Shown: positions 1-46,902 of the stretch, one piece after another
Layout of the letters: every line of letters begins with the position of its first letter
Numbering within the stretch: the stretch's first letter is position 1
Program-made: the position numbers and the translations under genes
From: a virus
Strand: one strand, 5' to 3'
IMG/VR virus record: IMGVR_UViG_3300043426_000009
DNA: 46,902 nt
The notes under the pieces: model-generated
Databases searched by the model: none
Seen by the model: the letters and a program-made list of their open reading frames with translations, nothing else
What the model was told of the DNA's origin: nothing

Positions 1-127
1 AATGACAAAACAACAATGTCAATGTCATTCGTTGTTTTCTTGGTGCCGTGAATAATCTCAGCAACACCACCAACGAAAATGATGTTTTCGTTGGTTGTTG
101 CAATTTCTTTTATTAACTTGAACATTG
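1..127. repeat. Terminal direct repeat, exact copy of 46776..46902 (circular assembly overlap)
   Basis: The first 127 nt (aatgacaaaacaacaatgtc...ttaacttgaacattg) are identical to the last 127 nt. The repeat lies inside coding sequence. Confidence 0.95.
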
Positions 128-2101
128 TCCACCAGTTGGTGTGCAACTTCCTTGACCATTAACCGAAATTATTTGTGTTGCACAAATTAAAACGTTATTT
201 GCATTAGTCCACCACAATTGCAAATATTGATAAGTTCCGTTACAATCAAAATATTCAACTTGAATGTCTTCGCCGGAAGTGGTTGGCGGCGTAACAATGT
301 ATTCATCACATTGCGGCGACGGCGGCGTGTCTTTCGTATATTGTAAAATATTAGAATAAACGATATTGTTTAAATTGTCAATTCCTTTCAATCTGAATTG
401 ATTCAATCCAATATTTAAAACGAAATTTTGTGTTGAACTCGTTGCAGCAACATCATCAATCCAACCAGAACCGAAATTTCTTTGCCATTGATTGCCCGTT
501 GTTGGGTAGTTTTGCGTTTGAATCAAAATGATTTCATTATTATTTTGACCACTTCGATTTTCAATTGTTTGCGTGTCATTCCAAACGATTTGAACAAATT
601 CGCCGGACGGTTGAATTGGTTGTGGACATATTCCCGAAAAATTCCAACCAGTGTTTCCAATCACGCCCGTAACTGTAACAATCGCATTTGTTGGATATGG
701 TGCATTTTTATTGAACAATAATTGTCCGGCACCATTTCCAGGATGCGGCGTTGTGTTTATCTGAGACATCGGAACACCTGCATTGATTAAATCTTGATTG
801 TATTCATTACAACCAACATAACCAGTTGAAACATTTTGACCATTCCACGATATTTCAAATTTGTCCGGAATATGTGCGGCGTTGTATGCAATGCCGGCCA
901 TTCCAATATCCGTGCCAAAATTTATTTCAAATGAATATGAACCGGCCGCACCGTTGAAATTTAATGAACCGTTGCAAGGAATTGATGTATCTTCTTTTGT
1001 TTCTGGTGTTATTCCAGTTAAAAAACCGTTTGTCAATTGATCTTGCGGTTGTTGGTTTTGACCAATTTGATTGATGAAATAAAATTGTTTTTGACATTTT
1101 TCGGCGTCCCAAATAATGAAATATTTACGAAATGAAGTTGGATTTGTGAAAAGTTGTGAATTTGTTTGATTAACAACAACATCACATTCGATGAATAAAT
1201 TTTTTGTATAATCAATATCAATGAAGTAAGCGCCTTTTTTTCTTTGCAAAAGCCCATTGTATATTTCTGGTTTTTCAAAACCGATGTTCATTATTCCGGA
1301 ACCAAAATTTTTACTTCCGATTGTGCCAATTGGTTTTCCGCCGTGAAATGAATTAATCGTGTCAAATATCAAACCAAATTCATCTACAAACGGATTGAAT
1401 GTATTTTGATTTGAGGTTGCTGCAATACGATTTCCGCCGTCAATTTCCGCCGTTGCATATTTCCATTGTGCAATTGGATTTCCGCCCAAATTAACCGTGT
1501 TGTGTGCGAAAAATGCCGGTGTCAATGTTTCAACATCATCAACTTTATATTTCAACAATCTTAATCCGGCGCTTTGTGCCGTGATTGCATTTTGAAAAAA
1601 TTCATCAAAAACAAAATATGTTCGCACATTTTCTTCACAAAAATTAAAATCCCAAACATCAAGTTTTGTCAATCGAATTTCGTTTTGATAACCTTGCGGC
1701 GTTTTGATTTTTATTGAAACATTTCCGGTCAATTGGTCATATTCATACGTTCGATCCAAACTATATTTCACAATTTGACCGGCCGAAATATTATCAACAT
1801 AAACGGTTGATTCGCCGATTAAATTCAAACCGTTCCATATTTGAATAATAAAATTTACAGTATCAACACCGGTTGTTGTTGGTCTGAAAATTTCAAGATT
1901 CAATTTATATCGTAAACGATTATTTGTGATGTCAATTGAACCAAGTCCACGACTAAACATTGAAATTGTTGTGTCGGGTCTCAAAACAAGTTTGTTGTTT
2001 TCTGTTAAAATTGGATTCGATGAATTGTTGAACCAATTTATTTCATCAACAATTTGCGAAAAATCGAATGATGCAATATTGTTTATATTTTCATTATACA
2101 T
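113..2101 (-). CDS. Putative tail fibre / receptor-binding protein (662 aa)
   Basis: ATG at 2101. Large N/G/T/Q-rich ORF, the last of the tail module, with 6 Cys in the C-terminal ~70 aa. It is preceded by its own terminator array. The function is assigned from position only. Confidence 0.5.
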   Translation of the reverse strand: MYNENINNIASFDFSQIVDEINWFNNSSNPILTENNKLVLRPDTTISMFSRGLGSIDITNNRLRYKLNLEIFRPTTTGVDTVNFIIQIWNGLNLIGESTVYVDNISAGQIVKYSLDRTYEYDQLTGNVSIKIKTPQGYQNEIRLTKLDVWDFNFCEENVRTYFVFDEFFQNAITAQSAGLRLLKYKVDDVETLTPAFFAHNTVNLGGNPIAQWKYATAEIDGGNRIAATSNQNTFNPFVDEFGLIFDTINSFHGGKPIGTIGSKNFGSGIMNIGFEKPEIYNGLLQRKKGAYFIDIDYTKNLFIECDVVVNQTNSQLFTNPTSFRKYFIIWDAEKCQKQFYFINQIGQNQQPQDQLTNGFLTGITPETKEDTSIPCNGSLNFNGAAGSYSFEINFGTDIGMAGIAYNAAHIPDKFEISWNGQNVSTGYVGCNEYNQDLINAGVPMSQINTTPHPGNGAGQLLFNKNAPYPTNAIVTVTGVIGNTGWNFSGICPQPIQPSGEFVQIVWNDTQTIENRSGQNNNEIILIQTQNYPTTGNQWQRNFGSGWIDDVAATSSTQNFVLNIGLNQFRLKGIDNLNNIVYSNILQYTKDTPPSPQCDEYIVTPPTTSGEDIQVEYFDCNGTYQYLQLWWTNANNVLICATQIISVNGQGSCTPTGGQCSS

Positions 2102-2165
2102 AATTAATTATTTTATGCAACAAAATTAAATAAAAACAATTTAATAAATTATTTTGGAAGGTTAA

Positions 2166-2243
2166 TAAAAAAGCACGATAAAATCGTGCTTATTACAAAT
2201 CCGATAAAATCGGATTTATTACAAAACCGATAAAATCGATTTT
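2166..2243 (-). terminator. Three tandem stem-loops with ~25-bp period; the last has a U6 tract
   Basis: AGCACGAT-aaa-ATCGTGCT (2172-2190), AAATCCGAT-aaa-ATCGGATTT (2197-2217) and AAAACCGAT-aaa-ATCGATTTT (2223-2243). The C:A mismatch in the third becomes G:U on the minus-strand RNA. An A-run at 2167-2171 gives a U tract after the last hairpin. Confidence 0.7.
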
Positions 2244-2244
2244 A

Positions 2245-3468
2245 TTATTCTTTCTGAAATGTTATCCTGTTATATGCTTCACTTGAAATATTCGCAAAAG
2301 GTGCATCAAATTCTTTAATTGCTTTAAAATATAAAAGTGGTTGCGATGCAAATGTACCAAAATTATTTTGAATTTCTAATTTTAATCTAAAATGAACAAA
2401 AGTTTTATTATGATAAAAATTAACTGTTTTAGATTCCATAGATTGAACCGTTGATTGGTTTAAACCTTTTTTTGTTTTAAATGCTCTTTTTCCACTTCCA
2501 CAACATCTATAAAGTTTTGAAGCTAAAATGCCCCCATCAATTCTACCACTACTAAAATAATTTTCAATATTTATATTAAAATATTGTTCTTCATTTAATA
2601 TTTGATGTTTTACAATTCTTGTAAATTCTTCTTCAATATTCAAATTATTGTCTTTGTTGACTATTAAAATTGAATTTGTTGATTGTAATTTATAATTGTT
2701 TAAACTTAAAAATTTATTTCCTTTCAATCCCGTTCTTTTTGCGGGTGTATATCTCTCAATTACTAACTTTGGATTAAAATCTTTTATTTTTTCAAAATTC
2801 TTAACTTTTATACCTAAAAAGCTACAAAATAACTTAAAAAGTATTAATTCATTTGGGTCTGAATTTGGAATCCCATATTCAACAAACGTTGCACAATTAA
2901 TTTCATTGTATTTGTCGTTTGAGTTTGTCAAACTGAATTTGTTTCCAGTAAAGAAATCAATTTCAACATTATTAAAATAATCAATGTTTTTGATTAGTTC
3001 TAAAACACAAATTTTTGATTCATTGGCTTGATATGTGTAATTGATATTATTTGCGTTTGGCGTTACATCAATTTGATAAATTTCATTATTGTTATTGTCA
3101 TTCGCTGCAAAAAAAGATTTAAAAACAAAATAACAAGAACGACCAACGTAATCTTTAAAATGAATTAAATCGCCACTTGACAAAGTTTGCAAAACAATTC
3201 CGAAATCATTCAAATCGTTTGTCAATTTTGATGTTATAATTCCAAGCCCGTTCACATCATTCAATGCACCGTTTAAAAATAATTCGCCTGGATTTGCAAC
3301 ACCTTGATATGTGGCTTTTGCCGTGAACGGCGAACCAACATATTTTCCTTGTTTTGACATAAATTCAGTTACATAATCATTGTGTTTTTGTGCCAATATT
3401 TGACCAATTCCGGCGTTTGGATCAATTGCAATGTCCAAATTTTGTTTTAAAATATCAAAGTTATCCAT
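2245..3468 (-). CDS. Putative second fibre / host-specificity protein, compositionally chimeric (407 aa)
   Basis: ATG at 3468. The N-terminal ~130 aa have genome-typical composition. The remainder is more AT-rich and CG-poor. An NDNNNN linker sits at the junction. No enzymatic motif was seen. Confidence 0.4.
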   Translation of the reverse strand: MDNFDILKQNLDIAIDPNAGIGQILAQKHNDYVTEFMSKQGKYVGSPFTAKATYQGVANPGELFLNGALNDVNGLGIITSKLTNDLNDFGIVLQTLSSGDLIHFKDYVGRSCYFVFKSFFAANDNNNNEIYQIDVTPNANNINYTYQANESKICVLELIKNIDYFNNVEIDFFTGNKFSLTNSNDKYNEINCATFVEYGIPNSDPNELILFKLFCSFLGIKVKNFEKIKDFNPKLVIERYTPAKRTGLKGNKFLSLNNYKLQSTNSILIVNKDNNLNIEEEFTRIVKHQILNEEQYFNINIENYFSSGRIDGGILASKLYRCCGSGKRAFKTKKGLNQSTVQSMESKTVNFYHNKTFVHFRLKLEIQNNFGTFASQPLLYFKAIKEFDAPFANISSEAYNRITFQKE

Positions 3469-3500
3469 TTTTAATTTTTTTGTAAAGTTAGTATTTATTT

Positions 3501-6032
3501 TTATTCGTATTTGTCTTCATAACGTGATTCATATTTTCCAAATTCAAACGAACCGCCGTTTGCAAAACAACCAACACGGCCCGTGATTCGATAACGAATT
3601 GCATCATCCAATAAATCCGGATCAATCAAACATTTTGTCGTTAATCTTTTCAACGTTGCATCAACTTCAATTTTCAATTTTGTTTGACCTGGTAACGGAA
3701 TCAACGGATTGTCATTTTCTGAACCCCAAACCGATGATAATTGTCGCATTTGCATTATTCCGGCGCCTTTGTCAATTTCAATTGTTGCAGTTGCATAAAC
3801 ATTAGTGATGTCCCACGTGCCGCCGTCCATAATTTCATATTCAATTTCAAGTCGTGTTGGTTCGTTTGAAATAATCACGCCAAGTGGTCGCCCGCTTATT
3901 GGGTCCGTTCCAACATTTAACAACGTATTATCGGAATCACGATAATAACGATGTTGTGTTGAAATCAATTGATTCAAATCATAATCTTTGAATTTGAATT
4001 TGAATTTATTTTTATAACGTTTCAATTCATTATTTTCAACCGCATCAATTTCAGTGTAAAAATTCATTTGCCATCCGATGGTGTTTAAATAATGAATCCA
4101 ATCATTGTGAAAACCATTATTTAATTCAGTCGCACTGAAAAAATCATTCGGCATTCCTGGAAAGTTAATCCAATCTTCATAACGAATTTTAAATGCGTAA
4201 AATGCTAAATATCCAAAACGGCCGCCAGAATCAAGTGATGGTTCACGATTTATTTTCAACCAATTTTTGTTGTTTCCATTTTCCAATTTGAAACCTCTTG
4301 TTTGATTCAAATTGAATTGCGGCACACCGTTTGCATCATCGAAAAATTGTGTCATATCAACATCGAATTTTTCCAATATTTTTTTCACGCCGGTACTTGG
4401 ATTGTATATTTCAATCGCAAATCGCATTTTTTTAAATTCGGTTGTGATTGGGTCCAATTGAAATGGTAAACGACACAAAACATCATCTTGAACAAATCCG
4501 TCATATTCATCAACACCAATTGCATTTTCATCAAATGGATGTTCTAAAAATGCGTTTTGAATGTATGGATATGGACCCGCCGGCGGAACCGTTTTAATCA
4601 TAGAATTCAAATCGACTAATAATGAAACACGGTCGGAAAAATTACGAACCAATGTTTGATCCGCAACCGATAACCACAATACATATTTTCGGTCATCATC
4701 ATTTCGTGCATCAAAAAATAAATAAAAATTCGGATTTGGTGTGAAAATAATTTCAAATGAAATTTTTCCGCCGCCAATATCCGTAAATTTTACATTTTTA
4801 GTGTCGATTGATGCACTATTTAAACCACCGCCAACATTTGTCAATGGATAAAATGTCCCGACTTTGAAACCGTCCGTTGTTGTTCCCGTGTTCATAAATG
4901 TATTTTGATAAAACGGCGTTTCTTTGTTTTTATAATCTTCTTCAAATTTTGGAACCCAAATGAAACCAAAACCACATTCAGTATTTGTGTTAATATTTTG
5001 AACACCGGAAACAATCCCTTTCACTTTTGTTGGTGCAAAATAATCAATTGCATCAACCGGATTTCCATTGTCATCAAAATACTGTAATGATTCAATAACA
5101 AAATTATTTTCAAGTTCATTATAATTTTCATCGAACCAACCGGTGTTTCCAAGTCGGGCCGTTTTTTTCATATCATTTTGAATCAATGTGTTTGGATTGT
5201 TCCATTTTGGATAAAATAATATTTGAAAATTATCAGTCAACGAACCATCGCCAAGTAAATAATCCGGCATTTGATGATCCGTAAAATTTGAAATATTTTC
5301 AAAAAATGATGAAATTAAATATTGCAATTCAAATTCGTATTGATAAACATTTTGTGATCCTGATTTTAATCCAAGGCGCTTAACATTTACAGTTAGCACA
5401 CTCATTCCGGATTGCATACCGACCGCATTCATTGATGAATTAATATTTACGGGTTGTGATTTTACATTTGGTTGAACAAACATTGTTGTTGTTCCGTCAA
5501 TAAACGAATCAAGTGATGAATTTTCAGAATTTTCATTTGAAATGTGTCCGTATATTATTCTGCATCCTTCGGGTTCAACATTGGCCCACATTTTAACATC
5601 AAAAATTCGTTGATTTCCACGGTCGTATGGATGTGTTTCAGTTGGTAAATTACTATAATTTGCAGTGTCCCAACCCCAAGGCAAAGGCAAATCGTAAGCC
5701 ATTGATGAAACTTCCATCACATCATTATACAATTGTAAAATTGTTGATGTTGATTTTAAAATAACATTCCAAGCATCGGAAACATAATGAAATTGATATG
5801 TAACCGTTTGACCAATATCAAACCCGTAATCCGACCATTTTTTGCCGCTTGTTAATTTGAATGTTTTGTTGGTTGTATTCAATTCTATAGTTTCGGCATT
5901 TGTTGCATAAAAATCAACGGATGCCTCACATCCGATTTTTAACGTTTGCCATTCGCCAACATTTCCCAACAACCAATTTGTGGTTCCGGATGTGAATATT
6001 TCGTTATAAATTCTATTTGTTACCTTGACCAT
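3501..6032 (-). CDS. Large tail / baseplate structural protein (843 aa)
   Basis: ATG at 6032. Second largest ORF, downstream of the tape measure. Assigned from position. Confidence 0.45.
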   Translation of the reverse strand: MVKVTNRIYNEIFTSGTTNWLLGNVGEWQTLKIGCEASVDFYATNAETIELNTTNKTFKLTSGKKWSDYGFDIGQTVTYQFHYVSDAWNVILKSTSTILQLYNDVMEVSSMAYDLPLPWGWDTANYSNLPTETHPYDRGNQRIFDVKMWANVEPEGCRIIYGHISNENSENSSLDSFIDGTTTMFVQPNVKSQPVNINSSMNAVGMQSGMSVLTVNVKRLGLKSGSQNVYQYEFELQYLISSFFENISNFTDHQMPDYLLGDGSLTDNFQILFYPKWNNPNTLIQNDMKKTARLGNTGWFDENYNELENNFVIESLQYFDDNGNPVDAIDYFAPTKVKGIVSGVQNINTNTECGFGFIWVPKFEEDYKNKETPFYQNTFMNTGTTTDGFKVGTFYPLTNVGGGLNSASIDTKNVKFTDIGGGKISFEIIFTPNPNFYLFFDARNDDDRKYVLWLSVADQTLVRNFSDRVSLLVDLNSMIKTVPPAGPYPYIQNAFLEHPFDENAIGVDEYDGFVQDDVLCRLPFQLDPITTEFKKMRFAIEIYNPSTGVKKILEKFDVDMTQFFDDANGVPQFNLNQTRGFKLENGNNKNWLKINREPSLDSGGRFGYLAFYAFKIRYEDWINFPGMPNDFFSATELNNGFHNDWIHYLNTIGWQMNFYTEIDAVENNELKRYKNKFKFKFKDYDLNQLISTQHRYYRDSDNTLLNVGTDPISGRPLGVIISNEPTRLEIEYEIMDGGTWDITNVYATATIEIDKGAGIMQMRQLSSVWGSENDNPLIPLPGQTKLKIEVDATLKRLTTKCLIDPDLLDDAIRYRITGRVGCFANGGSFEFGKYESRYEDKYE

Positions 6033-6258
6033 TTTTGATAGTATTTAAAAGTTCTTGTACCGCTTTTGTGTCGCCGTTTTTTGCTAATTGAATAATTTTT
6101 GCAGTTTTATTTTTTATTTCTTCAATTTTTGGTTTGTCGGATTCCGGCGCTTTTCTTAATGTTTCCGCCATTAATTCATCTAATAAACTCATTGATTTTG
6201 ACAATTCATTTGATGCTGCTTGCGATGATTTTAAAAGTTCATTTATAAATTTACTCAT
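6013..6258 (-). CDS. Small helical protein in the tail module (81 aa)
   Basis: ATG at 6258 forms an ATGA overlap with the upstream ORF. K/E/L-rich. Confidence 0.5.
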   Translation of the reverse strand: MSKFINELLKSSQAASNELSKSMSLLDELMAETLRKAPESDKPKIEEIKNKTAKIIQLAKNGDTKAVQELLNTIKNGQGNK

Positions 6259-8018
6259 AACAATTCAATTTTAAGATTGTTTGTATATTTCTTTTTAACA
6301 CGATAATCAAGTTTTGCTTTTCCACGATATGGATTGTAAACAACTTTTTCAATTTGATATTCATTCCCTTGAGAATCAACCGCATTATTATTGTCCAAAA
6401 TTAATGCAAAATCTTGTATTGTCATTCCTACCGGTTCATCTTTATATCTATAAAATTGATTGTGAACGCCTTGATATTCTGCAAATGAATTTATAAAATG
6501 ATATTTGTCCCACAACAAACGTGAATCAACCAATTGTCGTTGGTTGTTTGCCAATTTGTCGCCGTTCATCACAACAACTTTTCCAACTGTTAAAAAATGT
6601 GATGACAATAATAATGAACCAATTCGATTTTCGATTTGTGATGCAAAATTTGTTCCGCCGCCAAATATCCCCGTAATATTATCAACTAATTGACCAAGAA
6701 ATTTCAATATTTCTTCGACCGCAGTCAATCCGGTTTTTTCTTTTCCGATTGAAAACGGAATTGAAATTTGGGCTAAATTTTTAATATTTACAAATTGTGG
6801 ATTGATTGTTGTTAATGGTGTTGTTATCGCTTGAAAAACTCGGCCGGCTTGGTCATCAAGTGTGTTTTGGTCTTGAATATCATATTGCCAAAATATGTTG
6901 TAATTCGATAACATTTCATTTGTGTTGAATTGAAATTGTTGCAATTTTCTTTCTTGATTGGAAAAGAAATCCGGCATTTGATACGTGGACGGCGTTTGAA
7001 ACGCATCTTTTCTTTCAAATAAAAATACATTGTTTATTATTCGATAATCGGCATTGAACATTTCTTTCATCGTTCGGATCAAATCGCCTGGTGTGTAAAT
7101 TGGGCCGGCATTACTTGGATAACCATATTCACCAGATTCGCCGCCTTTTCGGTCTTTGTTTGGAATGCAAACCCAATCTTTCAAATCATTTTGCAACAAT
7201 GATGATTGAAAACCAAGGCCCAAATATTGACACATTTTTTCGGTCATTTTTAAAAATGTCATTCCTAAATGATAACGTTTTTTAGGCATCAATTGTTCAA
7301 ACAATTCTTCGATTAAATTTTTCATTGCAATAACAATCGCAATTGTATAAATGATTCGTGCAACGACCTCAAGTGCTGCATAAACATAATCGCCCAAATC
7401 CCACGCCGTAACGACACCGGCACCAAGTCCAACGGAAACACCAATGACAGGTGTTGATGCGTTCACAATGATTGCGATTGCTTTTGCGATGTTTTCAATG
7501 TTTTCAATTAATTCTTTAGTCATCATATAAATTGACATTGACAAAACAATTAATTGCATCCCGTCCGGAACATAATTGATGACATACGGAACACGTACAA
7601 AATCGCCGTCCGTTATAATTCCTTGGTCATACAAATATGCAAATGAAAACGCATCGGCGACATCATTCAACCAATCATCGCCTTTTTCTTTTTTCAAAGA
7701 ACACACGATTTCTTCGCCGCCAATCACGGTCATTTCTTCGGTCATATCTAAATAACCTTTGAATTTGAATGTTGGATTTGTGAGTTCGCCAACTAAAATT
7801 TCATACGGAACGCCCTCAAATATTCCAACGCCGCCGGTCATTCCATTCAATGCACGTTGTTGTAAATATTCATTTGCTTCATTTACAAATGCCAAATCCG
7901 ACACATTAATTGCGCCGGATTCTTTTTTATTTAACCAATCAACTGTAATTTCAAGATCACGCCAATTTCTTGGTTCGCCAAGGTCTTGGCCATTTATTAA
8001 GTGAAATATATTTGCCAT
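6255..8018 (-). CDS. Tail-associated protein with central hydrophobic segments (587 aa)
   Basis: ATG at 8018, directly after the tape measure gene. Hydrophobic stretches AIAIIVNASTPVIGVSVGLGAGVVTAW and VVARIIYTIAIVIAM. Confidence 0.45.
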   Translation of the reverse strand: MANIFHLINGQDLGEPRNWRDLEITVDWLNKKESGAINVSDLAFVNEANEYLQQRALNGMTGGVGIFEGVPYEILVGELTNPTFKFKGYLDMTEEMTVIGGEEIVCSLKKEKGDDWLNDVADAFSFAYLYDQGIITDGDFVRVPYVINYVPDGMQLIVLSMSIYMMTKELIENIENIAKAIAIIVNASTPVIGVSVGLGAGVVTAWDLGDYVYAALEVVARIIYTIAIVIAMKNLIEELFEQLMPKKRYHLGMTFLKMTEKMCQYLGLGFQSSLLQNDLKDWVCIPNKDRKGGESGEYGYPSNAGPIYTPGDLIRTMKEMFNADYRIINNVFLFERKDAFQTPSTYQMPDFFSNQERKLQQFQFNTNEMLSNYNIFWQYDIQDQNTLDDQAGRVFQAITTPLTTINPQFVNIKNLAQISIPFSIGKEKTGLTAVEEILKFLGQLVDNITGIFGGGTNFASQIENRIGSLLLSSHFLTVGKVVVMNGDKLANNQRQLVDSRLLWDKYHFINSFAEYQGVHNQFYRYKDEPVGMTIQDFALILDNNNAVDSQGNEYQIEKVVYNPYRGKAKLDYRVKKKYTNNLKIELL

Positions 8019-8020
8019 AA

Positions 8021-11000
8021 TTAAAAACGTTTTTTTCTAAGTTGATAATGATTGCGAACGGTTTTATTTTTCGATTGAACTGTTTCAACAAATTCCAAAA
8101 TATTGTCCGATAATTTCAAAACATCTAAATTTTGAACCGGTTTTTTTTCAATTGCATTTTTCACATCACGCATTTCGTTAATCAACATCGAATCACTTGA
8201 TGATTTCGGAACAATCATTTGAACAAATTGTTCACGTTGACCGGAAAAGAAATTTGAATCAACTTGACCAAGTCCGGCTAATTCTTTCATTTTATAAAAA
8301 TTATCTTTTCCAAGATTTGCCATTTCACGCTTCGACAAAATGCCTTCTTGACCCTCAACCAAAATCGGAATTCCGCCGTGTTTTCCATTATGTGAACGGC
8401 CACGAAATATTCCATTTGATGGCAATTTGTCTTCTACAACACCACCATCGCCGAATGATGCCGCAATTGATTCAAGAATTGCAAAATCCCGTAATGCTTT
8501 CAAAATTGGGTTTTCATCGCCTTTGTTTGAATAATTTGTGTATGATGTATAAAGCGCTTTTATTTTTTCAAGTCGTTCTTGTTTCTTTTGGCTTTTTATC
8601 AATTCGGCTTCACGATCCGCCAATGCACGTTGTTCAAACGCAAGCGTGTTTTGCATTCCGTTTTTCGCTCGTTCTTCTTGTTTGTCAACCATTTCGCCTT
8701 GTTTGTCCACAAGTTTTTCTTGACTTTGAATGATTTTCGCATTCACTTCAAGTAATTTATCTAAAATCAAACCGATAATGTTTTGAATGTTTTCGACAAA
8801 TTTTTTATATTCAAGTTCGGCTTTTTCGTTGTTTTCTTTTATCTGGTTCAATCGGTCATCCAAATAACCTTGTTCAATTTCTTTCAACAAATCTTGTTTT
8901 TCTTGCAACAATTCGATTTCACGTTGTGAACCTTTTTCAACGGTTGTTAATTCTTCATTGATTGCCGCAATACGGTTTGATTTTCGGTTTAAATCGGCAT
9001 CTTCAGAAATTGATGTGCGTTCTTTTTCAAGTTCCGCAAGTTCTTTCATTATTTTATCACGGTCCCGTTTTGAAATATTGTATTTATCAATCGCATTTCC
9101 TTTTTTGTCATACGTTGTTGTTTTTGATTTTTCCAATAAATCATTCAATTCACGAACCCTGGAGTTGATGCGTTCCAAATTTGAAAGTTCCAAACCACCA
9201 ACGGCAAAATCATTTTTCAATTGTTTGAAATTAATCCCAGCCAAAACAAGTTCTTTATTTAATTCACTAAAATCTTTCACGCCGTTTCTTGTTTCAACCA
9301 TAAATTCACGAAAACGATTAATGTCAACTTGATTAATCCCAAAACCTTGTAATTGTTCATTTAATTTCACAATATCATTAACCGCCAATTCAACATCATT
9401 AACTAAAACTTTAAAATCGCCGTTTTCATCAAATTTTATTTTGAATTTCAATTTCAATCCCATATTTGCCGCTTCTTTCGTAAATTCATCAAGTTCACGT
9501 GATGCGTTCGCACGAAATACCAAAATGAAACGATTAAATTCATCAACACGTTTTTTGAAATTTCGTGTGATGTCATTCACGTATTGTTCACTAATATTTT
9601 TTTCGGTGTCAATCAAATCAATTAATAAATCCAAATTTTGTTCAAAAATATCACGATTGATTTCACGTTGTTTTTTGGCGTTTTCTTCTTTGCCAAGTGC
9701 CAATTCATTTTCCGCTTTTATAACTTCTAAAAGTGCGTTTTGTTGTTCATCAATTAATTCATTTGAAATTTCCAAATCGACACCACGTTGTTGTGCTAAT
9801 TTTTGAACTTGTTCCGCAAATGCCACGCCCTCGGCTTGCATATTCAAACTCGATGCCTCAACAACATTCGCCAAAACATTTTGTTTTACTTTATTGTTTG
9901 CGACATCAAGTTGTTTTTTGGCGATTTCTAATTGTTTTTGATTCAACAACGTTTGTTGTGTCAATGCAAGTTTAGCATTATACAATTGCGTTTTTAATGA
10001 CCTGGTTGAATCATCCGCACGTAATTGTGTGATTGCCAATTTTCCATTCAATCGTTCAACTTCACGTGATAAACGGCGCACTTGGTCTTCGATTTTAAAT
10101 GCTTTGTCAATATATTCCAATCCTTGCACAATCGCTTTCGTTCCGTCTTTGAACGCTTCGCCAACATCTTTGAATGTTTTTTTCAATTTGTCGCCGGCAT
10201 CGGAAAAATCGCCACTAAAAAAATCAATCAACGCACCGCCAACACCTTTGATGATTGTCAATGAAACTTTTCCAAACGTGATGAATGCACTTGATAATGA
10301 CATCATAACTTTTTCCATACGAACCGCACCGGCACGTGAACTTCCAAACAATGATGATAACGCCGCTAATGCAACCAAGATCAAACCAATCACGGACGCT
10401 TTCAAAACTTTGTTCAATTTACCGAATGAAATTGAAAATTTTTGAAGTGCATTTGCATTGTTCCCAAGCGCTTCTTCCATTTCTTGAATTTCTTGTTTTG
10501 ATTTCATCAATCCGCCAAGTAATCCATCAAGTGCGGCATCAAGTCCCGCAATATTTGTTTTAAATAAATTTGATGATTTTAAAGCGTTGTTAATGGCTTC
10601 TTCATAATTTCCGATATTGATTTTGTTTTGAATAAATTTATCACTGTTATCGCTTAAAATGTCGGTCAATTCATTTATTTCATCATTGAATGCTTTTATT
10701 TTTTCGGCTTCGGCTTCCATATCCAATGATTGAACCACGACACGCAATGCGGCGATTCGTTCACGCACATCATTCAATGTTTTCGCCTCTTCTTTTTGCA
10801 AAACAATATTCGCTTCAATCAATTTTTGTTCCGCTTTTGAAACTTGATTTAATGCCAATAATTCTTTTTGTTGTTTGTTGATTTCGGCGGTTAATTCTTT
10901 CATCATTAATTTCGCCCGACCTCTTGCAATTGCGGCATCTTCTACAGAAACGGCACCGGTTTTTTCAAGTTCATTAACCGCTTTCAATGCGACTTTGTGT

Positions 11001-11422
11001 TGTTCCAATTGAACAAATAAATCATCAAGTGCTTTTGTTGATTCAACTTGCGATTTTTTGCTTTGTTTTCGTGCCTTGATTTCATCTTTGACACTATCGG
11101 TCAATTCATCATTTGCTTCGGTTAATTTTTCCGTTTGTTTGGCTAATTTTTTTTGTGCATCGGCGTATTCTTTTGAAATCTTTTCAAGTTCGGTTTGTGC
11201 TTTTGCGTATTTTTCCGACATCGCCAACATATCTTCCACCAACGTTTCATATTTTTTGAAACCTGCGATGTCATCGAAATTGAACGCTTCGGAAAATTCT
11301 TTTTTTATTCGTTTTGCATCAGCAATCAAATCATCGCCAAGTTTTGCAAAATCGCTTTTCACTTTGTCCATTCCGCCGTCATCGTTGAAAAACTCGGAAT
11401 AATTAAATAAAATACTATCCAT
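8021..11422 (-). CDS. Tail tape measure protein (1133 aa)
   Basis: Longest ORF. E/K/L/A coiled-coil character over most of its length. Central hydrophobic segments VIGLILVALAALSSLFG and ITFGKVSLTIIKGVGGALIDFF. Lies between the head and distal tail genes. Confidence 0.8.
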   Translation of the reverse strand: MDSILFNYSEFFNDDGGMDKVKSDFAKLGDDLIADAKRIKKEFSEAFNFDDIAGFKKYETLVEDMLAMSEKYAKAQTELEKISKEYADAQKKLAKQTEKLTEANDELTDSVKDEIKARKQSKKSQVESTKALDDLFVQLEQHKVALKAVNELEKTGAVSVEDAAIARGRAKLMMKELTAEINKQQKELLALNQVSKAEQKLIEANIVLQKEEAKTLNDVRERIAALRVVVQSLDMEAEAEKIKAFNDEINELTDILSDNSDKFIQNKINIGNYEEAINNALKSSNLFKTNIAGLDAALDGLLGGLMKSKQEIQEMEEALGNNANALQKFSISFGKLNKVLKASVIGLILVALAALSSLFGSSRAGAVRMEKVMMSLSSAFITFGKVSLTIIKGVGGALIDFFSGDFSDAGDKLKKTFKDVGEAFKDGTKAIVQGLEYIDKAFKIEDQVRRLSREVERLNGKLAITQLRADDSTRSLKTQLYNAKLALTQQTLLNQKQLEIAKKQLDVANNKVKQNVLANVVEASSLNMQAEGVAFAEQVQKLAQQRGVDLEISNELIDEQQNALLEVIKAENELALGKEENAKKQREINRDIFEQNLDLLIDLIDTEKNISEQYVNDITRNFKKRVDEFNRFILVFRANASRELDEFTKEAANMGLKLKFKIKFDENGDFKVLVNDVELAVNDIVKLNEQLQGFGINQVDINRFREFMVETRNGVKDFSELNKELVLAGINFKQLKNDFAVGGLELSNLERINSRVRELNDLLEKSKTTTYDKKGNAIDKYNISKRDRDKIMKELAELEKERTSISEDADLNRKSNRIAAINEELTTVEKGSQREIELLQEKQDLLKEIEQGYLDDRLNQIKENNEKAELEYKKFVENIQNIIGLILDKLLEVNAKIIQSQEKLVDKQGEMVDKQEERAKNGMQNTLAFEQRALADREAELIKSQKKQERLEKIKALYTSYTNYSNKGDENPILKALRDFAILESIAASFGDGGVVEDKLPSNGIFRGRSHNGKHGGIPILVEGQEGILSKREMANLGKDNFYKMKELAGLGQVDSNFFSGQREQFVQMIVPKSSSDSMLINEMRDVKNAIEKKPVQNLDVLKLSDNILEFVETVQSKNKTVRNHYQLRKKRF

Positions 11423-11423
11423 T

Positions 11424-12185
11424 TTAATTTTTGTTTTTTGAATGTTTTTCTTTCAAATGTTCAACGGTTGAGTAAAATGTAAACGTTGATATTTCTTGCA
11501 AATTTTGACCGGTCAATTCCGTTACAGCAATTCCGAATTTTTGAAAATCAACTTCAAGTATTCGTTCCATATTGTCATCTTTCCAAACGTTCCAAATATT
11601 CGGTTTATCATTTTCAAGAATTTCTTTTTCCAAATCATATAAATTTTGATTCACGGAATCAGTTTTTAAAATGATTTTGTCAAGCATCGCATCAATTCTT
11701 TTTTTTCTCAATGCGGTTTGTTCTTTATTTCCGTTTTTTGGAAAATACATTGGAAAATAAACGACCAATTCGGTTTCGATTTTTTTTTTTACTTCCCGTA
11801 ATTTCGTGATTGATGTTTCAATGTCAAAACCGATATTGTTTAAATGAATCAATATTTGTTCCAAATCATCTGGTGCAAATGTTTCATATTTGACATCATC
11901 AATTCGATGAATCATAATTGCAAAAGTTCTTCCGACCGGCGTTTGTTCATTGTACGCATTGTAAACGGTCATTCTTCTATTTTCCAATTCTTTTATCGCT
12001 TCCGGAACCATATTTTTTTTCAAAAACGCCATTGTTTTTTCGGTTCTTTTGTCATAATCGGAAAAATCATTTCCGACTTCCGATGCAATCATTTGATATT
12101 TGTTGAATTTTTGAAATCTAAGAATCGGAAGTTTTTGAATGGAATCATAAATTTCGATTTCGTGTTTGCCGAATTTGTAAATCAT
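11424..12185 (-). CDS. Hypothetical protein, possibly a tail assembly chaperone by position (253 aa)
   Basis: ATG at 12185, immediately upstream of the tape measure gene. No motif recognised and no slippery site identified. Confidence 0.4.
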   Translation of the reverse strand: MIYKFGKHEIEIYDSIQKLPILRFQKFNKYQMIASEVGNDFSDYDKRTEKTMAFLKKNMVPEAIKELENRRMTVYNAYNEQTPVGRTFAIMIHRIDDVKYETFAPDDLEQILIHLNNIGFDIETSITKLREVKKKIETELVVYFPMYFPKNGNKEQTALRKKRIDAMLDKIILKTDSVNQNLYDLEKEILENDKPNIWNVWKDDNMERILEVDFQKFGIAVTELTGQNLQEISTFTFYSTVEHLKEKHSKNKN

Positions 12186-12188
12186 AAG

Positions 12189-12452
12189 TTATTTTTTTAA
12201 AGTGGTTAAACCAGAAACGACAAATGGGACCAATAAAAGTTCCCATTTTAAACCAAATAAAATTCCATAAATCAATGTGATGATCCACGAAATGTGAAAC
12301 AATAAACAAAAACGGCATTGTGTTAATTCATAAAACGTTTTGATTTTTGCGACCGAACCAATCAACGCCAATTTTTCCCACCAACCCCATTTTTCAAATG
12401 TTGCATTTATGAATAAAACGAATCCATAAACTACTAAAATAATTTGTGCCAT
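12189..12452 (-). CDS. Small integral membrane protein (87 aa)
   Basis: ATG at 12452. Three hydrophobic helices: IILVVYGFVLFI, LLFHISWIITLIYGILFGL and LLLVPFVVSGL. Confidence 0.55.
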   Translation of the reverse strand: MAQIILVVYGFVLFINATFEKWGWWEKLALIGSVAKIKTFYELTQCRFCLLFHISWIITLIYGILFGLKWELLLVPFVVSGLTTLKK

Positions 12453-12467
12453 AATTTTGAATATTTT

Positions 12468-12501
12468 AATCCATCAAGTTTTTTTATTTACTTGATGGAT
12501 T
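12468..12501. other. 12-bp perfect hairpin with its T-run on the plus strand
   Basis: AATCCATCAAGT-10 nt-ACTTGATGGATT, followed by TTTGTTTTTTTT on the plus strand. On the coding strand an A-run precedes it and no U tract follows. Confidence 0.6.
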
Positions 12502-12510
12502 TTGTTTTTT

Positions 12511-12933
12511 TTAATCTGTTGTTTTTGTGTATTCTAAAATAAAATTATAATTAAGCCCCGTATAAATAGTTTCAAAATGTATTGCATTATTATCATAACT
12601 AAGTTCAGTATTTAAAACATAATTTAATTGAGTGTCCTCTATAATTAAAATATTAGAATTTGAAAGTAATAAATCTATGTTTAATGAACTTACATCTACT
12701 TCATTTAATTCAGAACTATTATTTGTTGTACCTGTTAAAACCTTCCTATAAATAGGTTTACCATCTATCCAAGTACCACCTGTTAATTTTTCATCTATTG
12801 AATACGAATTTCCATTACTTTGTGAATTTCCATTTTTCAATTCTAATAAAATTTCGGCTAATCTTTCTGGATCAATATTTGCTCCAAAAATGACATCTTT
12901 TAATTCTGCGATTTTTTCTTCTACTGTTTTCAT
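12511..12933 (-). CDS. Fibre/collar-like structural protein in an AT-rich, CG-depleted island (140 aa)
   Basis: ATG at 12933. The motif TGGTWIDGKPIYRKV resembles fibre or receptor-binding domain proteins. About 4 CG dinucleotides in 420 bp, against 20 or more in the neighbouring gene. Confidence 0.45.
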   Translation of the reverse strand: MKTVEEKIAELKDVIFGANIDPERLAEILLELKNGNSQSNGNSYSIDEKLTGGTWIDGKPIYRKVLTGTTNNSSELNEVDVSSLNIDLLLSNSNILIIEDTQLNYVLNTELSYDNNAIHFETIYTGLNYNFILEYTKTTD

Positions 12934-12948
12934 TTTTTTATTTATTAA

Positions 12949-13545
12949 TTAAGTTAAACATTCTTCTTGAATTTTTATTTGCGTTTCAATTCTGAAACAT
13001 TGTAAAGGCGCCCGGTTGTATTGCTCCAGGTCATCCAATACAAATTCTTTATAAACTTCTTTCAAATCACGTGTTTCAGAAATCAATGTAATTCCGAAAT
13101 CATAATTCATTGCATTGTTTGTCAATAATTGTCGGGCCGATTTCATCAATTCTTGCGTGAACAAATATTTTTTCAACTTAACCGGATCAATCAATTCCAA
13201 ATTAACGGAAAAAATAATTGAAACGTTGTATGTCAAAAAGTTTTCTTGGTTTGCTGCAAAATCATTTTTATTTTGACCAACCATAAAAAAACACATTCCG
13301 TGATAATCATTATCGGCCGTCAAACGATGATATGTATAATTTTTATCATCAACATCCGGAATGCATGTTTCTGGATATATGAAATTTTGGCCTTTTTCTT
13401 TTCGGAAAAATCGTTGTGCGATGTGATACGGATGCGACAACCAAGTTAATCCGGAAAGTAATTGACGGATTTGTTCACACGCCGAATCAATTTCAATTGG
13501 ATTTTCAATTGTGAAAATTTTATTTTGTAATTCTGTTATTGACAT
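12949..13545 (-). CDS. Hypothetical virion-module protein (198 aa)
   Basis: ATG at 13545 overlaps the upstream ORF by 26 nt. No motif recognised. Confidence 0.5.
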   Translation of the reverse strand: MSITELQNKIFTIENPIEIDSACEQIRQLLSGLTWLSHPYHIAQRFFRKEKGQNFIYPETCIPDVDDKNYTYHRLTADNDYHGMCFFMVGQNKNDFAANQENFLTYNVSIIFSVNLELIDPVKLKKYLFTQELMKSARQLLTNNAMNYDFGITLISETRDLKEVYKEFVLDDLEQYNRAPLQCFRIETQIKIQEECLT

Positions 13546-13987
13546 AATCTTTTAAGTTTGGTATTAAATATTTAATCACGAATTCTTTTAAATGTTCATT
13601 TGTTAATTTCAAAACATTTCGCCCGTAACGCTTCAAAATATATTTGTCATACTCAACATCGGTTTTTATTTCAAAGTGGTCTGAAAACGCATTGATTTCA
13701 ATTTTGGCGTGAAATTCGCCTTCATCTTTCAATGTCGTTCGGTCGGCCGGTTGATTTTTTGATAATTTATATCGAATCGTTGTGCGTGTGTAACCCTCAA
13801 GGCGTTTCCCGTTTCCGTCAATTCCTTTGTCGAATAATTGTTTTTCAATCAAATAATCTTTCAATATCAAATTATGTTTCATTATTGATTCTTTGAACTG
13901 TTCATTCAATATTGATTCAAAGTTTTCAATGAATTTAATTTGATTGTTAAACATATCCGATATTTGGTTGAAATGTATCGGATTCAC
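13520..13987 (-). CDS. Hypothetical virion-module protein (144-155 aa)
   Basis: The track start at 13987 is GTG. An ATG at 13954 gives an 8-nt overlap with the upstream gene and is at least as plausible. Confidence 0.5.
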   Translation of the reverse strand: MNPIHFNQISDMFNNQIKFIENFESILNEQFKESIMKHNLILKDYLIEKQLFDKGIDGNGKRLEGYTRTTIRYKLSKNQPADRTTLKDEGEFHAKIEINAFSDHFEIKTDVEYDKYILKRYGRNVLKLTNEHLKEFVIKYLIPNLKDYVNNRITK

Positions 13988-15083
13988 AACCTAAACAACG
14001 ATTGTTGATTTCAGAAATATTAAAATTGACCGCTTTCAATTCACGATTATACAATTGTGAAATATTAAGTGCGTTTGTTTCTTTGTCGCCCTCAAGATCA
14101 CGAATGACCATATTTTTTAAATTTTCTTCGACATAATTTGTTTCTTGACTAAATTTCATATCATTCAAAATCAAATGTGCGACTTTTAATGACAATAAAT
14201 TTTTGAATGCAAATTTGTTTTGAATAAAAAAATTTGTCAAATCACATCGCACCGTGAATTTTAAATTCAAACCCCACGATGTATCATTGCAATAGTTCGC
14301 TTTTTCCAAATCAAACATTTTTTCTTTTGTGAAATTCATTTGCGGCACATAAATTGGATAAACGTGAAAGTGGTCCCGAATTGATTTCCATACTGAATAA
14401 AAATTGTTGTTGCAACTTCCACATTCTCCTTTGTTCCAATTGAAATTGGAATAATTGATTGCACTTGCAGTCAAATCTTCTTGATAATATCCTAAAACAA
14501 AAATGCCACCGTGAAATAATTCCGGTGCGATTGAATTTAATTCAAAATCAATTTTTTTCCATTTCCACGATGTGTCCGTTGTGGTTAATTCAAACGTATC
14601 AAGTGCATCTTCTTTTTGTGAATGGAACAAATATAATTTCAAAGTTTGTGCGGCGTCCAATTGCAAACCAATTTCGTTGATGATTGTTTGTAAACCGGTC
14701 AATGCTTTCACGTGAATTTGAAAACCAACAAATCGGTTTTGATTAACGATTTTGTCGCCGGCCCACGAATGACGGTTTAACAATTGCGCTTGTTCCAATA
14801 ATGTTTTCCCATAATTTGCAACTTGTCTATATTGAATGATGTCATTGAAAATTCCATTTGTTGCAACTTCAATTTTTTCGGCCAAATAAACATTCAAATC
14901 TTGATTCTTTGACAATGTTGTTTGAATATAATCCAAACGCAATGCCGGGTGTTTGTCTTGGAAATATTCGCCGCTTTCAGTTGTTTGCAATGCCGCATCA
15001 ATTGAAATTTCGGACGGATTAAAATGTTCACGCCAACCGATTAAATTTTTGTATGCCGGAACTAATATTGTGCTTTTAAACAT
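13947..15083 (-). CDS. Hypothetical virion protein downstream of the capsid gene (378 aa)
   Basis: ATG at 15083, the first gene after the capsid terminator. No motif recognised. Confidence 0.5.
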   Translation of the reverse strand: MFKSTILVPAYKNLIGWREHFNPSEISIDAALQTTESGEYFQDKHPALRLDYIQTTLSKNQDLNVYLAEKIEVATNGIFNDIIQYRQVANYGKTLLEQAQLLNRHSWAGDKIVNQNRFVGFQIHVKALTGLQTIINEIGLQLDAAQTLKLYLFHSQKEDALDTFELTTTDTSWKWKKIDFELNSIAPELFHGGIFVLGYYQEDLTASAINYSNFNWNKGECGSCNNNFYSVWKSIRDHFHVYPIYVPQMNFTKEKMFDLEKANYCNDTSWGLNLKFTVRCDLTNFFIQNKFAFKNLLSLKVAHLILNDMKFSQETNYVEENLKNMVIRDLEGDKETNALNISQLYNRELKAVNFNISEINNRCLGCESDTFQPNIGYV

Positions 15084-15096
15084 AATTATAAAAATT

Positions 15097-15130
15097 AAAA
15101 AAACCTTGCCTCGAATTGAGACAAGGCCTT
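15097..15130 (-). terminator. Intrinsic terminator after the major capsid gene
   Basis: Minus-strand RNA reads GGCCUUGUCUC-aauuc-GAGGCAAGG followed by U7. The plus-strand C:A mismatch becomes a G:U pair on the minus strand. Confidence 0.8.
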
Positions 15131-15155
15131 TTGTTAAACAAACAAATTAAAATTC

Positions 15156-16205
15156 TTATGGCACGAACTCAAATTTTCTAATTGCACCCGCTTTGGTTGT
15201 GTTATCACTGTTGTATGGAACCACAATCCCATAATCAACCGAAATTTGATAATGTTCAACCAATGTCGCTTTCAAATGATCAAGTCCGGACGCTTCTAAC
15301 AAAGATTTGTCATCACATTTCGACTTGTATTGAATCCCAACCGGAAACGGTAAATCTGGCAAAGTTTCTTCCATCCATTCGGTACCATCGCCGGCTTTTG
15401 AACCTGCCATTGCATCCAAATCAACACGTGTCAATAAACCAATTGAACCGTCCGGCATAAAATATCCAGTCGCTTGTTTACCAGCGCCAACCGTTACACG
15501 ATTTGAAAATGTGAAATTTTTCCCAGCAAATTGAAATGATGTGTTTGCAGCATTTCCGTTTCCTTGATTGATGAATTTATTCACAACCGACATAACTGAA
15601 TGCGATGCAACAATTCGTGTTGTTGGATCATAAAAATCATCCGCAAAGTTAATCGGTGCAACATCATTGAAAAAGAAATCTTGTTTTGCTACTGGAACTT
15701 GAATTGCACCGCCGGCCAATGCGTAAGTTGAACCAACAATTGTTGATCCGTAAACTTGCGTTTTGTTTGCATCAAATGCCGTGTCCAAATCATTTTCAAT
15801 TTCAACTTTGAACGCTTCAACGATTTCACGAATTTTTTTCGCCAAATCAAAATTGTATGAAATTTGATTTTTTTTGTATTGCGCCGGCACCATCATAATA
15901 TCGGCCGCAATTGTTTTCCAAACCACACGAACCAAATCCGATTCCGATTGACCACCGTTGATGGTACAAGAACGCACATTTGAAATCGTTACAACGCCTT
16001 TTTTCATAACTGGAATGTCAAGATTTAAACCTTGAGAGTTCTCAGCCAATTGGCGTAATTCTGGACTTAAAATTGAGCTTGCGGAATTTGTCATTTCCAA
16101 ACAAGCAGTTAACAAACCGTTTTGTGTAATTCTTAATTCATCACGGTCGTTGTTTGATGGGTGACCTGCTCTAATATCTTGCAAGTACGTTTTTACTAAA
16201 CTCAT
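15156..16205 (-). CDS. Major capsid protein (349 aa)
   Basis: ATG at 16205. Follows the scaffold-like ORF and is followed by a strong terminator. Size and composition fit a capsid protein. The assignment is mainly positional. Confidence 0.7.
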   Translation of the reverse strand: MSLVKTYLQDIRAGHPSNNDRDELRITQNGLLTACLEMTNSASSILSPELRQLAENSQGLNLDIPVMKKGVVTISNVRSCTINGGQSESDLVRVVWKTIAADIMMVPAQYKKNQISYNFDLAKKIREIVEAFKVEIENDLDTAFDANKTQVYGSTIVGSTYALAGGAIQVPVAKQDFFFNDVAPINFADDFYDPTTRIVASHSVMSVVNKFINQGNGNAANTSFQFAGKNFTFSNRVTVGAGKQATGYFMPDGSIGLLTRVDLDAMAGSKAGDGTEWMEETLPDLPFPVGIQYKSKCDDKSLLEASGLDHLKATLVEHYQISVDYGIVVPYNSDNTTKAGAIRKFEFVP

Positions 16206-16231
16206 TTTTTTTGGTTTATTAAATTAAACAA

Positions 16232-17206
16232 TTATTCGTTTGGCAAGTCTTTAACATTATAGTCATTATATGCACCGTTTTTTAGATTGTCCCAATTCGG
16301 ATCACGTTTTGTAATTCCGGCATCAATTAGCGCTTTTTCTGCAACTTCAATGAATGCTTTTTTAGTCGTGAATGATCCGGTCGGTAATTCTAATTTTTTC
16401 GTGTCTTTCCCATCGACCGTGGTTGTTTTTATTTGACCATTTATAACCGTTGGCGCTTGACCACCACCACCGGCATTTTCTTTTAATGAAATTTCTTTGA
16501 TTCCGTCCAAACTTGCAAGAACTTCACTTGCGTTCATTGGTTCGTAAGAAGAATTCAAATATGTTGTTCCATCCGGCTTCAAAAATAGTGTTTTTCCGTT
16601 TTCTATTTTTGAATTTTTTAACAAATCATTTTCAACTTGATTTAAAACGATTTTTTTCACGGTTTCAGAAACATCGGGATTGAACTTGATTGATGCAATT
16701 CCGGCCGCAATATCATTTTTAACTTGGCCCTCAATTGTTTTGTTGTTCAACTCAACAATTTTGTCATTCAACGTTTGTTCTTTTTTCGCCCATTCGGTTT
16801 TCGCTTCATCAAAAATCTTTTGAACTTGAGCGCCGCCGCCTTCGGATTTCAGTTTTTCAATTTCGCCGGTTAATCTTGCAACCTCAACATCTTTTGTCAA
16901 ACTATCTTTTTTCCCACGCAAATCCGCCAATTCCGACAATAATGAATTTAGTTTTTCATACGTTTTTTCTTTGGTTCCGTCTGGTTTTTGACCTGGACGT
17001 TCGCCCAATTTCGCAAACATATCATCATCATATTTTGAATGTGTTTTGCTTATTTCTTCATCAATTTTTGTTTTAAAAATCGAATCCGCTTTATTGTCAA
17101 TTAATTTTTTAACCGCTTCAACTTCCGTTAATGTTGGTAAAATTCCGGTTACAATTTCCGGTTTCGTTTTAATCGCTTCAATGATTTGTTCAACTGTGAT
17201 TTCCAT
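16232..17206 (-). CDS. Scaffolding-like protein (324 aa)
   Basis: ATG at 17206. E/K-rich helical protein between the portal-side genes and the capsid gene. Confidence 0.55.
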   Translation of the reverse strand: MEITVEQIIEAIKTKPEIVTGILPTLTEVEAVKKLIDNKADSIFKTKIDEEISKTHSKYDDDMFAKLGERPGQKPDGTKEKTYEKLNSLLSELADLRGKKDSLTKDVEVARLTGEIEKLKSEGGGAQVQKIFDEAKTEWAKKEQTLNDKIVELNNKTIEGQVKNDIAAGIASIKFNPDVSETVKKIVLNQVENDLLKNSKIENGKTLFLKPDGTTYLNSSYEPMNASEVLASLDGIKEISLKENAGGGGQAPTVINGQIKTTTVDGKDTKKLELPTGSFTTKKAFIEVAEKALIDAGITKRDPNWDNLKNGAYNDYNVKDLPNE

Positions 17207-17242
17207 TTTTTTCCCTTTTAATGGTTAATAATAAAGTTTTTT

Positions 17243-17833
17243 TTATTTGTTATCTTTTTGCCATTCTGACAATGCAATAAAGATTTCTTCTTTTGCGGTT
17301 AATCCTTTGATGTCGATTTCATTTGTTTTTGCAAACGCTTTTAATTCATCAATTTTCAATTCCGTCAAATCAACTGTTTTCGGATCGTTCGCCGCCGGTG
17401 TTGTTGGTGCCGGTTTTGATGCTTCAAGTTCTTTCAATTTTGCATCAAAAAGTTCTTGTGCTTTTGCATTTGCTTTTTCTTCAATTTCCGCATCAATTTC
17501 AACTTGCGTTTTGATTGGTGCCGCCGGTGTTGTTGGTGCGATTGCAGCAACCTCAACCGTTTCTGGATTGTGCAAAACAACCATTTTGTCAAAACCTAAA
17601 ATTGCAATTGATTTTGATGTTTTTTCAAAACCTCTTGCATCGAATTGTTGAATGTTGATTGTTGTTTCATACGTTTTTTTAACTGGGTTGTCGGTTTTCT
17701 TAACCAATGCAACGACATAATGACCACGGTCGGATTCGTTGATTTCTTTCGGAAGTGCATTTGCAACTTCTTTGTCAATCGCTTCAATTTCTTTAAATGC
17801 GATTTCATAATTGTTTGCTTGAATTTTTTTCAT
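17243..17833 (-). CDS. Head-module protein with a C-terminal HeH/SAP-like motif (196 aa)
   Basis: ATG at 17833. A/P/T-rich linkers. The C-terminal LKIDELKAFAKTNEIDIKGLTAKEEIFIAL resembles HeH/SAP helix-extension-helix motifs. Confidence 0.45.
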   Translation of the reverse strand: MKKIQANNYEIAFKEIEAIDKEVANALPKEINESDRGHYVVALVKKTDNPVKKTYETTINIQQFDARGFEKTSKSIAILGFDKMVVLHNPETVEVAAIAPTTPAAPIKTQVEIDAEIEEKANAKAQELFDAKLKELEASKPAPTTPAANDPKTVDLTELKIDELKAFAKTNEIDIKGLTAKEEIFIALSEWQKDNK

Positions 17834-17851
17834 CTTGCTAATTATTAAATT

Positions 17852-19567
17852 TTAAATTGTTACTTGTTTACTCAAAACTTCTTTGTTGTATAAATTCAAT
17901 TCGTTTTTGATTGCTTCAATTCTTTTTTGTGGTTCTAATGTCAAACCAAATTGTGTAATTGGTGCGTTTTCCGTTTCAAATTTATTGACAAAGTTAAGGA
18001 AATTTATTTTCATTGATAATATTTCCGAATCAATGAAATTTTTTGCGTTCAAATCAATGACTTCTGTCAATGTGAATAATGGCATCGGGTCCAATTGCAA
18101 CAACATTTTTTGTCGTTCGACTTTGTACGGATTGCCTTTGTATTTTGTTTCAATCAATTGAATGTAAATCATCAATTGTTCTTCTAATGGTAAACCGATT
18201 TTTTTTGCATTGTCAAAACGTTTTTGCAAATCTTCTTCATTGACCAAATAAAATTCAGTTCCAAAATTTGCATCAACTTTAATGATGATGTCTTTATAAA
18301 ATGTTTTTGCAGCAGTGATGACAATCCATTTATAAAGAATATCAAGTTCATTTTTAACACGCAATAAAACCGATTCCATTGATGCAAACGAACCTTTCAA
18401 TTGCATTTGATTCATCGCATCGTTCATTGATTGCATATAATTCAATCCAACTGTTTTGTGTCGAATTTCAAGTTCCAAATCATCCAACTTTTCCGGGACA
18501 TATTTCATTTTGTCGGTATCTGGAAAAATCATTTTGAAAACGCCGGAACCATCATTTAGTGATTTATCGGCTTGCACGTTTATTCCAATGTGTGTTCCTG
18601 GAAATATCAACGTTCCGTTTTCGCTTTCACAAATTTCACATTTAGAATTTTTTGTTATTGTGATGTGTGGTTTCGATTGATCTTCTACAACTTCCGATGT
18701 TATCATTCCATTTTGACAATCCGGATTCGGACATTTCTTTTTCGGCGCCTCAGTTACCGGAAACGGTGCGTAATGGTCAACATAATTTCTGAATATGTCA
18801 AACATTGTCCAATCTTCCAATTTTGATAATGCGGCACTAAAAGCGATTCTTCTTTTGAAATAGTTTTTATTATTGGTTGGTTCTGAAAGAAATGCAGTCG
18901 CCGGACAATATCCGATGTTATGACTGTTATTTGAAATCAATGTGTATGTGTCGGAATCCGATTTTTTTTCAAAAACCCAATATGTTTCATCATCGTAAAC
19001 CGAATATTTTTTGGTTCCGTTTTCTTCGACTGAATGCAAAAATGAAATATATTCAAGTTCCCCTTTTGAACTTTTAAATCTTGCATCAATGATTCGACTT
19101 GAATCAATCAATATTAAATATGGTTTTCCGTTTGAATCTTTGTCAATCACAACAAATGAACACGGTTTGTTTTTCAAAACATTTTTCGCATTTTCTTCAA
19201 TCCATTTTTCAATGTCATTGTCTAAAACCCATTTTTTCAACAATGAAACATCACGGTCGGAGTCAATGTGAAAATTTCGGTTCTTCCCATCAAAAACTTT
19301 GAAATAATCACTTAGTATTGAATCACTAATTTGGCACACCGGCAATGGAAACCTTGCGAACTGAAAAACACGGTCAAACTTTTTGTCCGACCGTGCTTTC
19401 ATTTTGTTTTTTAGTTCGCTCCAATAAACCTCACTATTCAATTCGCTTTCATCGAGTTCTTCGGTAAAAACACGCAATTGTGATTCTTGCTTTTTTACCG
19501 ATTCAATCAATTTTTTGTTTGACGGATTTTTTATTGTTTCCGCCGCTTGCGTTTGTGTGAGTTTCAT
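17852..19567 (-). CDS. Putative portal protein (571 aa)
   Basis: ATG at 19567. Size and position upstream of scaffold and capsid genes fit a portal. No portal motif was verified by eye. Confidence 0.6.
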   Translation of the reverse strand: MKLTQTQAAETIKNPSNKKLIESVKKQESQLRVFTEELDESELNSEVYWSELKNKMKARSDKKFDRVFQFARFPLPVCQISDSILSDYFKVFDGKNRNFHIDSDRDVSLLKKWVLDNDIEKWIEENAKNVLKNKPCSFVVIDKDSNGKPYLILIDSSRIIDARFKSSKGELEYISFLHSVEENGTKKYSVYDDETYWVFEKKSDSDTYTLISNNSHNIGYCPATAFLSEPTNNKNYFKRRIAFSAALSKLEDWTMFDIFRNYVDHYAPFPVTEAPKKKCPNPDCQNGMITSEVVEDQSKPHITITKNSKCEICESENGTLIFPGTHIGINVQADKSLNDGSGVFKMIFPDTDKMKYVPEKLDDLELEIRHKTVGLNYMQSMNDAMNQMQLKGSFASMESVLLRVKNELDILYKWIVITAAKTFYKDIIIKVDANFGTEFYLVNEEDLQKRFDNAKKIGLPLEEQLMIYIQLIETKYKGNPYKVERQKMLLQLDPMPLFTLTEVIDLNAKNFIDSEILSMKINFLNFVNKFETENAPITQFGLTLEPQKRIEAIKNELNLYNKEVLSKQVTI

Positions 19568-19571
19568 TGAT

Positions 19572-19745
19572 TTACTTTTTTACTAAATCGAAATTCAAGC
19601 CGTCAAATGTATATTTATCATCAGCCAATTCCCATTGAGAATTTTTTAATTTTAATAATTTCAACGCTTGATTCAATTCAAATTCTTGTTTACGTGGTTT
19701 GTCGGCTTTTGTTTTTAAAGTTACGACATCTTTTTTCTTTGTCAT
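19572..19745 (-). CDS. Small basic ORF missed by the ORF track (57 aa)
   Basis: An ATG at 19745 lies 1 nt after the upstream stop (19747-19749). Translates as MTKKKDVVTLKTKADKPRKQEFELNQALKLLKLKNSQWELADDKYTFDGLNFDLVKK with TAA at 19572-19574. It exactly fills an otherwise empty gap. Confidence 0.5.
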   Translation of the reverse strand: MTKKKDVVTLKTKADKPRKQEFELNQALKLLKLKNSQWELADDKYTFDGLNFDLVKK

Positions 19746-19746
19746 A

Positions 19747-20364
19747 TTACAAATCCGTTAATGGGTTCCAAGTTGGTTTGAAAATAACCAATTTTTCTGA
19801 CCAAGATTCAACCAATGAAAAAGAACAATTAAATGTGTCTTTTGTTCCAAAACCAGCATTTGCACGATCCGATAAAAAGAAACTTTGTATTTGAATTCCT
19901 TTATTATCAGCCGTTGGACTTGCGATGTTTTCCGACCAACAAGCGATTCTTCCGCCTTGTAATAACAAGTAAACCGTCAAACGTTTTTCACAAATCAATG
20001 CTTTAATTTGCGATTCAACAAGCGGACTTAATGATTTGAAAACACAAGAAAAAGCCGATGGATTAACACCTTCAATTTCTTCAACACCGTTCAATGTTGA
20101 ATTATCGCCACCACCCGTTGTGATTTTGTCGCCAGGTTCAATGATTGGGTCGCCACCAATAAATGGTGAAATAACAATTTTCGTGTCATTATTTGCGGTT
20201 TTTAACGCTTGCCACGCTGCAAGATCAACAATTGTCGTTGGTGTGAAAACGCCAAACGGTTGGTCTCTTTGAAACGCAATCTTTTGAATTTGTTTCAAAT
20301 CAACACCGCAATTTTCGGCGATTATTTCAATCAACGAACTTTCTTCAGGACAATTACAATCCAT
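19747..20364 (-). CDS. Hypothetical protein, first gene of the late block (205 aa)
   Basis: ATG at 20364, downstream of a TAAATTTG promoter-like box. No motif recognised. Confidence 0.5.
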   Translation of the reverse strand: MDCNCPEESSLIEIIAENCGVDLKQIQKIAFQRDQPFGVFTPTTIVDLAAWQALKTANNDTKIVISPFIGGDPIIEPGDKITTGGGDNSTLNGVEEIEGVNPSAFSCVFKSLSPLVESQIKALICEKRLTVYLLLQGGRIACWSENIASPTADNKGIQIQSFFLSDRANAGFGTKDTFNCSFSLVESWSEKLVIFKPTWNPLTDL

Positions 20365-20433
20365 AATTTTAAATTTTTAAATGTTAATAAAATATTTGAT
20401 TTTTTTCTTTTGCGTTCCCGTTGCAATACTCAG

Positions 20434-20463
20434 CAAATTTATAACAAAAACCTTTCATAACAA
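20434..20463 (-). promoter_or_regulatory. Candidate late promoter
   Basis: On the minus strand there is a TAAATTTG -7 box (20434-20441) and a TTG 19 nt upstream (20461-20463). It shares the 11-mer GCAAATTTATA with 21009-21019. Confidence 0.35.
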
Positions 20464-20472
20464 TAAAACAAA

Positions 20473-20500
20473 AAAAACCACATCGTTTGATGTGGTTTTT
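20473..20500. terminator. Bidirectional-type intrinsic terminator
   Basis: AAAAACCACATC-gttt-GATGTGGTTTTT, with an A-run and a T-run on either side. Confidence 0.75.
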
Positions 20501-20522
20501 CAAATATGGAATGATCTAATTT

Positions 20523-20972
20523 TTATGTTAATTCACGAATAAAAAATGATTTATCAATTATTCGATTCAATTCGACATTTCCAGAATCCGTGAACATTTG
20601 AATCTTTGCGACCGGACTTTGTTTGAGTTTATTAAGATTGTCCGAATTAATCAACATCACATATTTTGACCGTGTGCCGCAATCAACGCCGTTTATATTC
20701 TGCAGCGTTACCGATTGGCCGTTTTCTAATGTGAATTTGATTGTGCTTTCATTTGTTACACAATAACTGAGTGCATCAAGTTCACACGAAATAAAAATGT
20801 TGTTTTCGACATTCTTCATCACAACCACAAACGGCATTGCGTTTTCGATGGCCATTGCAAGTGATGTTTTTGCGTTCACTTCTTTCGTGAATTCCGTTTT
20901 AATTGGGTTGGAAATTGCAAATGTGGACATTGACAAAAAACCCAGCATCAAGACTAAAATAAATTTTTTCAT
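20523..20972 (-). CDS. Secreted protein with a signal peptide (149 aa)
   Basis: ATG at 20972. The N-terminus MKKFILVLMLGFLSMSTFA has the form of a Sec signal peptide. The gene is flanked by a promoter-like box and a terminator. Confidence 0.6.
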   Translation of the reverse strand: MKKFILVLMLGFLSMSTFAISNPIKTEFTKEVNAKTSLAMAIENAMPFVVVMKNVENNIFISCELDALSYCVTNESTIKFTLENGQSVTLQNINGVDCGTRSKYVMLINSDNLNKLKQSPVAKIQMFTDSGNVELNRIIDKSFFIRELT

Positions 20973-21009
20973 TGTTTTTAAATTTTGTGGTTAAACATTA
21001 ATTGAATTG

Positions 21010-21017
21010 CAAATTTA
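21010..21017 (-). promoter_or_regulatory. Candidate -7 box (TAAATTTG)
   Basis: Matches TAnnTTTG on the minus strand about 38 nt upstream of the ATG at 20972. The -33 element is unclear. Confidence 0.3.
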
Positions 21018-21045
21018 TAAAATATTATTTCACATTTCGCAACTG

Positions 21046-21417
21046 TTATTTTCGATTTATTTTTTTGGCGATTCCCATCACGCTTTTCGGATCGGATTTA
21101 TACGCTTTTACCAATTCCGCAATATTATCAAATTCAAACAATCCGGCTTCCGTGATTTCATTTATCATTTTTACCATTGCGCCGTATGTGTCCGATGCGG
21201 CACGTTCTGCAAGTCCAAAAAATTTGTCATATTCTTCAATTTCGGCTTTTTGTAAAAGCGTGATGACTGGTGTCAATCGCATTTTCAATTCGTGTTTGAA
21301 ATACGGTGTAAATTTTATTTCGTGATTAAAATCATACGCAATTTGATTGGCGATGATTGATTGCGAAATTTTTGTTAATGTGTCCGGTTTTAACGGTTCG
21401 GGTTTTTCATTTTTCAT
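21046..21417 (-). CDS. Hypothetical protein (123 aa)
   Basis: ATG at 21417 overlaps the upstream ORF by 11 nt. No motif recognised. Confidence 0.5.
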   Translation of the reverse strand: MKNEKPEPLKPDTLTKISQSIIANQIAYDFNHEIKFTPYFKHELKMRLTPVITLLQKAEIEEYDKFFGLAERAASDTYGAMVKMINEITEAGLFEFDNIAELVKAYKSDPKSVMGIAKKINRK

Positions 21418-21694
21418 TTCTTAGTTTATTTAAAGTTGATTCGACTATTTCAAAACAAATTGATTTTTCATTTCGTGATTTCATTTGGTCATAAAACATT
21501 TCGGCGATTTGCACCAATGCCGGAATGTTTTCAATTGCATTCAAATATTTTGAATCGCAATCAATTTTCGCAAATGTTTGACTTGCATTTTTACTTTTAA
21601 CAAACAAATGAATTGAGTCTTCAAATTCTTTGTAAAATTCAAATTTCGTTTGCGTTAAATACGTTAAATCCGGGCGGCCGTTAATATCTGACAT
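21407..21694 (-). CDS. Hypothetical protein (95 aa)
   Basis: ATG at 21694 overlaps the upstream ORF by 14 nt. Confidence 0.5.
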   Translation of the reverse strand: MSDINGRPDLTYLTQTKFEFYKEFEDSIHLFVKSKNASQTFAKIDCDSKYLNAIENIPALVQIAEMFYDQMKSRNEKSICFEIVESTLNKLRNEK

Positions 21695-22040
21695 TTCTAA
21701 TGTGTTTTAATTCGTTCGACAATGGTTCACTTGTAGTGTGAAAATATAAATATTCAAAATCGGTTTCATTCACGTTGGTTAATTCATCATTGCACCTGGT
21801 CAATATTTCAATCAATAGATTCGACAAATGAAATCCTTTGTAAGTTCTGAAATAATTCATCAATCGTTGATTCAAAGATTGTTCATTTCGTTTGATGCGT
21901 TTGATTTGCCAAACACCAACGATTGAAGCAAAATACATCGGCGGTTTATGTTGAATTGATTGATTTACGACCGCATCAACATAATTGAAACAAATCACAA
22001 CTTTATGATTTTTTTTAGGTTTGTGGCTTTTGAATATCAT
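21681..22040 (-). CDS. Hypothetical protein (119 aa)
   Basis: ATG at 22040, directly after the structured intergenic element. Confidence 0.5.
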   Translation of the reverse strand: MIFKSHKPKKNHKVVICFNYVDAVVNQSIQHKPPMYFASIVGVWQIKRIKRNEQSLNQRLMNYFRTYKGFHLSNLLIEILTRCNDELTNVNETDFEYLYFHTTSEPLSNELKHIRNVRY

Positions 22041-22054
22041 TGTTTTTTAAATTA

Positions 22055-22146
22055 ACCAAGTGATTAAGGTGTACGTTTGCATTCACTGGGTAAGAAACCC
22101 GGAATTGTCTTTTCACGCCAATCCTCGCTTTTGCTAATCACTTGGT
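22055..22146 (+). ncRNA. Candidate structured RNA or DNA element (strand uncertain)
   Basis: A 12-bp perfect outer stem (ACCAAGTGATTA 22055-22066 with TAATCACTTGGT 22135-22146) encloses GC-rich sequence. Inner helices are GGUGU/ACGCC (22068-72 with 22115-19) and CUGGGU/ACCCGG (22086-91 with 22097-102). Both inner helices need G:U pairs that exist only in a plus-strand RNA. A T-run follows on the plus strand. Confidence 0.3.
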
Positions 22147-22152
22147 GTTTTA

Positions 22153-22398
22153 TTAAATATTTTGAATTGTTGTTTCCAAATTTTCGGTCATTTCTTTGAA
22201 CTGTACCAATGAAACAATATTTGGCGCTTTCATTGATGGGTGCGGGTCCGTGATATAAACTTTGTCATCAACAAATGACATTCCGCATCGGCGGCCGTTT
22301 ATTTTCAAATAAGCATCAAAATATCTTTGTGAATAAATTTGAAAATTTGTTGCATCATCAAAATTGTTTTCGATGATTGATGTTGTTTTTGAGTTCAT
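22153..22398 (-). CDS. Hypothetical protein (81 aa)
   Basis: ATG at 22398, 16 nt after a GC hairpin. Confidence 0.5.
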   Translation of the reverse strand: MNSKTTSIIENNFDDATNFQIYSQRYFDAYLKINGRRCGMSFVDDKVYITDPHPSMKAPNIVSLVQFKEMTENLETTIQNI

Positions 22399-22414
22399 AC
22401 GATTGTTTTTATTT

Positions 22415-22432
22415 GGGCGGCCGAAACCGCCC
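22415..22432. other. GC-rich hairpin GGGCGG-6 nt-CCGCCC, member of a repeated element
   Basis: The context TTTGGGCGG..CCGCCCGTTTTAAT is nearly identical to 37283-37307. It lies between a stop codon and the next ATG. Confidence 0.6.
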
Positions 22433-22439
22433 GTTTTAA

Positions 22440-22700
22440 TTATTCAAATTGTCCGTCTGCAATTACTACATTTCCAAAATGTGATAACACGATTTTTTCA
22501 ATTTTGAATCGTTTGACTTGATTCATCGGAAGTAAAAGATCAATGAACATTCCTGGTTGTGGTAAATGTTTCATTTTAGTTGTTACGATGTGTTGGCCGT
22601 CAATTTTAATTTGAATGTGAACTTCAAATTCATCTTCCAAGACTTCAATCATAAAATTGTAAAACAACTTTTCCACGAGCGTTCTAAAAAATTTTTTCAT
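22440..22700 (-). CDS. Hypothetical protein (86 aa)
   Basis: ATG at 22700, about 40 nt downstream of a promoter repeat. Confidence 0.5.
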   Translation of the reverse strand: MKKFFRTLVEKLFYNFMIEVLEDEFEVHIQIKIDGQHIVTTKMKHLPQPGMFIDLLLPMNQVKRFKIEKIVLSHFGNVVIADGQFE

Positions 22701-22742
22701 TATTTCAATGTGTTACATATTTGATTCGTTTCAAATACATCA

Positions 22743-22786
22743 CAAAGATACATTTAAAAATGTATTTACAAAACATTTTTTAATTT
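22743..22786 (-). promoter_or_regulatory. Bacteroidota-type promoter with an inverted repeat
   Basis: On the minus strand there is a TATCTTTG -7 box (22743-22750) and a TTTG -33 element (22769-22772) with an 18-nt spacer. The inverted repeat AAAAATGT-N9-ACATTTTT spans 22756-22780. An AAAACATTTTTTAATTT block lies upstream. Confidence 0.65.
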
Positions 22787-22851
22787 ATTTTAATCAAATC
22801 AATAAATTTATTTTTTATAGTAACCTTTGCCGGTGTGCAAACGTGGATTGT

Positions 22852-23262
22852 TTAACAGTTTGATGAAACTTGAATTGTTTTGATTTTTTCGGAACAATTG
22901 CGTTTTTCCTTTCGTTGGATGATCCATTGCGGTTGATACTTAATTTCGTTATGATAATACGCAAACGGAATTCTTGCACGGCTTGGATATAACAATTCGG
23001 CTTTGTTCACGGCATCTTGCACATCAACGGCGGCGATTTTGTGAATGTCATATTCTTTTTCTTGTTCGCCTGCGATGACATAACGGAACCAAACCATAAT
23101 CTCAAATTCATCAAGTATTTTATCATCTGGAAATGATGAATGCGGTGTGCATAATTTCGATTTGTCTTCAAACTCAATCAAAACGTGTGTTGTGTGTTTT
23201 TCAATGACTTTTGCAATTTTATTGCAATAAACAACGTTTGTTCCTACTTTGATGATTTTCAT
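22852..23262 (-). CDS. Hypothetical protein (136 aa)
   Basis: ATG at 23262, 1 nt after the upstream stop. Confidence 0.5.
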   Translation of the reverse strand: MKIIKVGTNVVYCNKIAKVIEKHTTHVLIEFEDKSKLCTPHSSFPDDKILDEFEIMVWFRYVIAGEQEKEYDIHKIAAVDVQDAVNKAELLYPSRARIPFAYYHNEIKYQPQWIIQRKEKRNCSEKIKTIQVSSNC

Positions 23263-23263
23263 A

Positions 23264-23575
23264 TTATTTGATTATTGGGTTTTCAAATTGTTTCAATGTC
23301 AATGGAATCATTGATTGACAACCAAGTTTATTGACAACCAACAAATGTTTTTTCAATTTCGTATTTGGTTGCAATTTCATATTTGGATTCCAATTGTTTT
23401 GAATCAATCCAAATTGTTTGTCGGTTATGATGAAAAACTTTCCTTTTGCTTGTTTTAATTTTTCATTCAATGATTGTTGATTTGCTGCAAAGAATGATTT
23501 TTGAACGTCCATAACGTTAAATTTATCAACGAATATCGCCCATTTGATTGTGTAAGGATTTAAAATTGCATTCAT
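23264..23575 (-). CDS. Hypothetical protein (103 aa)
   Basis: ATG at 23575, downstream of a promoter repeat. Confidence 0.5.
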   Translation of the reverse strand: MNAILNPYTIKWAIFVDKFNVMDVQKSFFAANQQSLNEKLKQAKGKFFIITDKQFGLIQNNWNPNMKLQPNTKLKKHLLVVNKLGCQSMIPLTLKQFENPIIK

Positions 23576-23605
23576 TTTGAAATGTTTTATTGATTATTTG
23601 TTTGA

Positions 23606-23650
23606 CAAAGATACATTTATTTTTGTTCCTGCAAAACATTTTTTAATTTA
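23606..23650 (-). promoter_or_regulatory. Bacteroidota-type promoter (same subfamily as 22743)
   Basis: TATCTTTG -7 box (23606-23613) and TTTG -33 element (23632-23635) with an 18-nt spacer. Shares ACAAAGATACATTTA and CAAAACATTTTTTAATTTA with the 22.7 kb copy. Confidence 0.65.
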
Positions 23651-23683
23651 TTTTTAAAACATTTTTAAATTTACATAAAAAAG

Positions 23684-23715
23684 AAAACCCCAACATCGGC
23701 AAACGTTGGGGTTTT
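23684..23715. terminator. Intrinsic terminator after the nuclease gene
   Basis: AAAACCCCAAC-10 nt-GTTGGGGTTTT. A U-run follows on the minus strand. Confidence 0.75.
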
Positions 23716-23733
23716 GTCAAAAAAATAATTTTA

Positions 23734-24108
23734 TCAATATTTCATCGGAACGGCCAAACCGTTATTCAAAAGATAATCATTCAAACAAATTTGACGGTCA
23801 TCAAGTAACACGTAAACGTTCGCCAAATATCGGCCATACTTTTCTTTTTTATCTTTAATCGTTTCAATCGTGATGATATCGCCAATTTTAATGAATTCTT
23901 TGACCGTGTTCAACGTTTTTGTTCCAAGTGGGTTTTCCGTCATTTTATTCTTTTCATTACGAATTTTCAATTCTGGTGCGTTTATTCCGTAAAATCGCAC
24001 TTTGTCCGTGAATCGCATTTGAAATCCCAAATCAATTTCAATTGAAATGGTGTCGCCATCGTGAATGTCCAAGACTTTTGCCTCGTAAACAAATTTTTGT
24101 TTTTTCAT
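23734..24108 (-). CDS. Staphylococcal-nuclease-like (thermonuclease family) protein (124 aa)
   Basis: SNase motifs HDGDT, VRFYGINAPE and EKYGRYLANV plus the C-terminal NNGLAV. ATG at 24108; the track start at 24117 is TTG. Confidence 0.75.
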   Translation of the reverse strand: MKKQKFVYEAKVLDIHDGDTISIEIDLGFQMRFTDKVRFYGINAPELKIRNEKNKMTENPLGTKTLNTVKEFIKIGDIITIETIKDKKEKYGRYLANVYVLLDDRQICLNDYLLNNGLAVPMKY

Positions 24109-24125
24109 TGTGTTCAATATTTAAG

Positions 24126-25346
24126 TTAATTATAATCAACGCCAACCGTTCCGGATGTTCTTTGTGATATTTTCATAATGGCAAAATAACGCATTCCGTC
24201 AATTGAATGATTATACAAATCAACCGGTTCATTTAATTTTTTGCCGGTTTTATCTGTTAACCATTGATACGCACGTAATTCACGAATGATGTTTGTTGAT
24301 TCTTTCGTTACAAAGAAATCAACCGATTGCAGCAAGTCAATTCCAAATTTTATTGAGTCCGGGCCTTTTTTAGCACCCATCACGGAAAATCCGTATTCTT
24401 GCAATTCGCCAATTGTTTTCGGATCGGCGGAATCGGCGAAAATCGTGATGTTTTTATTCACGCCGATTTCTTTCATCAATGCAGCAAGTTCACGTGTTTT
24501 CAATCCCGTTTGATAAATCAATTCATCGAAATAATATTGACCATTGAAAAGATAACAAGCGGTTAATGTCGTTGGATCATTTGAATATCCAAAATCCATT
24601 CCGTACCCGACTAAACGTGCAAGTTTTGGAATTGAATCAATTTGTTTCCAGTTTGAAAATATAACGCCTTCAAGTGAACCAATTTCGCCATCCAAATAAA
24701 CACGACACCAGTTTTCCCAATATTTCGATGTTTCCGATTTGATTCGATTCTTTTCAAGTTCTTTGACAATTGACGGCGCTAATGCTTCATTGTCCTTGTA
24801 TGTCAAACGCAAAAGTTCGGTATCTTCTTTGTCGGTCAAAACTTCGGTATCAACCCAAAATTCCGATGTTGGATTATAATCAAGCCAAACCTCTTGATCC
24901 GTTCTAATGTTCAATTGATAGTATGTTTCAAACTTCAAATTGTTACATTCGTTGATATACAAAACATTTCTTCTGGGACCACGCACACGGCTTTCATCAT
25001 CCGCACTAAAAAATTCGATATATGAACCGTTCGGAAATGTATATTTTTTATCTGAATCGTGCCAATGTTTTGGATTCCATCGGCCGGTAACCATCATTAT
25101 TTTTTTGAAATCTTTGATTGCTCCTTTTTTCAAATGCGGCATTGTTTCCGATACAATTGAAATTTCAAGCAATTTTGTTTTTATTGCTTTGTCAATCAAT
25201 ATCGGAATGATGCCAAATGTTTTTCCGGCCGATGTGCCACCCGGAACAACACGGGTTCTTTTTCTTAATTTTCGTAAACGTTTGATTGCGGTCGTATAAA
25301 TGAAACCGTCAACCATTTTCACGATTTTTTGGTTTTTGTTTATCAT
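24126..25346 (-). CDS. terL: Terminase large subunit (406 aa)
   Basis: Walker A-like PGGTSAGKT near the N-terminus. C-terminal nuclease-type motif HSIDGMRYFA. Lies directly after the small subunit gene. Confidence 0.85.
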   Translation of the reverse strand: MINKNQKIVKMVDGFIYTTAIKRLRKLRKRTRVVPGGTSAGKTFGIIPILIDKAIKTKLLEISIVSETMPHLKKGAIKDFKKIMMVTGRWNPKHWHDSDKKYTFPNGSYIEFFSADDESRVRGPRRNVLYINECNNLKFETYYQLNIRTDQEVWLDYNPTSEFWVDTEVLTDKEDTELLRLTYKDNEALAPSIVKELEKNRIKSETSKYWENWCRVYLDGEIGSLEGVIFSNWKQIDSIPKLARLVGYGMDFGYSNDPTTLTACYLFNGQYYFDELIYQTGLKTRELAALMKEIGVNKNITIFADSADPKTIGELQEYGFSVMGAKKGPDSIKFGIDLLQSVDFFVTKESTNIIRELRAYQWLTDKTGKKLNEPVDLYNHSIDGMRYFAIMKISQRTSGTVGVDYN

Positions 25347-25349
25347 TGG

Positions 25350-25835
25350 TTAATCTTCATCATCATCGCCGAAAAGCGGTTGTTCCACAACGTGCGTAAT
25401 TTCATTTTTACTTGCAAGCCCCAAATCACGTGCGATGATGTTTTGTTGAAACGCACCAACGGCCGCACCCTCGAATTTTTGTGAAAACATTATGTCTTTT
25501 ATCGTACGTATGACATCCGAAAAATCACGTCCTTTTTTCGTTTTTAAATTTAGATTTGTTTCAAAGTCATTGAAATAGTGAGTATTAACACCAAGAAAAA
25601 TGCAAAGTCCGGCCATTGTGTATGGTGTATCGGTTTCAATTTCAACTTTCTTTGCATCCTTTCCACGGAAATCTTGTCTTTTCCATTTGCGTTCATCAGT
25701 AATTTTGAAATATTCAATCGCCGATTCCATCATTTTTTCTGGTGTTTGAAATATTGCTTTTCTTCCGTGCGTTGCACGTTTGGCCCACCATTGATTGCCA
25801 GGTTGAAACCCAACCGTTTTTTTTTGTTCTTCCAT
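25350..25835 (-). CDS. terS: Terminase small subunit, gp3-like (161 aa)
   Basis: The N-terminal pattern GRKAIFQTPEKMMESAIEYF and the HTH-like PYTMAGLCIFLGV are typical of gp3-type DNA packaging proteins. Lies upstream of terL. Confidence 0.7.
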   Translation of the reverse strand: MEEQKKTVGFQPGNQWWAKRATHGRKAIFQTPEKMMESAIEYFKITDERKWKRQDFRGKDAKKVEIETDTPYTMAGLCIFLGVNTHYFNDFETNLNLKTKKGRDFSDVIRTIKDIMFSQKFEGAAVGAFQQNIIARDLGLASKNEITHVVEQPLFGDDDED

Positions 25836-25866
25836 CTTATTCCCTTTTAAAATGTTATGTATCGGA

Positions 25867-25874
25867 CAAAGTTA
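25867..25874 (-). promoter_or_regulatory. Candidate -7 box (TAACTTTG) upstream of terS
   Basis: Matches TAnnTTTG on the minus strand 32 nt upstream of the ATG at 25835. The -33 element is poor. Confidence 0.3.
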
Positions 25875-25894
25875 ATGTTTTTTATGCAAACGAA

Positions 25895-25921
25895 AAAAAC
25901 GAACTGTTGAGGTTCGTTTTT
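25895..25921. terminator. Intrinsic terminator
   Basis: AAAAACGAAC-7 nt-GTTCGTTTTT. Confidence 0.7.
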
Positions 25922-26081
25922 ATGCTTTTTGTTGATGCCAACAAAATGGTTTTATTGATTCGTGCAATTTGGATTCATCGCTTGTTTTAGCGTTCTTGGT
26001 TTATTGTATAAATTTCTAATCAATGGCGGTTTTCGCTTTCGTGGAATCACAATCAACAATCGGTCGCCACGTTGGAATTTT

Positions 26082-26444
26082 TCAATCATTTCTTTGAAAT
26101 TTTGTTGAACGGTCATCGTTCGGACTTTTGGGCTTGGGTTCCTGGTCATTATCATTGTGCGATTCATTGTGTTTTTCTTTTTGATAAATCTTAATTAATT
26201 CATCTATTGATTTAATATTTTTTTTGTCGAAAACTTTTCGTGAATTGAAATCAATCCAATAATATTTTGATTCATCATCAATTTCAAATCCTTTTATGTT
26301 TTCGCATTCCAAACTTGTATATGCGTTTTTTGATAACCATTCAATAAAATCTTTTGTGAATTTCATTGATGCTTTTTCACAATTTTCGGCACATTCAAAA
26401 ATTGTTGTTCCGGACAAAATCGCATTTTTAAATATTTGTTTCAT
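26082..26444 (-). CDS. Hypothetical protein (120 aa)
   Basis: ATG at 26444 forms an ATGA overlap with the upstream ORF. Confidence 0.5.
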   Translation of the reverse strand: MKQIFKNAILSGTTIFECAENCEKASMKFTKDFIEWLSKNAYTSLECENIKGFEIDDESKYYWIDFNSRKVFDKKNIKSIDELIKIYQKEKHNESHNDNDQEPKPKSPNDDRSTKFQRND

Positions 26445-26665
26445 TTGTCCGTGAATTTTATGTTGTTTGGATTAACCGTGTGAACTTGACCATCCGGCGC
26501 TTCTACAATTGCGACCGTGAAATTTCCAAAACCATTGTCGCCGCCGTCAATCGCTTCTTGACCAAATTCGTGAAACAATCCGTCAAAAATCAAATCTTCT
26601 TGTTTTCGTGTGTCCGGGTTCCATCGCTTAGATGTTACTTTTACCGGTCGTTTTCTTTTTTCCAT
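26441..26665 (-). CDS. Hypothetical protein (74 aa)
   Basis: ATG at 26665. Confidence 0.5.
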   Translation of the reverse strand: MEKRKRPVKVTSKRWNPDTRKQEDLIFDGLFHEFGQEAIDGGDNGFGNFTVAIVEAPDGQVHTVNPNNIKFTDK

Positions 26666-26668
26666 AAT

Positions 26669-26971
26669 CTATAAATCAAATGTTAAACAATCATTGTTCT
26701 TGGATGCGTTTTTTTGTTGTTTCAATCGGTATTGCAAAGAAATATACAATTTGTATTCGGTCAATTGTTTTCGTTTGTTTTTCAATTTCACGAATCCATT
26801 TTGTTTGATTAAATCGTTTGAAATTAAATCTTTTATCAACTTACCTTTCAACGAACCCGCAATGACAATTTCTTTTGTTTTCAAAAAATTCGACAAATCA
26901 ATTGTCGTGAATGATTTCATTTGTTTTGAAACCCAGGATTCCGATATTGAATATAGTTCTTTGTAATTCAT
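26669..26971 (-). CDS. Hypothetical protein, translationally coupled to the NTase-like gene (100 aa)
   Basis: ATG at 26971 shares one nucleotide with the upstream TAA (a TAATG junction). The track start at 27007 lies inside the upstream gene. Confidence 0.5.
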   Translation of the reverse strand: MNYKELYSISESWVSKQMKSFTTIDLSNFLKTKEIVIAGSLKGKLIKDLISNDLIKQNGFVKLKNKRKQLTEYKLYISLQYRLKQQKNASKNNDCLTFDL

Positions 26972-27501
26972 TATTCTTGAATTTGAAAGTTGTTTTTTAA
27001 TATCCAATCATAATCAACTTCGGTTGGATTTCGATCTATTGCATACAGTCCAATTGTTGTGTCTTTATGATGTTGTAATTTAACAAAATCAACATCAATT
27101 TTCCTTGATGCTATTATTGCAATTTGTTTGAAATCTGAATTTTTGGCACGTTTAAATTTTTCGGCGATTAATGTTGGAATTGTGAATTGTGATTGCGTTT
27201 TTTCAACAACATCAATATTTAAAAAATTTGTTTGTTTAAAGTCGCCTTGCGGCAATATTTCAAAAATACATTTTCCGTGTTCATATCCAATTTGTTTTCC
27301 TTGTTTTTCGGTTTGTTTATATCCGATGTCATTCAAATATTGATAAGCGTTTTTTAATGATTCTTTCGGAATTTGAACATCAATGTCATTGATTTCATTG
27401 TATTTCAATAAACCAATTTCATACAATAAATAACTTCCGATAATCTCAGCATTGAAATATTTTTTCAAATTTTGAATTATTTCATTTTCTTGTTTTTCCA
27501 T
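26971..27501 (-). CDS. Nucleotidyltransferase-fold (Pol-beta-like) protein (176 aa)
   Basis: Contains the pattern hG[GS]-x(n)-D-h-D-h (IIGSYLL...NDIDVQI) and a later acidic strand (NIDVVE). Confidence 0.5.
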   Translation of the reverse strand: MEKQENEIIQNLKKYFNAEIIGSYLLYEIGLLKYNEINDIDVQIPKESLKNAYQYLNDIGYKQTEKQGKQIGYEHGKCIFEILPQGDFKQTNFLNIDVVEKTQSQFTIPTLIAEKFKRAKNSDFKQIAIIASRKIDVDFVKLQHHKDTTIGLYAIDRNPTEVDYDWILKNNFQIQE

Positions 27502-27503
27502 TT

Positions 27504-27710
27504 TTAAAATAAATTAAGTTGAACATTTTCGTTTTTCAAAGTTTCAAATAATGTCGGATTCATTTTTAAATATCGGTTCATATAATCAACCGTTGTTTCA
27601 TTCATCAATTCGACATCAATGAAATTTTGTTTTAGTTTTATAATCGGAACATCATTTTCATAAATGACATTTGCGATCCGTTTATATTGATTCGTTTTAA
27701 TCATCATCAT
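27504..27710 (-). CDS. Hypothetical protein (68 aa)
   Basis: ATG triplet at 27704-27710 (MMMIKTN) overlaps the upstream stop at 27697. The track start at 27851 lies inside the upstream gene. Confidence 0.45.
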   Translation of the reverse strand: MMMIKTNQYKRIANVIYENDVPIIKLKQNFIDVELMNETTVDYMNRYLKMNPTLFETLKNENVQLNLF

Positions 27711-28194
27711 AACTGTAATTTCTCTTTGAACACGGTTCACAACAATTATAATCAATTTGTGTGTGTTGATTAAATGTTGAACCGCAAATTGCATCGTTAC
27801 AATAATAATCGCCGCATCGTTCACATTCAAGAATTTCAACTTCGGTTTCATCGGTGCCGCATTGATTACATTCTTTCAATTTTGGTGTTTTTTCGATTGG
27901 TTGTTGAGGTTCGCCAATGGTCATTGATTTTTTCATTTGAATCAATGGTTCTTTTATTTTGTTCAATGCGATTGCAGCATTCGACATCGCCGGTTTCAAA
28001 TTGTGAAATGCTTTTGTCATATTAGAAAAACATTTGTTTGAACGTTGAATTGTAAGTTCACGCCGCCAAACTTTTAATCGTTCGATTCGTTCGCACAAAT
28101 CAAAATGATACGGCCAATTTTCATCACATATTGCATCACGATTAATTTTGTTCAATAGTTCAATTTGCTTATTTAAAAAAATAATATCATTCAT
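27697..28194 (-). CDS. Hypothetical protein with a Cys-rich, zinc-finger-like C-terminus (165 aa)
   Basis: ATG at 28194. The C-terminal CNQCG...CERCGDYYC...CG...CCEPC cluster is followed by an acidic tail. Confidence 0.5.
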   Translation of the reverse strand: MNDIIFLNKQIELLNKINRDAICDENWPYHFDLCERIERLKVWRRELTIQRSNKCFSNMTKAFHNLKPAMSNAAIALNKIKEPLIQMKKSMTIGEPQQPIEKTPKLKECNQCGTDETEVEILECERCGDYYCNDAICGSTFNQHTQIDYNCCEPCSKRNYSYDDD

Positions 28195-28204
28195 AATTAT
28201 ATTT

Positions 28205-28385
28205 TTTAATGTTCATTCAATATAAATTCTTCCGAAATCATCCATTGACATTGGCTTTCCTTAAATCCGAATTCTTCATTATGCTCAATCAAAAATTCTT
28301 CGCCGCCGTCTTTATATTTTTTTTCATCGAAATCGAAAACGTGAACTTCCGATGTGCAAAAGTCTAATATTATTATTTTTTTCAT
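28205..28385 (-). pseudogene. Small ORF split by an A9/T9 homopolymer (59 aa if fused)
   Basis: The ORF from ATG 28385 (MKKIIILDFCTSEVHVFDFDEKK) stops at 28311-28313. A second frame from ATG 28327 (MKKKYKDGGEEFLIEHNEEFGFKESQCQWMISEEFILNEH) ends at 28205. Removing one T from the T9 run at 28316-28324 fuses the two. Confidence 0.45.
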
Positions 28386-29017
28386 TAGTTAAACCATTTT
28401 AAAATTGTTTCTTGATTATATCCTTTTTCCCAAATTATCCAACAATAACACGCCGCACTTCCTTTTTTTGTTGTTGTTACAAAATCGCCATTCAATGCAC
28501 ACATTATTCGTTTTGATGCGACATAAATTGTTTTTGGCGGAAATATTTTAAAAAATTCACGGCGTTCGGCGGTTTCTAAAAATTGAATTCTTAAAAACAT
28601 CGCAACTTTGTTTCCGGTAGGAATTATTGACATTGCTTTTTTTACAAATTCAATTGCATAAATAAACGGCGGATTTGTTACAATATCGCCATTCCATTGT
28701 GTTACATCAATTGAAAGAAAATCTTGAATTTCGCCATATCCACGATCCACATAATCGGATGATTTACCGTGAATGAAATTCTTTTTTAATACTTCAGACA
28801 AATGACCTTGACCGCAAGCGCATTCCCAAACATTTTGAAATGATTCTAATTTCAATAATTTTTCAAGTGCCATTGGGTCCGTTGCATAAAAATCATATTT
28901 TTCACGTTCTTGTTCCGAATGATTTGATGAACCAATTGTTGTAAACATTGTTTTACTGTTACCTTTCCAATCTTTTTTTCCAAACAATTCAAATTGTTCA
29001 TTGTTGTTTGTTTTCAT
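28385..29017 (-). CDS. SAM-dependent DNA methyltransferase, NPPF type (probable N6-adenine) (210 aa)
   Basis: The SAM-binding-like motif WECACGQGH is followed by the catalytic-type motif VTNPPF. Confidence 0.6.
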   Translation of the reverse strand: MKTNNNEQFELFGKKDWKGNSKTMFTTIGSSNHSEQEREKYDFYATDPMALEKLLKLESFQNVWECACGQGHLSEVLKKNFIHGKSSDYVDRGYGEIQDFLSIDVTQWNGDIVTNPPFIYAIEFVKKAMSIIPTGNKVAMFLRIQFLETAERREFFKIFPPKTIYVASKRIMCALNGDFVTTTKKGSAACYCWIIWEKGYNQETILKWFN

Positions 29018-29351
29018 TTTTTTTGTTTAAAGATTTATAAATTTCATCAAATATGAATCCAGTCAAATACGCTTGCGGTTCATCATTAAATCGGTCAAGT
29101 TCAATGCAATGATGTTGATAAATATAATTAACAACGTGAACGGTTTCGTGTGCTATTATTGATGGTTTTGCGTTTTCAAATGCGACAAAATATTTTTTAA
29201 TTCCTTTTTTATTTGACCGCACAAATGTTATTGCATCACAATCATCACAATTTTTCAAATCGTATTTCGCAGCGACTTTTGACATTTTTTTTGTTTTTAT
29301 CACAATCAATGTTCCGTGATAAATTGGCAATTTCATTTTTTCTATTTTCAT
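28998..29351 (-). CDS. Small HExxH protein, putative metallopeptidase-like (117 aa)
   Basis: ATG at 29351 forms an ATGA overlap with the upstream MTase gene. Contains the motif IIAHETVHVV and a downstream acidic NDEPQ. Confidence 0.4.
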   Translation of the reverse strand: MKIEKMKLPIYHGTLIVIKTKKMSKVAAKYDLKNCDDCDAITFVRSNKKGIKKYFVAFENAKPSIIAHETVHVVNYIYQHHCIELDRFNDEPQAYLTGFIFDEIYKSLNKKNENKQQ

Positions 29352-30415
29352 AATTTCGACAACCATTGATTAAAAATTTCCGTTGCAACTTGGGCCGTCA
29401 TTACGGGCGGGACCGACATTCCAATTAAATAAATTGGTTTGTTTCTTTTGAAATCATAATCAATCGGATATGAACCGATTCGACACAATTCATCTTTTGT
29501 CAATTTTCTTTTTTGTTCATAATGAAATAAATCGGAACCGGCCGCAATGGTATTGCAAACTTGATCCGGATGCAATTTGATTGAATTAAAACGATTTCCT
29601 TTTGGATGAACCGTTGCAATTGATTTTCCAGGTTCACACGTGTCGTAATAAATTAAATCGCACGGTGTGATTTTTTCAAATGGTTCAACGTTCGGGCCAT
29701 CTTCTACCATTTTATATGGAATTTTTGGTTCTTTAAAATTCAATAATAATTCCGGTGTTGTTGTGAACAAATCAACTTGCGTTAAAAATTGCGGTGCCAA
29801 ATCTTTTCTTAATGCGATGAAAAAAACACGTTTTCGGCGTTGTGGAACACCCATTTTTGAAGCGTTCAACAACCAATGTTGGCAATAATAACCGGCTTCA
29901 TCAAATGCTTTGTAAATTCTTCGCACATACGAACGTGCATTTCCCATCAACAAACCCGACACGTTTTCAGCCACAACGACTTTCGGTTGTAATTTTTCGG
30001 CCAAATCAATAAAATCAAAAAACAAATTATCAAGAATTTGTTTTGCTTGACCCTCACGAAATTTCTTTTCTTTGCCCCAATCTTTTTCACGTGAACCCGA
30101 CATTGAAAAACTTGAACACGGCGGCGAACCGTCCAAAATATCCAAGTTAAATAAATCTTCCGGCAAATCATCACGCAATTTGAACGTTTGAATTGGTTCC
30201 AAAAAAGCATATTTTGGTTTATGATTTGCAACATACGATTCAATCATTTTAGGATCAATTTCATTACATCCTAAAACATCAAATCCGGCTAATTTATAAC
30301 CAAATGAACTCCCTCCACCACAAGCAAAACAACTGAATATTTTCCCTTTGTCTTTTGTAAAATTGGCATTTTCTAATGACCAATTAAAATCGAATCTATG
30401 TTTTTCTATTTCCAC
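29348..30415 (-). CDS. DNA (cytosine-5) methyltransferase (355 aa)
   Basis: C5-MTase motifs are present in order: FACGGGSSFG (I), GSPPCSSFS (IV), VVAENVSGL (VI) and VPQRRKRVFF (VIII). The start at 30415 is GTG. Confidence 0.85.
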   Translation of the reverse strand: MEIEKHRFDFNWSLENANFTKDKGKIFSCFACGGGSSFGYKLAGFDVLGCNEIDPKMIESYVANHKPKYAFLEPIQTFKLRDDLPEDLFNLDILDGSPPCSSFSMSGSREKDWGKEKKFREGQAKQILDNLFFDFIDLAEKLQPKVVVAENVSGLLMGNARSYVRRIYKAFDEAGYYCQHWLLNASKMGVPQRRKRVFFIALRKDLAPQFLTQVDLFTTTPELLLNFKEPKIPYKMVEDGPNVEPFEKITPCDLIYYDTCEPGKSIATVHPKGNRFNSIKLHPDQVCNTIAAGSDLFHYEQKRKLTKDELCRIGSYPIDYDFKRNKPIYLIGMSVPPVMTAQVATEIFNQWLSKL

Positions 30416-30888
30416 GTTTTTTTGTTTTTTATATCTGAAATTGTTTTTCTATGCACATTGAATTTTTCGCCGATGTAAACACAATTAAACCCTTGATTTA
30501 AAAGTTTTTTTATTTCAATCACTTGTATTTCTGTTAATTTTGATTGATGATGTTTTTCGCCTTTGATGTTTTTATTTTCGGTTTTATTTTTATGATAATG
30601 AACCATATTTTCCGATGCGGAACACCATTCTAAATTATCAACGTGATTATTTTGTTTATTTCCGTCTTTATGATTAACGTAATATTTGCCCGGAATTTTT
30701 GGTAAAAACGTTAATGCAATTAATTTATGAATAAACATTTTTACTTTTGTTGAACCTAATTGAACACGTAAATAACCGCTTGAATTTGGCGAACCTTTCA
30801 AAGGTTTATTGTATCGTTTACTTTTTACGTTTCCGTAATTTGAACACAAATATTGTGTTGCATTTTTAATTTCTTTGTATTCTTCCAT
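30406..30888 (-). mobile_element. Free-standing HNH homing endonuclease gene (160 aa)
   Basis: NUMOD4-like N-terminus (YLCSNYGNVKS), HNH core (NHKDGNKQNNHVDNLEW) and a C-terminal HTH-like region. It has its own TATGTTTG box at 30911-30918. Confidence 0.75.
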
Positions 30889-30945
30889 ATTTTTATTTTT
30901 TTATACACCGCAAACATATAAATTATATTCCGATTATAAAGAAAA

Positions 30946-31683
30946 TTATTTTGATGATTTTAAAAGTTCACGAATTTTTGTTTTTGTTTGCAATGGAAAA
31001 TCGGAACCTAAAACCCAATTTGCATAATGCGGATCATCAACAACCGGTTTGTTCACGTTTTTTCCAAATGACCAATAAACAACACCATCTTTGATGTATG
31101 TTTTGCCGGCATAATCAAAACGTTTTTTTTCATCTTGACATTTTTCATCAATTTCTTTTGGTGTGATTTCCGGATTTTCTTTTGTTTGCAGCAACAAAAT
31201 TTCCAATGTTGCACGGACATCATTCAACGCATCGTGGGCGTCTTCCAAATCATTTCCGGTATAACGTTTGTATGTATCGCCAAGTTTATGACTATTCAAT
31301 AAACGTTCGTGTTTTAATACATCAACAAAAATTGGTTCCCACGTTGGAAATTCAATTTTGCATCGGTTGAATTCTTCAATCAACAACGGAATGTCAAAGT
31401 TGTCGGAATTGTAACCGCCGAAATCACACCCGGCCATATATTTATTCAATGCTTTTGCGATTTGAAAAAACGTTGGTGCATCTTTTACCATTTCATCCGT
31501 GATCCCGTGAACATCGGACGCTTCTTTTGGAATTTTGATTTGCGGATTAATCAACATTTTTTTTTCTTCTTTGCTGCCGTCAATGTTTATCTTGATGCAA
31601 GCGATTTGACAAATGCGGTCGTTGGCAATTGAAACACCCGTGGTTTCTAAGTCAAAAAATACAATTGGATTTTCGATTTTCAT
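30946..31683 (-). CDS. DEDDh 3'-5' exonuclease, DnaQ/epsilon-like (245 aa)
   Basis: Exo I FFDLETTG, Exo II YNSDNFDIPLL and Exo III HDALNDV. Confidence 0.8.
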   Translation of the reverse strand: MKIENPIVFFDLETTGVSIANDRICQIACIKINIDGSKEEKKMLINPQIKIPKEASDVHGITDEMVKDAPTFFQIAKALNKYMAGCDFGGYNSDNFDIPLLIEEFNRCKIEFPTWEPIFVDVLKHERLLNSHKLGDTYKRYTGNDLEDAHDALNDVRATLEILLLQTKENPEITPKEIDEKCQDEKKRFDYAGKTYIKDGVVYWSFGKNVNKPVVDDPHYANWVLGSDFPLQTKTKIRELLKSSK

Positions 31684-31718
31684 TATTTAACTTTTTTGTT
31701 ATACATTTTTTTATTTGA

Positions 31719-31763
31719 CAAATATACAATTATTTACTTTGTATCAAAACATTTTTTAATTTT
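31719..31763 (-). promoter_or_regulatory. Bacteroidota-type promoter
   Basis: TATATTTG -7 box (31719-31726) and TTTG -33 element (31745-31748) with an 18-nt spacer. A CAAAACATTTTTTAATTT block is shared with other copies. Confidence 0.6.
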
Positions 31764-31777
31764 TTTTAAACATAAAA

Positions 31778-31803
31778 AAAACGGTCAATGTTTTGACCGT
31801 TTT
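31778..31803. terminator. Intrinsic terminator
   Basis: AAAACGGTCAA-tgtt-TTGACCGTTTT. Confidence 0.75.
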
Positions 31804-31807
31804 ATTA

Positions 31808-32368
31808 TTAGTAATTTATTGCATCCGTCCACATAATGATTTTCATTTTGACTTTTTCTTTTTTGATGTATGGAAGAAACCATTCATAAAAATCATAAAA
31901 TATTAATCCGTCATTCATCGCAATCAATGATGAATTTAACAATCTTGAAACGACATTGTTTTTTTCGTTATCGTGTCCAAGTTCAACTTTAATTGCATTG
32001 TCTTTCAAATAAATTTCAACATCAATCAATTTTTTAATTTCTTGATCTGGTGCAAACTTTATTTGATTTGAATGATACGGTTTATCAATCCAAATTCGAG
32101 GGCTAAACATTTGACCTTGTTTGTGTGTTTTTCCTTGCCGCACGGTGTGAAATTTTTCATCAACGATGTTTTTGTTTAACGATTGATAAAAGTCCGTTAA
32201 TTCGCTTTGATTTCTTTCCGGATTATTTTGAACCAACCATTCAAAATATTCTTTTTTATAAAATTTGATTTTCAATGCGTTCAACATTTTTTCGACAAAA
32301 TATGTAGACATTCCGCTTTGAATATGATACGCCGGAAATTTGCGTGAAAATGGAATTACTTTTGCCAT
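31808..32368 (-). CDS. Hypothetical protein (186 aa)
   Basis: ATG at 32368 forms a TAATG junction with the upstream gene. No secure motif. Confidence 0.5.
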   Translation of the reverse strand: MAKVIPFSRKFPAYHIQSGMSTYFVEKMLNALKIKFYKKEYFEWLVQNNPERNQSELTDFYQSLNKNIVDEKFHTVRQGKTHKQGQMFSPRIWIDKPYHSNQIKFAPDQEIKKLIDVEIYLKDNAIKVELGHDNEKNNVVSRLLNSSLIAMNDGLIFYDFYEWFLPYIKKEKVKMKIIMWTDAINY

Positions 32369-32595
32369 TATGCTTGCGGGATTTTTACAACATCGGTTTC
32401 ATCGCCATAATCTTTGTGTTGTTGGTCAAGGCCGATTTTATTATAATTGTGCATCACTTTTGTCATCACATCAACTATTTCAAATACTGTAAAATCGCCA
32501 ACCACTTTTTTTGATGTTTCATTGACTGCATCAAACATCGCTTTTTCAAGTGCCAACATTCGTTCTTTTGATTTTTGTGTTTTGGTCTTTGCCAT
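32368..32595 (-). CDS. Hypothetical protein (75 aa)
   Basis: ATG at 32595. Confidence 0.5.
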   Translation of the reverse strand: MAKTKTQKSKERMLALEKAMFDAVNETSKKVVGDFTVFEIVDVMTKVMHNYNKIGLDQQHKDYGDETDVVKIPQA

Positions 32596-32611
32596 TTTTT
32601 AAATAATTATA

Positions 32612-32872
32612 TTAAACATTCGCTTCGCCGTTTTCATTAACTGTAAACATTGCAACCGGCGGATGTGCAACGCCCAAAATTTTTAAAAACAATGGATTTC
32701 CTTTTTGTAATGATTCCAAATCTTCTTTATTCGGCATCCAAGCCGTTAAAATATAATGAAAACCTTGTGCATCAACATTTTTTTCTGCTGGCAAACTTGC
32801 ACATTCTTCATCGGTCATATTTTCTGGTTTTGTCAAATTTACATTTGATCCTTCAAAATTTATTGGGTGCAT
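32612..32872 (-). CDS. Hypothetical protein (86 aa)
   Basis: ATG at 32872. Confidence 0.5.
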   Translation of the reverse strand: MHPINFEGSNVNLTKPENMTDEECASLPAEKNVDAQGFHYILTAWMPNKEDLESLQKGNPLFLKILGVAHPPVAMFTVNENGEANV

Positions 32873-32876
32873 AATT

Positions 32877-33098
32877 TTAAAATTTAGTGTCCGGAAATGT
32901 TTTTTCTAAAAGCCACTTTGGCGCTTCCAATTCTTGTTTGTCTTGGTCAAAACTACATTGTGATTTTGGAAACCATTCAATGTCGCCCTCACAATCTAAA
33001 AGCCACGATTCTTTCGTTTCACGAATAAAATCAGCTTTGATGATTATTCCGTTTTTAATTTCCTTTTGTTCTTGATTTTTTTTTGTCATATCTGTCAT
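32877..33098 (-). CDS. Hypothetical protein (about 73 aa)
   Basis: The track start at 33107 is TTG. In-frame ATGs lie at 33098 and 33089. All options overlap the upstream ORF. Confidence 0.4.
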   Translation of the reverse strand: MTDMTKKNQEQKEIKNGIIIKADFIRETKESWLLDCEGDIEWFPKSQCSFDQDKQELEAPKWLLEKTFPDTKF

Positions 33099-33303
33099 AT
33101 TTGTCAATGAAATATCGCCACTTGAATTTTTTGATTGATTCGTTACTTAAAAACAACCATCGCATTTGATTAAAATTGAACCATCCAACCGTGTGTTCAT
33201 CTGCAACCGTGTTGTGAATTAAAACATCAACCGAATTTCCGTTGTTTGCGGCGCTTAAAACATCCGGAAACTCAGTTGAATCAATCCAATCTATTTCATC
33301 CAT
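33055..33303 (-). CDS. Hypothetical protein (82 aa)
   Basis: ATG at 33303 forms a TAATG junction with the upstream gene. Confidence 0.45.
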   Translation of the reverse strand: MDEIDWIDSTEFPDVLSAANNGNSVDVLIHNTVADEHTVGWFNFNQMRWLFLSNESIKKFKWRYFIDKYDRYDKKKSRTKGN

Positions 33304-33620
33304 TATTCAAATGAATTTTTCAATTGTTTATATCTTTTGATGGTCAACAACAAATGAATGATGTTGTAAAAAAAGAATATTATCAAAACTATTTTCAACC
33401 ATTTTGAAGTGGTCGTGAAAAACGAAATCAATGACAAAATGAAAAATAAACAAATGTTGATTCCACGATAAATTCCGATGTCATAAATTTTTTCTTTTTT
33501 GTAATCCCAAAACGCAATGTCAATTGTTTTCAACTGTTCATCACTTAAAATTATTTTGTGATTTTTATTGAAAATCATTCGGATCAATTTTGCTTGGGAT
33601 GATGGATTGTAATTTTTCAT
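33303..33620 (-). CDS. Small membrane protein (105 aa)
   Basis: ATG at 33620. Two hydrophobic helices: INICLFFILSLISFF and IVLIIFFFYNIIHLLL. Confidence 0.5.
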   Translation of the reverse strand: MKNYNPSSQAKLIRMIFNKNHKIILSDEQLKTIDIAFWDYKKEKIYDIGIYRGINICLFFILSLISFFTTTSKWLKIVLIIFFFYNIIHLLLTIKRYKQLKNSFE

Positions 33621-33623
33621 ATT

Positions 33624-35045
33624 TTATGGTTCTCGTTGATTAATAAATTCAAAAATATTTTGTCCATATAGCGCTTTTATTGCACTTTCATAAATATAAT
33701 GCTCTTGATCTTTTAAACTTCTTGAATTTTCTTTTTTACTTAATTCAGAAATATAATACTCACATTGTGATTTTAATTGTTCAATATTAATTTCAACCAA
33801 CATCGGCGGCGGAATAACATCAATTTCATTGTTTGAATAATCATTTACAATTTCTTCATCAAAAACAACCGATTCAATCGCTTTTTCAAAATCACTTTTA
33901 TTTTCTTCAATTGGTGCAGCAACTTCATTTTCAACATTTGTTGTTTCTGGTTCTGGTTCTGGTTCCGGTTTTGATTTGATTTCAATTTGACCTTGAATGT
34001 TTTCAATTGTTTTTTCAAATTCTTCATCGTTATCCGACACGATAAATGTTTTTTGATATACGACATCATAAATTTGAAAATTGCCGTTTTCATCGCATTC
34101 CATACCGATTGAAGTTAATTTTTTGGAACGGTCGTTGTATTTTTTTTCTTTTCGCAATTCTTCAAGTTCTTCATCATCTTTTTGTTTTTGAATTCTTGCG
34201 TTTTCTTCATTAACCAATTTCGTTTCTTGTTTTTCAAACAAATCTTTTAATTCTAAAACTTTGAAATCAAAATCATATTGAAATTCTTCAAAATCAATTT
34301 CTTGTTCAACTAAATTATTAACGGTCAATTCAACATTTCGGAATGTTTCAAAAGTCATTTCATAAATTAATTCTTTTGCTTTCAATTCGATTTGATTGAT
34401 TTTGTTTTGATGATCTTCTTTGCGTTTGATTTCTTTTTGTTTGTTTTCTTCAATCAACGTTTCTTTTTTGGCTTTGAATTTATCATTTGTGAAATCAATG
34501 ACCTGGTCAAACAATAAATCGAATTCTTGAAATGTGCCGCTTCTTTCGGAAATTGTTTTTTGAATTTCAGTATCAACAACATCAATCGTGTCAAATGTCA
34601 TTGTTTCAATTTTGTCGCCAAATTCTTTTTCCAATTCCGAAATGTTGTTTTTCAAACCATCAACACGTTCTTTTTCAATATTTGCCAAACGTTCTTTTTC
34701 GGCGGCCAAAATGTCTTCATAACGTTTCACTTCGGCTTGTTGTTTGTCATACGCTTCACGTGTGATTGTCGAAAATTCTTTGAATTTATCTTGAATTGAT
34801 TTTTTGAAACCATTCAAAAATTTTGTCAATGTCGATTCTTGTTTTTCAACATCGGTTGATGCGGTCAATAATGTTGTTCTTGATGCTTTTGCTTTTTCGT
34901 ATGTTTCTTTGTCTTTGATTTCAACATACGGGTTCGATTTTACGATTTCAAGTTGTTTTTCTTTCAACCCTTGAATTTCTTTCAGTTGTTGTGTGTCAAT
35001 TTTTGAAATTTCCACAATTTCTAATTTTGAATTGTTTTTTGCCAT
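33624..35045 (-). CDS. Acidic coiled-coil protein (473 aa)
   Basis: ATG at 35045. E/K-rich heptad-like sequence throughout, with a (PE)4 run. Function unknown. Confidence 0.5.
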   Translation of the reverse strand: MAKNNSKLEIVEISKIDTQQLKEIQGLKEKQLEIVKSNPYVEIKDKETYEKAKASRTTLLTASTDVEKQESTLTKFLNGFKKSIQDKFKEFSTITREAYDKQQAEVKRYEDILAAEKERLANIEKERVDGLKNNISELEKEFGDKIETMTFDTIDVVDTEIQKTISERSGTFQEFDLLFDQVIDFTNDKFKAKKETLIEENKQKEIKRKEDHQNKINQIELKAKELIYEMTFETFRNVELTVNNLVEQEIDFEEFQYDFDFKVLELKDLFEKQETKLVNEENARIQKQKDDEELEELRKEKKYNDRSKKLTSIGMECDENGNFQIYDVVYQKTFIVSDNDEEFEKTIENIQGQIEIKSKPEPEPEPETTNVENEVAAPIEENKSDFEKAIESVVFDEEIVNDYSNNEIDVIPPPMLVEINIEQLKSQCEYYISELSKKENSRSLKDQEHYIYESAIKALYGQNIFEFINQREP

Positions 35046-35047
35046 TT

Positions 35048-35263
35048 TTATTGATTATTAATTATTAATTCACTCACTACATTTTTTGTTTTTGTGTCCG
35101 GATTGTATGTTTCAATCCATTTTTCAAATCCAACATTTTTGGACATTTGAACACCAAGTGTGATTCTTTCACGGCTTGATTTTTGAACGATGATTGATTG
35201 CGTTGTTTTGTCTCTTAGATTTTCATACGCATTCGTGTTTTGAATTTGTTGAACTGTTATCAT
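35048..35263 (-). CDS. Hypothetical protein (71 aa)
   Basis: ATG at 35263. Confidence 0.5.
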   Translation of the reverse strand: MITVQQIQNTNAYENLRDKTTQSIIVQKSSRERITLGVQMSKNVGFEKWIETYNPDTKTKNVVSELIINNQ

Positions 35264-35296
35264 ATTTCCACGTTGTGCGAGATGCTACGAGAGAAC

Positions 35297-35986
35297 TCAA
35301 AACAACGACGTTTGAGATTGTTCATTTGTAATTCTTTTGGTTAAAACTGAATAATATTTTTTATCAATTTCGCTTCCTAAAAAATTTCTTTTTTCTTTTA
35401 TACAAGCAATTGCAGTTGTACCACTTCCCATAAATGGGTCAAAAATCAAATCGTTTTCTTTACTTGAATTTACAACCAAAGTGCGAATAATGTTTAATGG
35501 CTTAACAGTTGGGTGTTCAAAATCGCTTTTTGAATTGTTTTGCAAAAAATATTTCTTCTTACTTGCGTAATCGCCACCTAAATAAGCTCCTTTACCTCTC
35601 ATAAAAATTATGTATTCAGTATCGCTTAAATATTTATTATTGGTTGTAGGTATTGGATTTAGCTTGTGGTAGCAAAGTATATCTGTATTCATATTATTTT
35701 CTTTTCCCCAAAGAAGTATTTGTAAAACTTGGTCTTTTGAGCAAAAAAAGTAACAATTAAATATTTTCAAAACTCTTTTACATTCGTCTAAAACAATATT
35801 TTCAAAACCATCACTTAATGATTTAACGCCTTTGTGATAATCTCGTTGTTCAGTCCCAAAACAACCGCCACCGCCACCACTAACAATTTCATACGGTGGA
35901 TCTGCAATTACTAAATCAACAGAATTGTCGGGCAATCTTTTTAAGGTGTTTAAACAATCCTCATTGTATATTTTATTTAATTCCAT
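35297..35986 (-). CDS. DNA methyltransferase, DPPY type (N6-adenine or N4-cytosine, beta-class order) (229 aa)
   Basis: Motif IV VIADPPYEI lies near the N-terminus and motif I DPFMGSGTT near the C-terminus. Composition is atypical, and the gene has its own promoter copy and a long leader. Confidence 0.8.
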   Translation of the reverse strand: MELNKIYNEDCLNTLKRLPDNSVDLVIADPPYEIVSGGGGGCFGTEQRDYHKGVKSLSDGFENIVLDECKRVLKIFNCYFFCSKDQVLQILLWGKENNMNTDILCYHKLNPIPTTNNKYLSDTEYIIFMRGKGAYLGGDYASKKKYFLQNNSKSDFEHPTVKPLNIIRTLVVNSSKENDLIFDPFMGSGTTAIACIKEKRNFLGSEIDKKYYSVLTKRITNEQSQTSLF

Positions 35987-36168
35987 TTATATAAAATTAT
36001 TAGTAAATAAAAGCACCATCGCACAACAGCCGTTTTGCAAAAGCGGGGTTTCGGTGTTTAATTCAAGTTTTATGCTATTATCAATCATTTGTGCTATATT
36101 TAAAGTTTAGTGATTTTAATCCCCCGCCTTCGCAAAGCGGGCAGACCGTTTTAAAGTTTTTTACTTCG
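35987..36168 (-). promoter_or_regulatory. Long structured 5' leader of the DPPY methyltransferase gene
   Basis: About 180 nt lie between the promoter and the ATG. Hairpin CCCGC-9 nt-GCGGG spans 36123-36141 and the near-palindrome CCGTTTTGCAAAAGCGG spans 36030-36046. An alternative 6-bp GC pairing (36043-36048 with 36122-36127) is mutually exclusive with both. Confidence 0.4.
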
Positions 36169-36213
36169 CAAATGTAAATAAAAAAATGTATTATAAAAAC
36201 ATTTTTTAATTTA
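36168..36213 (-). promoter_or_regulatory. Promoter/operator cassette, copy 3 of the exact 25-mer
   Basis: GCAAATGTAAATAAAAAAATGTATT at 36168-36192. TACATTTG -7 box (36169-36176). Inverted repeat AAAAATGT-N9-ACATTTTT at 36182-36206. The -33 position reads TTTT. Confidence 0.65.
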
Positions 36214-36226
36214 TTTTAAAAATATT

Positions 36227-36610
36227 TTAAAACGTCAAATCATCGTGTTCTTCTTCTTTTGTCGTTGATTGTGGATTTGTTGTTGTTTGTTGTTTGTTTT
36301 GATATTCATCAACCGCACTTGTTGATTTTGGCGCTTGACCAACTTTTTCCAATTTCCAACCACGCAATGAATTGAAATATTTTTTTTCGCCTTGCGGATT
36401 GATCCATTCACGACCGTTGATGTTGATTGCAATTTTTACAACATCATCAAGTTTGTAATTATTTAATAAATCGCATTTGTCTTGCGTGAATTCTATCAAT
36501 ATTTTTTGCGGATATTGTTCATCCGTTTCAATTGCAACGTCTCTTTTTTTGAATGATGCCGAAATTTCTTTTACATCATCAATCAATATTAGTTTTCCTA
36601 TTAAGTCCAT
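36227..36610 (-). CDS. DUF3127-type OB-fold protein, probable single-stranded DNA-binding protein (127 aa)
   Basis: The pattern ETDEQYPQKILIEFTQDKCDLL...INGREW...YFNSLRGWKLEKV is typical of Bacteroidota DUF3127. The acidic C-terminal tip EEEHDDLTF resembles the SSB tail. Confidence 0.65.
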   Translation of the reverse strand: MDLIGKLILIDDVKEISASFKKRDVAIETDEQYPQKILIEFTQDKCDLLNNYKLDDVVKIAININGREWINPQGEKKYFNSLRGWKLEKVGQAPKSTSAVDEYQNKQQTTTNPQSTTKEEEHDDLTF

Positions 36611-36614
36611 TTTT

Positions 36615-36806
36615 TTAAGTTTCTTTTATTGAACAATATCCAACTTGATACGCTTGATATTTACAACCTGGTTGTTTTTCCATATCAAGATATTGTTGAA
36701 ATGTCATTGTTTTTTTCTTTATAATTCCGTTTTGAAATCTGAAAACATCCACCATTGTTTCCGGCGGTGTTTTAACATACAATGTTTCTTTTTGCTTTTG
36801 AGTCAA
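36615..36806 (-). CDS. Small hypothetical protein (46-63 aa; start uncertain)
   Basis: The track start at 36920 lies inside the NinG-like gene. A TTG at 36806 lies just after that gene's stop, and an ATG lies at 36755. Confidence 0.35.
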   Translation of the reverse strand: MTQKQKETLYVKTPPETMVDVFRFQNGIIKKKTMTFQQYLDMEKQPGCKYQAYQVGYCSIKET

Positions 36807-36807
36807 T

Positions 36808-37278
36808 TTACTTGCGGCCACCGTGAATTTTTGAAAGTTGATATTGTTTTGATAATTCCGGATTGTTTTCAAGTTCCAAATTATGTTCCAAACAACACCC
36901 GGCAAAATAACGCACATCAATTGTCAAAGGAATATTATTTTCACGTGCCCAATCATCGGCAAAACCAATTCGGCCCATTGTGTGTTCAATTGTTGTTGAA
37001 TTGCGATTGCAACCATCAATGAAACAAATTTTGTTTTCTGGTTTTGACAAAAATTCAATTCTTAGAACTGTATATTTTGCATTGATGATTTTTTGTTTTT
37101 GCGAAATTTTGTTGATTGGTTTTCTTGGCTTATTATTCCAAACAATCGGTTTTTTTTCTTTTGGTTTTTCGCATTTCTTTTGACATTCAATTGAACAATA
37201 TTTGTCGGTTGTTTTGAACAATTTGAATTCTTTGCGGCATTCCTGATTTTTACAATTTTTGTGCGTTTTTAGTTTCAT
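36808..37278 (-). CDS. NinG/Rap-like recombination endonuclease (156 aa)
   Basis: An N-terminal zinc motif (CKNQECRKEF...DKYCSIECQKKC) and a C-terminal Cys/His cluster (CFIDGC...EH...CCLEHN) match lambda NinG-family proteins. Confidence 0.6.
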   Translation of the reverse strand: MKLKTHKNCKNQECRKEFKLFKTTDKYCSIECQKKCEKPKEKKPIVWNNKPRKPINKISQKQKIINAKYTVLRIEFLSKPENKICFIDGCNRNSTTIEHTMGRIGFADDWARENNIPLTIDVRYFAGCCLEHNLELENNPELSKQYQLSKIHGGRK

Positions 37279-37285
37279 AATATTT

Positions 37286-37301
37286 GGGCGGTTTCCCGCC
37301 C
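37286..37301. other. GC-rich hairpin GGGCGG-tttc-CCGCCC, second copy of the repeated element
   Basis: The same flanks as 22415-22432 (ATTTGGGCGG...CCGCCCGTTTTAA). It lies between the stop at 37310 and the ATG at 37278. Confidence 0.6.
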
Positions 37302-37309
37302 GTTTTAAA

Positions 37310-37930
37310 TTATTTCAACTTTGTTTCATCTTTTTCCGTTCCTGGTTCTTTGAACAAATCCGGATTTTCTTTTTTCTTCAATTCGGTTTCGATGTCAAGT
37401 TGCAATTTTTTTGATTGAAAACGATATGCGTAAACTTCTTTTTTGATTTTTTCGCAAATTTCTTGAACTTCATTTTCGTAACCTAAAACATCTTTTCCGA
37501 ATGTGATTTTGGAAACGGCCATTCCGATTGATCCACCTTTTGGAAGTTTCAATGAACCGGTAACCATTACGCCGTAAGTTTCGCCATCGCCTAAAAATGT
37601 AATCCCGTTTACATTGCAACGTGAAGTCGCTTCTTTGTGTCCGTCCATTGCCATTTTTAAAACATCCAAATCTTTTTTCGTGTGTTCACGTGAAAAATCC
37701 CATCCGTCTAAAATTCCGATTCTTTGGGCCATATATGGGGCCAATTCATCAAGTGATGCTTGCAAGTCCGGATGTGGTTGAACTTCGCCGATTTTTGTCA
37801 ATTGCCCGGCATCATTTCCGGATTCGTGATGCGTAACGTCCGCACCATCTTTCGTGATTTTAACTTTGATTAAATCGAAATGTTGATATTCCAATTGTCT
37901 CAATTTTTGTTCTTCGTGTGATTTTGCCAT
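37310..37930 (-). CDS. Hypothetical protein (206 aa)
   Basis: ATG at 37930. No motif recognised. Confidence 0.5.
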   Translation of the reverse strand: MAKSHEEQKLRQLEYQHFDLIKVKITKDGADVTHHESGNDAGQLTKIGEVQPHPDLQASLDELAPYMAQRIGILDGWDFSREHTKKDLDVLKMAMDGHKEATSRCNVNGITFLGDGETYGVMVTGSLKLPKGGSIGMAVSKITFGKDVLGYENEVQEICEKIKKEVYAYRFQSKKLQLDIETELKKKENPDLFKEPGTEKDETKLK

Positions 37931-37955
37931 TTTTAGCGATTTTTAAATTAAACAA

Positions 37956-38240
37956 TTATTTATTTTTATGATGATTTATGCAATCATTTTTGTTTTCAAA
38001 TATTAATTCGTGGCCGGTCAATTTTGTTTCAACATTGAGTGTTTTTGCTAATGATACAAATGAACTTTCATTTCCTTTGATAATCATAAAACCGGCACAT
38101 TGTAATTTTTTGTTTTTATGACAAACAAACGAATGTTGATTTAATATTTCAATCATTCGATTTTCGCCCAACCAACCTTTCAAACTATCTTTTCTAAACG
38201 GACAATCTTTGCACGGTTTTTTACAATTTGGCAAATTCAT
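37956..38240 (-). CDS. Cys-rich, putative zinc-binding small protein (94 aa)
   Basis: ATG at 38240 forms an ATGA overlap. Contains CKKPCKDCPF...CHKN...CAG. Confidence 0.5.
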   Translation of the reverse strand: MNLPNCKKPCKDCPFRKDSLKGWLGENRMIEILNQHSFVCHKNKKLQCAGFMIIKGNESSFVSLAKTLNVETKLTGHELIFENKNDCINHHKNK

Positions 38241-38614
38241 TTTGATTGTGCTTTTATCGACATATCAAGTTGATATTGCATTGCATCACGCACGTTGATT
38301 ATTGCATTAATTCTTTGATCTAATGATGTGATGAATTTTTTGCATTCACTTGGTGTCGTTGCAATATAATATCCTTTTCCGGTCGCAATCAAATTATAAA
38401 TTAAATTATTAATTCTAATGTGATTTATTATTTTTCGCAATCGTGCCGGATCAATTTTATAGTTTGCACCTTTCATCAGCTTTATAATTTCCGTTGATGA
38501 AATTTGATTTGATTCGCCACGTTTGGTGTTGAATCCTTTTATAATCGCCGGAAGAAGTGTTTTTTCTTCATAATCGGTCAATTCGTGTGTTTGTTCTTCA
38601 AATCCGTCAATCAT
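38237..38614 (-). CDS. Hypothetical protein, possibly winged-helix-like (125 aa)
   Basis: ATG at 38614 lies 1 nt after the upstream stop (38616-38618). The track start at 38719 lies inside the upstream ORF. Confidence 0.5.
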   Translation of the reverse strand: MIDGFEEQTHELTDYEEKTLLPAIIKGFNTKRGESNQISSTEIIKLMKGANYKIDPARLRKIINHIRINNLIYNLIATGKGYYIATTPSECKKFITSLDQRINAIINVRDAMQYQLDMSIKAQSK

Positions 38615-38615
38615 A

Positions 38616-38903
38616 TCAAAAATCAATATAGTTAAACAATTCATCTTTTGTGAAATTGAATTTTGCATTTTCACCGTTATTTCTGAATAAAAATATTTCG
38701 TGAATTTCAAAATTTGCAATTACAATTTTGTGATTTTCGATTTTCATATTAACACATAATTCAACTGTTAAATGATAAACGTTTTCGTTATCTTCTTTGA
38801 AATAAGAATTCAAATTTACGAACTGAGTTTGATTGTTTTCAAAACTCACTTTATCTGGTAGGAATTCCAGATTTTCAAGAATTTTTGATTTTGTATTTTC
38901 CAC
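38616..38903 (-). CDS. Orphan AT-rich ORF behind a duplicated promoter (95 aa from GTG)
   Basis: The track start at 38996 lies upstream of and inside the promoter copy. A conserved ATCGTG gives a GTG at 38903, about 15 nt after the predicted transcription start. The ORF is CG-depleted relative to its neighbours. Confidence 0.45.
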   Translation of the reverse strand: MENTKSKILENLEFLPDKVSFENNQTQFVNLNSYFKEDNENVYHLTVELCVNMKIENHKIVIANFEIHEIFLFRNNGENAKFNFTKDELFNYIDF

Positions 38904-38950
38904 GATAAAAAGTTTTTGTTTTGGCAAATGTAAATAAAAAAATGTATTTA
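38901..38950 (-). promoter_or_regulatory. Promoter/operator cassette, copy 2 of the exact 25-mer (upstream half truncated)
   Basis: GCAAATGTAAATAAAAAAATGTATT at 38924-38948. TACATTTG -7 box (38925-38932). The downstream leader is near-identical to the 43.2 kb copy. The upstream half is replaced by the 3' end of the RusA-like gene. Confidence 0.55.
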
Positions 38951-38958
38951 CGATAAAT

Positions 38959-39498
38959 TTAAAATAAAGATTGTTGTGTTTGCTCCAGGCGTCCAATAAT
39001 TTTCAATTCAATTGCGGGATAACCTTTTTTATATTTCATATTGATTTCATCAACAAATCGAACCGTGTCATCTTTTAAAACATTGATTGTTTTAATTTCA
39101 TTGTCATATTTTTCGGCATTGATAATTTGTTTTGATGATGGTGTTTTCATTAAGTCAAGCAAAATTTTAGTCCAAAAATAAACTTTATTGTCAAGATCAA
39201 AATTGTCGGTCGGGAAATGATATGTGATTTCGATTTTGCATTTTTCAATTTTTGGAATTTCTTGAATGTGTTGCATCATCCATTCTTTAGCGAAATTGAC
39301 AACTTTTGATTTTATAGCCCAATGTGTACCATCATAAAAAATATTTGCGGTCAAATAATTAACATCTTTTTCAATCAATTTTCCTTTTGAATCAAGTTTG
39401 ATTTTTTTGTTAATCTTTTCATATTTAGTCGGCGGATCACGGAACATTTCGTGAAATAAAATATCATCCATTTGATTTGAATTTAAAATTTTTGTCAT
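38959..39498 (-). CDS. RusA-like Holliday junction resolvase (179 aa)
   Basis: NFDLDNKVYFWTKILLDLM and NVLKDD match the RusA D-x-DN...K...D...DD pattern. An alternative ATG at 39471 gives an 8-nt overlap with the upstream gene. Confidence 0.5.
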   Translation of the reverse strand: MTKILNSNQMDDILFHEMFRDPPTKYEKINKKIKLDSKGKLIEKDVNYLTANIFYDGTHWAIKSKVVNFAKEWMMQHIQEIPKIEKCKIEITYHFPTDNFDLDNKVYFWTKILLDLMKTPSSKQIINAEKYDNEIKTINVLKDDTVRFVDEINMKYKKGYPAIELKIIGRLEQTQQSLF

Positions 39499-40504
39499 TT
39501 CTTAATTCAAGAAACTTTCTTTTTGTGATGACATTTTGTGCGATGTTCATCGTTGAATCACGTGTGATTTCTTTATATTTTTCTTCACGTTTGTTTTCAC
39601 GCACAACCGGGATGCAACTTTTCATCAAGACTGAAATTGATTCACGAATTTGTTTTTTTTCCAATGAACGTGCCGCATCAAACATCGCATCATCAATTTC
39701 ATCAAAATCGGTTGTTTTTAAATATTCGTTTTCCAACATAAATTTTTTCACAAATGACCAAGCGACTTCGCCCATATTTTGCAAATAATCATCGGATTCT
39801 ATCAACAAATCATTCATAAATGCAACAACATCAATTTTTTCTTCGACTTTTGGTTTTTCAAGTTTTTTCCAATTTTCTTGAATTTCTTGTTGTGTCAATT
39901 TTCGTGTTGATTTAATTTGTCGGAATGAACCAGTTTCAAGAAAATCGAAATGTTCAAAATATACCATTTGCATAAATCTATCAGCAACACGGCCGTCATA
40001 ATTTTTTGCGATTTCTTCAATTGTCAAATTCGTTGTTCCAAACGTGCGAAATCCTTTCGACACCCACCATTCATAACGTTTTAATAATACGAATCGAATG
40101 ACATTCATTTTGTTGTTGTAATGCGAAAAAAATTTGTCATCGCCTTCATCGCCTATGTCATCAATAAATAAATTTTTTACTTTTATGAATTCCAAAAGTT
40201 CTGCTTCGCCTTTTTCTTTGAAAACATTGACCAATTCTTTTGCACTTGTTTTTTTGAAAATATATTGGTTTCTTATTCTGAAATGTCGATGATGAACAAC
40301 ATCGAAAAAAAATGATTTACCGACACCATATTTTTTGTTGAATGCAATTATCCCACGATTATAATCAACTTCGGGATCATTATTGAAATTATAAATCACA
40401 TCCAAACAAAATGTAAATGTTTTTTCAATTGTTGGCGATGTAATGAATTTTTTAACAAAAAACATTTCAGCTTCATTAATAAATCTTTTATACGAATCTT
40501 TCAT
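39464..40504 (-). CDS. DnaC/IstB-like AAA+ ATPase, probable helicase loader (346 aa)
   Basis: Walker A YGVGKS and Walker B LFIDDIGDE, followed by KRY...GTTNL...GRVADRF as in DnaC-family loaders. Confidence 0.75.
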   Translation of the reverse strand: MKDSYKRFINEAEMFFVKKFITSPTIEKTFTFCLDVIYNFNNDPEVDYNRGIIAFNKKYGVGKSFFFDVVHHRHFRIRNQYIFKKTSAKELVNVFKEKGEAELLEFIKVKNLFIDDIGDEGDDKFFSHYNNKMNVIRFVLLKRYEWWVSKGFRTFGTTNLTIEEIAKNYDGRVADRFMQMVYFEHFDFLETGSFRQIKSTRKLTQQEIQENWKKLEKPKVEEKIDVVAFMNDLLIESDDYLQNMGEVAWSFVKKFMLENEYLKTTDFDEIDDAMFDAARSLEKKQIRESISVLMKSCIPVVRENKREEKYKEITRDSTMNIAQNVITKRKFLELRNDKNFKFKSNG

Positions 40505-40505
40505 T

Positions 40506-41300
40506 TTATTTCAAATTTGGTTCATCGGACGGTGCAAATACAAAATTATTTGATCCGGTTGTTAATGTTGAATTTTGAATTATATCGGTTGATTCAACCA
40601 AATATGAATCCATTTTATTTCCAAACAATGTTTCTGGCCGGATGTATTTTTTCATTTTTTCATCATTTGACCATTTTATTATTGCAGCATCAATGACTTT
40701 TTTAAAATCATCAATTTTGAATCCTTCTTTTATTCTGGCTTTTATTGGTGTTAAATTTCCGTTTGTCAATTTAAAACCTTGGCCACCTCTTTTTTCATTC
40801 AAGTATTTAATCACATCATCTGGAATCGTTGGTAAATCAATTTCTTCAAACAATGTCGGTTCCGATTCTTGGAACAATGATATTTCTTTATTATCATTTT
40901 TATTATTATTTGATTTATTATTATTTGTTTGAACTATTTCTTTTTCTTGTTTTGAATTTGTTTGAATCCCAGTATTTAAAAATATTAAAATCTTGTTTTC
41001 AACAACTTTGAAATGTAGTTTTGCGGGAATTCCTTTCAACTTAGTTTCAACATATCCGACATCATTCAATATTTTTAAACATCGTTTTTGTGCGTGATAA
41101 TTCAATGATGTTGATGATTCTATGTTTTCCGATGTGTTATAAAAATAACCGTCATCATCAAGTTCATTTCTTGTTTCAAAATAAGAATGTTTGTCAATTA
41201 AATCGGCCAACAAAACGGCTGGTTCTATTCCGATATTTTTTGCAATTTCTTTGTTGACTATCCAAAACGCACTTTGTCCAAGTATTTTTTGTAAAATCAT
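40506..41300 (-). CDS. Replication initiator-like protein with a Phg_2220_C-type C-terminal domain (264 aa)
   Basis: An N-terminal wHTH-like region, an N-rich linker, and the C-terminal YLNEKRG...FKLTNGNLTPIKARIKEGFKIDDFKKVIDAAIIKW...YIRPETLFGNKMDSYL. ATG at 41300; the track start at 41303 is TTG. Confidence 0.6.
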   Translation of the reverse strand: MILQKILGQSAFWIVNKEIAKNIGIEPAVLLADLIDKHSYFETRNELDDDGYFYNTSENIESSTSLNYHAQKRCLKILNDVGYVETKLKGIPAKLHFKVVENKILIFLNTGIQTNSKQEKEIVQTNNNKSNNNKNDNKEISLFQESEPTLFEEIDLPTIPDDVIKYLNEKRGGQGFKLTNGNLTPIKARIKEGFKIDDFKKVIDAAIIKWSNDEKMKKYIRPETLFGNKMDSYLVESTDIIQNSTLTTGSNNFVFAPSDEPNLK

Positions 41301-41303
41301 CAA

Positions 41304-42074
41304 TTATTTATTTATAAGTTCAATCGCTAATTTAACACGATTTTCAAGAAACATTTTGTCTTCAACCGGAACTTCAAAACGAATGACATTGATGTTTTGA
41401 ATTCCAGATTCTTTATAAATATATGGCAACTCATCTTCTTTTGCACGACCAACTAACCAAAACGGTTCCGCAAGTTGACTGTTATACAATTTGATTTGTT
41501 CCAATTCTTCATAATATGGCATAAACACAATCAATTCGGCATAACGTGCTTTTAATATTGATGCGTTACTCACTAATTGCCAATAGTATTTTTCGCCCTC
41601 TTTTGATTGTTTTCGGATTGATTGTATTATTTCATTTCCGTTGATTGTTTTCTTCTTAGAAACGTTCAAACCGTCAAAATCATACAAATCTTTAACCAAG
41701 TTGTAAAATGCTTTTCGTGTCAATGGACATTTTATGTCCGTGATTGTATCAACTTTTTTGTCAACTTCAATTTTTCCGTCCGGCGTTCCAACCCATTCCG
41801 GAAATTTCGGGTGTTCAAATGTTACATCGGATTGAAATTGATATTTAAAACCCAATGAATCGTGAACAATTTTTTCGCAAAGTTTGCCCCACGAAAACGC
41901 CATTACTTCAACACTGTTTTCAAGTCGTTGTTTAAAAAATCTTTCCATTCTGCATTCTTCAACGTATGTGAAAAATGGTGCGCCTGGTTCGCCTTTGCTT
42001 CTTCCGTTTGATGTCAATGCGACAATATCGCTTGATGTGCATCTTCCAATTCTAATGTTTGATAAATTTCCCAC
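41304..42074 (-). CDS. YqaJ/lambda-Exo-like PD-(D/E)xK recombination exonuclease (256 aa)
   Basis: Motifs GTPDG, ITDIKCP and YYWQLVSNA. The start at 42074 is GTG. Confidence 0.7.
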   Translation of the reverse strand: MGNLSNIRIGRCTSSDIVALTSNGRSKGEPGAPFFTYVEECRMERFFKQRLENSVEVMAFSWGKLCEKIVHDSLGFKYQFQSDVTFEHPKFPEWVGTPDGKIEVDKKVDTITDIKCPLTRKAFYNLVKDLYDFDGLNVSKKKTINGNEIIQSIRKQSKEGEKYYWQLVSNASILKARYAELIVFMPYYEELEQIKLYNSQLAEPFWLVGRAKEDELPYIYKESGIQNINVIRFEVPVEDKMFLENRVKLAIELINK

Positions 42075-42087
42075 GAGTTTAATGTTT

Positions 42088-42663
42088 TTATAAGTTTCTT
42101 AAAAATTTTAATGTTTTATCATACGATGTGATTTCTTTGTTTTCGATGATTCTTTTGATGTGTTCAAAATCATCGGCCGGAATCAATGTTTCTTTTTCCG
42201 AAAACAATTTGTCAAGTTCTTTTTCTTTGGCTTCATCATCTTGAATGATTAACGGTTTCACACTCCAAATATCCGATTTAAAAGCATTAGTTGAATTCTT
42301 TTGTTTTCCCAAATATTCAATTCTTAACGGTGTGCCGGCAACTATTTTTCCGGAATTCATAGCACTTTGTAATGATGCAACTAATCGTTTTGAACCATTT
42401 CGGAATGTTTTCAATTCGCCGGTTTCTTTTTGTTCTAAAAATATGATGCACGGAAGTTCGATTGTTTCGCCAGTTTGTTCATCGGTATAACTTGAACTTT
42501 TAATGTCTTGGAAGAAACACAATTTTGTTTCGCCCTCTTTTTCCGGCGTCCAATATTCGCTGGTTAAATCAATTGGCAAAATCTTTGCACCTTGCAAATT
42601 CGGCAATTCTTCAAGTAAATCATAAGATTGAATTTCCGATGATGTTTTTTTTACATTTTCCAT
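42088..42663 (-). CDS. Hypothetical protein adjacent to the exonuclease, candidate recombination partner (191 aa)
   Basis: ATG at 42663. It occupies the position normally held by a single-strand annealing protein. No SSAP family motif was recognised. Confidence 0.35.
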   Translation of the reverse strand: MENVKKTSSEIQSYDLLEELPNLQGAKILPIDLTSEYWTPEKEGETKLCFFQDIKSSSYTDEQTGETIELPCIIFLEQKETGELKTFRNGSKRLVASLQSAMNSGKIVAGTPLRIEYLGKQKNSTNAFKSDIWSVKPLIIQDDEAKEKELDKLFSEKETLIPADDFEHIKRIIENKEITSYDKTLKFLRNL

Positions 42664-42687
42664 TTTAATAATTTTTTAAGATTGTTT

Positions 42688-42774
42688 TTATAATTCCGTG
42701 GCCAAAATATAAAACGGCCAACACGATCCACACGATGCAAAAAATATCAAATTTTGAATATTTTTTTGATTCAT
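42688..42774 (-). CDS. Possible 28-aa hydrophobic peptide coupled to the HTH gene
   Basis: ATG at 42774 forms a TAATG junction with the HTH stop codon. Translates as MNQKNIQNLIFFASCGSCWPFYILATEL. It is below the ORF track threshold. Confidence 0.25.
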   Translation of the reverse strand: MNQKNIQNLIFFASCGSCWPFYILATEL

Positions 42775-43028
42775 TATTTTTCATTTGAAACAAATTCGTT
42801 CAATTTACAATTTCCGATTTCCATCAACATTTGAAGTCTTTGAACAACATTTGGAACTTTGCCGCTTTTCCAATCCGTGAACAATTGCGGCGTAACGCCC
42901 AATTTTTCCGCAAGCAATTTTCTTGACATTTGCGGATGAACCGTTGGATTTGCTTTGTTCCATTTTTCAATGATAACATCAACATCAATAATTGTTTTCA
43001 CTTCTTTTTTTTCTTTAATTTTCGACAT
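42774..43028 (-). CDS. XRE-family helix-turn-helix transcriptional regulator (84 aa)
   Basis: HTH motif MSRKLLAEKLGVTPQLFTDWKSGK. ATG at 43028; the track start at 43073 is TTG. Confidence 0.75.
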   Translation of the reverse strand: MSKIKEKKEVKTIIDVDVIIEKWNKANPTVHPQMSRKLLAEKLGVTPQLFTDWKSGKVPNVVQRLQMLMEIGNCKLNEFVSNEK

Positions 43029-43050
43029 AATTTTTGATTTTAAATAATTA

Positions 43051-43212
43051 TTAATTGTTTTTACTATAGTCAATTTCTAAACTTGACAATGGTTTGTCAA
43101 AATTTGGGTCTTTGCGATCCACAAATTTTGTTTCTTTTTTCATTGATGAAATTTCAACTATTTTTGGAAATCCATCGGCTCTTGGCGGGTTTAATTCTGC
43201 AATTGTTTTCAC
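43051..43212 (-). CDS. Unannotated small ORF, first gene after the early promoter (53 aa from GTG)
   Basis: The GTG at 43212 lies in a conserved ATCGTG shared with the 38.9 kb cassette. Translates as MKTIAELNPPRADGFPKIVEISSMKKETKFVDRKDPNFDKPLSSLEIDYSKNN with TAA at 43051-43053. Confidence 0.35.
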   Translation of the reverse strand: MKTIAELNPPRADGFPKIVEISSMKKETKFVDRKDPNFDKPLSSLEIDYSKNN

Positions 43213-43275
43213 GATAAAATGTTTTTTGTTTCTGCAAATGTAAATAAAAAAATGTATTACGCAAACATTTTTTTA
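43210..43275 (-). promoter_or_regulatory. Early promoter/operator cassette, copy 1 of the exact 25-mer
   Basis: GCAAATGTAAATAAAAAAATGTATT at 43234-43258. TACATTTG -7 box (43235-43242) and TTTG -33 element (43262-43265) with a 19-nt spacer. A perfect 10-bp inverted repeat AAAAAAATGT-N9-ACATTTTTTT spans 43246-43274. Confidence 0.7.
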
Positions 43276-43288
43276 TTTTTTTAATCAC

Positions 43289-43317
43289 AAAAAAAAACGC
43301 CATTCTTTCAAATGACG
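43289..43317 (-). terminator. Intrinsic terminator closing the late/lysis transcription unit
   Basis: Minus-strand RNA reads CGUCAUU-ugaaag-AAUGGCG, with one G:U pair that exists only on the minus strand, followed by U9. Confidence 0.75.
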
Positions 43318-43365
43318 GTTAAAAAACTTTTTTATAGACTCGTGAAAATCTTTTGCAAATATAAA

Positions 43366-43935
43366 TTATTTATTTAAAAACGGAATTTTTGTCCGTGTGA
43401 TGTGTAAATAAATTGATAATGCAAGTAAAATTGACAATATAATTATGATGATCCACAAATTGAAAATTGATGTTGTTTTTTCTTTTATTGTGTTTTTATA
43501 ATTTTTTTCAATTTCATTTTTTTCATTCTGCAGCAACTCAAAATCTTTGTATAATGCAATGAAACTTTTTTCTTTTTCTTCGATTGTTTTATTCAATTCG
43601 TTTTCGGTTGTGTGAATCATCACTTCGCCGTTTCCGTTGATTTCGATTTCATTTTGAATTTGACCATTTTTTTTGGTGTTCATTTTGAATGGTTCAAATT
43701 TTCTTGTTATCGAATCGAATTTTGGTTTGTAAACAACAACGGTTTCTTTTTTGGTTGATGATTCATTTTCAGTTGATTTTTTTTCATTATCAACTTTCAA
43801 TTCTTCTTTTTGTTTGACATCAACATTCAATTCTTTGTTTTCGGTCGTTTTTTCATCGGTTTGTGATGTTTTTTTCTTTGAAGCGCATCCAATTATCAAA
43901 ATTGAAATAATCGCCGTTAAAATAAGTTTTTTCAT
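43366..43935 (-). CDS. Unimolecular-spanin-like protein: lipoprotein signal plus C-terminal TM anchor (189 aa)
   Basis: ATG at 43935 gives MKKLILTAIISILIIGC with lipobox IIGC. The C-terminal helix is IFNLWIIIIILSILLALSIYLHI. It is the last gene of the lysis cassette. The track start at 43974 is GTG. Confidence 0.55.
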   Translation of the reverse strand: MKKLILTAIISILIIGCASKKKTSQTDEKTTENKELNVDVKQKEELKVDNEKKSTENESSTKKETVVVYKPKFDSITRKFEPFKMNTKKNGQIQNEIEINGNGEVMIHTTENELNKTIEEKEKSFIALYKDFELLQNEKNEIEKNYKNTIKEKTTSIFNLWIIIIILSILLALSIYLHITRTKIPFLNK

Positions 43936-43939
43936 TTTT

Positions 43940-44467
43940 TTAATTTTCATTAGTTGATATAAATCCGGAATCACTCACATTTATAACACGGATGTTTTCC
44001 GGTTGTGATATTTTCCATTTTGTTCTTGATATTGAATTGCATCGTTTTTTTTCAATTCGTGTGATGCAAACCATATTTGATTGATTTCCGCCCAATACGT
44101 GATAACACGTTTTGTCTTCGCCAACATAAATTCCAACGTGGCCGCCGCCGTTTCTTTTGAATGTTAAAACATCGCCAAGCATTGCGACTTTTTGTTTGGT
44201 TCCAAATTTTGACCAATTCAACGCCCACAATGATTCTTTTGCGGTCAAACCAGTTTCAATATTTGCTTTTTTACATACATACGCAATGAACAATCCGCAC
44301 CAAGCGATTTCATCATTTGTGTATATTTTTTCAATTCCAAGTTCTTTGGCCCATTTCATAATGGTTTCGGAATTTTTAACGCCCACAATTTCTTTTGTGC
44401 CAATTAAATTTCTGGCTTGAATCAATATTTGCGGCGATGGTTCTTTTTTTAAATAGTCGTAATTCAT
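43940..44467 (-). CDS. Endolysin, NlpC/P60-CHAP-like peptidase (TIGR02594-like) (175 aa)
   Basis: The catalytic Cys context is EIAWCGLFIAYV and the His context is GGGHVGIYVGED. It lies between the holin and spanin-like genes. Confidence 0.7.
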   Translation of the reverse strand: MNYDYLKKEPSPQILIQARNLIGTKEIVGVKNSETIMKWAKELGIEKIYTNDEIAWCGLFIAYVCKKANIETGLTAKESLWALNWSKFGTKQKVAMLGDVLTFKRNGGGHVGIYVGEDKTCYHVLGGNQSNMVCITRIEKKRCNSISRTKWKISQPENIRVINVSDSGFISTNEN

Positions 44468-44468
44468 T

Positions 44469-45122
44469 TTATTCAGATTTTGGATTTACAATTTCTTCAT
44501 CAACAACTTCGGTTTCTTCGATTTTTTCATTTGGTTCCGATTCCAATATTTCAAATGATTTGTCAATTTTATCAACAATTCTTTTTTCAAACAAATTCAA
44601 AATGTTATCGAAAAATTTGAAAAGTCTTGGTTTATATCCATATCGTTTCAAATGATTTTCGCCGATTGAATGAACTTCAAAACCGCAAGCCAATAACCAA
44701 ACTGAACCTTGAAACGCAATAAATATTTTATACAAAAATGAAAGATCAATAATTTCAACCATCAATGATGTAACACCTAAAAGAAACGACATCAACAACA
44801 CGCCAAGAAGTTTCCACAATGTGCGATATAATTTATATGATTTGACATACGGTTTTTTTGGATCACGGAATTTCATCAAACTTTCGTGTCGTGCAACTTG
44901 CAATCCCGTATGTAAATCGGCTAATAAAAAAATCACATACATTAAAGTTCCAACGGCGAAAATCACAATCGGAACAATGATATGTTTCAAATCGGTTCCT
45001 TCCATTAATTTTTTCAAATAAAACGTTGTGCCACCACTTAATGCAAATGAAATAATGGCCAAACTTCCTTTTTTGAAAGTTGCCATTTTGTATAATGCTG
45101 CAAATGCTACTTTGAAAACCAT
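44469..45122 (-). CDS. Holin, Phage_holin_4_1-like (217 aa)
   Basis: Four hydrophobic helices. The motifs LADLHTG (D-x-x-TG) and FEVHSIGEN (E-x-x-SI-x-EN) are typical of this holin family. An alternative ATG lies at 45086. Confidence 0.65.
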   Translation of the reverse strand: MVFKVAFAALYKMATFKKGSLAIISFALSGGTTFYLKKLMEGTDLKHIIVPIVIFAVGTLMYVIFLLADLHTGLQVARHESLMKFRDPKKPYVKSYKLYRTLWKLLGVLLMSFLLGVTSLMVEIIDLSFLYKIFIAFQGSVWLLACGFEVHSIGENHLKRYGYKPRLFKFFDNILNLFEKRIVDKIDKSFEILESEPNEKIEETEVVDEEIVNPKSE

Positions 45123-45538
45123 CTTATTAAATTAATTAAAGAAATTAATAAAATGCAAGTCAAAATGATTGGTTGCAACATTAACAAATAATTTTCAGGC
45201 GTGAACTGAAAAACTAATGCGATTATTGATATAAAAAAAACAAAACTCAATAACACACTAACAATTTTTGTGTCCAAACACGATGTGTAACGAAATGATT
45301 TGAAAACAAAAAACAATGAAAAAATAAAAAGTTCAACACTACAGAACAACGGAAAATAAAATTGTTTGTAATCTTTTGAACTCACATAATCTGGTAAAAA
45401 AAACGATACGGCTTCAAACAAACAAACAACAAAAATGACTAATGCCATCATTGTTGTTAATAGGTTCATTTTGTTTTTTTTGATTTCGTTGATTTTATAA
45501 ATCAACTTTCCTAAATAATCATCCGGGATTCTTGGCAT
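45107..45538 (-). CDS. Polytopic membrane protein upstream of the holin (143 aa)
   Basis: ATG at 45538. Four hydrophobic helices. It could be an antiholin, a second holin or an exclusion protein. Confidence 0.5.
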   Translation of the reverse strand: MPRIPDDYLGKLIYKINEIKKNKMNLLTTMMALVIFVVCLFEAVSFFLPDYVSSKDYKQFYFPLFCSVELFIFSLFFVFKSFRYTSCLDTKIVSVLLSFVFFISIIALVFQFTPENYLLMLQPIILTCILLISLINLIRWFSK

Positions 45539-45554
45539 AATTTTAATTTTTAAG

Positions 45555-46511
45555 TTAAATAAAATTTCGTTTTAAATTGTTATCAAATTTATCTTCAAAC
45601 ACCAAATTTAAACGTGCTTTTCTGGTTTTCACGCCGTATGTGGTCCCATCATTCGATGATAATTTTACGCCAAATTTAACATAATTATATGAATGATTGT
45701 TTAAATTGTAATCGTTCAAATAAATATCGTTTGCAAACAACATAAAATCAAGTATTTCGTAAGTTACACAACTTGGAATATAATTTGTTTGAAATTTATA
45801 TTCGTTCTTTTGTGTCATTGAAATTTGTCGTTTATGATAATCACGACCAATCAAATTATCTTCTTCAAATGTTGGTTCACGTCGACCGAAAAAGCCCGGA
45901 ACTCGCATTGAATGCTTCCATCCCGTGCCCTTAAATTCAACATTTTCTTTTTCTAATCGGCCATTCATCACAACATCAATTCTTGCGGTTTTATCGGCGA
46001 TTGATGAACTGTATTGTTTCAACGTGAACGTGATTGAATTTGTTTCAACCAAAACACCTGCAATGTTTTGTCGTTTGATGATTTTATAATTGCCTTCGCC
46101 AAGTGTGGCCAATACTCTTTTCCATTCAATTTTATATCCTTTTAAATTCACATTTGTTGGAAAATATCCAAATCCGAAAAATTGGCCATATGTTCCACTA
46201 TTCAATGGATATTCCGTGGCGTTTTCGTGTCGATACAAAACAAAATCGCACGTTTCCGATGTCAATTGTCGTTGATGATAAAAAGCCGAATAATCGTTTT
46301 TAAAATCATTTGAAGAATTTGCATCAGCCAAAACAATATGTGTATAACAACATTCTTTAAAAACAATGTCCGGGTCTTCGCCTGGTTCCGGAATATTCAC
46401 ACCAATTGCATAACTCAAAGTTCTTTCCTTATATTGGCAATTTGTCGCAATATTACACATAAACGATTCGGTGTTTACATATACTATTTCAAGTAGTTCT
46501 TGATTATTCAT
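45555..46511 (-). CDS. Hypothetical protein (318 aa)
   Basis: ATG at 46511 forms an ATGA overlap with the NTase-like gene. No motif recognised. Confidence 0.5.
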   Translation of the reverse strand: MNNQELLEIVYVNTESFMCNIATNCQYKERTLSYAIGVNIPEPGEDPDIVFKECCYTHIVLADANSSNDFKNDYSAFYHQRQLTSETCDFVLYRHENATEYPLNSGTYGQFFGFGYFPTNVNLKGYKIEWKRVLATLGEGNYKIIKRQNIAGVLVETNSITFTLKQYSSSIADKTARIDVVMNGRLEKENVEFKGTGWKHSMRVPGFFGRREPTFEEDNLIGRDYHKRQISMTQKNEYKFQTNYIPSCVTYEILDFMLFANDIYLNDYNLNNHSYNYVKFGVKLSSNDGTTYGVKTRKARLNLVFEDKFDNNLKRNFI

Positions 46512-46900
46512 AATTTCAATCTTTTTATTTTAGTTTCAAATATTTTTTTTAATTCCGGATCATTCGTGTTGTTAAAAATAAATTCATAATGATTAATCAA
46601 TGATTTTTTTGTTTCATATTTCACATTATCAATTTGAATAAATTCCGGAAGTTCATTTTCAATAAATATGTCAATTTGACATTTTTCTTTTTTTATGAAT
46701 GCACGTTTGCCGCTTTTACTTAATATTGATTTTGTTTCAAATTCATTTATTTTTCCGAATTTTTCCAAACCATTTAATGACAAAACAACAATGTCAATGT
46801 CATTCGTTGTTTTCTTGGTGCCGTGAATAATCTCAGCAACACCACCAACGAAAATGATGTTTTCGTTGGTTGTTGCAATTTCTTTTATTAACTTGAACAT
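46508..46900 (-). CDS. Minimal nucleotidyltransferase-fold protein (130 aa), spanning the circular junction
   Basis: IIFVGGVAEIIHG...NDIDIVV and a later QIDIFIE match the Pol-beta NTase pattern. The ATG at 46900 lies inside the 127-bp repeat, and the stop of the fibre gene lies 10 nt downstream of this start when read across the junction. Confidence 0.5.
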   Translation of the reverse strand: MFKLIKEIATTNENIIFVGGVAEIIHGTKKTTNDIDIVVLSLNGLEKFGKINEFETKSILSKSGKRAFIKKEKCQIDIFIENELPEFIQIDNVKYETKKSLINHYEFIFNNTNDPELKKIFETKIKRLKL

Positions 46901-46902
46901 TG
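46776..46902. repeat. Terminal direct repeat, exact copy of 1..127
   Basis: Identical 127-mer at both window ends. Confidence 0.95.

Follow-up and report, generated by a model that had tools for sequence, protein, structure and literature searches.

Why should a phage genome carry one 25-nt sequence, unchanged, in three places ahead of three different genes? The window (the whole 46,902-nt stretch analysed) is a complete FpV9-like Flavobacterium psychrophilum siphophage, and a scan of it finds GCAAATGTAAATAAAAAAATGTATT as exact plus-strand copies at 36168-36192, 38924-38948 and 43234-43258 (A, B and C, respectively). No other window site matches at up to 3 mismatches, and the 25-mer is absent from 100 dinucleotide shuffles (0 found; expected exact copies 0), confirming the identity in three places reported in the first-pass annotation. 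The repeats are real, yet they are no new kind of element.

All long ORFs of the window lie on the minus strand. Read on this coding strand, the 25-mer is AATACATTTTTTTATTTACATTTGC, i.e., a spacer plus a -7 box, TACATTTG, which forms its 3' end and fits the Bacteroidota consensus TAnnTTTG, as had been proposed. Each of the three copies lies between genes or at a gene junction, with B and C 17-18 nt 5' of start codons when counted from the predicted transcription start sites (TSSs; Table 1). The 38.9-kb and 43.2-kb copies had been described as near-identical for about 30 nt further downstream; the resemblance does extend to a shared ATCGTG, but it covers 23-24 nt and amounts to approximately 80%, with one 1-nt indel. 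The GTG of ATCGTG starts a 95-aa ORF at 38.9 kb and a 53-aa ORF at 43.2 kb, and the leaders behind both copies are A-rich and unstructured.

Promoter C, which has a homologue in all relatives compared, lies immediately 3' of a terminator (43317-43298), and its TTTG is exactly 19 nt upstream of the -7 box. At promoter B, the -33/UP region overlaps the 3' end of the RusA gene (stop codon 38961-38959); since this copy is without the -33 TTTG and the A-tract, it may be weak. Host promoters have the -7 box at -12..-5 and a median 5'UTR of 24 nt (PMC9723704), with TAHHTTTG, AT-rich motifs at -18/-28 and A at -3 (PMC6847099), and the 5'UTR length and the A at -3 of transcript C agree with these rules. 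Given the TAnnTTTG match, the host spacing rules and the location of the sites, the repeats are very probably Bacteroidota sigma-A type promoters that head early gene groups, in keeping with the promoter reading of the first-pass annotation.

Table 1. Coordinates of the predicted promoters, leaders and genes in the window.
Feature	Position	Strand	Remarks
Conserved mini transcription unit	43289..43363	-	between last late gene and promoter C
Promoter C (position 1, early promoter)	43235..43290	-	A-tract, AATGTTTG (-33 TTTG), 19-nt spacer, TACATTTG 43242-43235
Promoter C predicted TSS	~43230	-	from promoter anatomy
5'UTR transcript C	43210..43230	-	18 nt, A-rich, unstructured; ends in ATC-GTG start codon of orf53
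orf53, conserved early gene	43051..43212	-	53 aa; motif G(F/Y)PK...KDPNFDKPL
XRE/Cro-like HTH	42774..43028	-	84 aa; conserved behind position 1 in all relatives
Promoter B (position 2)	38925..38951	-	core only: spacer + TACATTTG 38932-38925
Promoter B predicted TSS	~38920	-	from promoter anatomy
5'UTR transcript B	38901..38920	-	17 nt; ends ATC-GTG-GAA-AAT = gp25 start
gp25	38616..38903	-	95 aa from GTG 38903
Promoter A (position 3, after SSB)	36169..36224	-	A-tract, AATGTTTT, 19-nt spacer, TACATTTG 36176-36169
Promoter A predicted TSS	~36164	-	from promoter anatomy
Insertion vs Fpv5, 872 bp	35275..36146	-	160-nt GC-hairpin leader + DPPY methyltransferase 35297-35986
Family promoter, class II	31719..31775	-	TG-TATATTTG; 3' of terminator 31803-31778
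Family promoter, class II	23606..23662	-	TATCTTTG; 3' of terminator 23715-23684
Family promoter, class II	22743..22799	-	inverted repeat ATACAT-N6-ATGTAT overlapping -7 box

An nhmmer profile finds exactly six members of this promoter family in the window, all on the coding strand between 22.7 and 43.3 kb, with the architecture A-tract, AATGTTTK, 19 nt, TAYATTTG, CA.... The picture of three copies therefore holds for the exact 25-mer only, and three further promoters (31726, 23613 and 22750) have the same upstream half; their spacers differ, as do those of the homologous promoters in relatives. Terminators lie directly 5' of promoters C, 31726 and 23613. Promoter 31726 heads exonuclease/methylase genes, the ORF behind promoter 23613 is swapped relative to Fpv5 directly after ATGAA, and promoter 22750 sits in a segment without homology to Fpv5.

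Outside phages, AAAAAATGTTTK-N19-TAYATTTG matches >120 host loci, nearly all from Flavobacteriaceae or other Bacteroidota, and all 5 of those scanned with Rfam are just upstream of tRNA genes. The phage sites resemble Bacteroidota sigma-ABfr/sigma-A promoters, especially those of Flavobacteriaceae tRNA operons, in the TAnnTTTG (TAHHTTTG) box, the -33 TTTG at 19 nt, the AT-rich spacer and the upstream A-tract, and also in the TSS expected 4-5 nt past the box and the short A-rich leaders (PMC9723704; PMC6847099). Since the family architecture copies host tRNA-operon promoters, the phage promoters are probably strong and would need no phage factor to fire. They differ from the host promoters in being identical across 25 nt in three copies and in bearing ATACAT at -27..-21, which is present in the spacers of 8/21 phage-family promoters but in those of only 1/117 host promoters of the same architecture. 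They are predicted host-type bacterial promoters and not phage-polymerase targets. Promoter-like repeats heading units in one genome are the kind of phage regulatory repeat found by PHIRE-type scans. The intergenic repeats of halovirus HF2 are likewise near-identical, short, located at the heads of transcription units and read as promoters; however, HF2 infects archaea and uses other promoter elements, and reporter tests were made on its repeats, whereas the sites described here are predicted promoters (PMC8707807).

The same architecture recurs at the same syntenic positions in approximately 10 diverged relatives (L026/L084, L070, L085/L091, L086, L087, L088, L090, L092 and L093). Three promoter positions are conserved, i.e., before orf53/XRE, after RusA and after SSB (the latter also in L070, L091/L085 and L092), with different cargo among the diverged relatives. 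At position 2, L092 has a full promoter with a core that is 22/24 identical, next to a 54% identical RusA and with a clear gp25 homolog (44%) two ORFs behind it. In Fpv5, 24/25 bases match in the middle copy. In L091/L085, a weak syntenic gp25-like ORF (23% identity, E=0.004) has no promoter, and promoter A is present without the methyltransferase in Fpv5, FPSV-D19 and L081. By this comparison the promoters appear ancestral and fixed in position within the phage group, with a first gene that is variable and accessory-like, in line with what had been noted for the genes directly downstream. Two of the variable cargoes are DNA-modification genes.

The genes listed by the first-pass annotation are all there: the 53-aa ORF plus an XRE-like HTH, the 95-aa ORF and the methyltransferase, which has a 178-nt leader (structure z=-2.0). 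The 53-aa ORF is no orphan but a conserved gene of the phage group, without annotation in the GenBank FpV9-like records examined (Fpv5, FPSV-D19). The XRE-like protein matches Pfam HTH_26 at E=0.009, below threshold. RefSeq gives gp25 as 126 aa from TTG 38996; such an ORF would span the promoter. The case for a foreign, CG-depleted composition is weak: gp25 is low in GC (24%, z=-2.0), but its CpG o/e is 1.42 (z=-0.4), and the methyltransferase has z=-0.5 for GC and z=-1.5 for CpG. The DPPY N6/N4 methyltransferase (IADPPYE; PF01555, E=1.5e-29) belongs to an insertion at AAAACG^TGGAAAT, between the promoter A 5'UTR and gp32. Different, unrelated first ORFs begin alike, with GTG-GAA-AA(T)-AC.

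We consider it highly probable that each of the three 25-mers, with its spacer and -7 box, forms the core of a host-primary-sigma promoter (-33 TTTG / -7 TAnnTTTG) driving early genes, with promoter activity and TSSs predicted from sequence anatomy; the literature yielded no TSS mapping or reporter data on FpV9-like phages. Promoter C would open the early region past the late-operon terminator (orf53, XRE-like HTH and replication genes), promoters B and A would act as internal boosters after RusA and SSB, and accessory genes would be gained, lost or replaced in the slot directly behind each promoter. A sigma-A promoter needs no 25 identical bases and the spacers of the other members differ, so the identity goes beyond polymerase recognition alone. 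It may stem from an old core having been under strong purifying selection, as the 22/24 match in L092 beside flanking proteins of ~50% identity would suggest, and from intragenomic homogenisation among copies in the FpV9 lineage; a phage regulator binding the phage-specific AATACAT/TACAT sub-motif may reinforce it.

Such a regulator could also be the principal reason for the identity, which we regard as a tentative possibility. The promoters would then bear operators, their core kept identical by a phage DNA-binding protein co-regulating three early units, and the candidate would be the XRE/Cro-like protein behind promoter C, acting as an autoregulator that shuts the units off in the manner of Cro or Aca. 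The core contains two TACAT(TT) repeats at a distance of 14 nt, in A and C an inverted AAAAAATGT...ACATTTTTT is present in addition, a perfect ATACAT-N6-ATGTAT palindrome covers the -7 box at promoter 22750 and at the L086 and L090 early promoters, and ATACAT is enriched in phage spacers. However, A, B and C have their second half-site in direct rather than inverted orientation, B is without the upstream arm, and the presumed recognition helix, PQLxxDWK, is kept across relatives with differing spacers, with no co-variation visible; the Pfam match of the candidate is also sub-threshold. In acr-aca operons, a small variable ORF and a conserved HTH gene follow a strong promoter. This layout, shared with lambdoid early promoters and their Cro/CI operators, is also that behind promoter C, and in those systems, too, the promoter contains palindromic or repeated motifs. 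The genes behind the promoters may have the anti-defence role proposed in the first-pass annotation. In contrast to those systems, the three identical cores have no clear dyad, their binding by a regulator is putative, and neither an integrase nor a repressor pair was found.

It is less likely that the promoter, 5'UTR and first-codon sequences persist, or are used, chiefly as short stretches of homology for module exchange between related phages, with core identity as by-product or enabler of mosaicism. Homology to Fpv5 ends 21 nt past the 25-mer of A (36147) and just past the start codon behind promoter 23613 (23571), ACGTGGAAAT lies at the 3' junction of two insertions, and the common GTG-GAA-AA(T)-AC start fits as well. 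Nevertheless, by a rough estimate from the Fpv5 comparison, only 2 of ~17 breakpoints fall inside promoter cassettes against ~0.4 expected, a weak enrichment; the remainder lie elsewhere, and promoter function suffices to explain the conservation.

The first-pass annotation read the repeats as a portable cassette and, as one of two options, as part of a moron unit; in such a scheme 25-mer and downstream gene would have moved jointly into three places. B and C do have a common core, 5'UTR and unusual ATC-GTG start, B resembles a partial copy (-27 to +21) without the upstream half, TTTATCG occurs on both sides of B relative to the promoter-less L091 junction, and the cargo varies among relatives; like morons, the phage has accessory genes (DNA methyltransferase, HNH endonuclease) that are missing from close relatives. 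When relatives are compared for cassette-plus-gene blocks, however, promoters stay at syntenic positions and genes are swapped, i.e., promoters are fixed and genes mobile, unlike in morons. The methyltransferase arrived behind the resident promoter A with neither promoter nor terminator of its own, orf53 and its promoter keep their location in every relative, and no terminator closes the supposed units. For B, the gp25-like ORF of L091/L085 is promoterless, and L092, which has a full promoter with a near-identical core, has two extra ORFs ahead of gp25. The cassette reading is largely rejected for A and C and improbable overall. A role of the repeats as replication iterons, as packaging sites or in site-specific recombination is hardly credible: they are exact repeats inside the replication region, but distances of 2.8 and 4.3 kb leave them unclustered, they point the same way as the genes, each in front of a start codon or leader, and both their sequence and their spacing fit the consensus of host promoters.

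In the conserved mini transcription unit upstream of promoter C, a -7 box, TATATTTG (43363-43356), is followed by a hairpin placed at the predicted +1, whose loop reads UUUUCACG, then by an A/U stretch and the terminator that precedes promoter C. The loop is complementary to CGUGGAA, which surrounds the start codon in several early genes, over a short stretch (7-11 nt) that is not significant by shuffling in the window. P1/P7 c4 RNA, P22 sar RNA and lambda OOP are phage antisense RNAs that mask translation starts. The mini unit is like them in its own promoter box, 5' hairpin, terminator and loop complementary to early start-codon regions, but it is not encoded opposite its candidate targets and its expression is putative; its function is hypothetical, with start-codon masking an unproven side lead. 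Elsewhere, an HNH endonuclease gene (30406-30888) with a different promoter-like box (30918) is a classic moron-like unit, and the window contains no other.

Three exact copies of the 25-mer GCAAATGTAAATAAAAAAATGTATT lie on the plus strand of the window: A after the SSB gene, B after the RusA gene and C ahead of a 53-aa ORF (orf53) and an 84-aa XRE-like gene. The triplicate reported in the first-pass annotation is real; the window has no further copies at up to 3 mismatches, and 100 dinucleotide shuffles yielded none. On the minus (coding) strand, which carries all long ORFs of the window, the element reads AATACATTTTTTTATTTACATTTGC, and its terminal TACATTTG agrees with the proposed Bacteroidota -7 consensus TAnnTTTG in all three copies. 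B and C had also been described as near-identical for about 30 nt further downstream; the similarity does extend to ATC-GTG, the GTG being the start codon of the 95-aa ORF gp25 (B) and of orf53 (C), but it amounts to approximately 80% over 23-24 nt. C has a -33 TTTG exactly 19 nt upstream of the -7 box, and A has TTTT in its place. B has neither this element nor the rest of the upstream half, since RusA coding sequence (stop codon 38961-38959) extends up to this point. A T7 tract around -18 and an AT-rich stretch around -28 are present in all three, so that the sigma-A layout of -33 and AT-rich elements is complete in C, nearly so in A and partial in B. Predicted transcription starts lie near 43230 (C), 38920 (B) and 36164 (A), with predicted leaders of 18, 17 and 178 nt; the counterpart of A in the close relative Fpv5 (NC_031921) would have a leader of approximately 25 nt. 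The C and B leaders are A-rich and unstructured, with an A at -3.

For sigma-A promoters of F. psychrophilum, a -7 box TAnnTTTG at -12 to -5 and a median 5'UTR of 24 nt have been reported (PMC9723704). The F. johnsoniae box is TAHHTTTG (no G at either n) and is separated from the start site by 4-5 nt; AT-rich motifs near -18 and -28 stand out more than -33, and initiation in the absence of a Shine-Dalgarno sequence is favoured by an A at -3 (PMC6847099). A scan for AAAAAATGTTTK-N19-TAYATTTG in one genome per species returned at least 120 loci, and among the loci listed almost all belong to Flavobacteriaceae or other Bacteroidota. The host matches are located just upstream of tRNA genes (five loci checked with Rfam), often after a short conserved hairpin, so that the phage family copies the host stable-RNA promoter architecture. 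We therefore consider it very probable that the 25-mers are the cores of host-type early promoters; the repeats are no new kind of element. Promoter repeats for a T7-like phage polymerase are not supported: the repeats fit the host consensus, and the RefSeq annotation of Fpv5 contains no RNA polymerase. A scan with a sigma-70 type model, which is not applicable to this host, gave the same counts as shuffles.

Repeat finding combined with a TAnnTTTG scan revealed three more -7 boxes, at 31726, 23613 and 22750, which share AAAT(A/T)AAATTAAAAAATGTTTTG with A and C and differ in their spacers. A six-site profile search of the genome recovered those six only, each in coding-strand orientation and all within 22.7-43.3 kb, with no family promoter in the structural module. 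An intrinsic terminator directly precedes C, 31726 and 23613; A and B have no terminator upstream and are internal promoters. The window ends (1-127 and 46776-46902) are identical over 127 nt, showing that the window is a complete genome of approximately 46,775 bp, assembled as a closed circle or with terminal redundancy. Most of the genome is 96-99% identical to the FpV9/Fpv5/FPSV siphophages of F. psychrophilum (approximately 42.7 kb), and blastn against Fpv5 gives collinear blocks with insertions and replacements between them. The four segments given in the table as further insertions/replacements contain ORFs of 71, 120, 186, 75, 86, 103, 136, 86 and 81 aa without a Pfam match and, together with insertions carrying a methyltransferase and an HNH gene, account for the approximately 4 kb by which the window exceeds FpV9-type genomes.

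Positions of promoters, slot genes and insertions in the window and in the sequences compared with it
Feature	Sequence	Position	Strand	Remarks
25-mer, promoter A	window	36168-36192	plus	after SSB
25-mer, promoter B	window	38924-38948	plus	after RusA
25-mer, promoter C	window	43234-43258	plus	before orf53/XRE-like gene
Mini unit	window	43289-43363	minus	between last late gene and promoter C; box, hairpin, A/U stretch, terminator
Methyltransferase leader	window	35987-36146	minus	GC-rich arms GCCCGCTTTGCGAAGGCGGGG and CCCCGCTTTTGCAAAACGGC
872-bp insertion relative to Fpv5	window	35275-36146		at AAAACG^TGGAAAT; GC-hairpin leader and DPPY methyltransferase
HNH_3 + NUMOD4 insertion	window	30404-30954	minus	ORF 30406-30888; own TATGTTTG box at 30918
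Further insertions/replacements relative to Fpv5	window	25965-26438, 31863-32875, 22152-22926, 23122-23570		
Promoter after SSB	L070	13858		
Promoter after SSB	L085/L091	16668/10167		
Promoter after SSB	L092	10317		
Promoter after RusA	L092	6902		
Slot after SSB	window			methyltransferase
Slot after SSB	Fpv5			GTG-GAA-ATA-TGA remnant only
Slot after SSB	L070, L085/L091			81-91 aa ORF
Slot after SSB	L092	10314-11652		81-aa ORF, then GTP cyclohydrolase I and QueF-like genes (7-deazaguanine pathway)
Alternative ORFs between early promoter and XRE-like gene	L086	9661-9990		
Alternative ORFs between early promoter and XRE-like gene	L087	80-390		
Alternative ORFs between early promoter and XRE-like gene	L090	9688-10000		
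Alternative ORFs between early promoter and XRE-like gene	L088	175-348		
Locus before tRNA cluster	L096	1275-1313		AAAAAATGTTTT-N19-TACATTTG-CAGTCCGTTAGAAATAGCGGACTTTTTTT
Locus before tRNA cluster	L100	4521-4559		AAAAAATGTTTT-N19-TACATTTG-CAGTCCGTTAGAAATAGCGGACTTTTTTT

The exact 25-mer has no match in IMG/VR, and a 20-mer from its upstream half gave mostly chance matches there with one true relative, contig L016, which despite its chance-looking match is syntenic with the window (L016/L070, 45% GC). Searches with the XRE-like protein and orf53 recovered about ten diverged lineages (contigs L026/L084, L070, L085/L091, L086, L087, L088, L090, L092 and L093). With gp25, no relatives were found in IMG/VR, and an XRE profile run against metagenome contigs gave one FpV9-like contig among the matches listed. 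Two other comparison sets were set aside: the gp20-based relatives (L027-L060) are too distant and have no repeated cassettes, and the SSB-based loci have an unrelated context. In every lineage in which the junction is covered, a promoter of the same architecture separates the last late gene from the small-ORF/XRE pair. Together with the syntenic promoters after SSB and RusA, this shows that the A, B and C sites are conserved promoter positions. The post-RusA promoter of L092, AATACATTTTTTTACGTACATTTG, is identical to the core of the window at 22 of 24 positions, while the RusA and gp25 proteins are only 54% and 44% identical, which argues that the core is old and under selection. As a single core occupies all three positions in the FpV9 lineage only, the sequence comparison points to homogenisation among the copies. 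In L070, too, promoter copies of one genome are near-identical (84% over 64 nt). Weak evidence comes from the few substitutions among the FpV9-like sequences compared, which flank the 24-nt core instead of falling inside it. The full promoter that L092 has at the same position, with nearly the same core, weakens the idea that B arose recently as a 48-nt copy of C placed at the gp25 start.

The repeats had been interpreted as a portable cassette travelling with its gene as a moron unit, a reading that is largely refuted by comparison with related genomes, among which promoter and gene do not come and go as one block. Promoter A is present in Fpv5, FPSV-D19 and the metagenome contig L081 without the methyltransferase, and is followed there by ...AAAACGTGGAAATATG and gp32, so that the methyltransferase gene evidently arrived without a promoter. 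For B, a gp25-like ORF in L091/L085 (a weak but syntenic match, 23% identity, E = 0.004) has no promoter box ahead of it, and in L092 two extra ORFs stand between the full promoter and a clear gp25 homolog. For C, relatives with an orf53 have both the gene and the promoter in the same location. There is no coding-strand terminator after orf53/XRE, gp25 or the methyltransferase gene, and the composition of the downstream genes is unconvincing as a sign of foreign origin. The methyltransferase insertion has no donors at the DNA level, only distant similarity to methyltransferase coding sequence. Its structured leader of about 180 nt, proposed earlier, is supported by the 178 nt predicted here, the arms pairing across approximately 75 nt (MFE -38.5 kcal/mol, z = -2.0). 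The phage collection contains no DNA resembling this leader.

What survives of the proposed co-regulation of accessory genes is a weaker form, without the portable unit. Since the promoter is kept while the cargo differs by lineage, the promoters are the fixed part and the first genes behind them the exchanged one. At promoter 23613, homology to Fpv5 ends directly after ATGAA. Part of the slot cargo is DNA modification, plausibly with an anti-restriction role. Behind C, the ORF first described as an unannotated orphan (orf53, 43051-43212) is indeed unannotated in public records (Fpv5, FPSV-D19), leaving a gap between gp18 and gp19 in Fpv5, but it is a conserved gene without a Pfam domain, with 14 clusters and the motif G(F/Y)PK...KDPNFDKPL. 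The orf53 and gp25 families are shallow, and orf53 is peptide-like in appearance. Members of the orf53 family occupy position C in the window, L026, L070, L085/L091, L092 and L093; L086, L087, L088 and L090 have unrelated ORFs of 51-57 aa instead. These alternative ORFs are of 51-52 aa with an M-E-N/K-T start and/or of about 50-57 aa, and the pattern of the latter, ...LI..GF.L.....N..VL.L.K.KTTI.LF, by eye recalls HicA-like small proteins. Public annotation (Fpv5, NC_031921) begins gp25 at a TTG, giving an ORF (38616-38996 in the window) that spans its own promoter; the GTG at 38903, giving 95 aa, is the more likely start.

Recognition by RNA polymerase alone does not require 25 identical bases. 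One possible explanation of the identity is purifying selection combined with gene conversion. Alternatively, the promoter may contain a regulator site, in which case the 25-mer and CGTGGAAA-containing DNA may be candidate targets of the XRE-like HTH protein. TACAT repeats, together with ATACAT-N6-ATGTAT palindromes in promoter 22750, L086 and L090, are consistent with such a site, and A and C contain imperfect inverted AAAAAATGT / ACATTTTTT; B has neither the inverted elements nor the palindrome. ATACAT occurs in the spacer of 8/21 promoters of the phage group versus 1/117 host promoters among the matches listed. The 84-aa protein is annotated as XRE in GenBank FPSV records and is kept in relatives, but its match to HTH_26 is sub-threshold (E = 0.009, 16.7 bits, cutoff 22; HTH_3 E = 0.16, best PDB profile match E = 0.07), and changes in the spacers are not matched by changes in its presumed recognition helix. 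As in Cro/CI- or Aca-type operons, small variable gene(s) lie between the promoter and a conserved gene, here the XRE-like one. It is also possible that the cores serve as recombination linkers, with 2 of approximately 17 breakpoints falling inside cassettes.

Upstream of promoter C lies a mini unit whose TATATTTG/TATCTTTG box (TATATTTG in the window) is kept in 7 lineages. Its hairpin starts at the predicted +1 and has UUCCACG in the loop (UUUUCACG in the window; UUUCCACG in Fpv5, FPSV-D19 and L081). A CGCCA...TGGCG-T(n) terminator, also conserved, follows. By this layout, as read from sequence, the mini unit could encode a c4/sar-like small RNA, delimited by its own promoter and terminator. 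No Rfam match was obtained at gathering or permissive thresholds, and RNAalifold recovered the terminator only, because the 5' hairpin was misaligned. The loop sequence TTCCACG is the reverse complement of CGTGGAA, the start-codon context of several early genes; sites in the window are at gp25, gp38, the gp32 leader, gp21 (CGTGGGAA) and orf53 (CGTGAAAA), and in L091 CGTGGAA occurs twice, these two sites and a related third one (GCGTGGAC) all being GTG start codons. L092 and L070, which lack the loop motif, also lack CGTGGAA; the called starts in L092 are all ATG, as are those inspected in L070. In shuffle tests, the complementarity stands out in L026, with a perfect 11-nt match to the gp21 start (p = 0.005), and in L088, where 12 nt match the early leader (p = 0.025), while in the window it is not significant (p = 0.2-0.9).

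A small RNA from the mini unit could expose its 5' hairpin loop for pairing with the GUG start-codon regions of orf53, gp21, gp25, the gp32 leader and gp38, and such pairing would tune or shut off early translation. That the A-rich leader and C-GUG-GAA-A start are targeted by a phage small RNA, or by the 3'-terminal part of the late-operon transcript, seems to us rather unlikely. If true, it would account for the unusual GUG-GAA-AAU start common to unrelated first genes, and Flavobacterium phages would gain their first described antisense-type regulator. The loop motif may instead be a DNA site used in both orientations, for which the same pattern is expected. The UUUUCACG loop of the window and CGUGAAAA of orf53 had looked like a compensatory pair, but Fpv5, FPSV-D19 and L081 combine UUUCCACG with the same orf53 start, and the loop change is a polymorphism of the window.

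Taken at the level of sequence, these data provide a map of the early transcription units in FpV9-type phages, which are used in trout farming to trial phage therapy against F. psychrophilum. Such phages borrow host tRNA-operon promoter architecture. They have three fixed "expression slots" in which relatives swap accessory genes; the window has a DNA methyltransferase in such a slot, and a relative has genes of the 7-deazaguanine pathway. The map can aid annotation (a 53-aa gene was missed and gp25 was annotated across its own promoter), the search for anti-defence genes and the choice of strong promoters for Flavobacterium genetics.

Two further loci deserve mention. Between the exonuclease and a 355-aa methyltransferase, the HNH_3 + NUMOD4 homing-endonuclease gene forms an insertion relative to Fpv5 that has also changed the first codons of this methyltransferase from ATG CAA GAA AAC to GTG GAA ATA GAA; a distant relative (L038, 6647-12695) has an HNH-type endonuclease gene segment in three diverged copies at a spacing of approximately 2.7-3.0 kb. 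Many Flavobacteriaceae (host genomes L095-L174) have a near-identical locus before a tRNA cluster, AAAAAATGTTTT-N19-TACATTTG-CAGTCCGTTAGAAATAGCGGACTTTTTTT, in which the promoter is immediately followed by a hairpin and T-run, and which may act as a leader or attenuator or yield a tiny RNA.

Follow-up and report, generated by a model that had tools for sequence, protein, structure and literature searches.

The 95-codon gene lying beside the Holliday-junction resolvase gene of this Flavobacterium psychrophilum phage, which a first-pass annotation made from the letters alone had taken for a foreign orphan, belongs to the replication and recombination module, where it is conserved. The account that we favour, and consider probable, is that this gene (called fam95 here) is a resident of its slot. 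In the FpV9 phage lineage, a resolvase of RusA type and a truncated copy of the promoter-leader unit of the phage's own early operon would have come to lie upstream of it, the copy being fused at the start codon of fam95, where it would act as an internal element.

The window, that is the whole stretch of 46,902 bases that was analysed, is a complete phage genome of the FpV9 group. It carries a 127-bp terminal direct repeat, all of its credible genes lie on the minus strand, and neither tRNA genes nor Rfam families were found across it. Region 38237-39498 is matched at 99.4-99.5% by 29 database genomes, all of the FpV9 group, while Fpv5 (NC_031921) is 98.7% identical over positions 36147-46530 and differs elsewhere in mosaic blocks. 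The genes around fam95 are the following:

41304-42074, minus strand: YqaJ-like exonuclease
40506-41303, minus strand: replication initiator (Phg_2220_C)
39464-40504, minus strand: DnaC-like ATPase
38959-39498, minus strand: RusA-like Holliday-junction resolvase (phrog_4632, E 1e-77)
38904-38958, minus strand: promoter-leader spacer of 55 nt from the RusA-like stop to the fam95 start, with the truncated cassette inside
38616-38903, minus strand: fam95 coding sequence, 95 aa from a GTG start; the product is small, acidic and alpha/beta (phrog_13145)
38237-38614, minus strand: g125, 125 aa (phrog_2113, no assigned function), the conserved downstream neighbour
37956-38240, minus strand: DUF6283 protein
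37310-37930, minus strand: g206, 206 aa
36808-37278, minus strand: NinG-like protein, 156 aa
36227-36610, minus strand: DUF3127 SSB-like protein

The DUF3127 protein of this phage has the C-terminal end D-D-L-T-F.

The gene, its family and its composition

The fam95 reading frame ends with a TGA at 38618-38616, followed after a single nucleotide by the ATG of g125 at 38614, exactly as first described. Its beginning has been drawn in two ways. The database and RefSeq models, in which the product is named “hypothetical protein” gp25 of Flavobacterium phages Fpv5 to Fpv11 and FPSV, are 126 aa long, with a TTG start inside the RusA gene and a frame that reads through the promoter; JGI's own gene call is 95 aa. 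The N-termini of the family align to the 95-aa GTG start (P0003, for example, a member of 96 aa, begins MENIK), and together with the JGI call and the cassette described below they support the shorter form. Two over-extended RefSeq gene models are thereby corrected, and the phages concerned belong to a group that serves in phage therapy for aquaculture. The reading frame of the window is identical in sequence to the Fpv5 copy.

The protein is no orphan. A phmmer scan over 1.84 billion representatives (E<=1e-3) returned 20 clusters at 50% identity, 91-108 aa long, most of which align from the first residue of the 95-aa form; each of the 21 members in the alignment matches phrog_13145, the best at E 2e-63. 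The window's own protein matches that profile at E 5e-60 over residues 1-95; phrog_13145 and fam95 are the same protein, modelled at 126 aa in the database and at 95 aa here. A word-indexed search gave only two close relatives. One member, a prophage copy (WP_412464213.1), is annotated in the chromosome of Flavobacterium mekongense, and others lie on phage-sized contigs of 37-52 kb.

The family shares a conserved N-terminal helix motif and the C-terminal motif F-x-F-T-K-x-E-L-x-D-Y-I-D-F, of which Y-I-D-F/Y forms the exact C-terminal end in 15 of the 21 members. Its acidity is equally consistent: net charge ranges from -1 to -9 (n=21) and is -3 or lower in 20 members, and pI lies between 4.4 and 5.3, again in 20 of 21. 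AlphaFold2, run with the alignment, gives a confident model (pLDDT 93.5, pTM 0.82) comprising a helix at the N-terminus, then three long antiparallel strands and one short strand, and a closing helix at the C-terminus. The two motifs and this predicted fold supersede the earlier statement that no motif could be recognised. No relative was found in Pfam, NCBIfam or a PDB profile search; Foldseek returned nothing from the PDB and only fam95 itself from BFVD; an exhaustive VIA-align comparison with 48,161 chains went no higher than Z 4.4, a value that the program's guidance counts as noise, and none reached Z 5; and the ESM Atlas held unnamed clusters only. A confident model without a structural neighbour makes fam95 a reasonable target for structural and functional work. 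Mimicry of an SSB C-terminal tail was considered for its D-Y-I-D-F end, by comparison with the D-D-L-T-F of the DUF3127 protein, and was rejected: the end is modelled as ordered and packed (pLDDT ~91, helix 86-92). Our best guess is that fam95 is a protein-binding accessory factor that serves either the recombination/replication module or a host protein of DNA transactions.

The gene had also been described as markedly richer in AT and poorer in CG dinucleotides than both neighbours. The first half of this description stands as a ranking, with a GC content of 24.3% against 27.8% in the RusA-like gene and 32.0% in g125, but not as a sign of foreign origin. The value is only at the 3.6th percentile of 288-nt windows, with about 20 other stretches equally low, and with GC2 at 0.146 and GC3 at 0.219 (0.250 and 0.254 in the neighbours) the low GC sits in codon position 2 and so reflects amino-acid content. 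The second half does not hold: the raw count of CpG is 6 (9th percentile), but observed/expected is 1.42 (30th percentile), above the 1.34 of the RusA gene. When the synonymous choices of each gene were scored against codon usage in the remainder of the genome and compared with 2000 simulations, fam95 showed no deviation (z=-1.33, p=0.10, rank 12 of 64). The methyltransferase gene at 35297-35986, which served as positive control, was flagged (z=-2.80, p=0.004), so the codon test is able to detect a real import. With CpG observed/expected and codon usage both ordinary, composition does not mark fam95 as foreign.

The slot in related phages

With g125 as probe, 25 IMG/VR loci were collected, and a metagenome scan added L030 and L031. 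The related-locus search found no match in viral contigs with fam95, P0008, P0017, RusA or alignment A4, in genome contigs with g125 or P0037, or in metagenome contigs with P0008. The order replication initiator, DnaC-like ATPase, resolvase, fam95, g125 is kept in L004/L031, L005/L015 and L006/L007. The slot between resolvase and g125 is occupied as follows:

L004/L031: RuvC-like resolvase, then a 95-aa fam95 member of 48% identity, with 1-nt gaps to the resolvase stop and the g125 ATG
L005/L015: RuvC-like resolvase, then a shorter homologue of 83 aa (hhalign 95%), with gaps of 2-7 nt or a 4-nt overlap
L006/L007: RuvC-like resolvase, then a shorter homologue of 82 aa (hhalign 96%), with gaps of 2-7 nt or a 4-nt overlap
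tant8-1 and L009: RuvC-like resolvase, then a promoter and unrelated ORFs of 140/149 aa and 59 aa
FpV9 group and L030: RusA-like resolvase, then the 55-nt spacer with the promoter copy, then fam95

None of L004/L031, L005/L015 and L006/L007 has a TAHHTTTG box in front of its fam95 homologue. The gene g125 is 66-74% identical in L004, L005, L006 and tant8-1, and the 1-nt gap between the fam95 stop and its ATG recurs in L004. At the other side of the slot, the resolvases of these relatives open with an IDPGxxGG motif, that of L004 matching phrog_1770, and a tblastn comparison of the RusA-like resolvase with tant8-1 gp09 found no similarity. The RusA type occurs in the FpV9 lineage only, fam95 in the slot in three of four lineages. 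Among the seven homologues whose DNA was read, five (L004, L005, L006, L007 and L015) begin with ATG, and the GTG start of the window is found only in L030 and Fpv5, both of which carry the same cassette as the window.

Homologues in the same slot, against the same downstream gene and with no promoter, in three diverged lineages contradict the idea that the gene was acquired recently. Together with the restriction of RusA to FpV9, they suggest that fam95 and its abutment to g125 are old and that the resolvase was exchanged. The simplest reading of this gene order is that fam95 would be the resident and the RusA-type resolvase the swapped part. At closer range fam95 is present in all 29 FpV9-group genomes as well as in L030, and presence/absence polymorphism was not seen. 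The family is absent from the complete tant8-1-type genomes (tant8-1 and L009), whose slot holds other ORFs, so that the slot does turn over on a deeper timescale; g125 itself is widespread without fam95. The gene is thus conserved beside g125 where it is present, yet dispensable in some lineages.

The predicted promoter-leader cassette

Directly after the stop codon of the RusA-like gene (TAA at 38961-38959) stands a copy of the promoter core and leader of the early operon, as the first-pass annotation had noticed. The elements concerned are these:

38924-38948, minus strand: 25-nt promoter core, identical in three copies and containing a direct repeat TACATTT-N7-TACATTT
38925-38932, minus strand: -7 box TACATTTG, from a Bacteroidota sigma-A motif scan
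38897-38904, minus strand: CGTGGAAA leader box containing the fam95 GTG start, at the 3' edge of the cassette
43206-43258, minus strand: early-operon promoter-leader cassette before a GTG-started 53-aa ORF, the closest copy over the leader
36153-36192, minus strand: third promoter copy, its leader broken after AAAACG by the methyltransferase insertion
35275-36146: methyltransferase insertion behind the third promoter copy, absent from Fpv5 and L030

The core at 38924-38948 recurs exactly at 36168-36192 and 43234-43258, where 100 shuffles gave no match even at 3 mismatches, and the wider 40-nt repeat around it is 80-90% identical among the copies. With the 43.2-kb copy the likeness extends over the leader as far as CGTG(G)AAA and takes in the GTG at 38903 (53 nt, 90.6%), and the leader up to CGTGGAAA is also common to the 36.2-kb copy as found in Fpv5 and L030. 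The copy beside fam95 indeed lacks the upstream half that the other copies have: the A/T-rich upstream element common to five other promoters is missing, the RusA-like stop lying just upstream. The -33 position reads TATC or TTAT (AGTG in L030) and not TTTG, which the 43.2-kb copy has at 19-nt spacing.

The Bacteroidota -7 box, TAnnTTTG or TAHHTTTG, covers positions -12 to -5, and in F. johnsoniae and F. psychrophilum the first transcribed base comes 4-5 nt downstream of it (PMC6847099; PMC9723704). A -33 element, TTTG, stands about 19 nt upstream of the -7 box, and is barely visible in F. johnsoniae promoters (PMC6847099). The phylum lacks Shine-Dalgarno sequences, and in Flavobacterium an A at -3 and an unstructured leader favour initiation (PMC6847099; PMC9723704). 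The fam95 copy agrees with the sigma-A consensus in its -7 box and in the A/T-rich DNA at -18 and -28, though not at -33. From the position of the box and the published offset, transcription would begin at about 38920 and give an A-rich leader of 17 nt. The GTG has an A at its -3 position, and the predicted mRNA is unstructured over its first 50 nt (MFE -0.8 kcal/mol). To judge by these features, the copy probably provides fam95 with both an internal promoter and a translation start. No terminator was found upstream of it, nor any terminator-like site on the minus strand near 38600.

The pairing of box and leader is more frequent than chance would give. The composite of a -7 box followed within 30 nt by CGTG(G)AAA occurs three times in Fpv5, three times in L030 and once each in tant8-1, L009, L015 and L007, where shuffles expect 0.0-0.1; the 8-mer CGTGGAAA by itself shows no genome-wide enrichment, and is enriched only in combination with the -7 box. 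In L004, the homologue of the 53-aa ORF has an ATG start behind its own TACATTTG box.

Comparison with L030, whose flanks are about 96% identical to the window, separates the cassette from the gene behind it. Over the 46 nt of 38949-38904 there are no substitutions, when some 6-9 would be expected under neutrality from the flanking dS, which ranges from 0.13 to 0.37 (0.13 in RusA and 0.17 in g125, the latter without any amino-acid change). The fam95 gene is 87.8% identical, with no indel and no stop, at a dN/dS of ~0.2-0.25, and its excess of divergence is confined to codons 1-58 (dS 0.57, dN 0.14), codons 59-95 being flank-like (dS 0.12, dN 0.022). Positive selection was considered and rejected on this distribution and on the dN/dS of 0.25. 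An excess so limited, with so low a ratio, points to recombination and not to adaptive divergence; to judge from the alignment, the 5' part of fam95 is a patch that recombination brought in from a more distant allele, one held under purifying selection. The left edge of the divergent patch is the cassette.

Three exchange boundaries thus fall at the 3' edge of a cassette: the fam95 start, the methyltransferase insertion and the left end of the fam95 patch. These three cases suggest that the cassette may promote recombination. The methyltransferase insertion is the genuine moron-like, promoter-associated import of this phage, and the variable parts (methyltransferase insertion, putative resolvase swap and allelic patch) are all bounded by one repeated promoter-leader unit.

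Origin of the promoter copy and likeness to known systems

How might a resident gene have come by such an element? In the reading that we favour, the resolvase upstream of fam95 would have been exchanged in the FpV9 lineage, from the RuvC-like to the RusA type, and a truncated copy of the early promoter-leader would have been fused exactly at the fam95 start codon. This copy would serve as an internal sigma-A promoter and, as translation-initiation region, would replace the stop/start abutment with the resolvase that had been lost. From it, expression of the distal early genes (fam95, g125, and those of the DUF6283, g206, NinG-like and DUF3127 SSB-like proteins) would be started anew or strengthened, and it would share its control with the two other identical cores. 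The near-identity to the phage's own cassette, the absent upstream half and the use of GTG where relatives have ATG would fit a partial duplication whose joint lies in the short homology TGGAAA. In that sense the early suggestion of a gene captured by a promoter cassette finds support: the join lies exactly at the start codon, and the cassette is nearly identical to the phage's own early promoter. If active, it would offer a compact model for the one-step rewiring of transcription and translation starts in hosts without Shine-Dalgarno sequences, and a ready-made expression element for Flavobacterium genetics.

The promoter at the joint is most likely derived, to go by these comparisons. A promoter after the resolvase could instead be ancestral, kept in FpV9 and tant8-1 and lost in L004, L015 and L007, with its copies held identical by gene conversion or by selection for a shared operator. 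Both tant8-1 and L009 do have a TATTTTTG box and CGTGGAAAA at the same position, right after the resolvase, and it is this arrangement, the only such composite in the tant8-1 genome, that makes an ancestral promoter conceivable; the ATPase tree, an unresolved four-way star that includes the FpV9 and tant8-1 lineages at ~45-53% identity, gives no order of the four lineages, and the perfect identity over 25 nt exceeds what sigma-A recognition needs. The tant8-1 promoter, however, has only the box and the 8-mer in common with that of FpV9; the core is not shared, and the spacing is 3 nt where FpV9 has 20 nt. Three losses would be needed, each with a precise re-abutment of resolvase and fam95, and the FpV9 copy lacks its upstream half, as expected for a partial duplication. 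On balance we regard an ancestral promoter as unlikely, while giving it some weight.

Somewhat less probable still is an inert scar, left by the resolvase swap while fam95 is expressed only by read-through from the 43.2-kb early promoter. The missing -33 TTTG and A/T-rich upstream element would agree with this, as would the lack of a terminator between the copy and the upstream operon, so that a promoter is not strictly needed, and relatives manage without one. Against it, the 46 nt have stayed unchanged with respect to L030 although the dS of the adjacent coding sequence reaches 0.57. The copy also keeps an intact -7 box, A/T-rich DNA at -18/-28, its 17-nt leader and the A at -3; in Flavobacterium the -33 element is a weak one anyway (PMC6847099); and the leader would still be needed as a translation start, the abutment with the resolvase having been lost. 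About equally doubtful is a broader proposal, in which fam95 would be a small acidic inhibitor or adaptor of new fold, directed at a DNA-transaction protein of host or phage (such as a nuclease or a component of a defence system), and the core TACATTT-N7-TACATTTG with its leader and CGTGGAAA a portable co-regulated cassette, at once an operator-controlled regulon element and a preferred recombination joint.

An anti-defence role for fam95 is possible but unsupported, and its most specific form, an operon of the acr-aca kind in which a strong regulated promoter would drive the small acidic inhibitor fam95 together with a DNA-binding regulator, g125, seems to us very unlikely. It would suit a family that is small, acidic, patchily present among relatives and without a known fold neighbour, and the top VIA row is an anti-Cas9 protein, albeit at the noise-level Z of 4.4; g125 shows a basic helix and a wing-like pattern, with weak winged-helix leads (Atlas score 0.84). 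But a profile search with g125 in Pfam and the PDB gave no significant match to an HTH or Aca family, g125 is found widely in the absence of fam95, and relatives have no promoter before the pair. Nor does the dN/dS of 0.25 hint at an arms race, the surplus of divergence being a recombination patch, and fam95 sits in the middle of a recombination module.

Finally, the foreign orphan gene recently inserted with its own promoter, for which low GC, the promoter copy directly upstream, a slot that varies at depth (other ORFs in tant8-1 and L009) and the absence of the family from several complete relatives might speak, is scarcely credible in the face of promoter-less homologues in the same slot of three diverged lineages, a gene present in all 29 FpV9-group genomes and in L030, ordinary CpG and codon usage, no terminator, a 1-nt step to the next ATG as in L004, and a promoter that is the phage's own cassette.

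The resemblance to a moron that inspired the first description is nevertheless real in part. Like the morons of lambdoid phages, reportedly described in 2000 by Juhala and colleagues (J Mol Biol 299:27) and by Hendrix and colleagues, fam95 is a small accessory gene behind its own (here predicted) promoter, inside a conserved module and with a GC content below that of its neighbours. Unlike them, it has no terminator, its codon usage is not foreign and its promoter duplicates one of the phage's own; its flanking genes are not adjacent in relatives, three lineages having the gene and one having other genes, and there is no presence/absence polymorphism. The term moron-like is for these reasons withdrawn.

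A closer parallel is offered by the nin region of lambdoid phages, where small accessory ORFs (ninB/Orf, ninG/Rap, rusA-like, ninH) lie between the replication genes and the late regulator. Here too, genes for an initiator, a helicase loader, a junction resolvase, a NinG-like and an SSB-like protein are accompanied by packed small ORFs of patchy distribution. The differences lie in the host phylum, the promoter type and the Shine-Dalgarno-less rules of translation, and no sequence or fold similarity of fam95 to any nin protein was found. The cassette itself recalls the internal or secondary promoters and the boundary or linker sequences that are said to mark module joints in mosaic phages, a notion that reportedly goes back to the modular theory of Botstein in 1980 and to the work of Clark and colleagues on HK620 in 2001. 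In both cases a conserved non-coding unit is repeated at module joints, but here the unit is a full, predicted Bacteroidota promoter with leader and start codon, built around an invariant core of 25 nt.

The methyltransferase insertion

The true moron-like import of this Flavobacterium psychrophilum phage genome is an 872-bp insertion encoding a DNA methyltransferase of the adenine/N4 type:

35275-36146, methyltransferase insertion, 872 bp
35297-35986, minus strand, methyltransferase ORF (229 aa; phrog_67, E 3e-53)

It is immediately preceded by the third copy of the promoter (core at 36168-36192), whose leader it cuts after AAAACG, the remainder (CGTGGAAATATG) resuming at 35272-35261. Both Fpv5 (NC_031921), a phage of the same FpV9 group, and the close relative L030 are without the insertion. 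Its ORF is deviant in codon usage (p=0.004), and CpG observed/expected is 1.06.

After the one in the 95-aa gene (38616-38903), the early region holds a second allelic patch at 42088-42663. This gene of 191 aa precedes that of the YqaJ-like exonuclease and shares only 75% identity with L030, vs about 96% in the flanks.

The promoter core and the CGTG(G)AAA box

Inside the invariant 25-nt core, found at 38924-38948 and in two identical copies, lies a direct repeat, TACATTT-N7-TACATTT, of which only the second unit forms the -7 box, the Bacteroidota sigma-A promoter element. The identity of the core exceeds what sigma-A needs, which suggests a site for a shared regulator.

Further downstream, at most 30 nt after the -7 box, four diverged phage lineages carry a CGTG(G)AAA box, where shuffling expects 0.0-0.1.

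Positions of the CGTG(G)AAA box in the window and in related phages
Window, 38897-38904
Window, 43206-43213
Fpv5 (L002), 27104-27111
L015, about 6233
L007, about 5969
L010, about 3378
L009, about 3379

In three cases the first gene uses the GTG of the box as its start codon, and in others this GTG starts a mini-ORF of 3-6 codons. The box may act as an operator, as an RNA element or as a context for the start.

Gene models, resolvase replacement and other features

Two RefSeq models of Fpv5 are over-extended (positions are those of the window):

38616-38996, gp25: 126 aa, TTG start, 38-nt overlap with its neighbour
38237-38719, gp26: 160 aa, TTG start, 104-nt overlap with its neighbour

Homologue N-termini favour 95 aa for gp25 (GTG at 38903) and 125 aa for gp26 (ATG at 38614).

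The window begins and ends with an exact 127-bp direct repeat (1-127 = 46776-46902), which indicates a complete genome, either circularly assembled or terminally redundant. The 206-aa gene and the NinG-like gene are separated by 31 nt, and in this gap lies a 7-bp G+C-rich hairpin (37285-37302) with a T-run on the non-coding strand only.

The FpV9 group and L030 have a Holliday-junction resolvase of the RusA-like type (window 38959-39498); the enzyme is RuvC-like, with an IDPG motif (phrog_1770), in the diverged relatives L004 (5469-5999), L005/L015, L006/L007, L009 and tant8-1, an apparent non-orthologous replacement. The C-terminus of the DUF3127 protein (36227-36610) is an acidic tail like that of SSB, with the sequence D-D-L-T-F here and D-D-L-P-F in L004 and L015; judged from this tail, the protein would fit a hub role of the SSB type.

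Follow-up and report, generated by a model that had tools for sequence, protein, structure and literature searches.

Does the small gene that precedes a helix-turn-helix (HTH) gene at this locus belong to an anti-defence operon of the acr-aca kind, with the HTH protein as its repressor, or does the locus head the early region of the phage, with the HTH protein as a Cro-like regulator? The locus lies in a stretch of 46,902 nucleotides (IMG/VR record IMGVR_UViG_3300043426_000009, hereafter the window), for which an earlier note had proposed the former and kept the latter as a conservative alternative. The ends of the window are duplicated, indicating a circular assembly, and the window is 98.6% identical to the FpV9/FPSV phages of Flavobacterium psychrophilum; by its sequence, the source is an F. 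psychrophilum siphovirus of the FpV9/FPSV group with a circularly assembled genome. These phages are applied in aquaculture for the biocontrol of F. psychrophilum, and their genomes are annotated almost wholly as "hypothetical". The long ORFs of the window are all on the minus strand, no integrase or CI-like gene was found among its scanned proteins, and the phage is of the lytic (virulent) type.

Table 1. Features of the early locus and of related promoters, in coordinates of the window.
Feature	Coordinates	Strand	Details
sRNA-like unit	43289..43363	-	-7 box TATATTTG 43363-43356, 5' hairpin, A/U-rich linker, terminator
Intrinsic terminator	43289..43317	-	Stem 43317-43298, T9 tail to 43289
Inverted repeat (candidate operator)	43242..43278	-	AAATAAAAAAATGT-N9-ACATTTTTTTATTT, perfect 14-bp arms
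Early promoter P43	43235..43265	-	-33 TTTG 43265-43262, 19-nt spacer, -7 TACATTTG 43242-43235
fam1, 53 aa	43051..43212	-	GTG start; motifs LNPPRxDGFPK and KDPNFDKPLSxL; predicted disordered
XRE/Cro-C1-type HTH protein, 84 aa	42774..43028	-	Distinct family of ~80 aa, pattern IDVDxVIxxYNxxNP...DWKxGxxP...EIGxC..DF
Transmembrane micropeptide, 39 aa	42665..42784	-	MKNNESKKYSKFDIFCIVWIVLAVLYFGHGIIKTILKNY; single-pass, conserved, synonymous change
Operon continuation	41304..42663	-	191-aa protein (phrog_14584), YqaJ-like exonuclease
P38	38924..38948	-	Paralogous class-A promoter core
P36	36176..36212	-	Class-A promoter with 13/14 inverted repeat, upstream of DNA methyltransferase
P22	22750..22786	-	Class-B promoter, 12/14 inverted repeat and ATACAT-N6-ATGTAT dyad

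On the genome map, promoter P43 sits at the lysis-to-replication boundary (Table 1). The late terminator described earlier is real in both stem and tail, the stem being kept or extended in FPSV-D19 with compensatory pairs across 9 loci, and it ends the late/lysis operon as well as a small RNA (sRNA)-like unit discussed below. The P43 transcript carries, in order, the gene for the 53-aa protein (fam1), the HTH gene, a 39-aa micropeptide gene and then recombinase, exonuclease and replication genes. The fam1 and HTH genes (stop at 43051, start at 43028) share a strand with neither promoter nor terminator in between, and no minus-strand terminator was detected between 43298 and 39774, hence none after the HTH gene. 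Downstream, where genes of 256, 265 and 346 aa are tightly packed, the 191-aa protein occupies the slot of RecT/ERF/Sak4-like recombinases in relatives, and the YqaJ-like exonuclease is followed by a replication initiator, a DnaC-like loader and RusA. The block, which in relatives reads endolysin, lipoprotein, terminator, promoter, small ORF(s), HTH, small ORF, SSAP, exonuclease and replication protein, is syntenic at the lysis/early boundary in >12 related phages (tant8-1, 14 IMG/VR loci, L033, L056 and L058).

The 53-aa ORF with a GTG start, reported earlier, proves to be a real gene. Relative to FPSV-D19 it carries 4 synonymous and 0 non-synonymous changes, and it has homologues at 45-60% identity whose N-termini align with the GTG start; judged by these substitutions and homologues, fam1 is truly coding. 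Lack of conservation in relatives had been named as a ground for giving up the anti-defence proposal, and the ORF is conserved, its two motifs being common to 17 homologous clusters. Word-indexed protein searches with fam1 or the HTH protein alone retrieved only their own clusters, and the relatives of both were found by exhaustive HMMER search, a fam1 profile and tblastn. A tblastn match to fam1 in FL-1 (34% identity, E = 0.1) was not significant and was set aside, as was L025, a GC-rich false positive. No match to fam1 was found in Pfam, PHROGs or PDB. Structure prediction, which had been proposed for both proteins, returned a confident HTH for the 84-aa protein but no fold for fam1, whose AlphaFold2 model is a non-globular coil (pLDDT 70.5, pTM 0.27). 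In about 10 divergent contexts, reversed order included, a fam1-family gene stays next to a gene of this HTH family, and the DPNFDKPLSxL motif of fam1 is nearly invariant; in some lineages, unrelated small ORFs (fam2, fam3) stand in the place of fam1 upstream of the same HTH family. We suggest, as the most likely role of fam1, that this early peptide uses DPNFDKPLSxL to bind a host factor that is itself conserved; partnership with the fast-diverging HTH protein is less likely.

At the other end of the HTH gene, the 28-aa hydrophobic ORF with a TAATG overlap that had been reported (42688..42774, minus strand) exists mechanically but is in the wrong frame, its sole FPSV-D19 substitution being non-synonymous (C to Y) there and synonymous in the 39-aa frame. 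The conserved gene is the 39-aa frame, which shares 11 nt (ATGAAAAATAA) with the end of the HTH gene, has a TTG alternative start at 42793, stops 1 nt ahead of the next ATG, and is kept in L005/L058 (61% identity) and L007 (39%).

The 84-aa XRE HTH gene, also reported earlier, is real, and its product belongs to a coherent family of about 80 aa with 85 cluster representatives (exhaustive HMMER search). HTH_26 and HTH_3 matches occur in 14/43 and 8/43 family members, and the protein itself has only a sub-threshold HTH_26 match in Pfam. Its AlphaFold2 model (pLDDT 91.8) contains 4 helices, with helix 36-43, a turn and helix 47-54. The nearest neighbours by PDB sequence and structure are XRE repressors such as 434, P22 C2, SinR, HipB and C-proteins; no Aca was among the solved structures matched in PDB sequence and fold searches, which returned generic XRE proteins only. 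Foldseek with the HTH model gave no match at E ≤ 0.001 and TM-scores of 0.3-0.45, which supports a fold-class assignment only. The C-terminal part of the protein has 3 non-synonymous changes relative to close relatives. For the locus search in IMG/VR an 8-sequence HTH alignment was used; the 43-sequence alignment contained no conserved block. In a scan of about 45 proteins, the HTH protein alone was recognisable as a transcription factor, no other DNA-binding regulator being detected there, and it is plausible that it acts on its own promoter.

That promoter, P43, is a host sigma-A-type promoter and one of three near-identical class-A copies. It is of the Bacteroidetes type, with the -33 element, spacer and -7 box that had been described for it. 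It had also been called the best promoter in the window, a rank which is not upheld because TTTG-N17-21-TAnnTTTG has six matches on the minus strand, P43 being one of them, in addition to two copies with a weaker -33. P43 carries a 25-nt class-A core, AATACATTTTTTTATTTACATTTGC (43258-43234), which is exact in P38 and P36 too (3 exact copies vs 0 expected by chance). At P38 the leader and GTG-start arrangement is as at P43 (…TTTTATCGTGGAAAA), which is further support for fam1 as a coding gene, but the left repeat arm is missing; P22 heads head/structural genes. The transcription units of the phage are thereby defined, their host-type promoters numbering six to eight and falling into two classes.

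The -33 element and spacer of P43 are covered by an inverted repeat. The perfect 10-bp repeat noted previously is present, but its arm length was understated, the arms being 14 bp with 14/14 bases complementary. A scan of the window with the 10-bp repeat at <=3 mismatches gave 3 matches (43246, 36180 and 22754), that is, P43 and exactly the two places near 36182 and 22756 where copies had been named, against a chance expectation of 0.63 and with at least 3 matches in 4/100 shuffles. Compared by eye, the 14-bp arms agree at 13/14 positions at P36 and 12/14 at P22; generic dyad enumeration was dominated by trivial T-run/A-run pairing. The P43-type promoter module recurs 3 times in L044 and 2 times in L049, and in 8 promoter copies, drawn from three phages, the arms are retained around a centre that varies, a pattern that may be read as an operator-like signature.

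Upstream of P43, the sRNA-like unit has a 5' hairpin at 43351-43336 with the loop UCAC, and the reverse complement of the loop sequence TTTTCACGA (43348-43340) stands in the fam1 start region as TCGTGAAAA (43214-43206). Complementarity to early leaders and start codons is found in both the loop and the linker. The -7 box of the unit is present in 10/10 loci and a canonical -33 in none; its hairpin stems covary around a conserved CCAC loop, and its terminator pairs covary as well. RNAalifold recovered the terminator only, hairpin 1 being out of register in the alignment, and single-sequence folds were used for the hairpin. Over 12 loci, the sRNA-leader duplex has a mean energy of -15.7 kcal/mol, whereas dinucleotide shuffles give -9.9 (Wilcoxon p = 0.003) and the reversed leader gives -9.6 (p = 0.0005; both tests for loci that are phylogenetically non-independent), and L005 and L007 gave no complementarity signal. 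No Rfam family matched the unit, and the motif TCGTGGAAAA has no genome-wide enrichment, its positions alone being suggestive. A gapped DNA pattern scan of viral contigs yielded 25 loci, of which roughly half were false positives that lay in coding regions and had no terminator. The loop of the unit reads UUUUCACGA.

We propose that a -7-only promoter, located where the lysis genes end, would give rise to an "anti-leader" sRNA of ~65 nt (43355-43289). Through its CCAC/UCAC loop and its U-rich linker, this RNA would base-pair with leaders that the early operons of the phage itself have in common and with their GUG/AUG start regions. Such pairing would shut off the translation of its predicted targets, among them fam1 (at its start behind P43), the operon with the P38 leader and the ORF that comes first after P22. 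To our knowledge, translation initiation in Bacteroidetes proceeds without Shine-Dalgarno pairing, and leader accessibility would therefore be the key variable. The protein layer of such a scheme would consist of the HTH protein on ACAT dyads and of fam1 as a disordered short-linear-motif peptide that captures a host factor. Taken together, these elements may form a two-layer timing switch at the late/early boundary, with an anti-leader sRNA, the HTH protein on ACAT dyads and fam1 capturing a conserved host factor, which would be new for Bacteroidetes phages; we regard this composite as possible, if rather doubtful.

Whether the repeat is an operator at all deserves weighing, as it might instead have arisen incidentally where an A-rich UP/-33 element adjoins a T-rich spacer within a duplicated promoter module, with timing set elsewhere, for example by RNA. 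Each arm occurs independently in promoters that have no partner arm: the left arm (AAATTAAAAAATGTTTTG) is common to P31 and P23, both without the right arm, and the right arm lies inside the 25-nt core common to P38, which is without the left arm. Promoter sub-elements together with A/T runs may therefore account for the repeat, and such runs make up 10/14 arm positions. The dyad is absent from the early promoters of L005, L007, L033 and L056, despite the orthologous fam1 and HTH genes of these relatives and their near-identical recognition helices, and the conserved sRNA-like element complementary to early leaders is in keeping with timing by RNA. Nevertheless, the retention of the arms around a variable centre in the 8 promoter copies speaks for a binding site, and the core ATGT-N9-ACAT is specific beyond what A/T runs explain. 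We give a non-operator origin of the repeat a substantial chance, though less than an even one.

As for the small gene, an acr-aca-type operon, in which fam1 would inhibit CRISPR-Cas (the type II-C Cas9 of F. psychrophilum) or another defence and the HTH protein would be an Aca autorepressor on the inverted repeat, is in our judgement very improbable. Much of the architecture that had suggested it is real, with a dyad-bearing promoter, a small ORF directly upstream of and next to a small HTH gene in the same operon, and a coupled micropeptide; the unrelated fam2 and fam3 upstream of the same HTH family would also suit it, and the II-C Cas9 of F. psychrophilum strain CN46 is functional against phage protospacers (PMC10309648). 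The self-contained short operon and the Aca match, on the other hand, are missing. AcaFinder looks for self-contained units in which all genes are <200 aa (PMC9765179), and the locus departs from this short-gene form because its operon continues into long replication genes (256, 265 and 346 aa) with no terminator before 39774. Homology to a known Aca (Aca1-13) or Acr was not found in Pfam, PHROG and PDB searches, the predicted non-globular nature of fam1 also counts against this reading, and the repeat stands at three promoters (P43, P36 and P22). Acr genes are usually patchy in distribution and fast-evolving, and fam1, which is conserved with the HTH gene across divergent phages and has a nearly invariant motif, shows the opposite pattern. 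Among 11 host genomes, no CRISPR spacer matched FpV9 (PMC4829187). An anti-defence role of fam1 is unsupported but not refuted. Alternatively, fam1 could be an accessory of the recombination module, such as a Gam/Abc-like host-nuclease inhibitor or a recruiter of a host replication/repair protein, with the HTH protein merely a neighbouring general regulator. In every context examined, fam1 or a gene with the DPNFDKPLS motif lies 0-3 genes upstream of an SSAP/recombinase, be it RecT, ERF, AAA_24/Sak4-like or of a 245-aa or 191-aa family, and a short linear motif that hardly varies within a disordered peptide points to a binding partner that is likewise conserved. However, fam1 resembles neither Gam nor Abc nor any other known factor, and its linkage to the HTH gene is equally tight, so that linkage alone cannot separate the two ideas; we consider the accessory role unlikely.

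The Cro-like early regulator, which the earlier note had held in reserve, fits best because the block is syntenic, no terminator follows the HTH gene, the HTH protein has no Aca match, the small protein linked to it is predicted to be disordered and the repeat occurs at three promoters. We conclude that the early (recombination/replication) operon of this virulent-type Flavobacterium siphovirus probably has its regulatory head at this locus, with the HTH protein as a Cro-like temporal regulator. The protein is a small single-domain XRE/Cro-C1 HTH whose gene stands at the start of an early operon running into replication genes. A divergent CI gene with a shared tripartite operator was not found, the genes being on one strand and the scanned proteins including neither CI nor integrase; the protein is not a classical Cro, having no divergent CI partner, and it would work like the Cro of a virulent phage, unlike a lambdoid switch. 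Once the late/lysis operon terminates, P43 starts a polycistronic early transcript, and a dimer of the HTH protein, in our proposal the Cro-like temporal regulator of the phage, would bind AAATGT/ACATTT dyads over the -33 and spacer of P43 and P36 as well as the P22 dyads, turning early transcription down, its own included, as infection proceeds. Simple repression would be odd at P22, since P22 heads late genes. With this reading, a tempting but unsupported anti-CRISPR label is removed from the locus, two unannotated genes (fam1 and the membrane micropeptide) are added, and the only recognisable regulator is placed. If true, the sRNA-like anti-leader would be a rare case of RNA-based temporal control in a Bacteroidetes phage.

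Among the known systems close to the proposed regulator are the Cro proteins of siphoviruses. 434 Cro and P22 Cro (all-alpha XRE fold) are likewise small single-domain HTH proteins, and siphovirus Cro is likewise encoded at the head of an early operon leading into replication genes and binds a dyad-symmetric site over a promoter, for which the repeat is the candidate here. Unlike these, our locus has all genes on one strand without a divergent CI, integrase or shared OR region, the HTH protein has an extra N-terminal helix (IDVDxVIxxYN), its gene is preceded by a conserved small protein, and the candidate sites lie at three dispersed promoters, one of them late. The C proteins of restriction-modification systems (C.BclI, C.Esp1396I) are also small XRE HTH proteins with dyad boxes over a promoter, the dyad-bearing P36 drives a DNA methyltransferase, and Foldseek matches them weakly to the HTH model (TM-scores about 0.33); unlike in those systems, there is no adjacent endonuclease, and 7 kb separate the HTH gene from that of the methyltransferase. 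Autorepressed acr-aca operons of the Aca1/Aca2 type share with the locus a promoter with an inverted repeat, small ORF(s) and a small HTH gene, as well as the swapping of upstream small ORFs in some lineages, whereas here the block is firmly built into the core early region rather than forming a stand-alone short operon, the HTH protein matched no Aca in the Pfam and PDB searches, and the small ORF, predicted to be disordered, is conserved with the HTH gene. Finally, the P1/P7 c4 and P22 sar antisense RNAs are, like the sRNA-like unit, short structured phage RNAs encoded upstream of their target, with bipartite complementarity (a loop and a single-stranded stretch) to the leader or start of a downstream regulatory operon. 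Unlike c4 and sar, the RNA predicted here would be a separate transcript that has its own -7 box and ends at the late terminator, and it would act on leaders that several early operons have in common.

The first and last 127 nt of the window are identical, which marks it as circularly assembled, with a length of about 46.8 kb; its GC content is about 32%, and the minus strand carries every long ORF. In a 5-kb comparison, its identity to 29 FpV9/FPSV-group phages of Flavobacterium psychrophilum, with genomes of 42.7 kb, is 98.6%; the genome in the window exceeds theirs by about 4 kb, with aligned parts 98-99% identical. In the annotation of the close relative FPSV-D19, this locus holds the 84-aa gene only, as 'XRE family transcriptional regulator', with no entry for the 53-aa ORF or for a micropeptide.

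No terminator was found downstream of the HTH gene before position 39774, and the locus is followed by genes for a 191-aa protein, a YqaJ-like exonuclease, a replication initiator (Phg_2220_C), a DnaC-like loader, and RusA. Upstream of it are an NlpC/P60 endolysin and then a lipoprotein with a C-terminal membrane anchor. The order of lysis genes, terminator, promoter, small ORF(s), HTH, small ORF, recombinase, exonuclease, and replication protein is conserved in Flavobacterium phage tant8-1, 14 IMG/VR loci, and the related loci L033, L056, and L058; upstream of the HTH gene, some lineages have other small proteins (fam2, fam3) and L015-17 have none. From this genomic context, an operon running into replication genes and conserved synteny, we interpret the locus as a conserved regulatory region heading the early operon, consisting of a Cro-like HTH gene, the 53-aa ORF (fam1), and a membrane micropeptide.

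Features of the early locus and of related sites in the window
Feature	Coordinates	Strand	Remark
NlpC/P60 endolysin	43940-44467		
202-aa lipoprotein	43366-43974	-	directly after the endolysin
sRNA-like unit	43289-43363	-	between lysis genes and early promoter
-7 box of sRNA-like unit	43363-43356		TATATTTG
Late terminator	43317-43298	-	stem, then T9
Inverted repeat	43278-43242		AAATAAAAAAATGT-N9-ACATTTTTTTATTT
P43 promoter	43265-43235	-	-33 TTTG, 19-nt spacer, -7 TACATTTG
fam1 (53 aa)	43212-43051	-	GTG start
HTH (84 aa)	43028-42774	-	XRE
Membrane micropeptide	42784-42665	-	MKNNESKKYSKFDIFCIVWIVLAVLYFGHGIIKTILKNY; homologues and synonymous substitution
Slot after micropeptide	42088-42663	-	191-aa protein
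TCGTG(G)AAA starts	42067-42076, 38896-38905, 43206-43214	-	
P36 leader	36089-36168	-	hairpin CCCGCTTTGCGAAGGCGGG
33-aa ORF	36088-35987		abuts methyltransferase gene
DNA methyltransferase	35986-35297	-	
Terminator upstream of P31	31778-31803	both	11-bp stem
Methyltransferase/HNH regions	28385-30415, 35297-35986	-	early/middle region
Top predicted sRNA partner	22653-22712	-	AUGAAAAAAUUUUUUAGAACGCUCGUGGAAAAG

With a lipobox (LIIGCASKKK) at its N-terminus and a transmembrane helix at its C-terminus, the lipoprotein resembles a unimolecular spanin; it keeps its position in all related loci. The position following the HTH gene and micropeptide, that of the recombinase in the syntenic loci, holds non-homologous proteins in different phages (the window, L005, L007, L008, L033), namely a 191/200-aa family (phrog_14584), a 245-aa family, a 368-aa P-loop ATPase, RecT, or ERF. 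Such variety points to an exchange of recombinase modules; the 191-aa protein is possibly a single-strand annealing protein that has escaped recognition.

The 53-aa ORF is a real gene, as had been proposed, with all four of its differences from FPSV-D19 being third-position synonymous changes. Its relatives (45-60% identity) have the motifs LNPPRxDGFPK and KDPNFDKPLSxL in common, and their N-termini align with the GTG start, whereas starting at the first in-frame ATG (codon 24) would lose the conserved N-terminal motif. The promoter P38 is followed by the same leader and GTG layout, and in tant8-1 the corresponding position is occupied by an ATG. No match to fam1 was found in Pfam, PHROG, or the PDB, and its predicted structure is essentially coil (pLDDT 70.5, pTM 0.27). 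An HTH of this family is always encoded within a few genes of fam1, or of proteins retaining only the C-terminal motif, including where gene order is inverted (L026, L028, L031) and where a helicase gene lies between them (L030). DPNFDKPLSxL is near-invariant, yet similarity among the HTH proteins falls to the limit of detection, a contrast that would favour a conserved host protein as the partner of fam1 over the HTH or a variable defence protein. We describe fam1 as a new conserved partner gene with a product predicted to be disordered.

A word-indexed search with the HTH protein retrieved its own cluster only, and an exhaustive search retrieved 85 cluster representatives, mostly 75-95 aa and aligning at full length, with family members matching HTH_26 or HTH_3. 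The HTH structure is modelled with confidence (pLDDT 91.8) as four helices, of which residues 36-54 form the helix-turn-helix. By sequence and by fold, the closest solved relatives are generic XRE proteins, with no Aca among them. The HTH is the sole recognisable transcription factor among the approximately 45 window proteins scanned. The 28-aa ORF said to be joined to the HTH stop codon was rejected, as its frame is not conserved; the single internal substitution, C to Y in that frame, is synonymous in the alternative one. Homologues of the micropeptide in the latter frame follow the HTH gene in L005/L058 and L007 and share a YFGxG motif. Its ATG is replaced by ATA in FPSV-D19, so a TTG three codons upstream may be the start there.

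The late terminator proved real, and so did P43, which is one of six minus-strand matches in the window to the Bacteroidetes consensus TTTG-N17-21-TAnnTTTG; two further promoter copies, P36 and P38, have weaker -33 elements. P43 belongs to a promoter module present in several copies: its 25-nt core, AATACATTTTTTTATTTACATTTGC, has three exact copies in the window (P43, P38, and P36, here class A; 0 expected by chance), and an upstream element, AAATTAAAAAATGTTTTG, occurs with no mismatches at P22, P23, and P31, one at P36, and three at P43. The P36 leader is unlike those of P43 and P38 and holds a G+C-rich hairpin, an arrangement that may reflect leader or attenuator control of the methyltransferase gene. 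At least three DNA methyltransferase genes and an HNH endonuclease are the phage's recognisable anti-restriction functions. Immediately upstream of P31, a strong bidirectional terminator divides the early region from the region of DnaQ-like exonuclease, methyltransferase, and terminase genes.

The inverted repeat at P43 is present, with arms complementary at 14 of 14 positions rather than the 10 bp described, and the three sites listed for the 10-bp version are its sole matches in the window at up to three mismatches (0.63 expected by chance; three reached in 4 of 100 shuffles). The distribution of core and upstream element indicates that the left arm is part of the -33/UP element and the right arm part of the class-A spacer. 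The left arm is missing at P38, and the right arm at P31 and P23; this separate occurrence weakens the case for selection of the repeat as a dyad. The dyad is also absent from the early promoters of L005, L007, L033, and L056, though their HTH genes are orthologous. Against this, the same promoter module in L044 (three copies) and L049 (two copies) has conserved arms (AAAAATGT / ACATTTTT) and a variable centre, which is the usual operator signature; these modules also have ATACAT-N6-ATGTAT around the -7 box. The repeat is thus a candidate operator, plausible but unproven.

All 10 loci examined have a -7 box in the stretch from the lipoprotein stop codon to the terminator, and a canonical -33 is found in none of them. 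In nine the box is followed by a 5' hairpin whose stem sequence varies among phages and covaries, with a CCAC loop (UCAC in the window), and then, before the terminator, by a U-rich linker that often reads UUUGUUUGUUUG. This conserved sRNA-like unit (window, L007, L009, L011, L012, L014, L015, L018, L049, L056, and tant8-1 at the end of L004) matched no Rfam family. Its loop and linker are complementary to the leader and start-codon region of the first early gene: the loop TTTTCACGA to the fam1 start region TCGTGAAAA in the window, 11 nt in L012 (TTTTTCCACGA / TCGTGGAAAAA), and 12 nt in tant8-1 (AAATGTTTGTTT / AAACAAACATTT). Mean duplex energy over 12 loci was -15.7 kcal/mol, and the two controls, dinucleotide shuffles and reversed leaders, gave -9.9 and -9.6 respectively; L005 and L007 gave no duplex signal. 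Among 9372 target windows ranked in a genome-wide scan, the first ORF start behind P22 came first (-21.7 kcal/mol), and the leaders of P38 and P43 took ranks 101 and 295. The putatively transcribed unit is a candidate anti-leader RNA. GTG starts recur in a TCGTG(G)AAA context (V-E-N/K-T...) at promoter-proximal genes and the exonuclease gene of several phages (also L009, L010, L012, L014), which may be a preferred initiation context in Shine-Dalgarno-less hosts or a common target of the hairpin loop.

The earlier note, correct in most of its observations except for one wrong frame and too short a repeat, had favoured an acr-aca-like locus with a Cro-like early regulator as the conservative alternative. 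The layout is indeed similar, and a host CRISPR target is possible in principle, as F. psychrophilum strain CN46 has a functional II-C Cas9 (PMC10309648), but 11 strains yielded no spacers that match FpV9 (PMC4829187), and the defining features tested fail. Neither Acr nor Aca homology was found at the locus, and the repeat's presence at three promoters counts against this reading. Whereas acr-aca operons are short and self-contained, as required by PMC9765179, this one is not, and whereas their cargo is patchy, the "cargo" gene here is conserved, with a near-invariant motif. The acr-aca reading is thus not supported, and we retain that of an early-operon regulatory head, of interest mainly for the linkage of fam1 to the HTH and for the candidate anti-leader RNA. 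The P1 c4 RNA is a bipartite antisense RNA, and the putative sRNA-like unit would follow a similar bipartite antisense logic.
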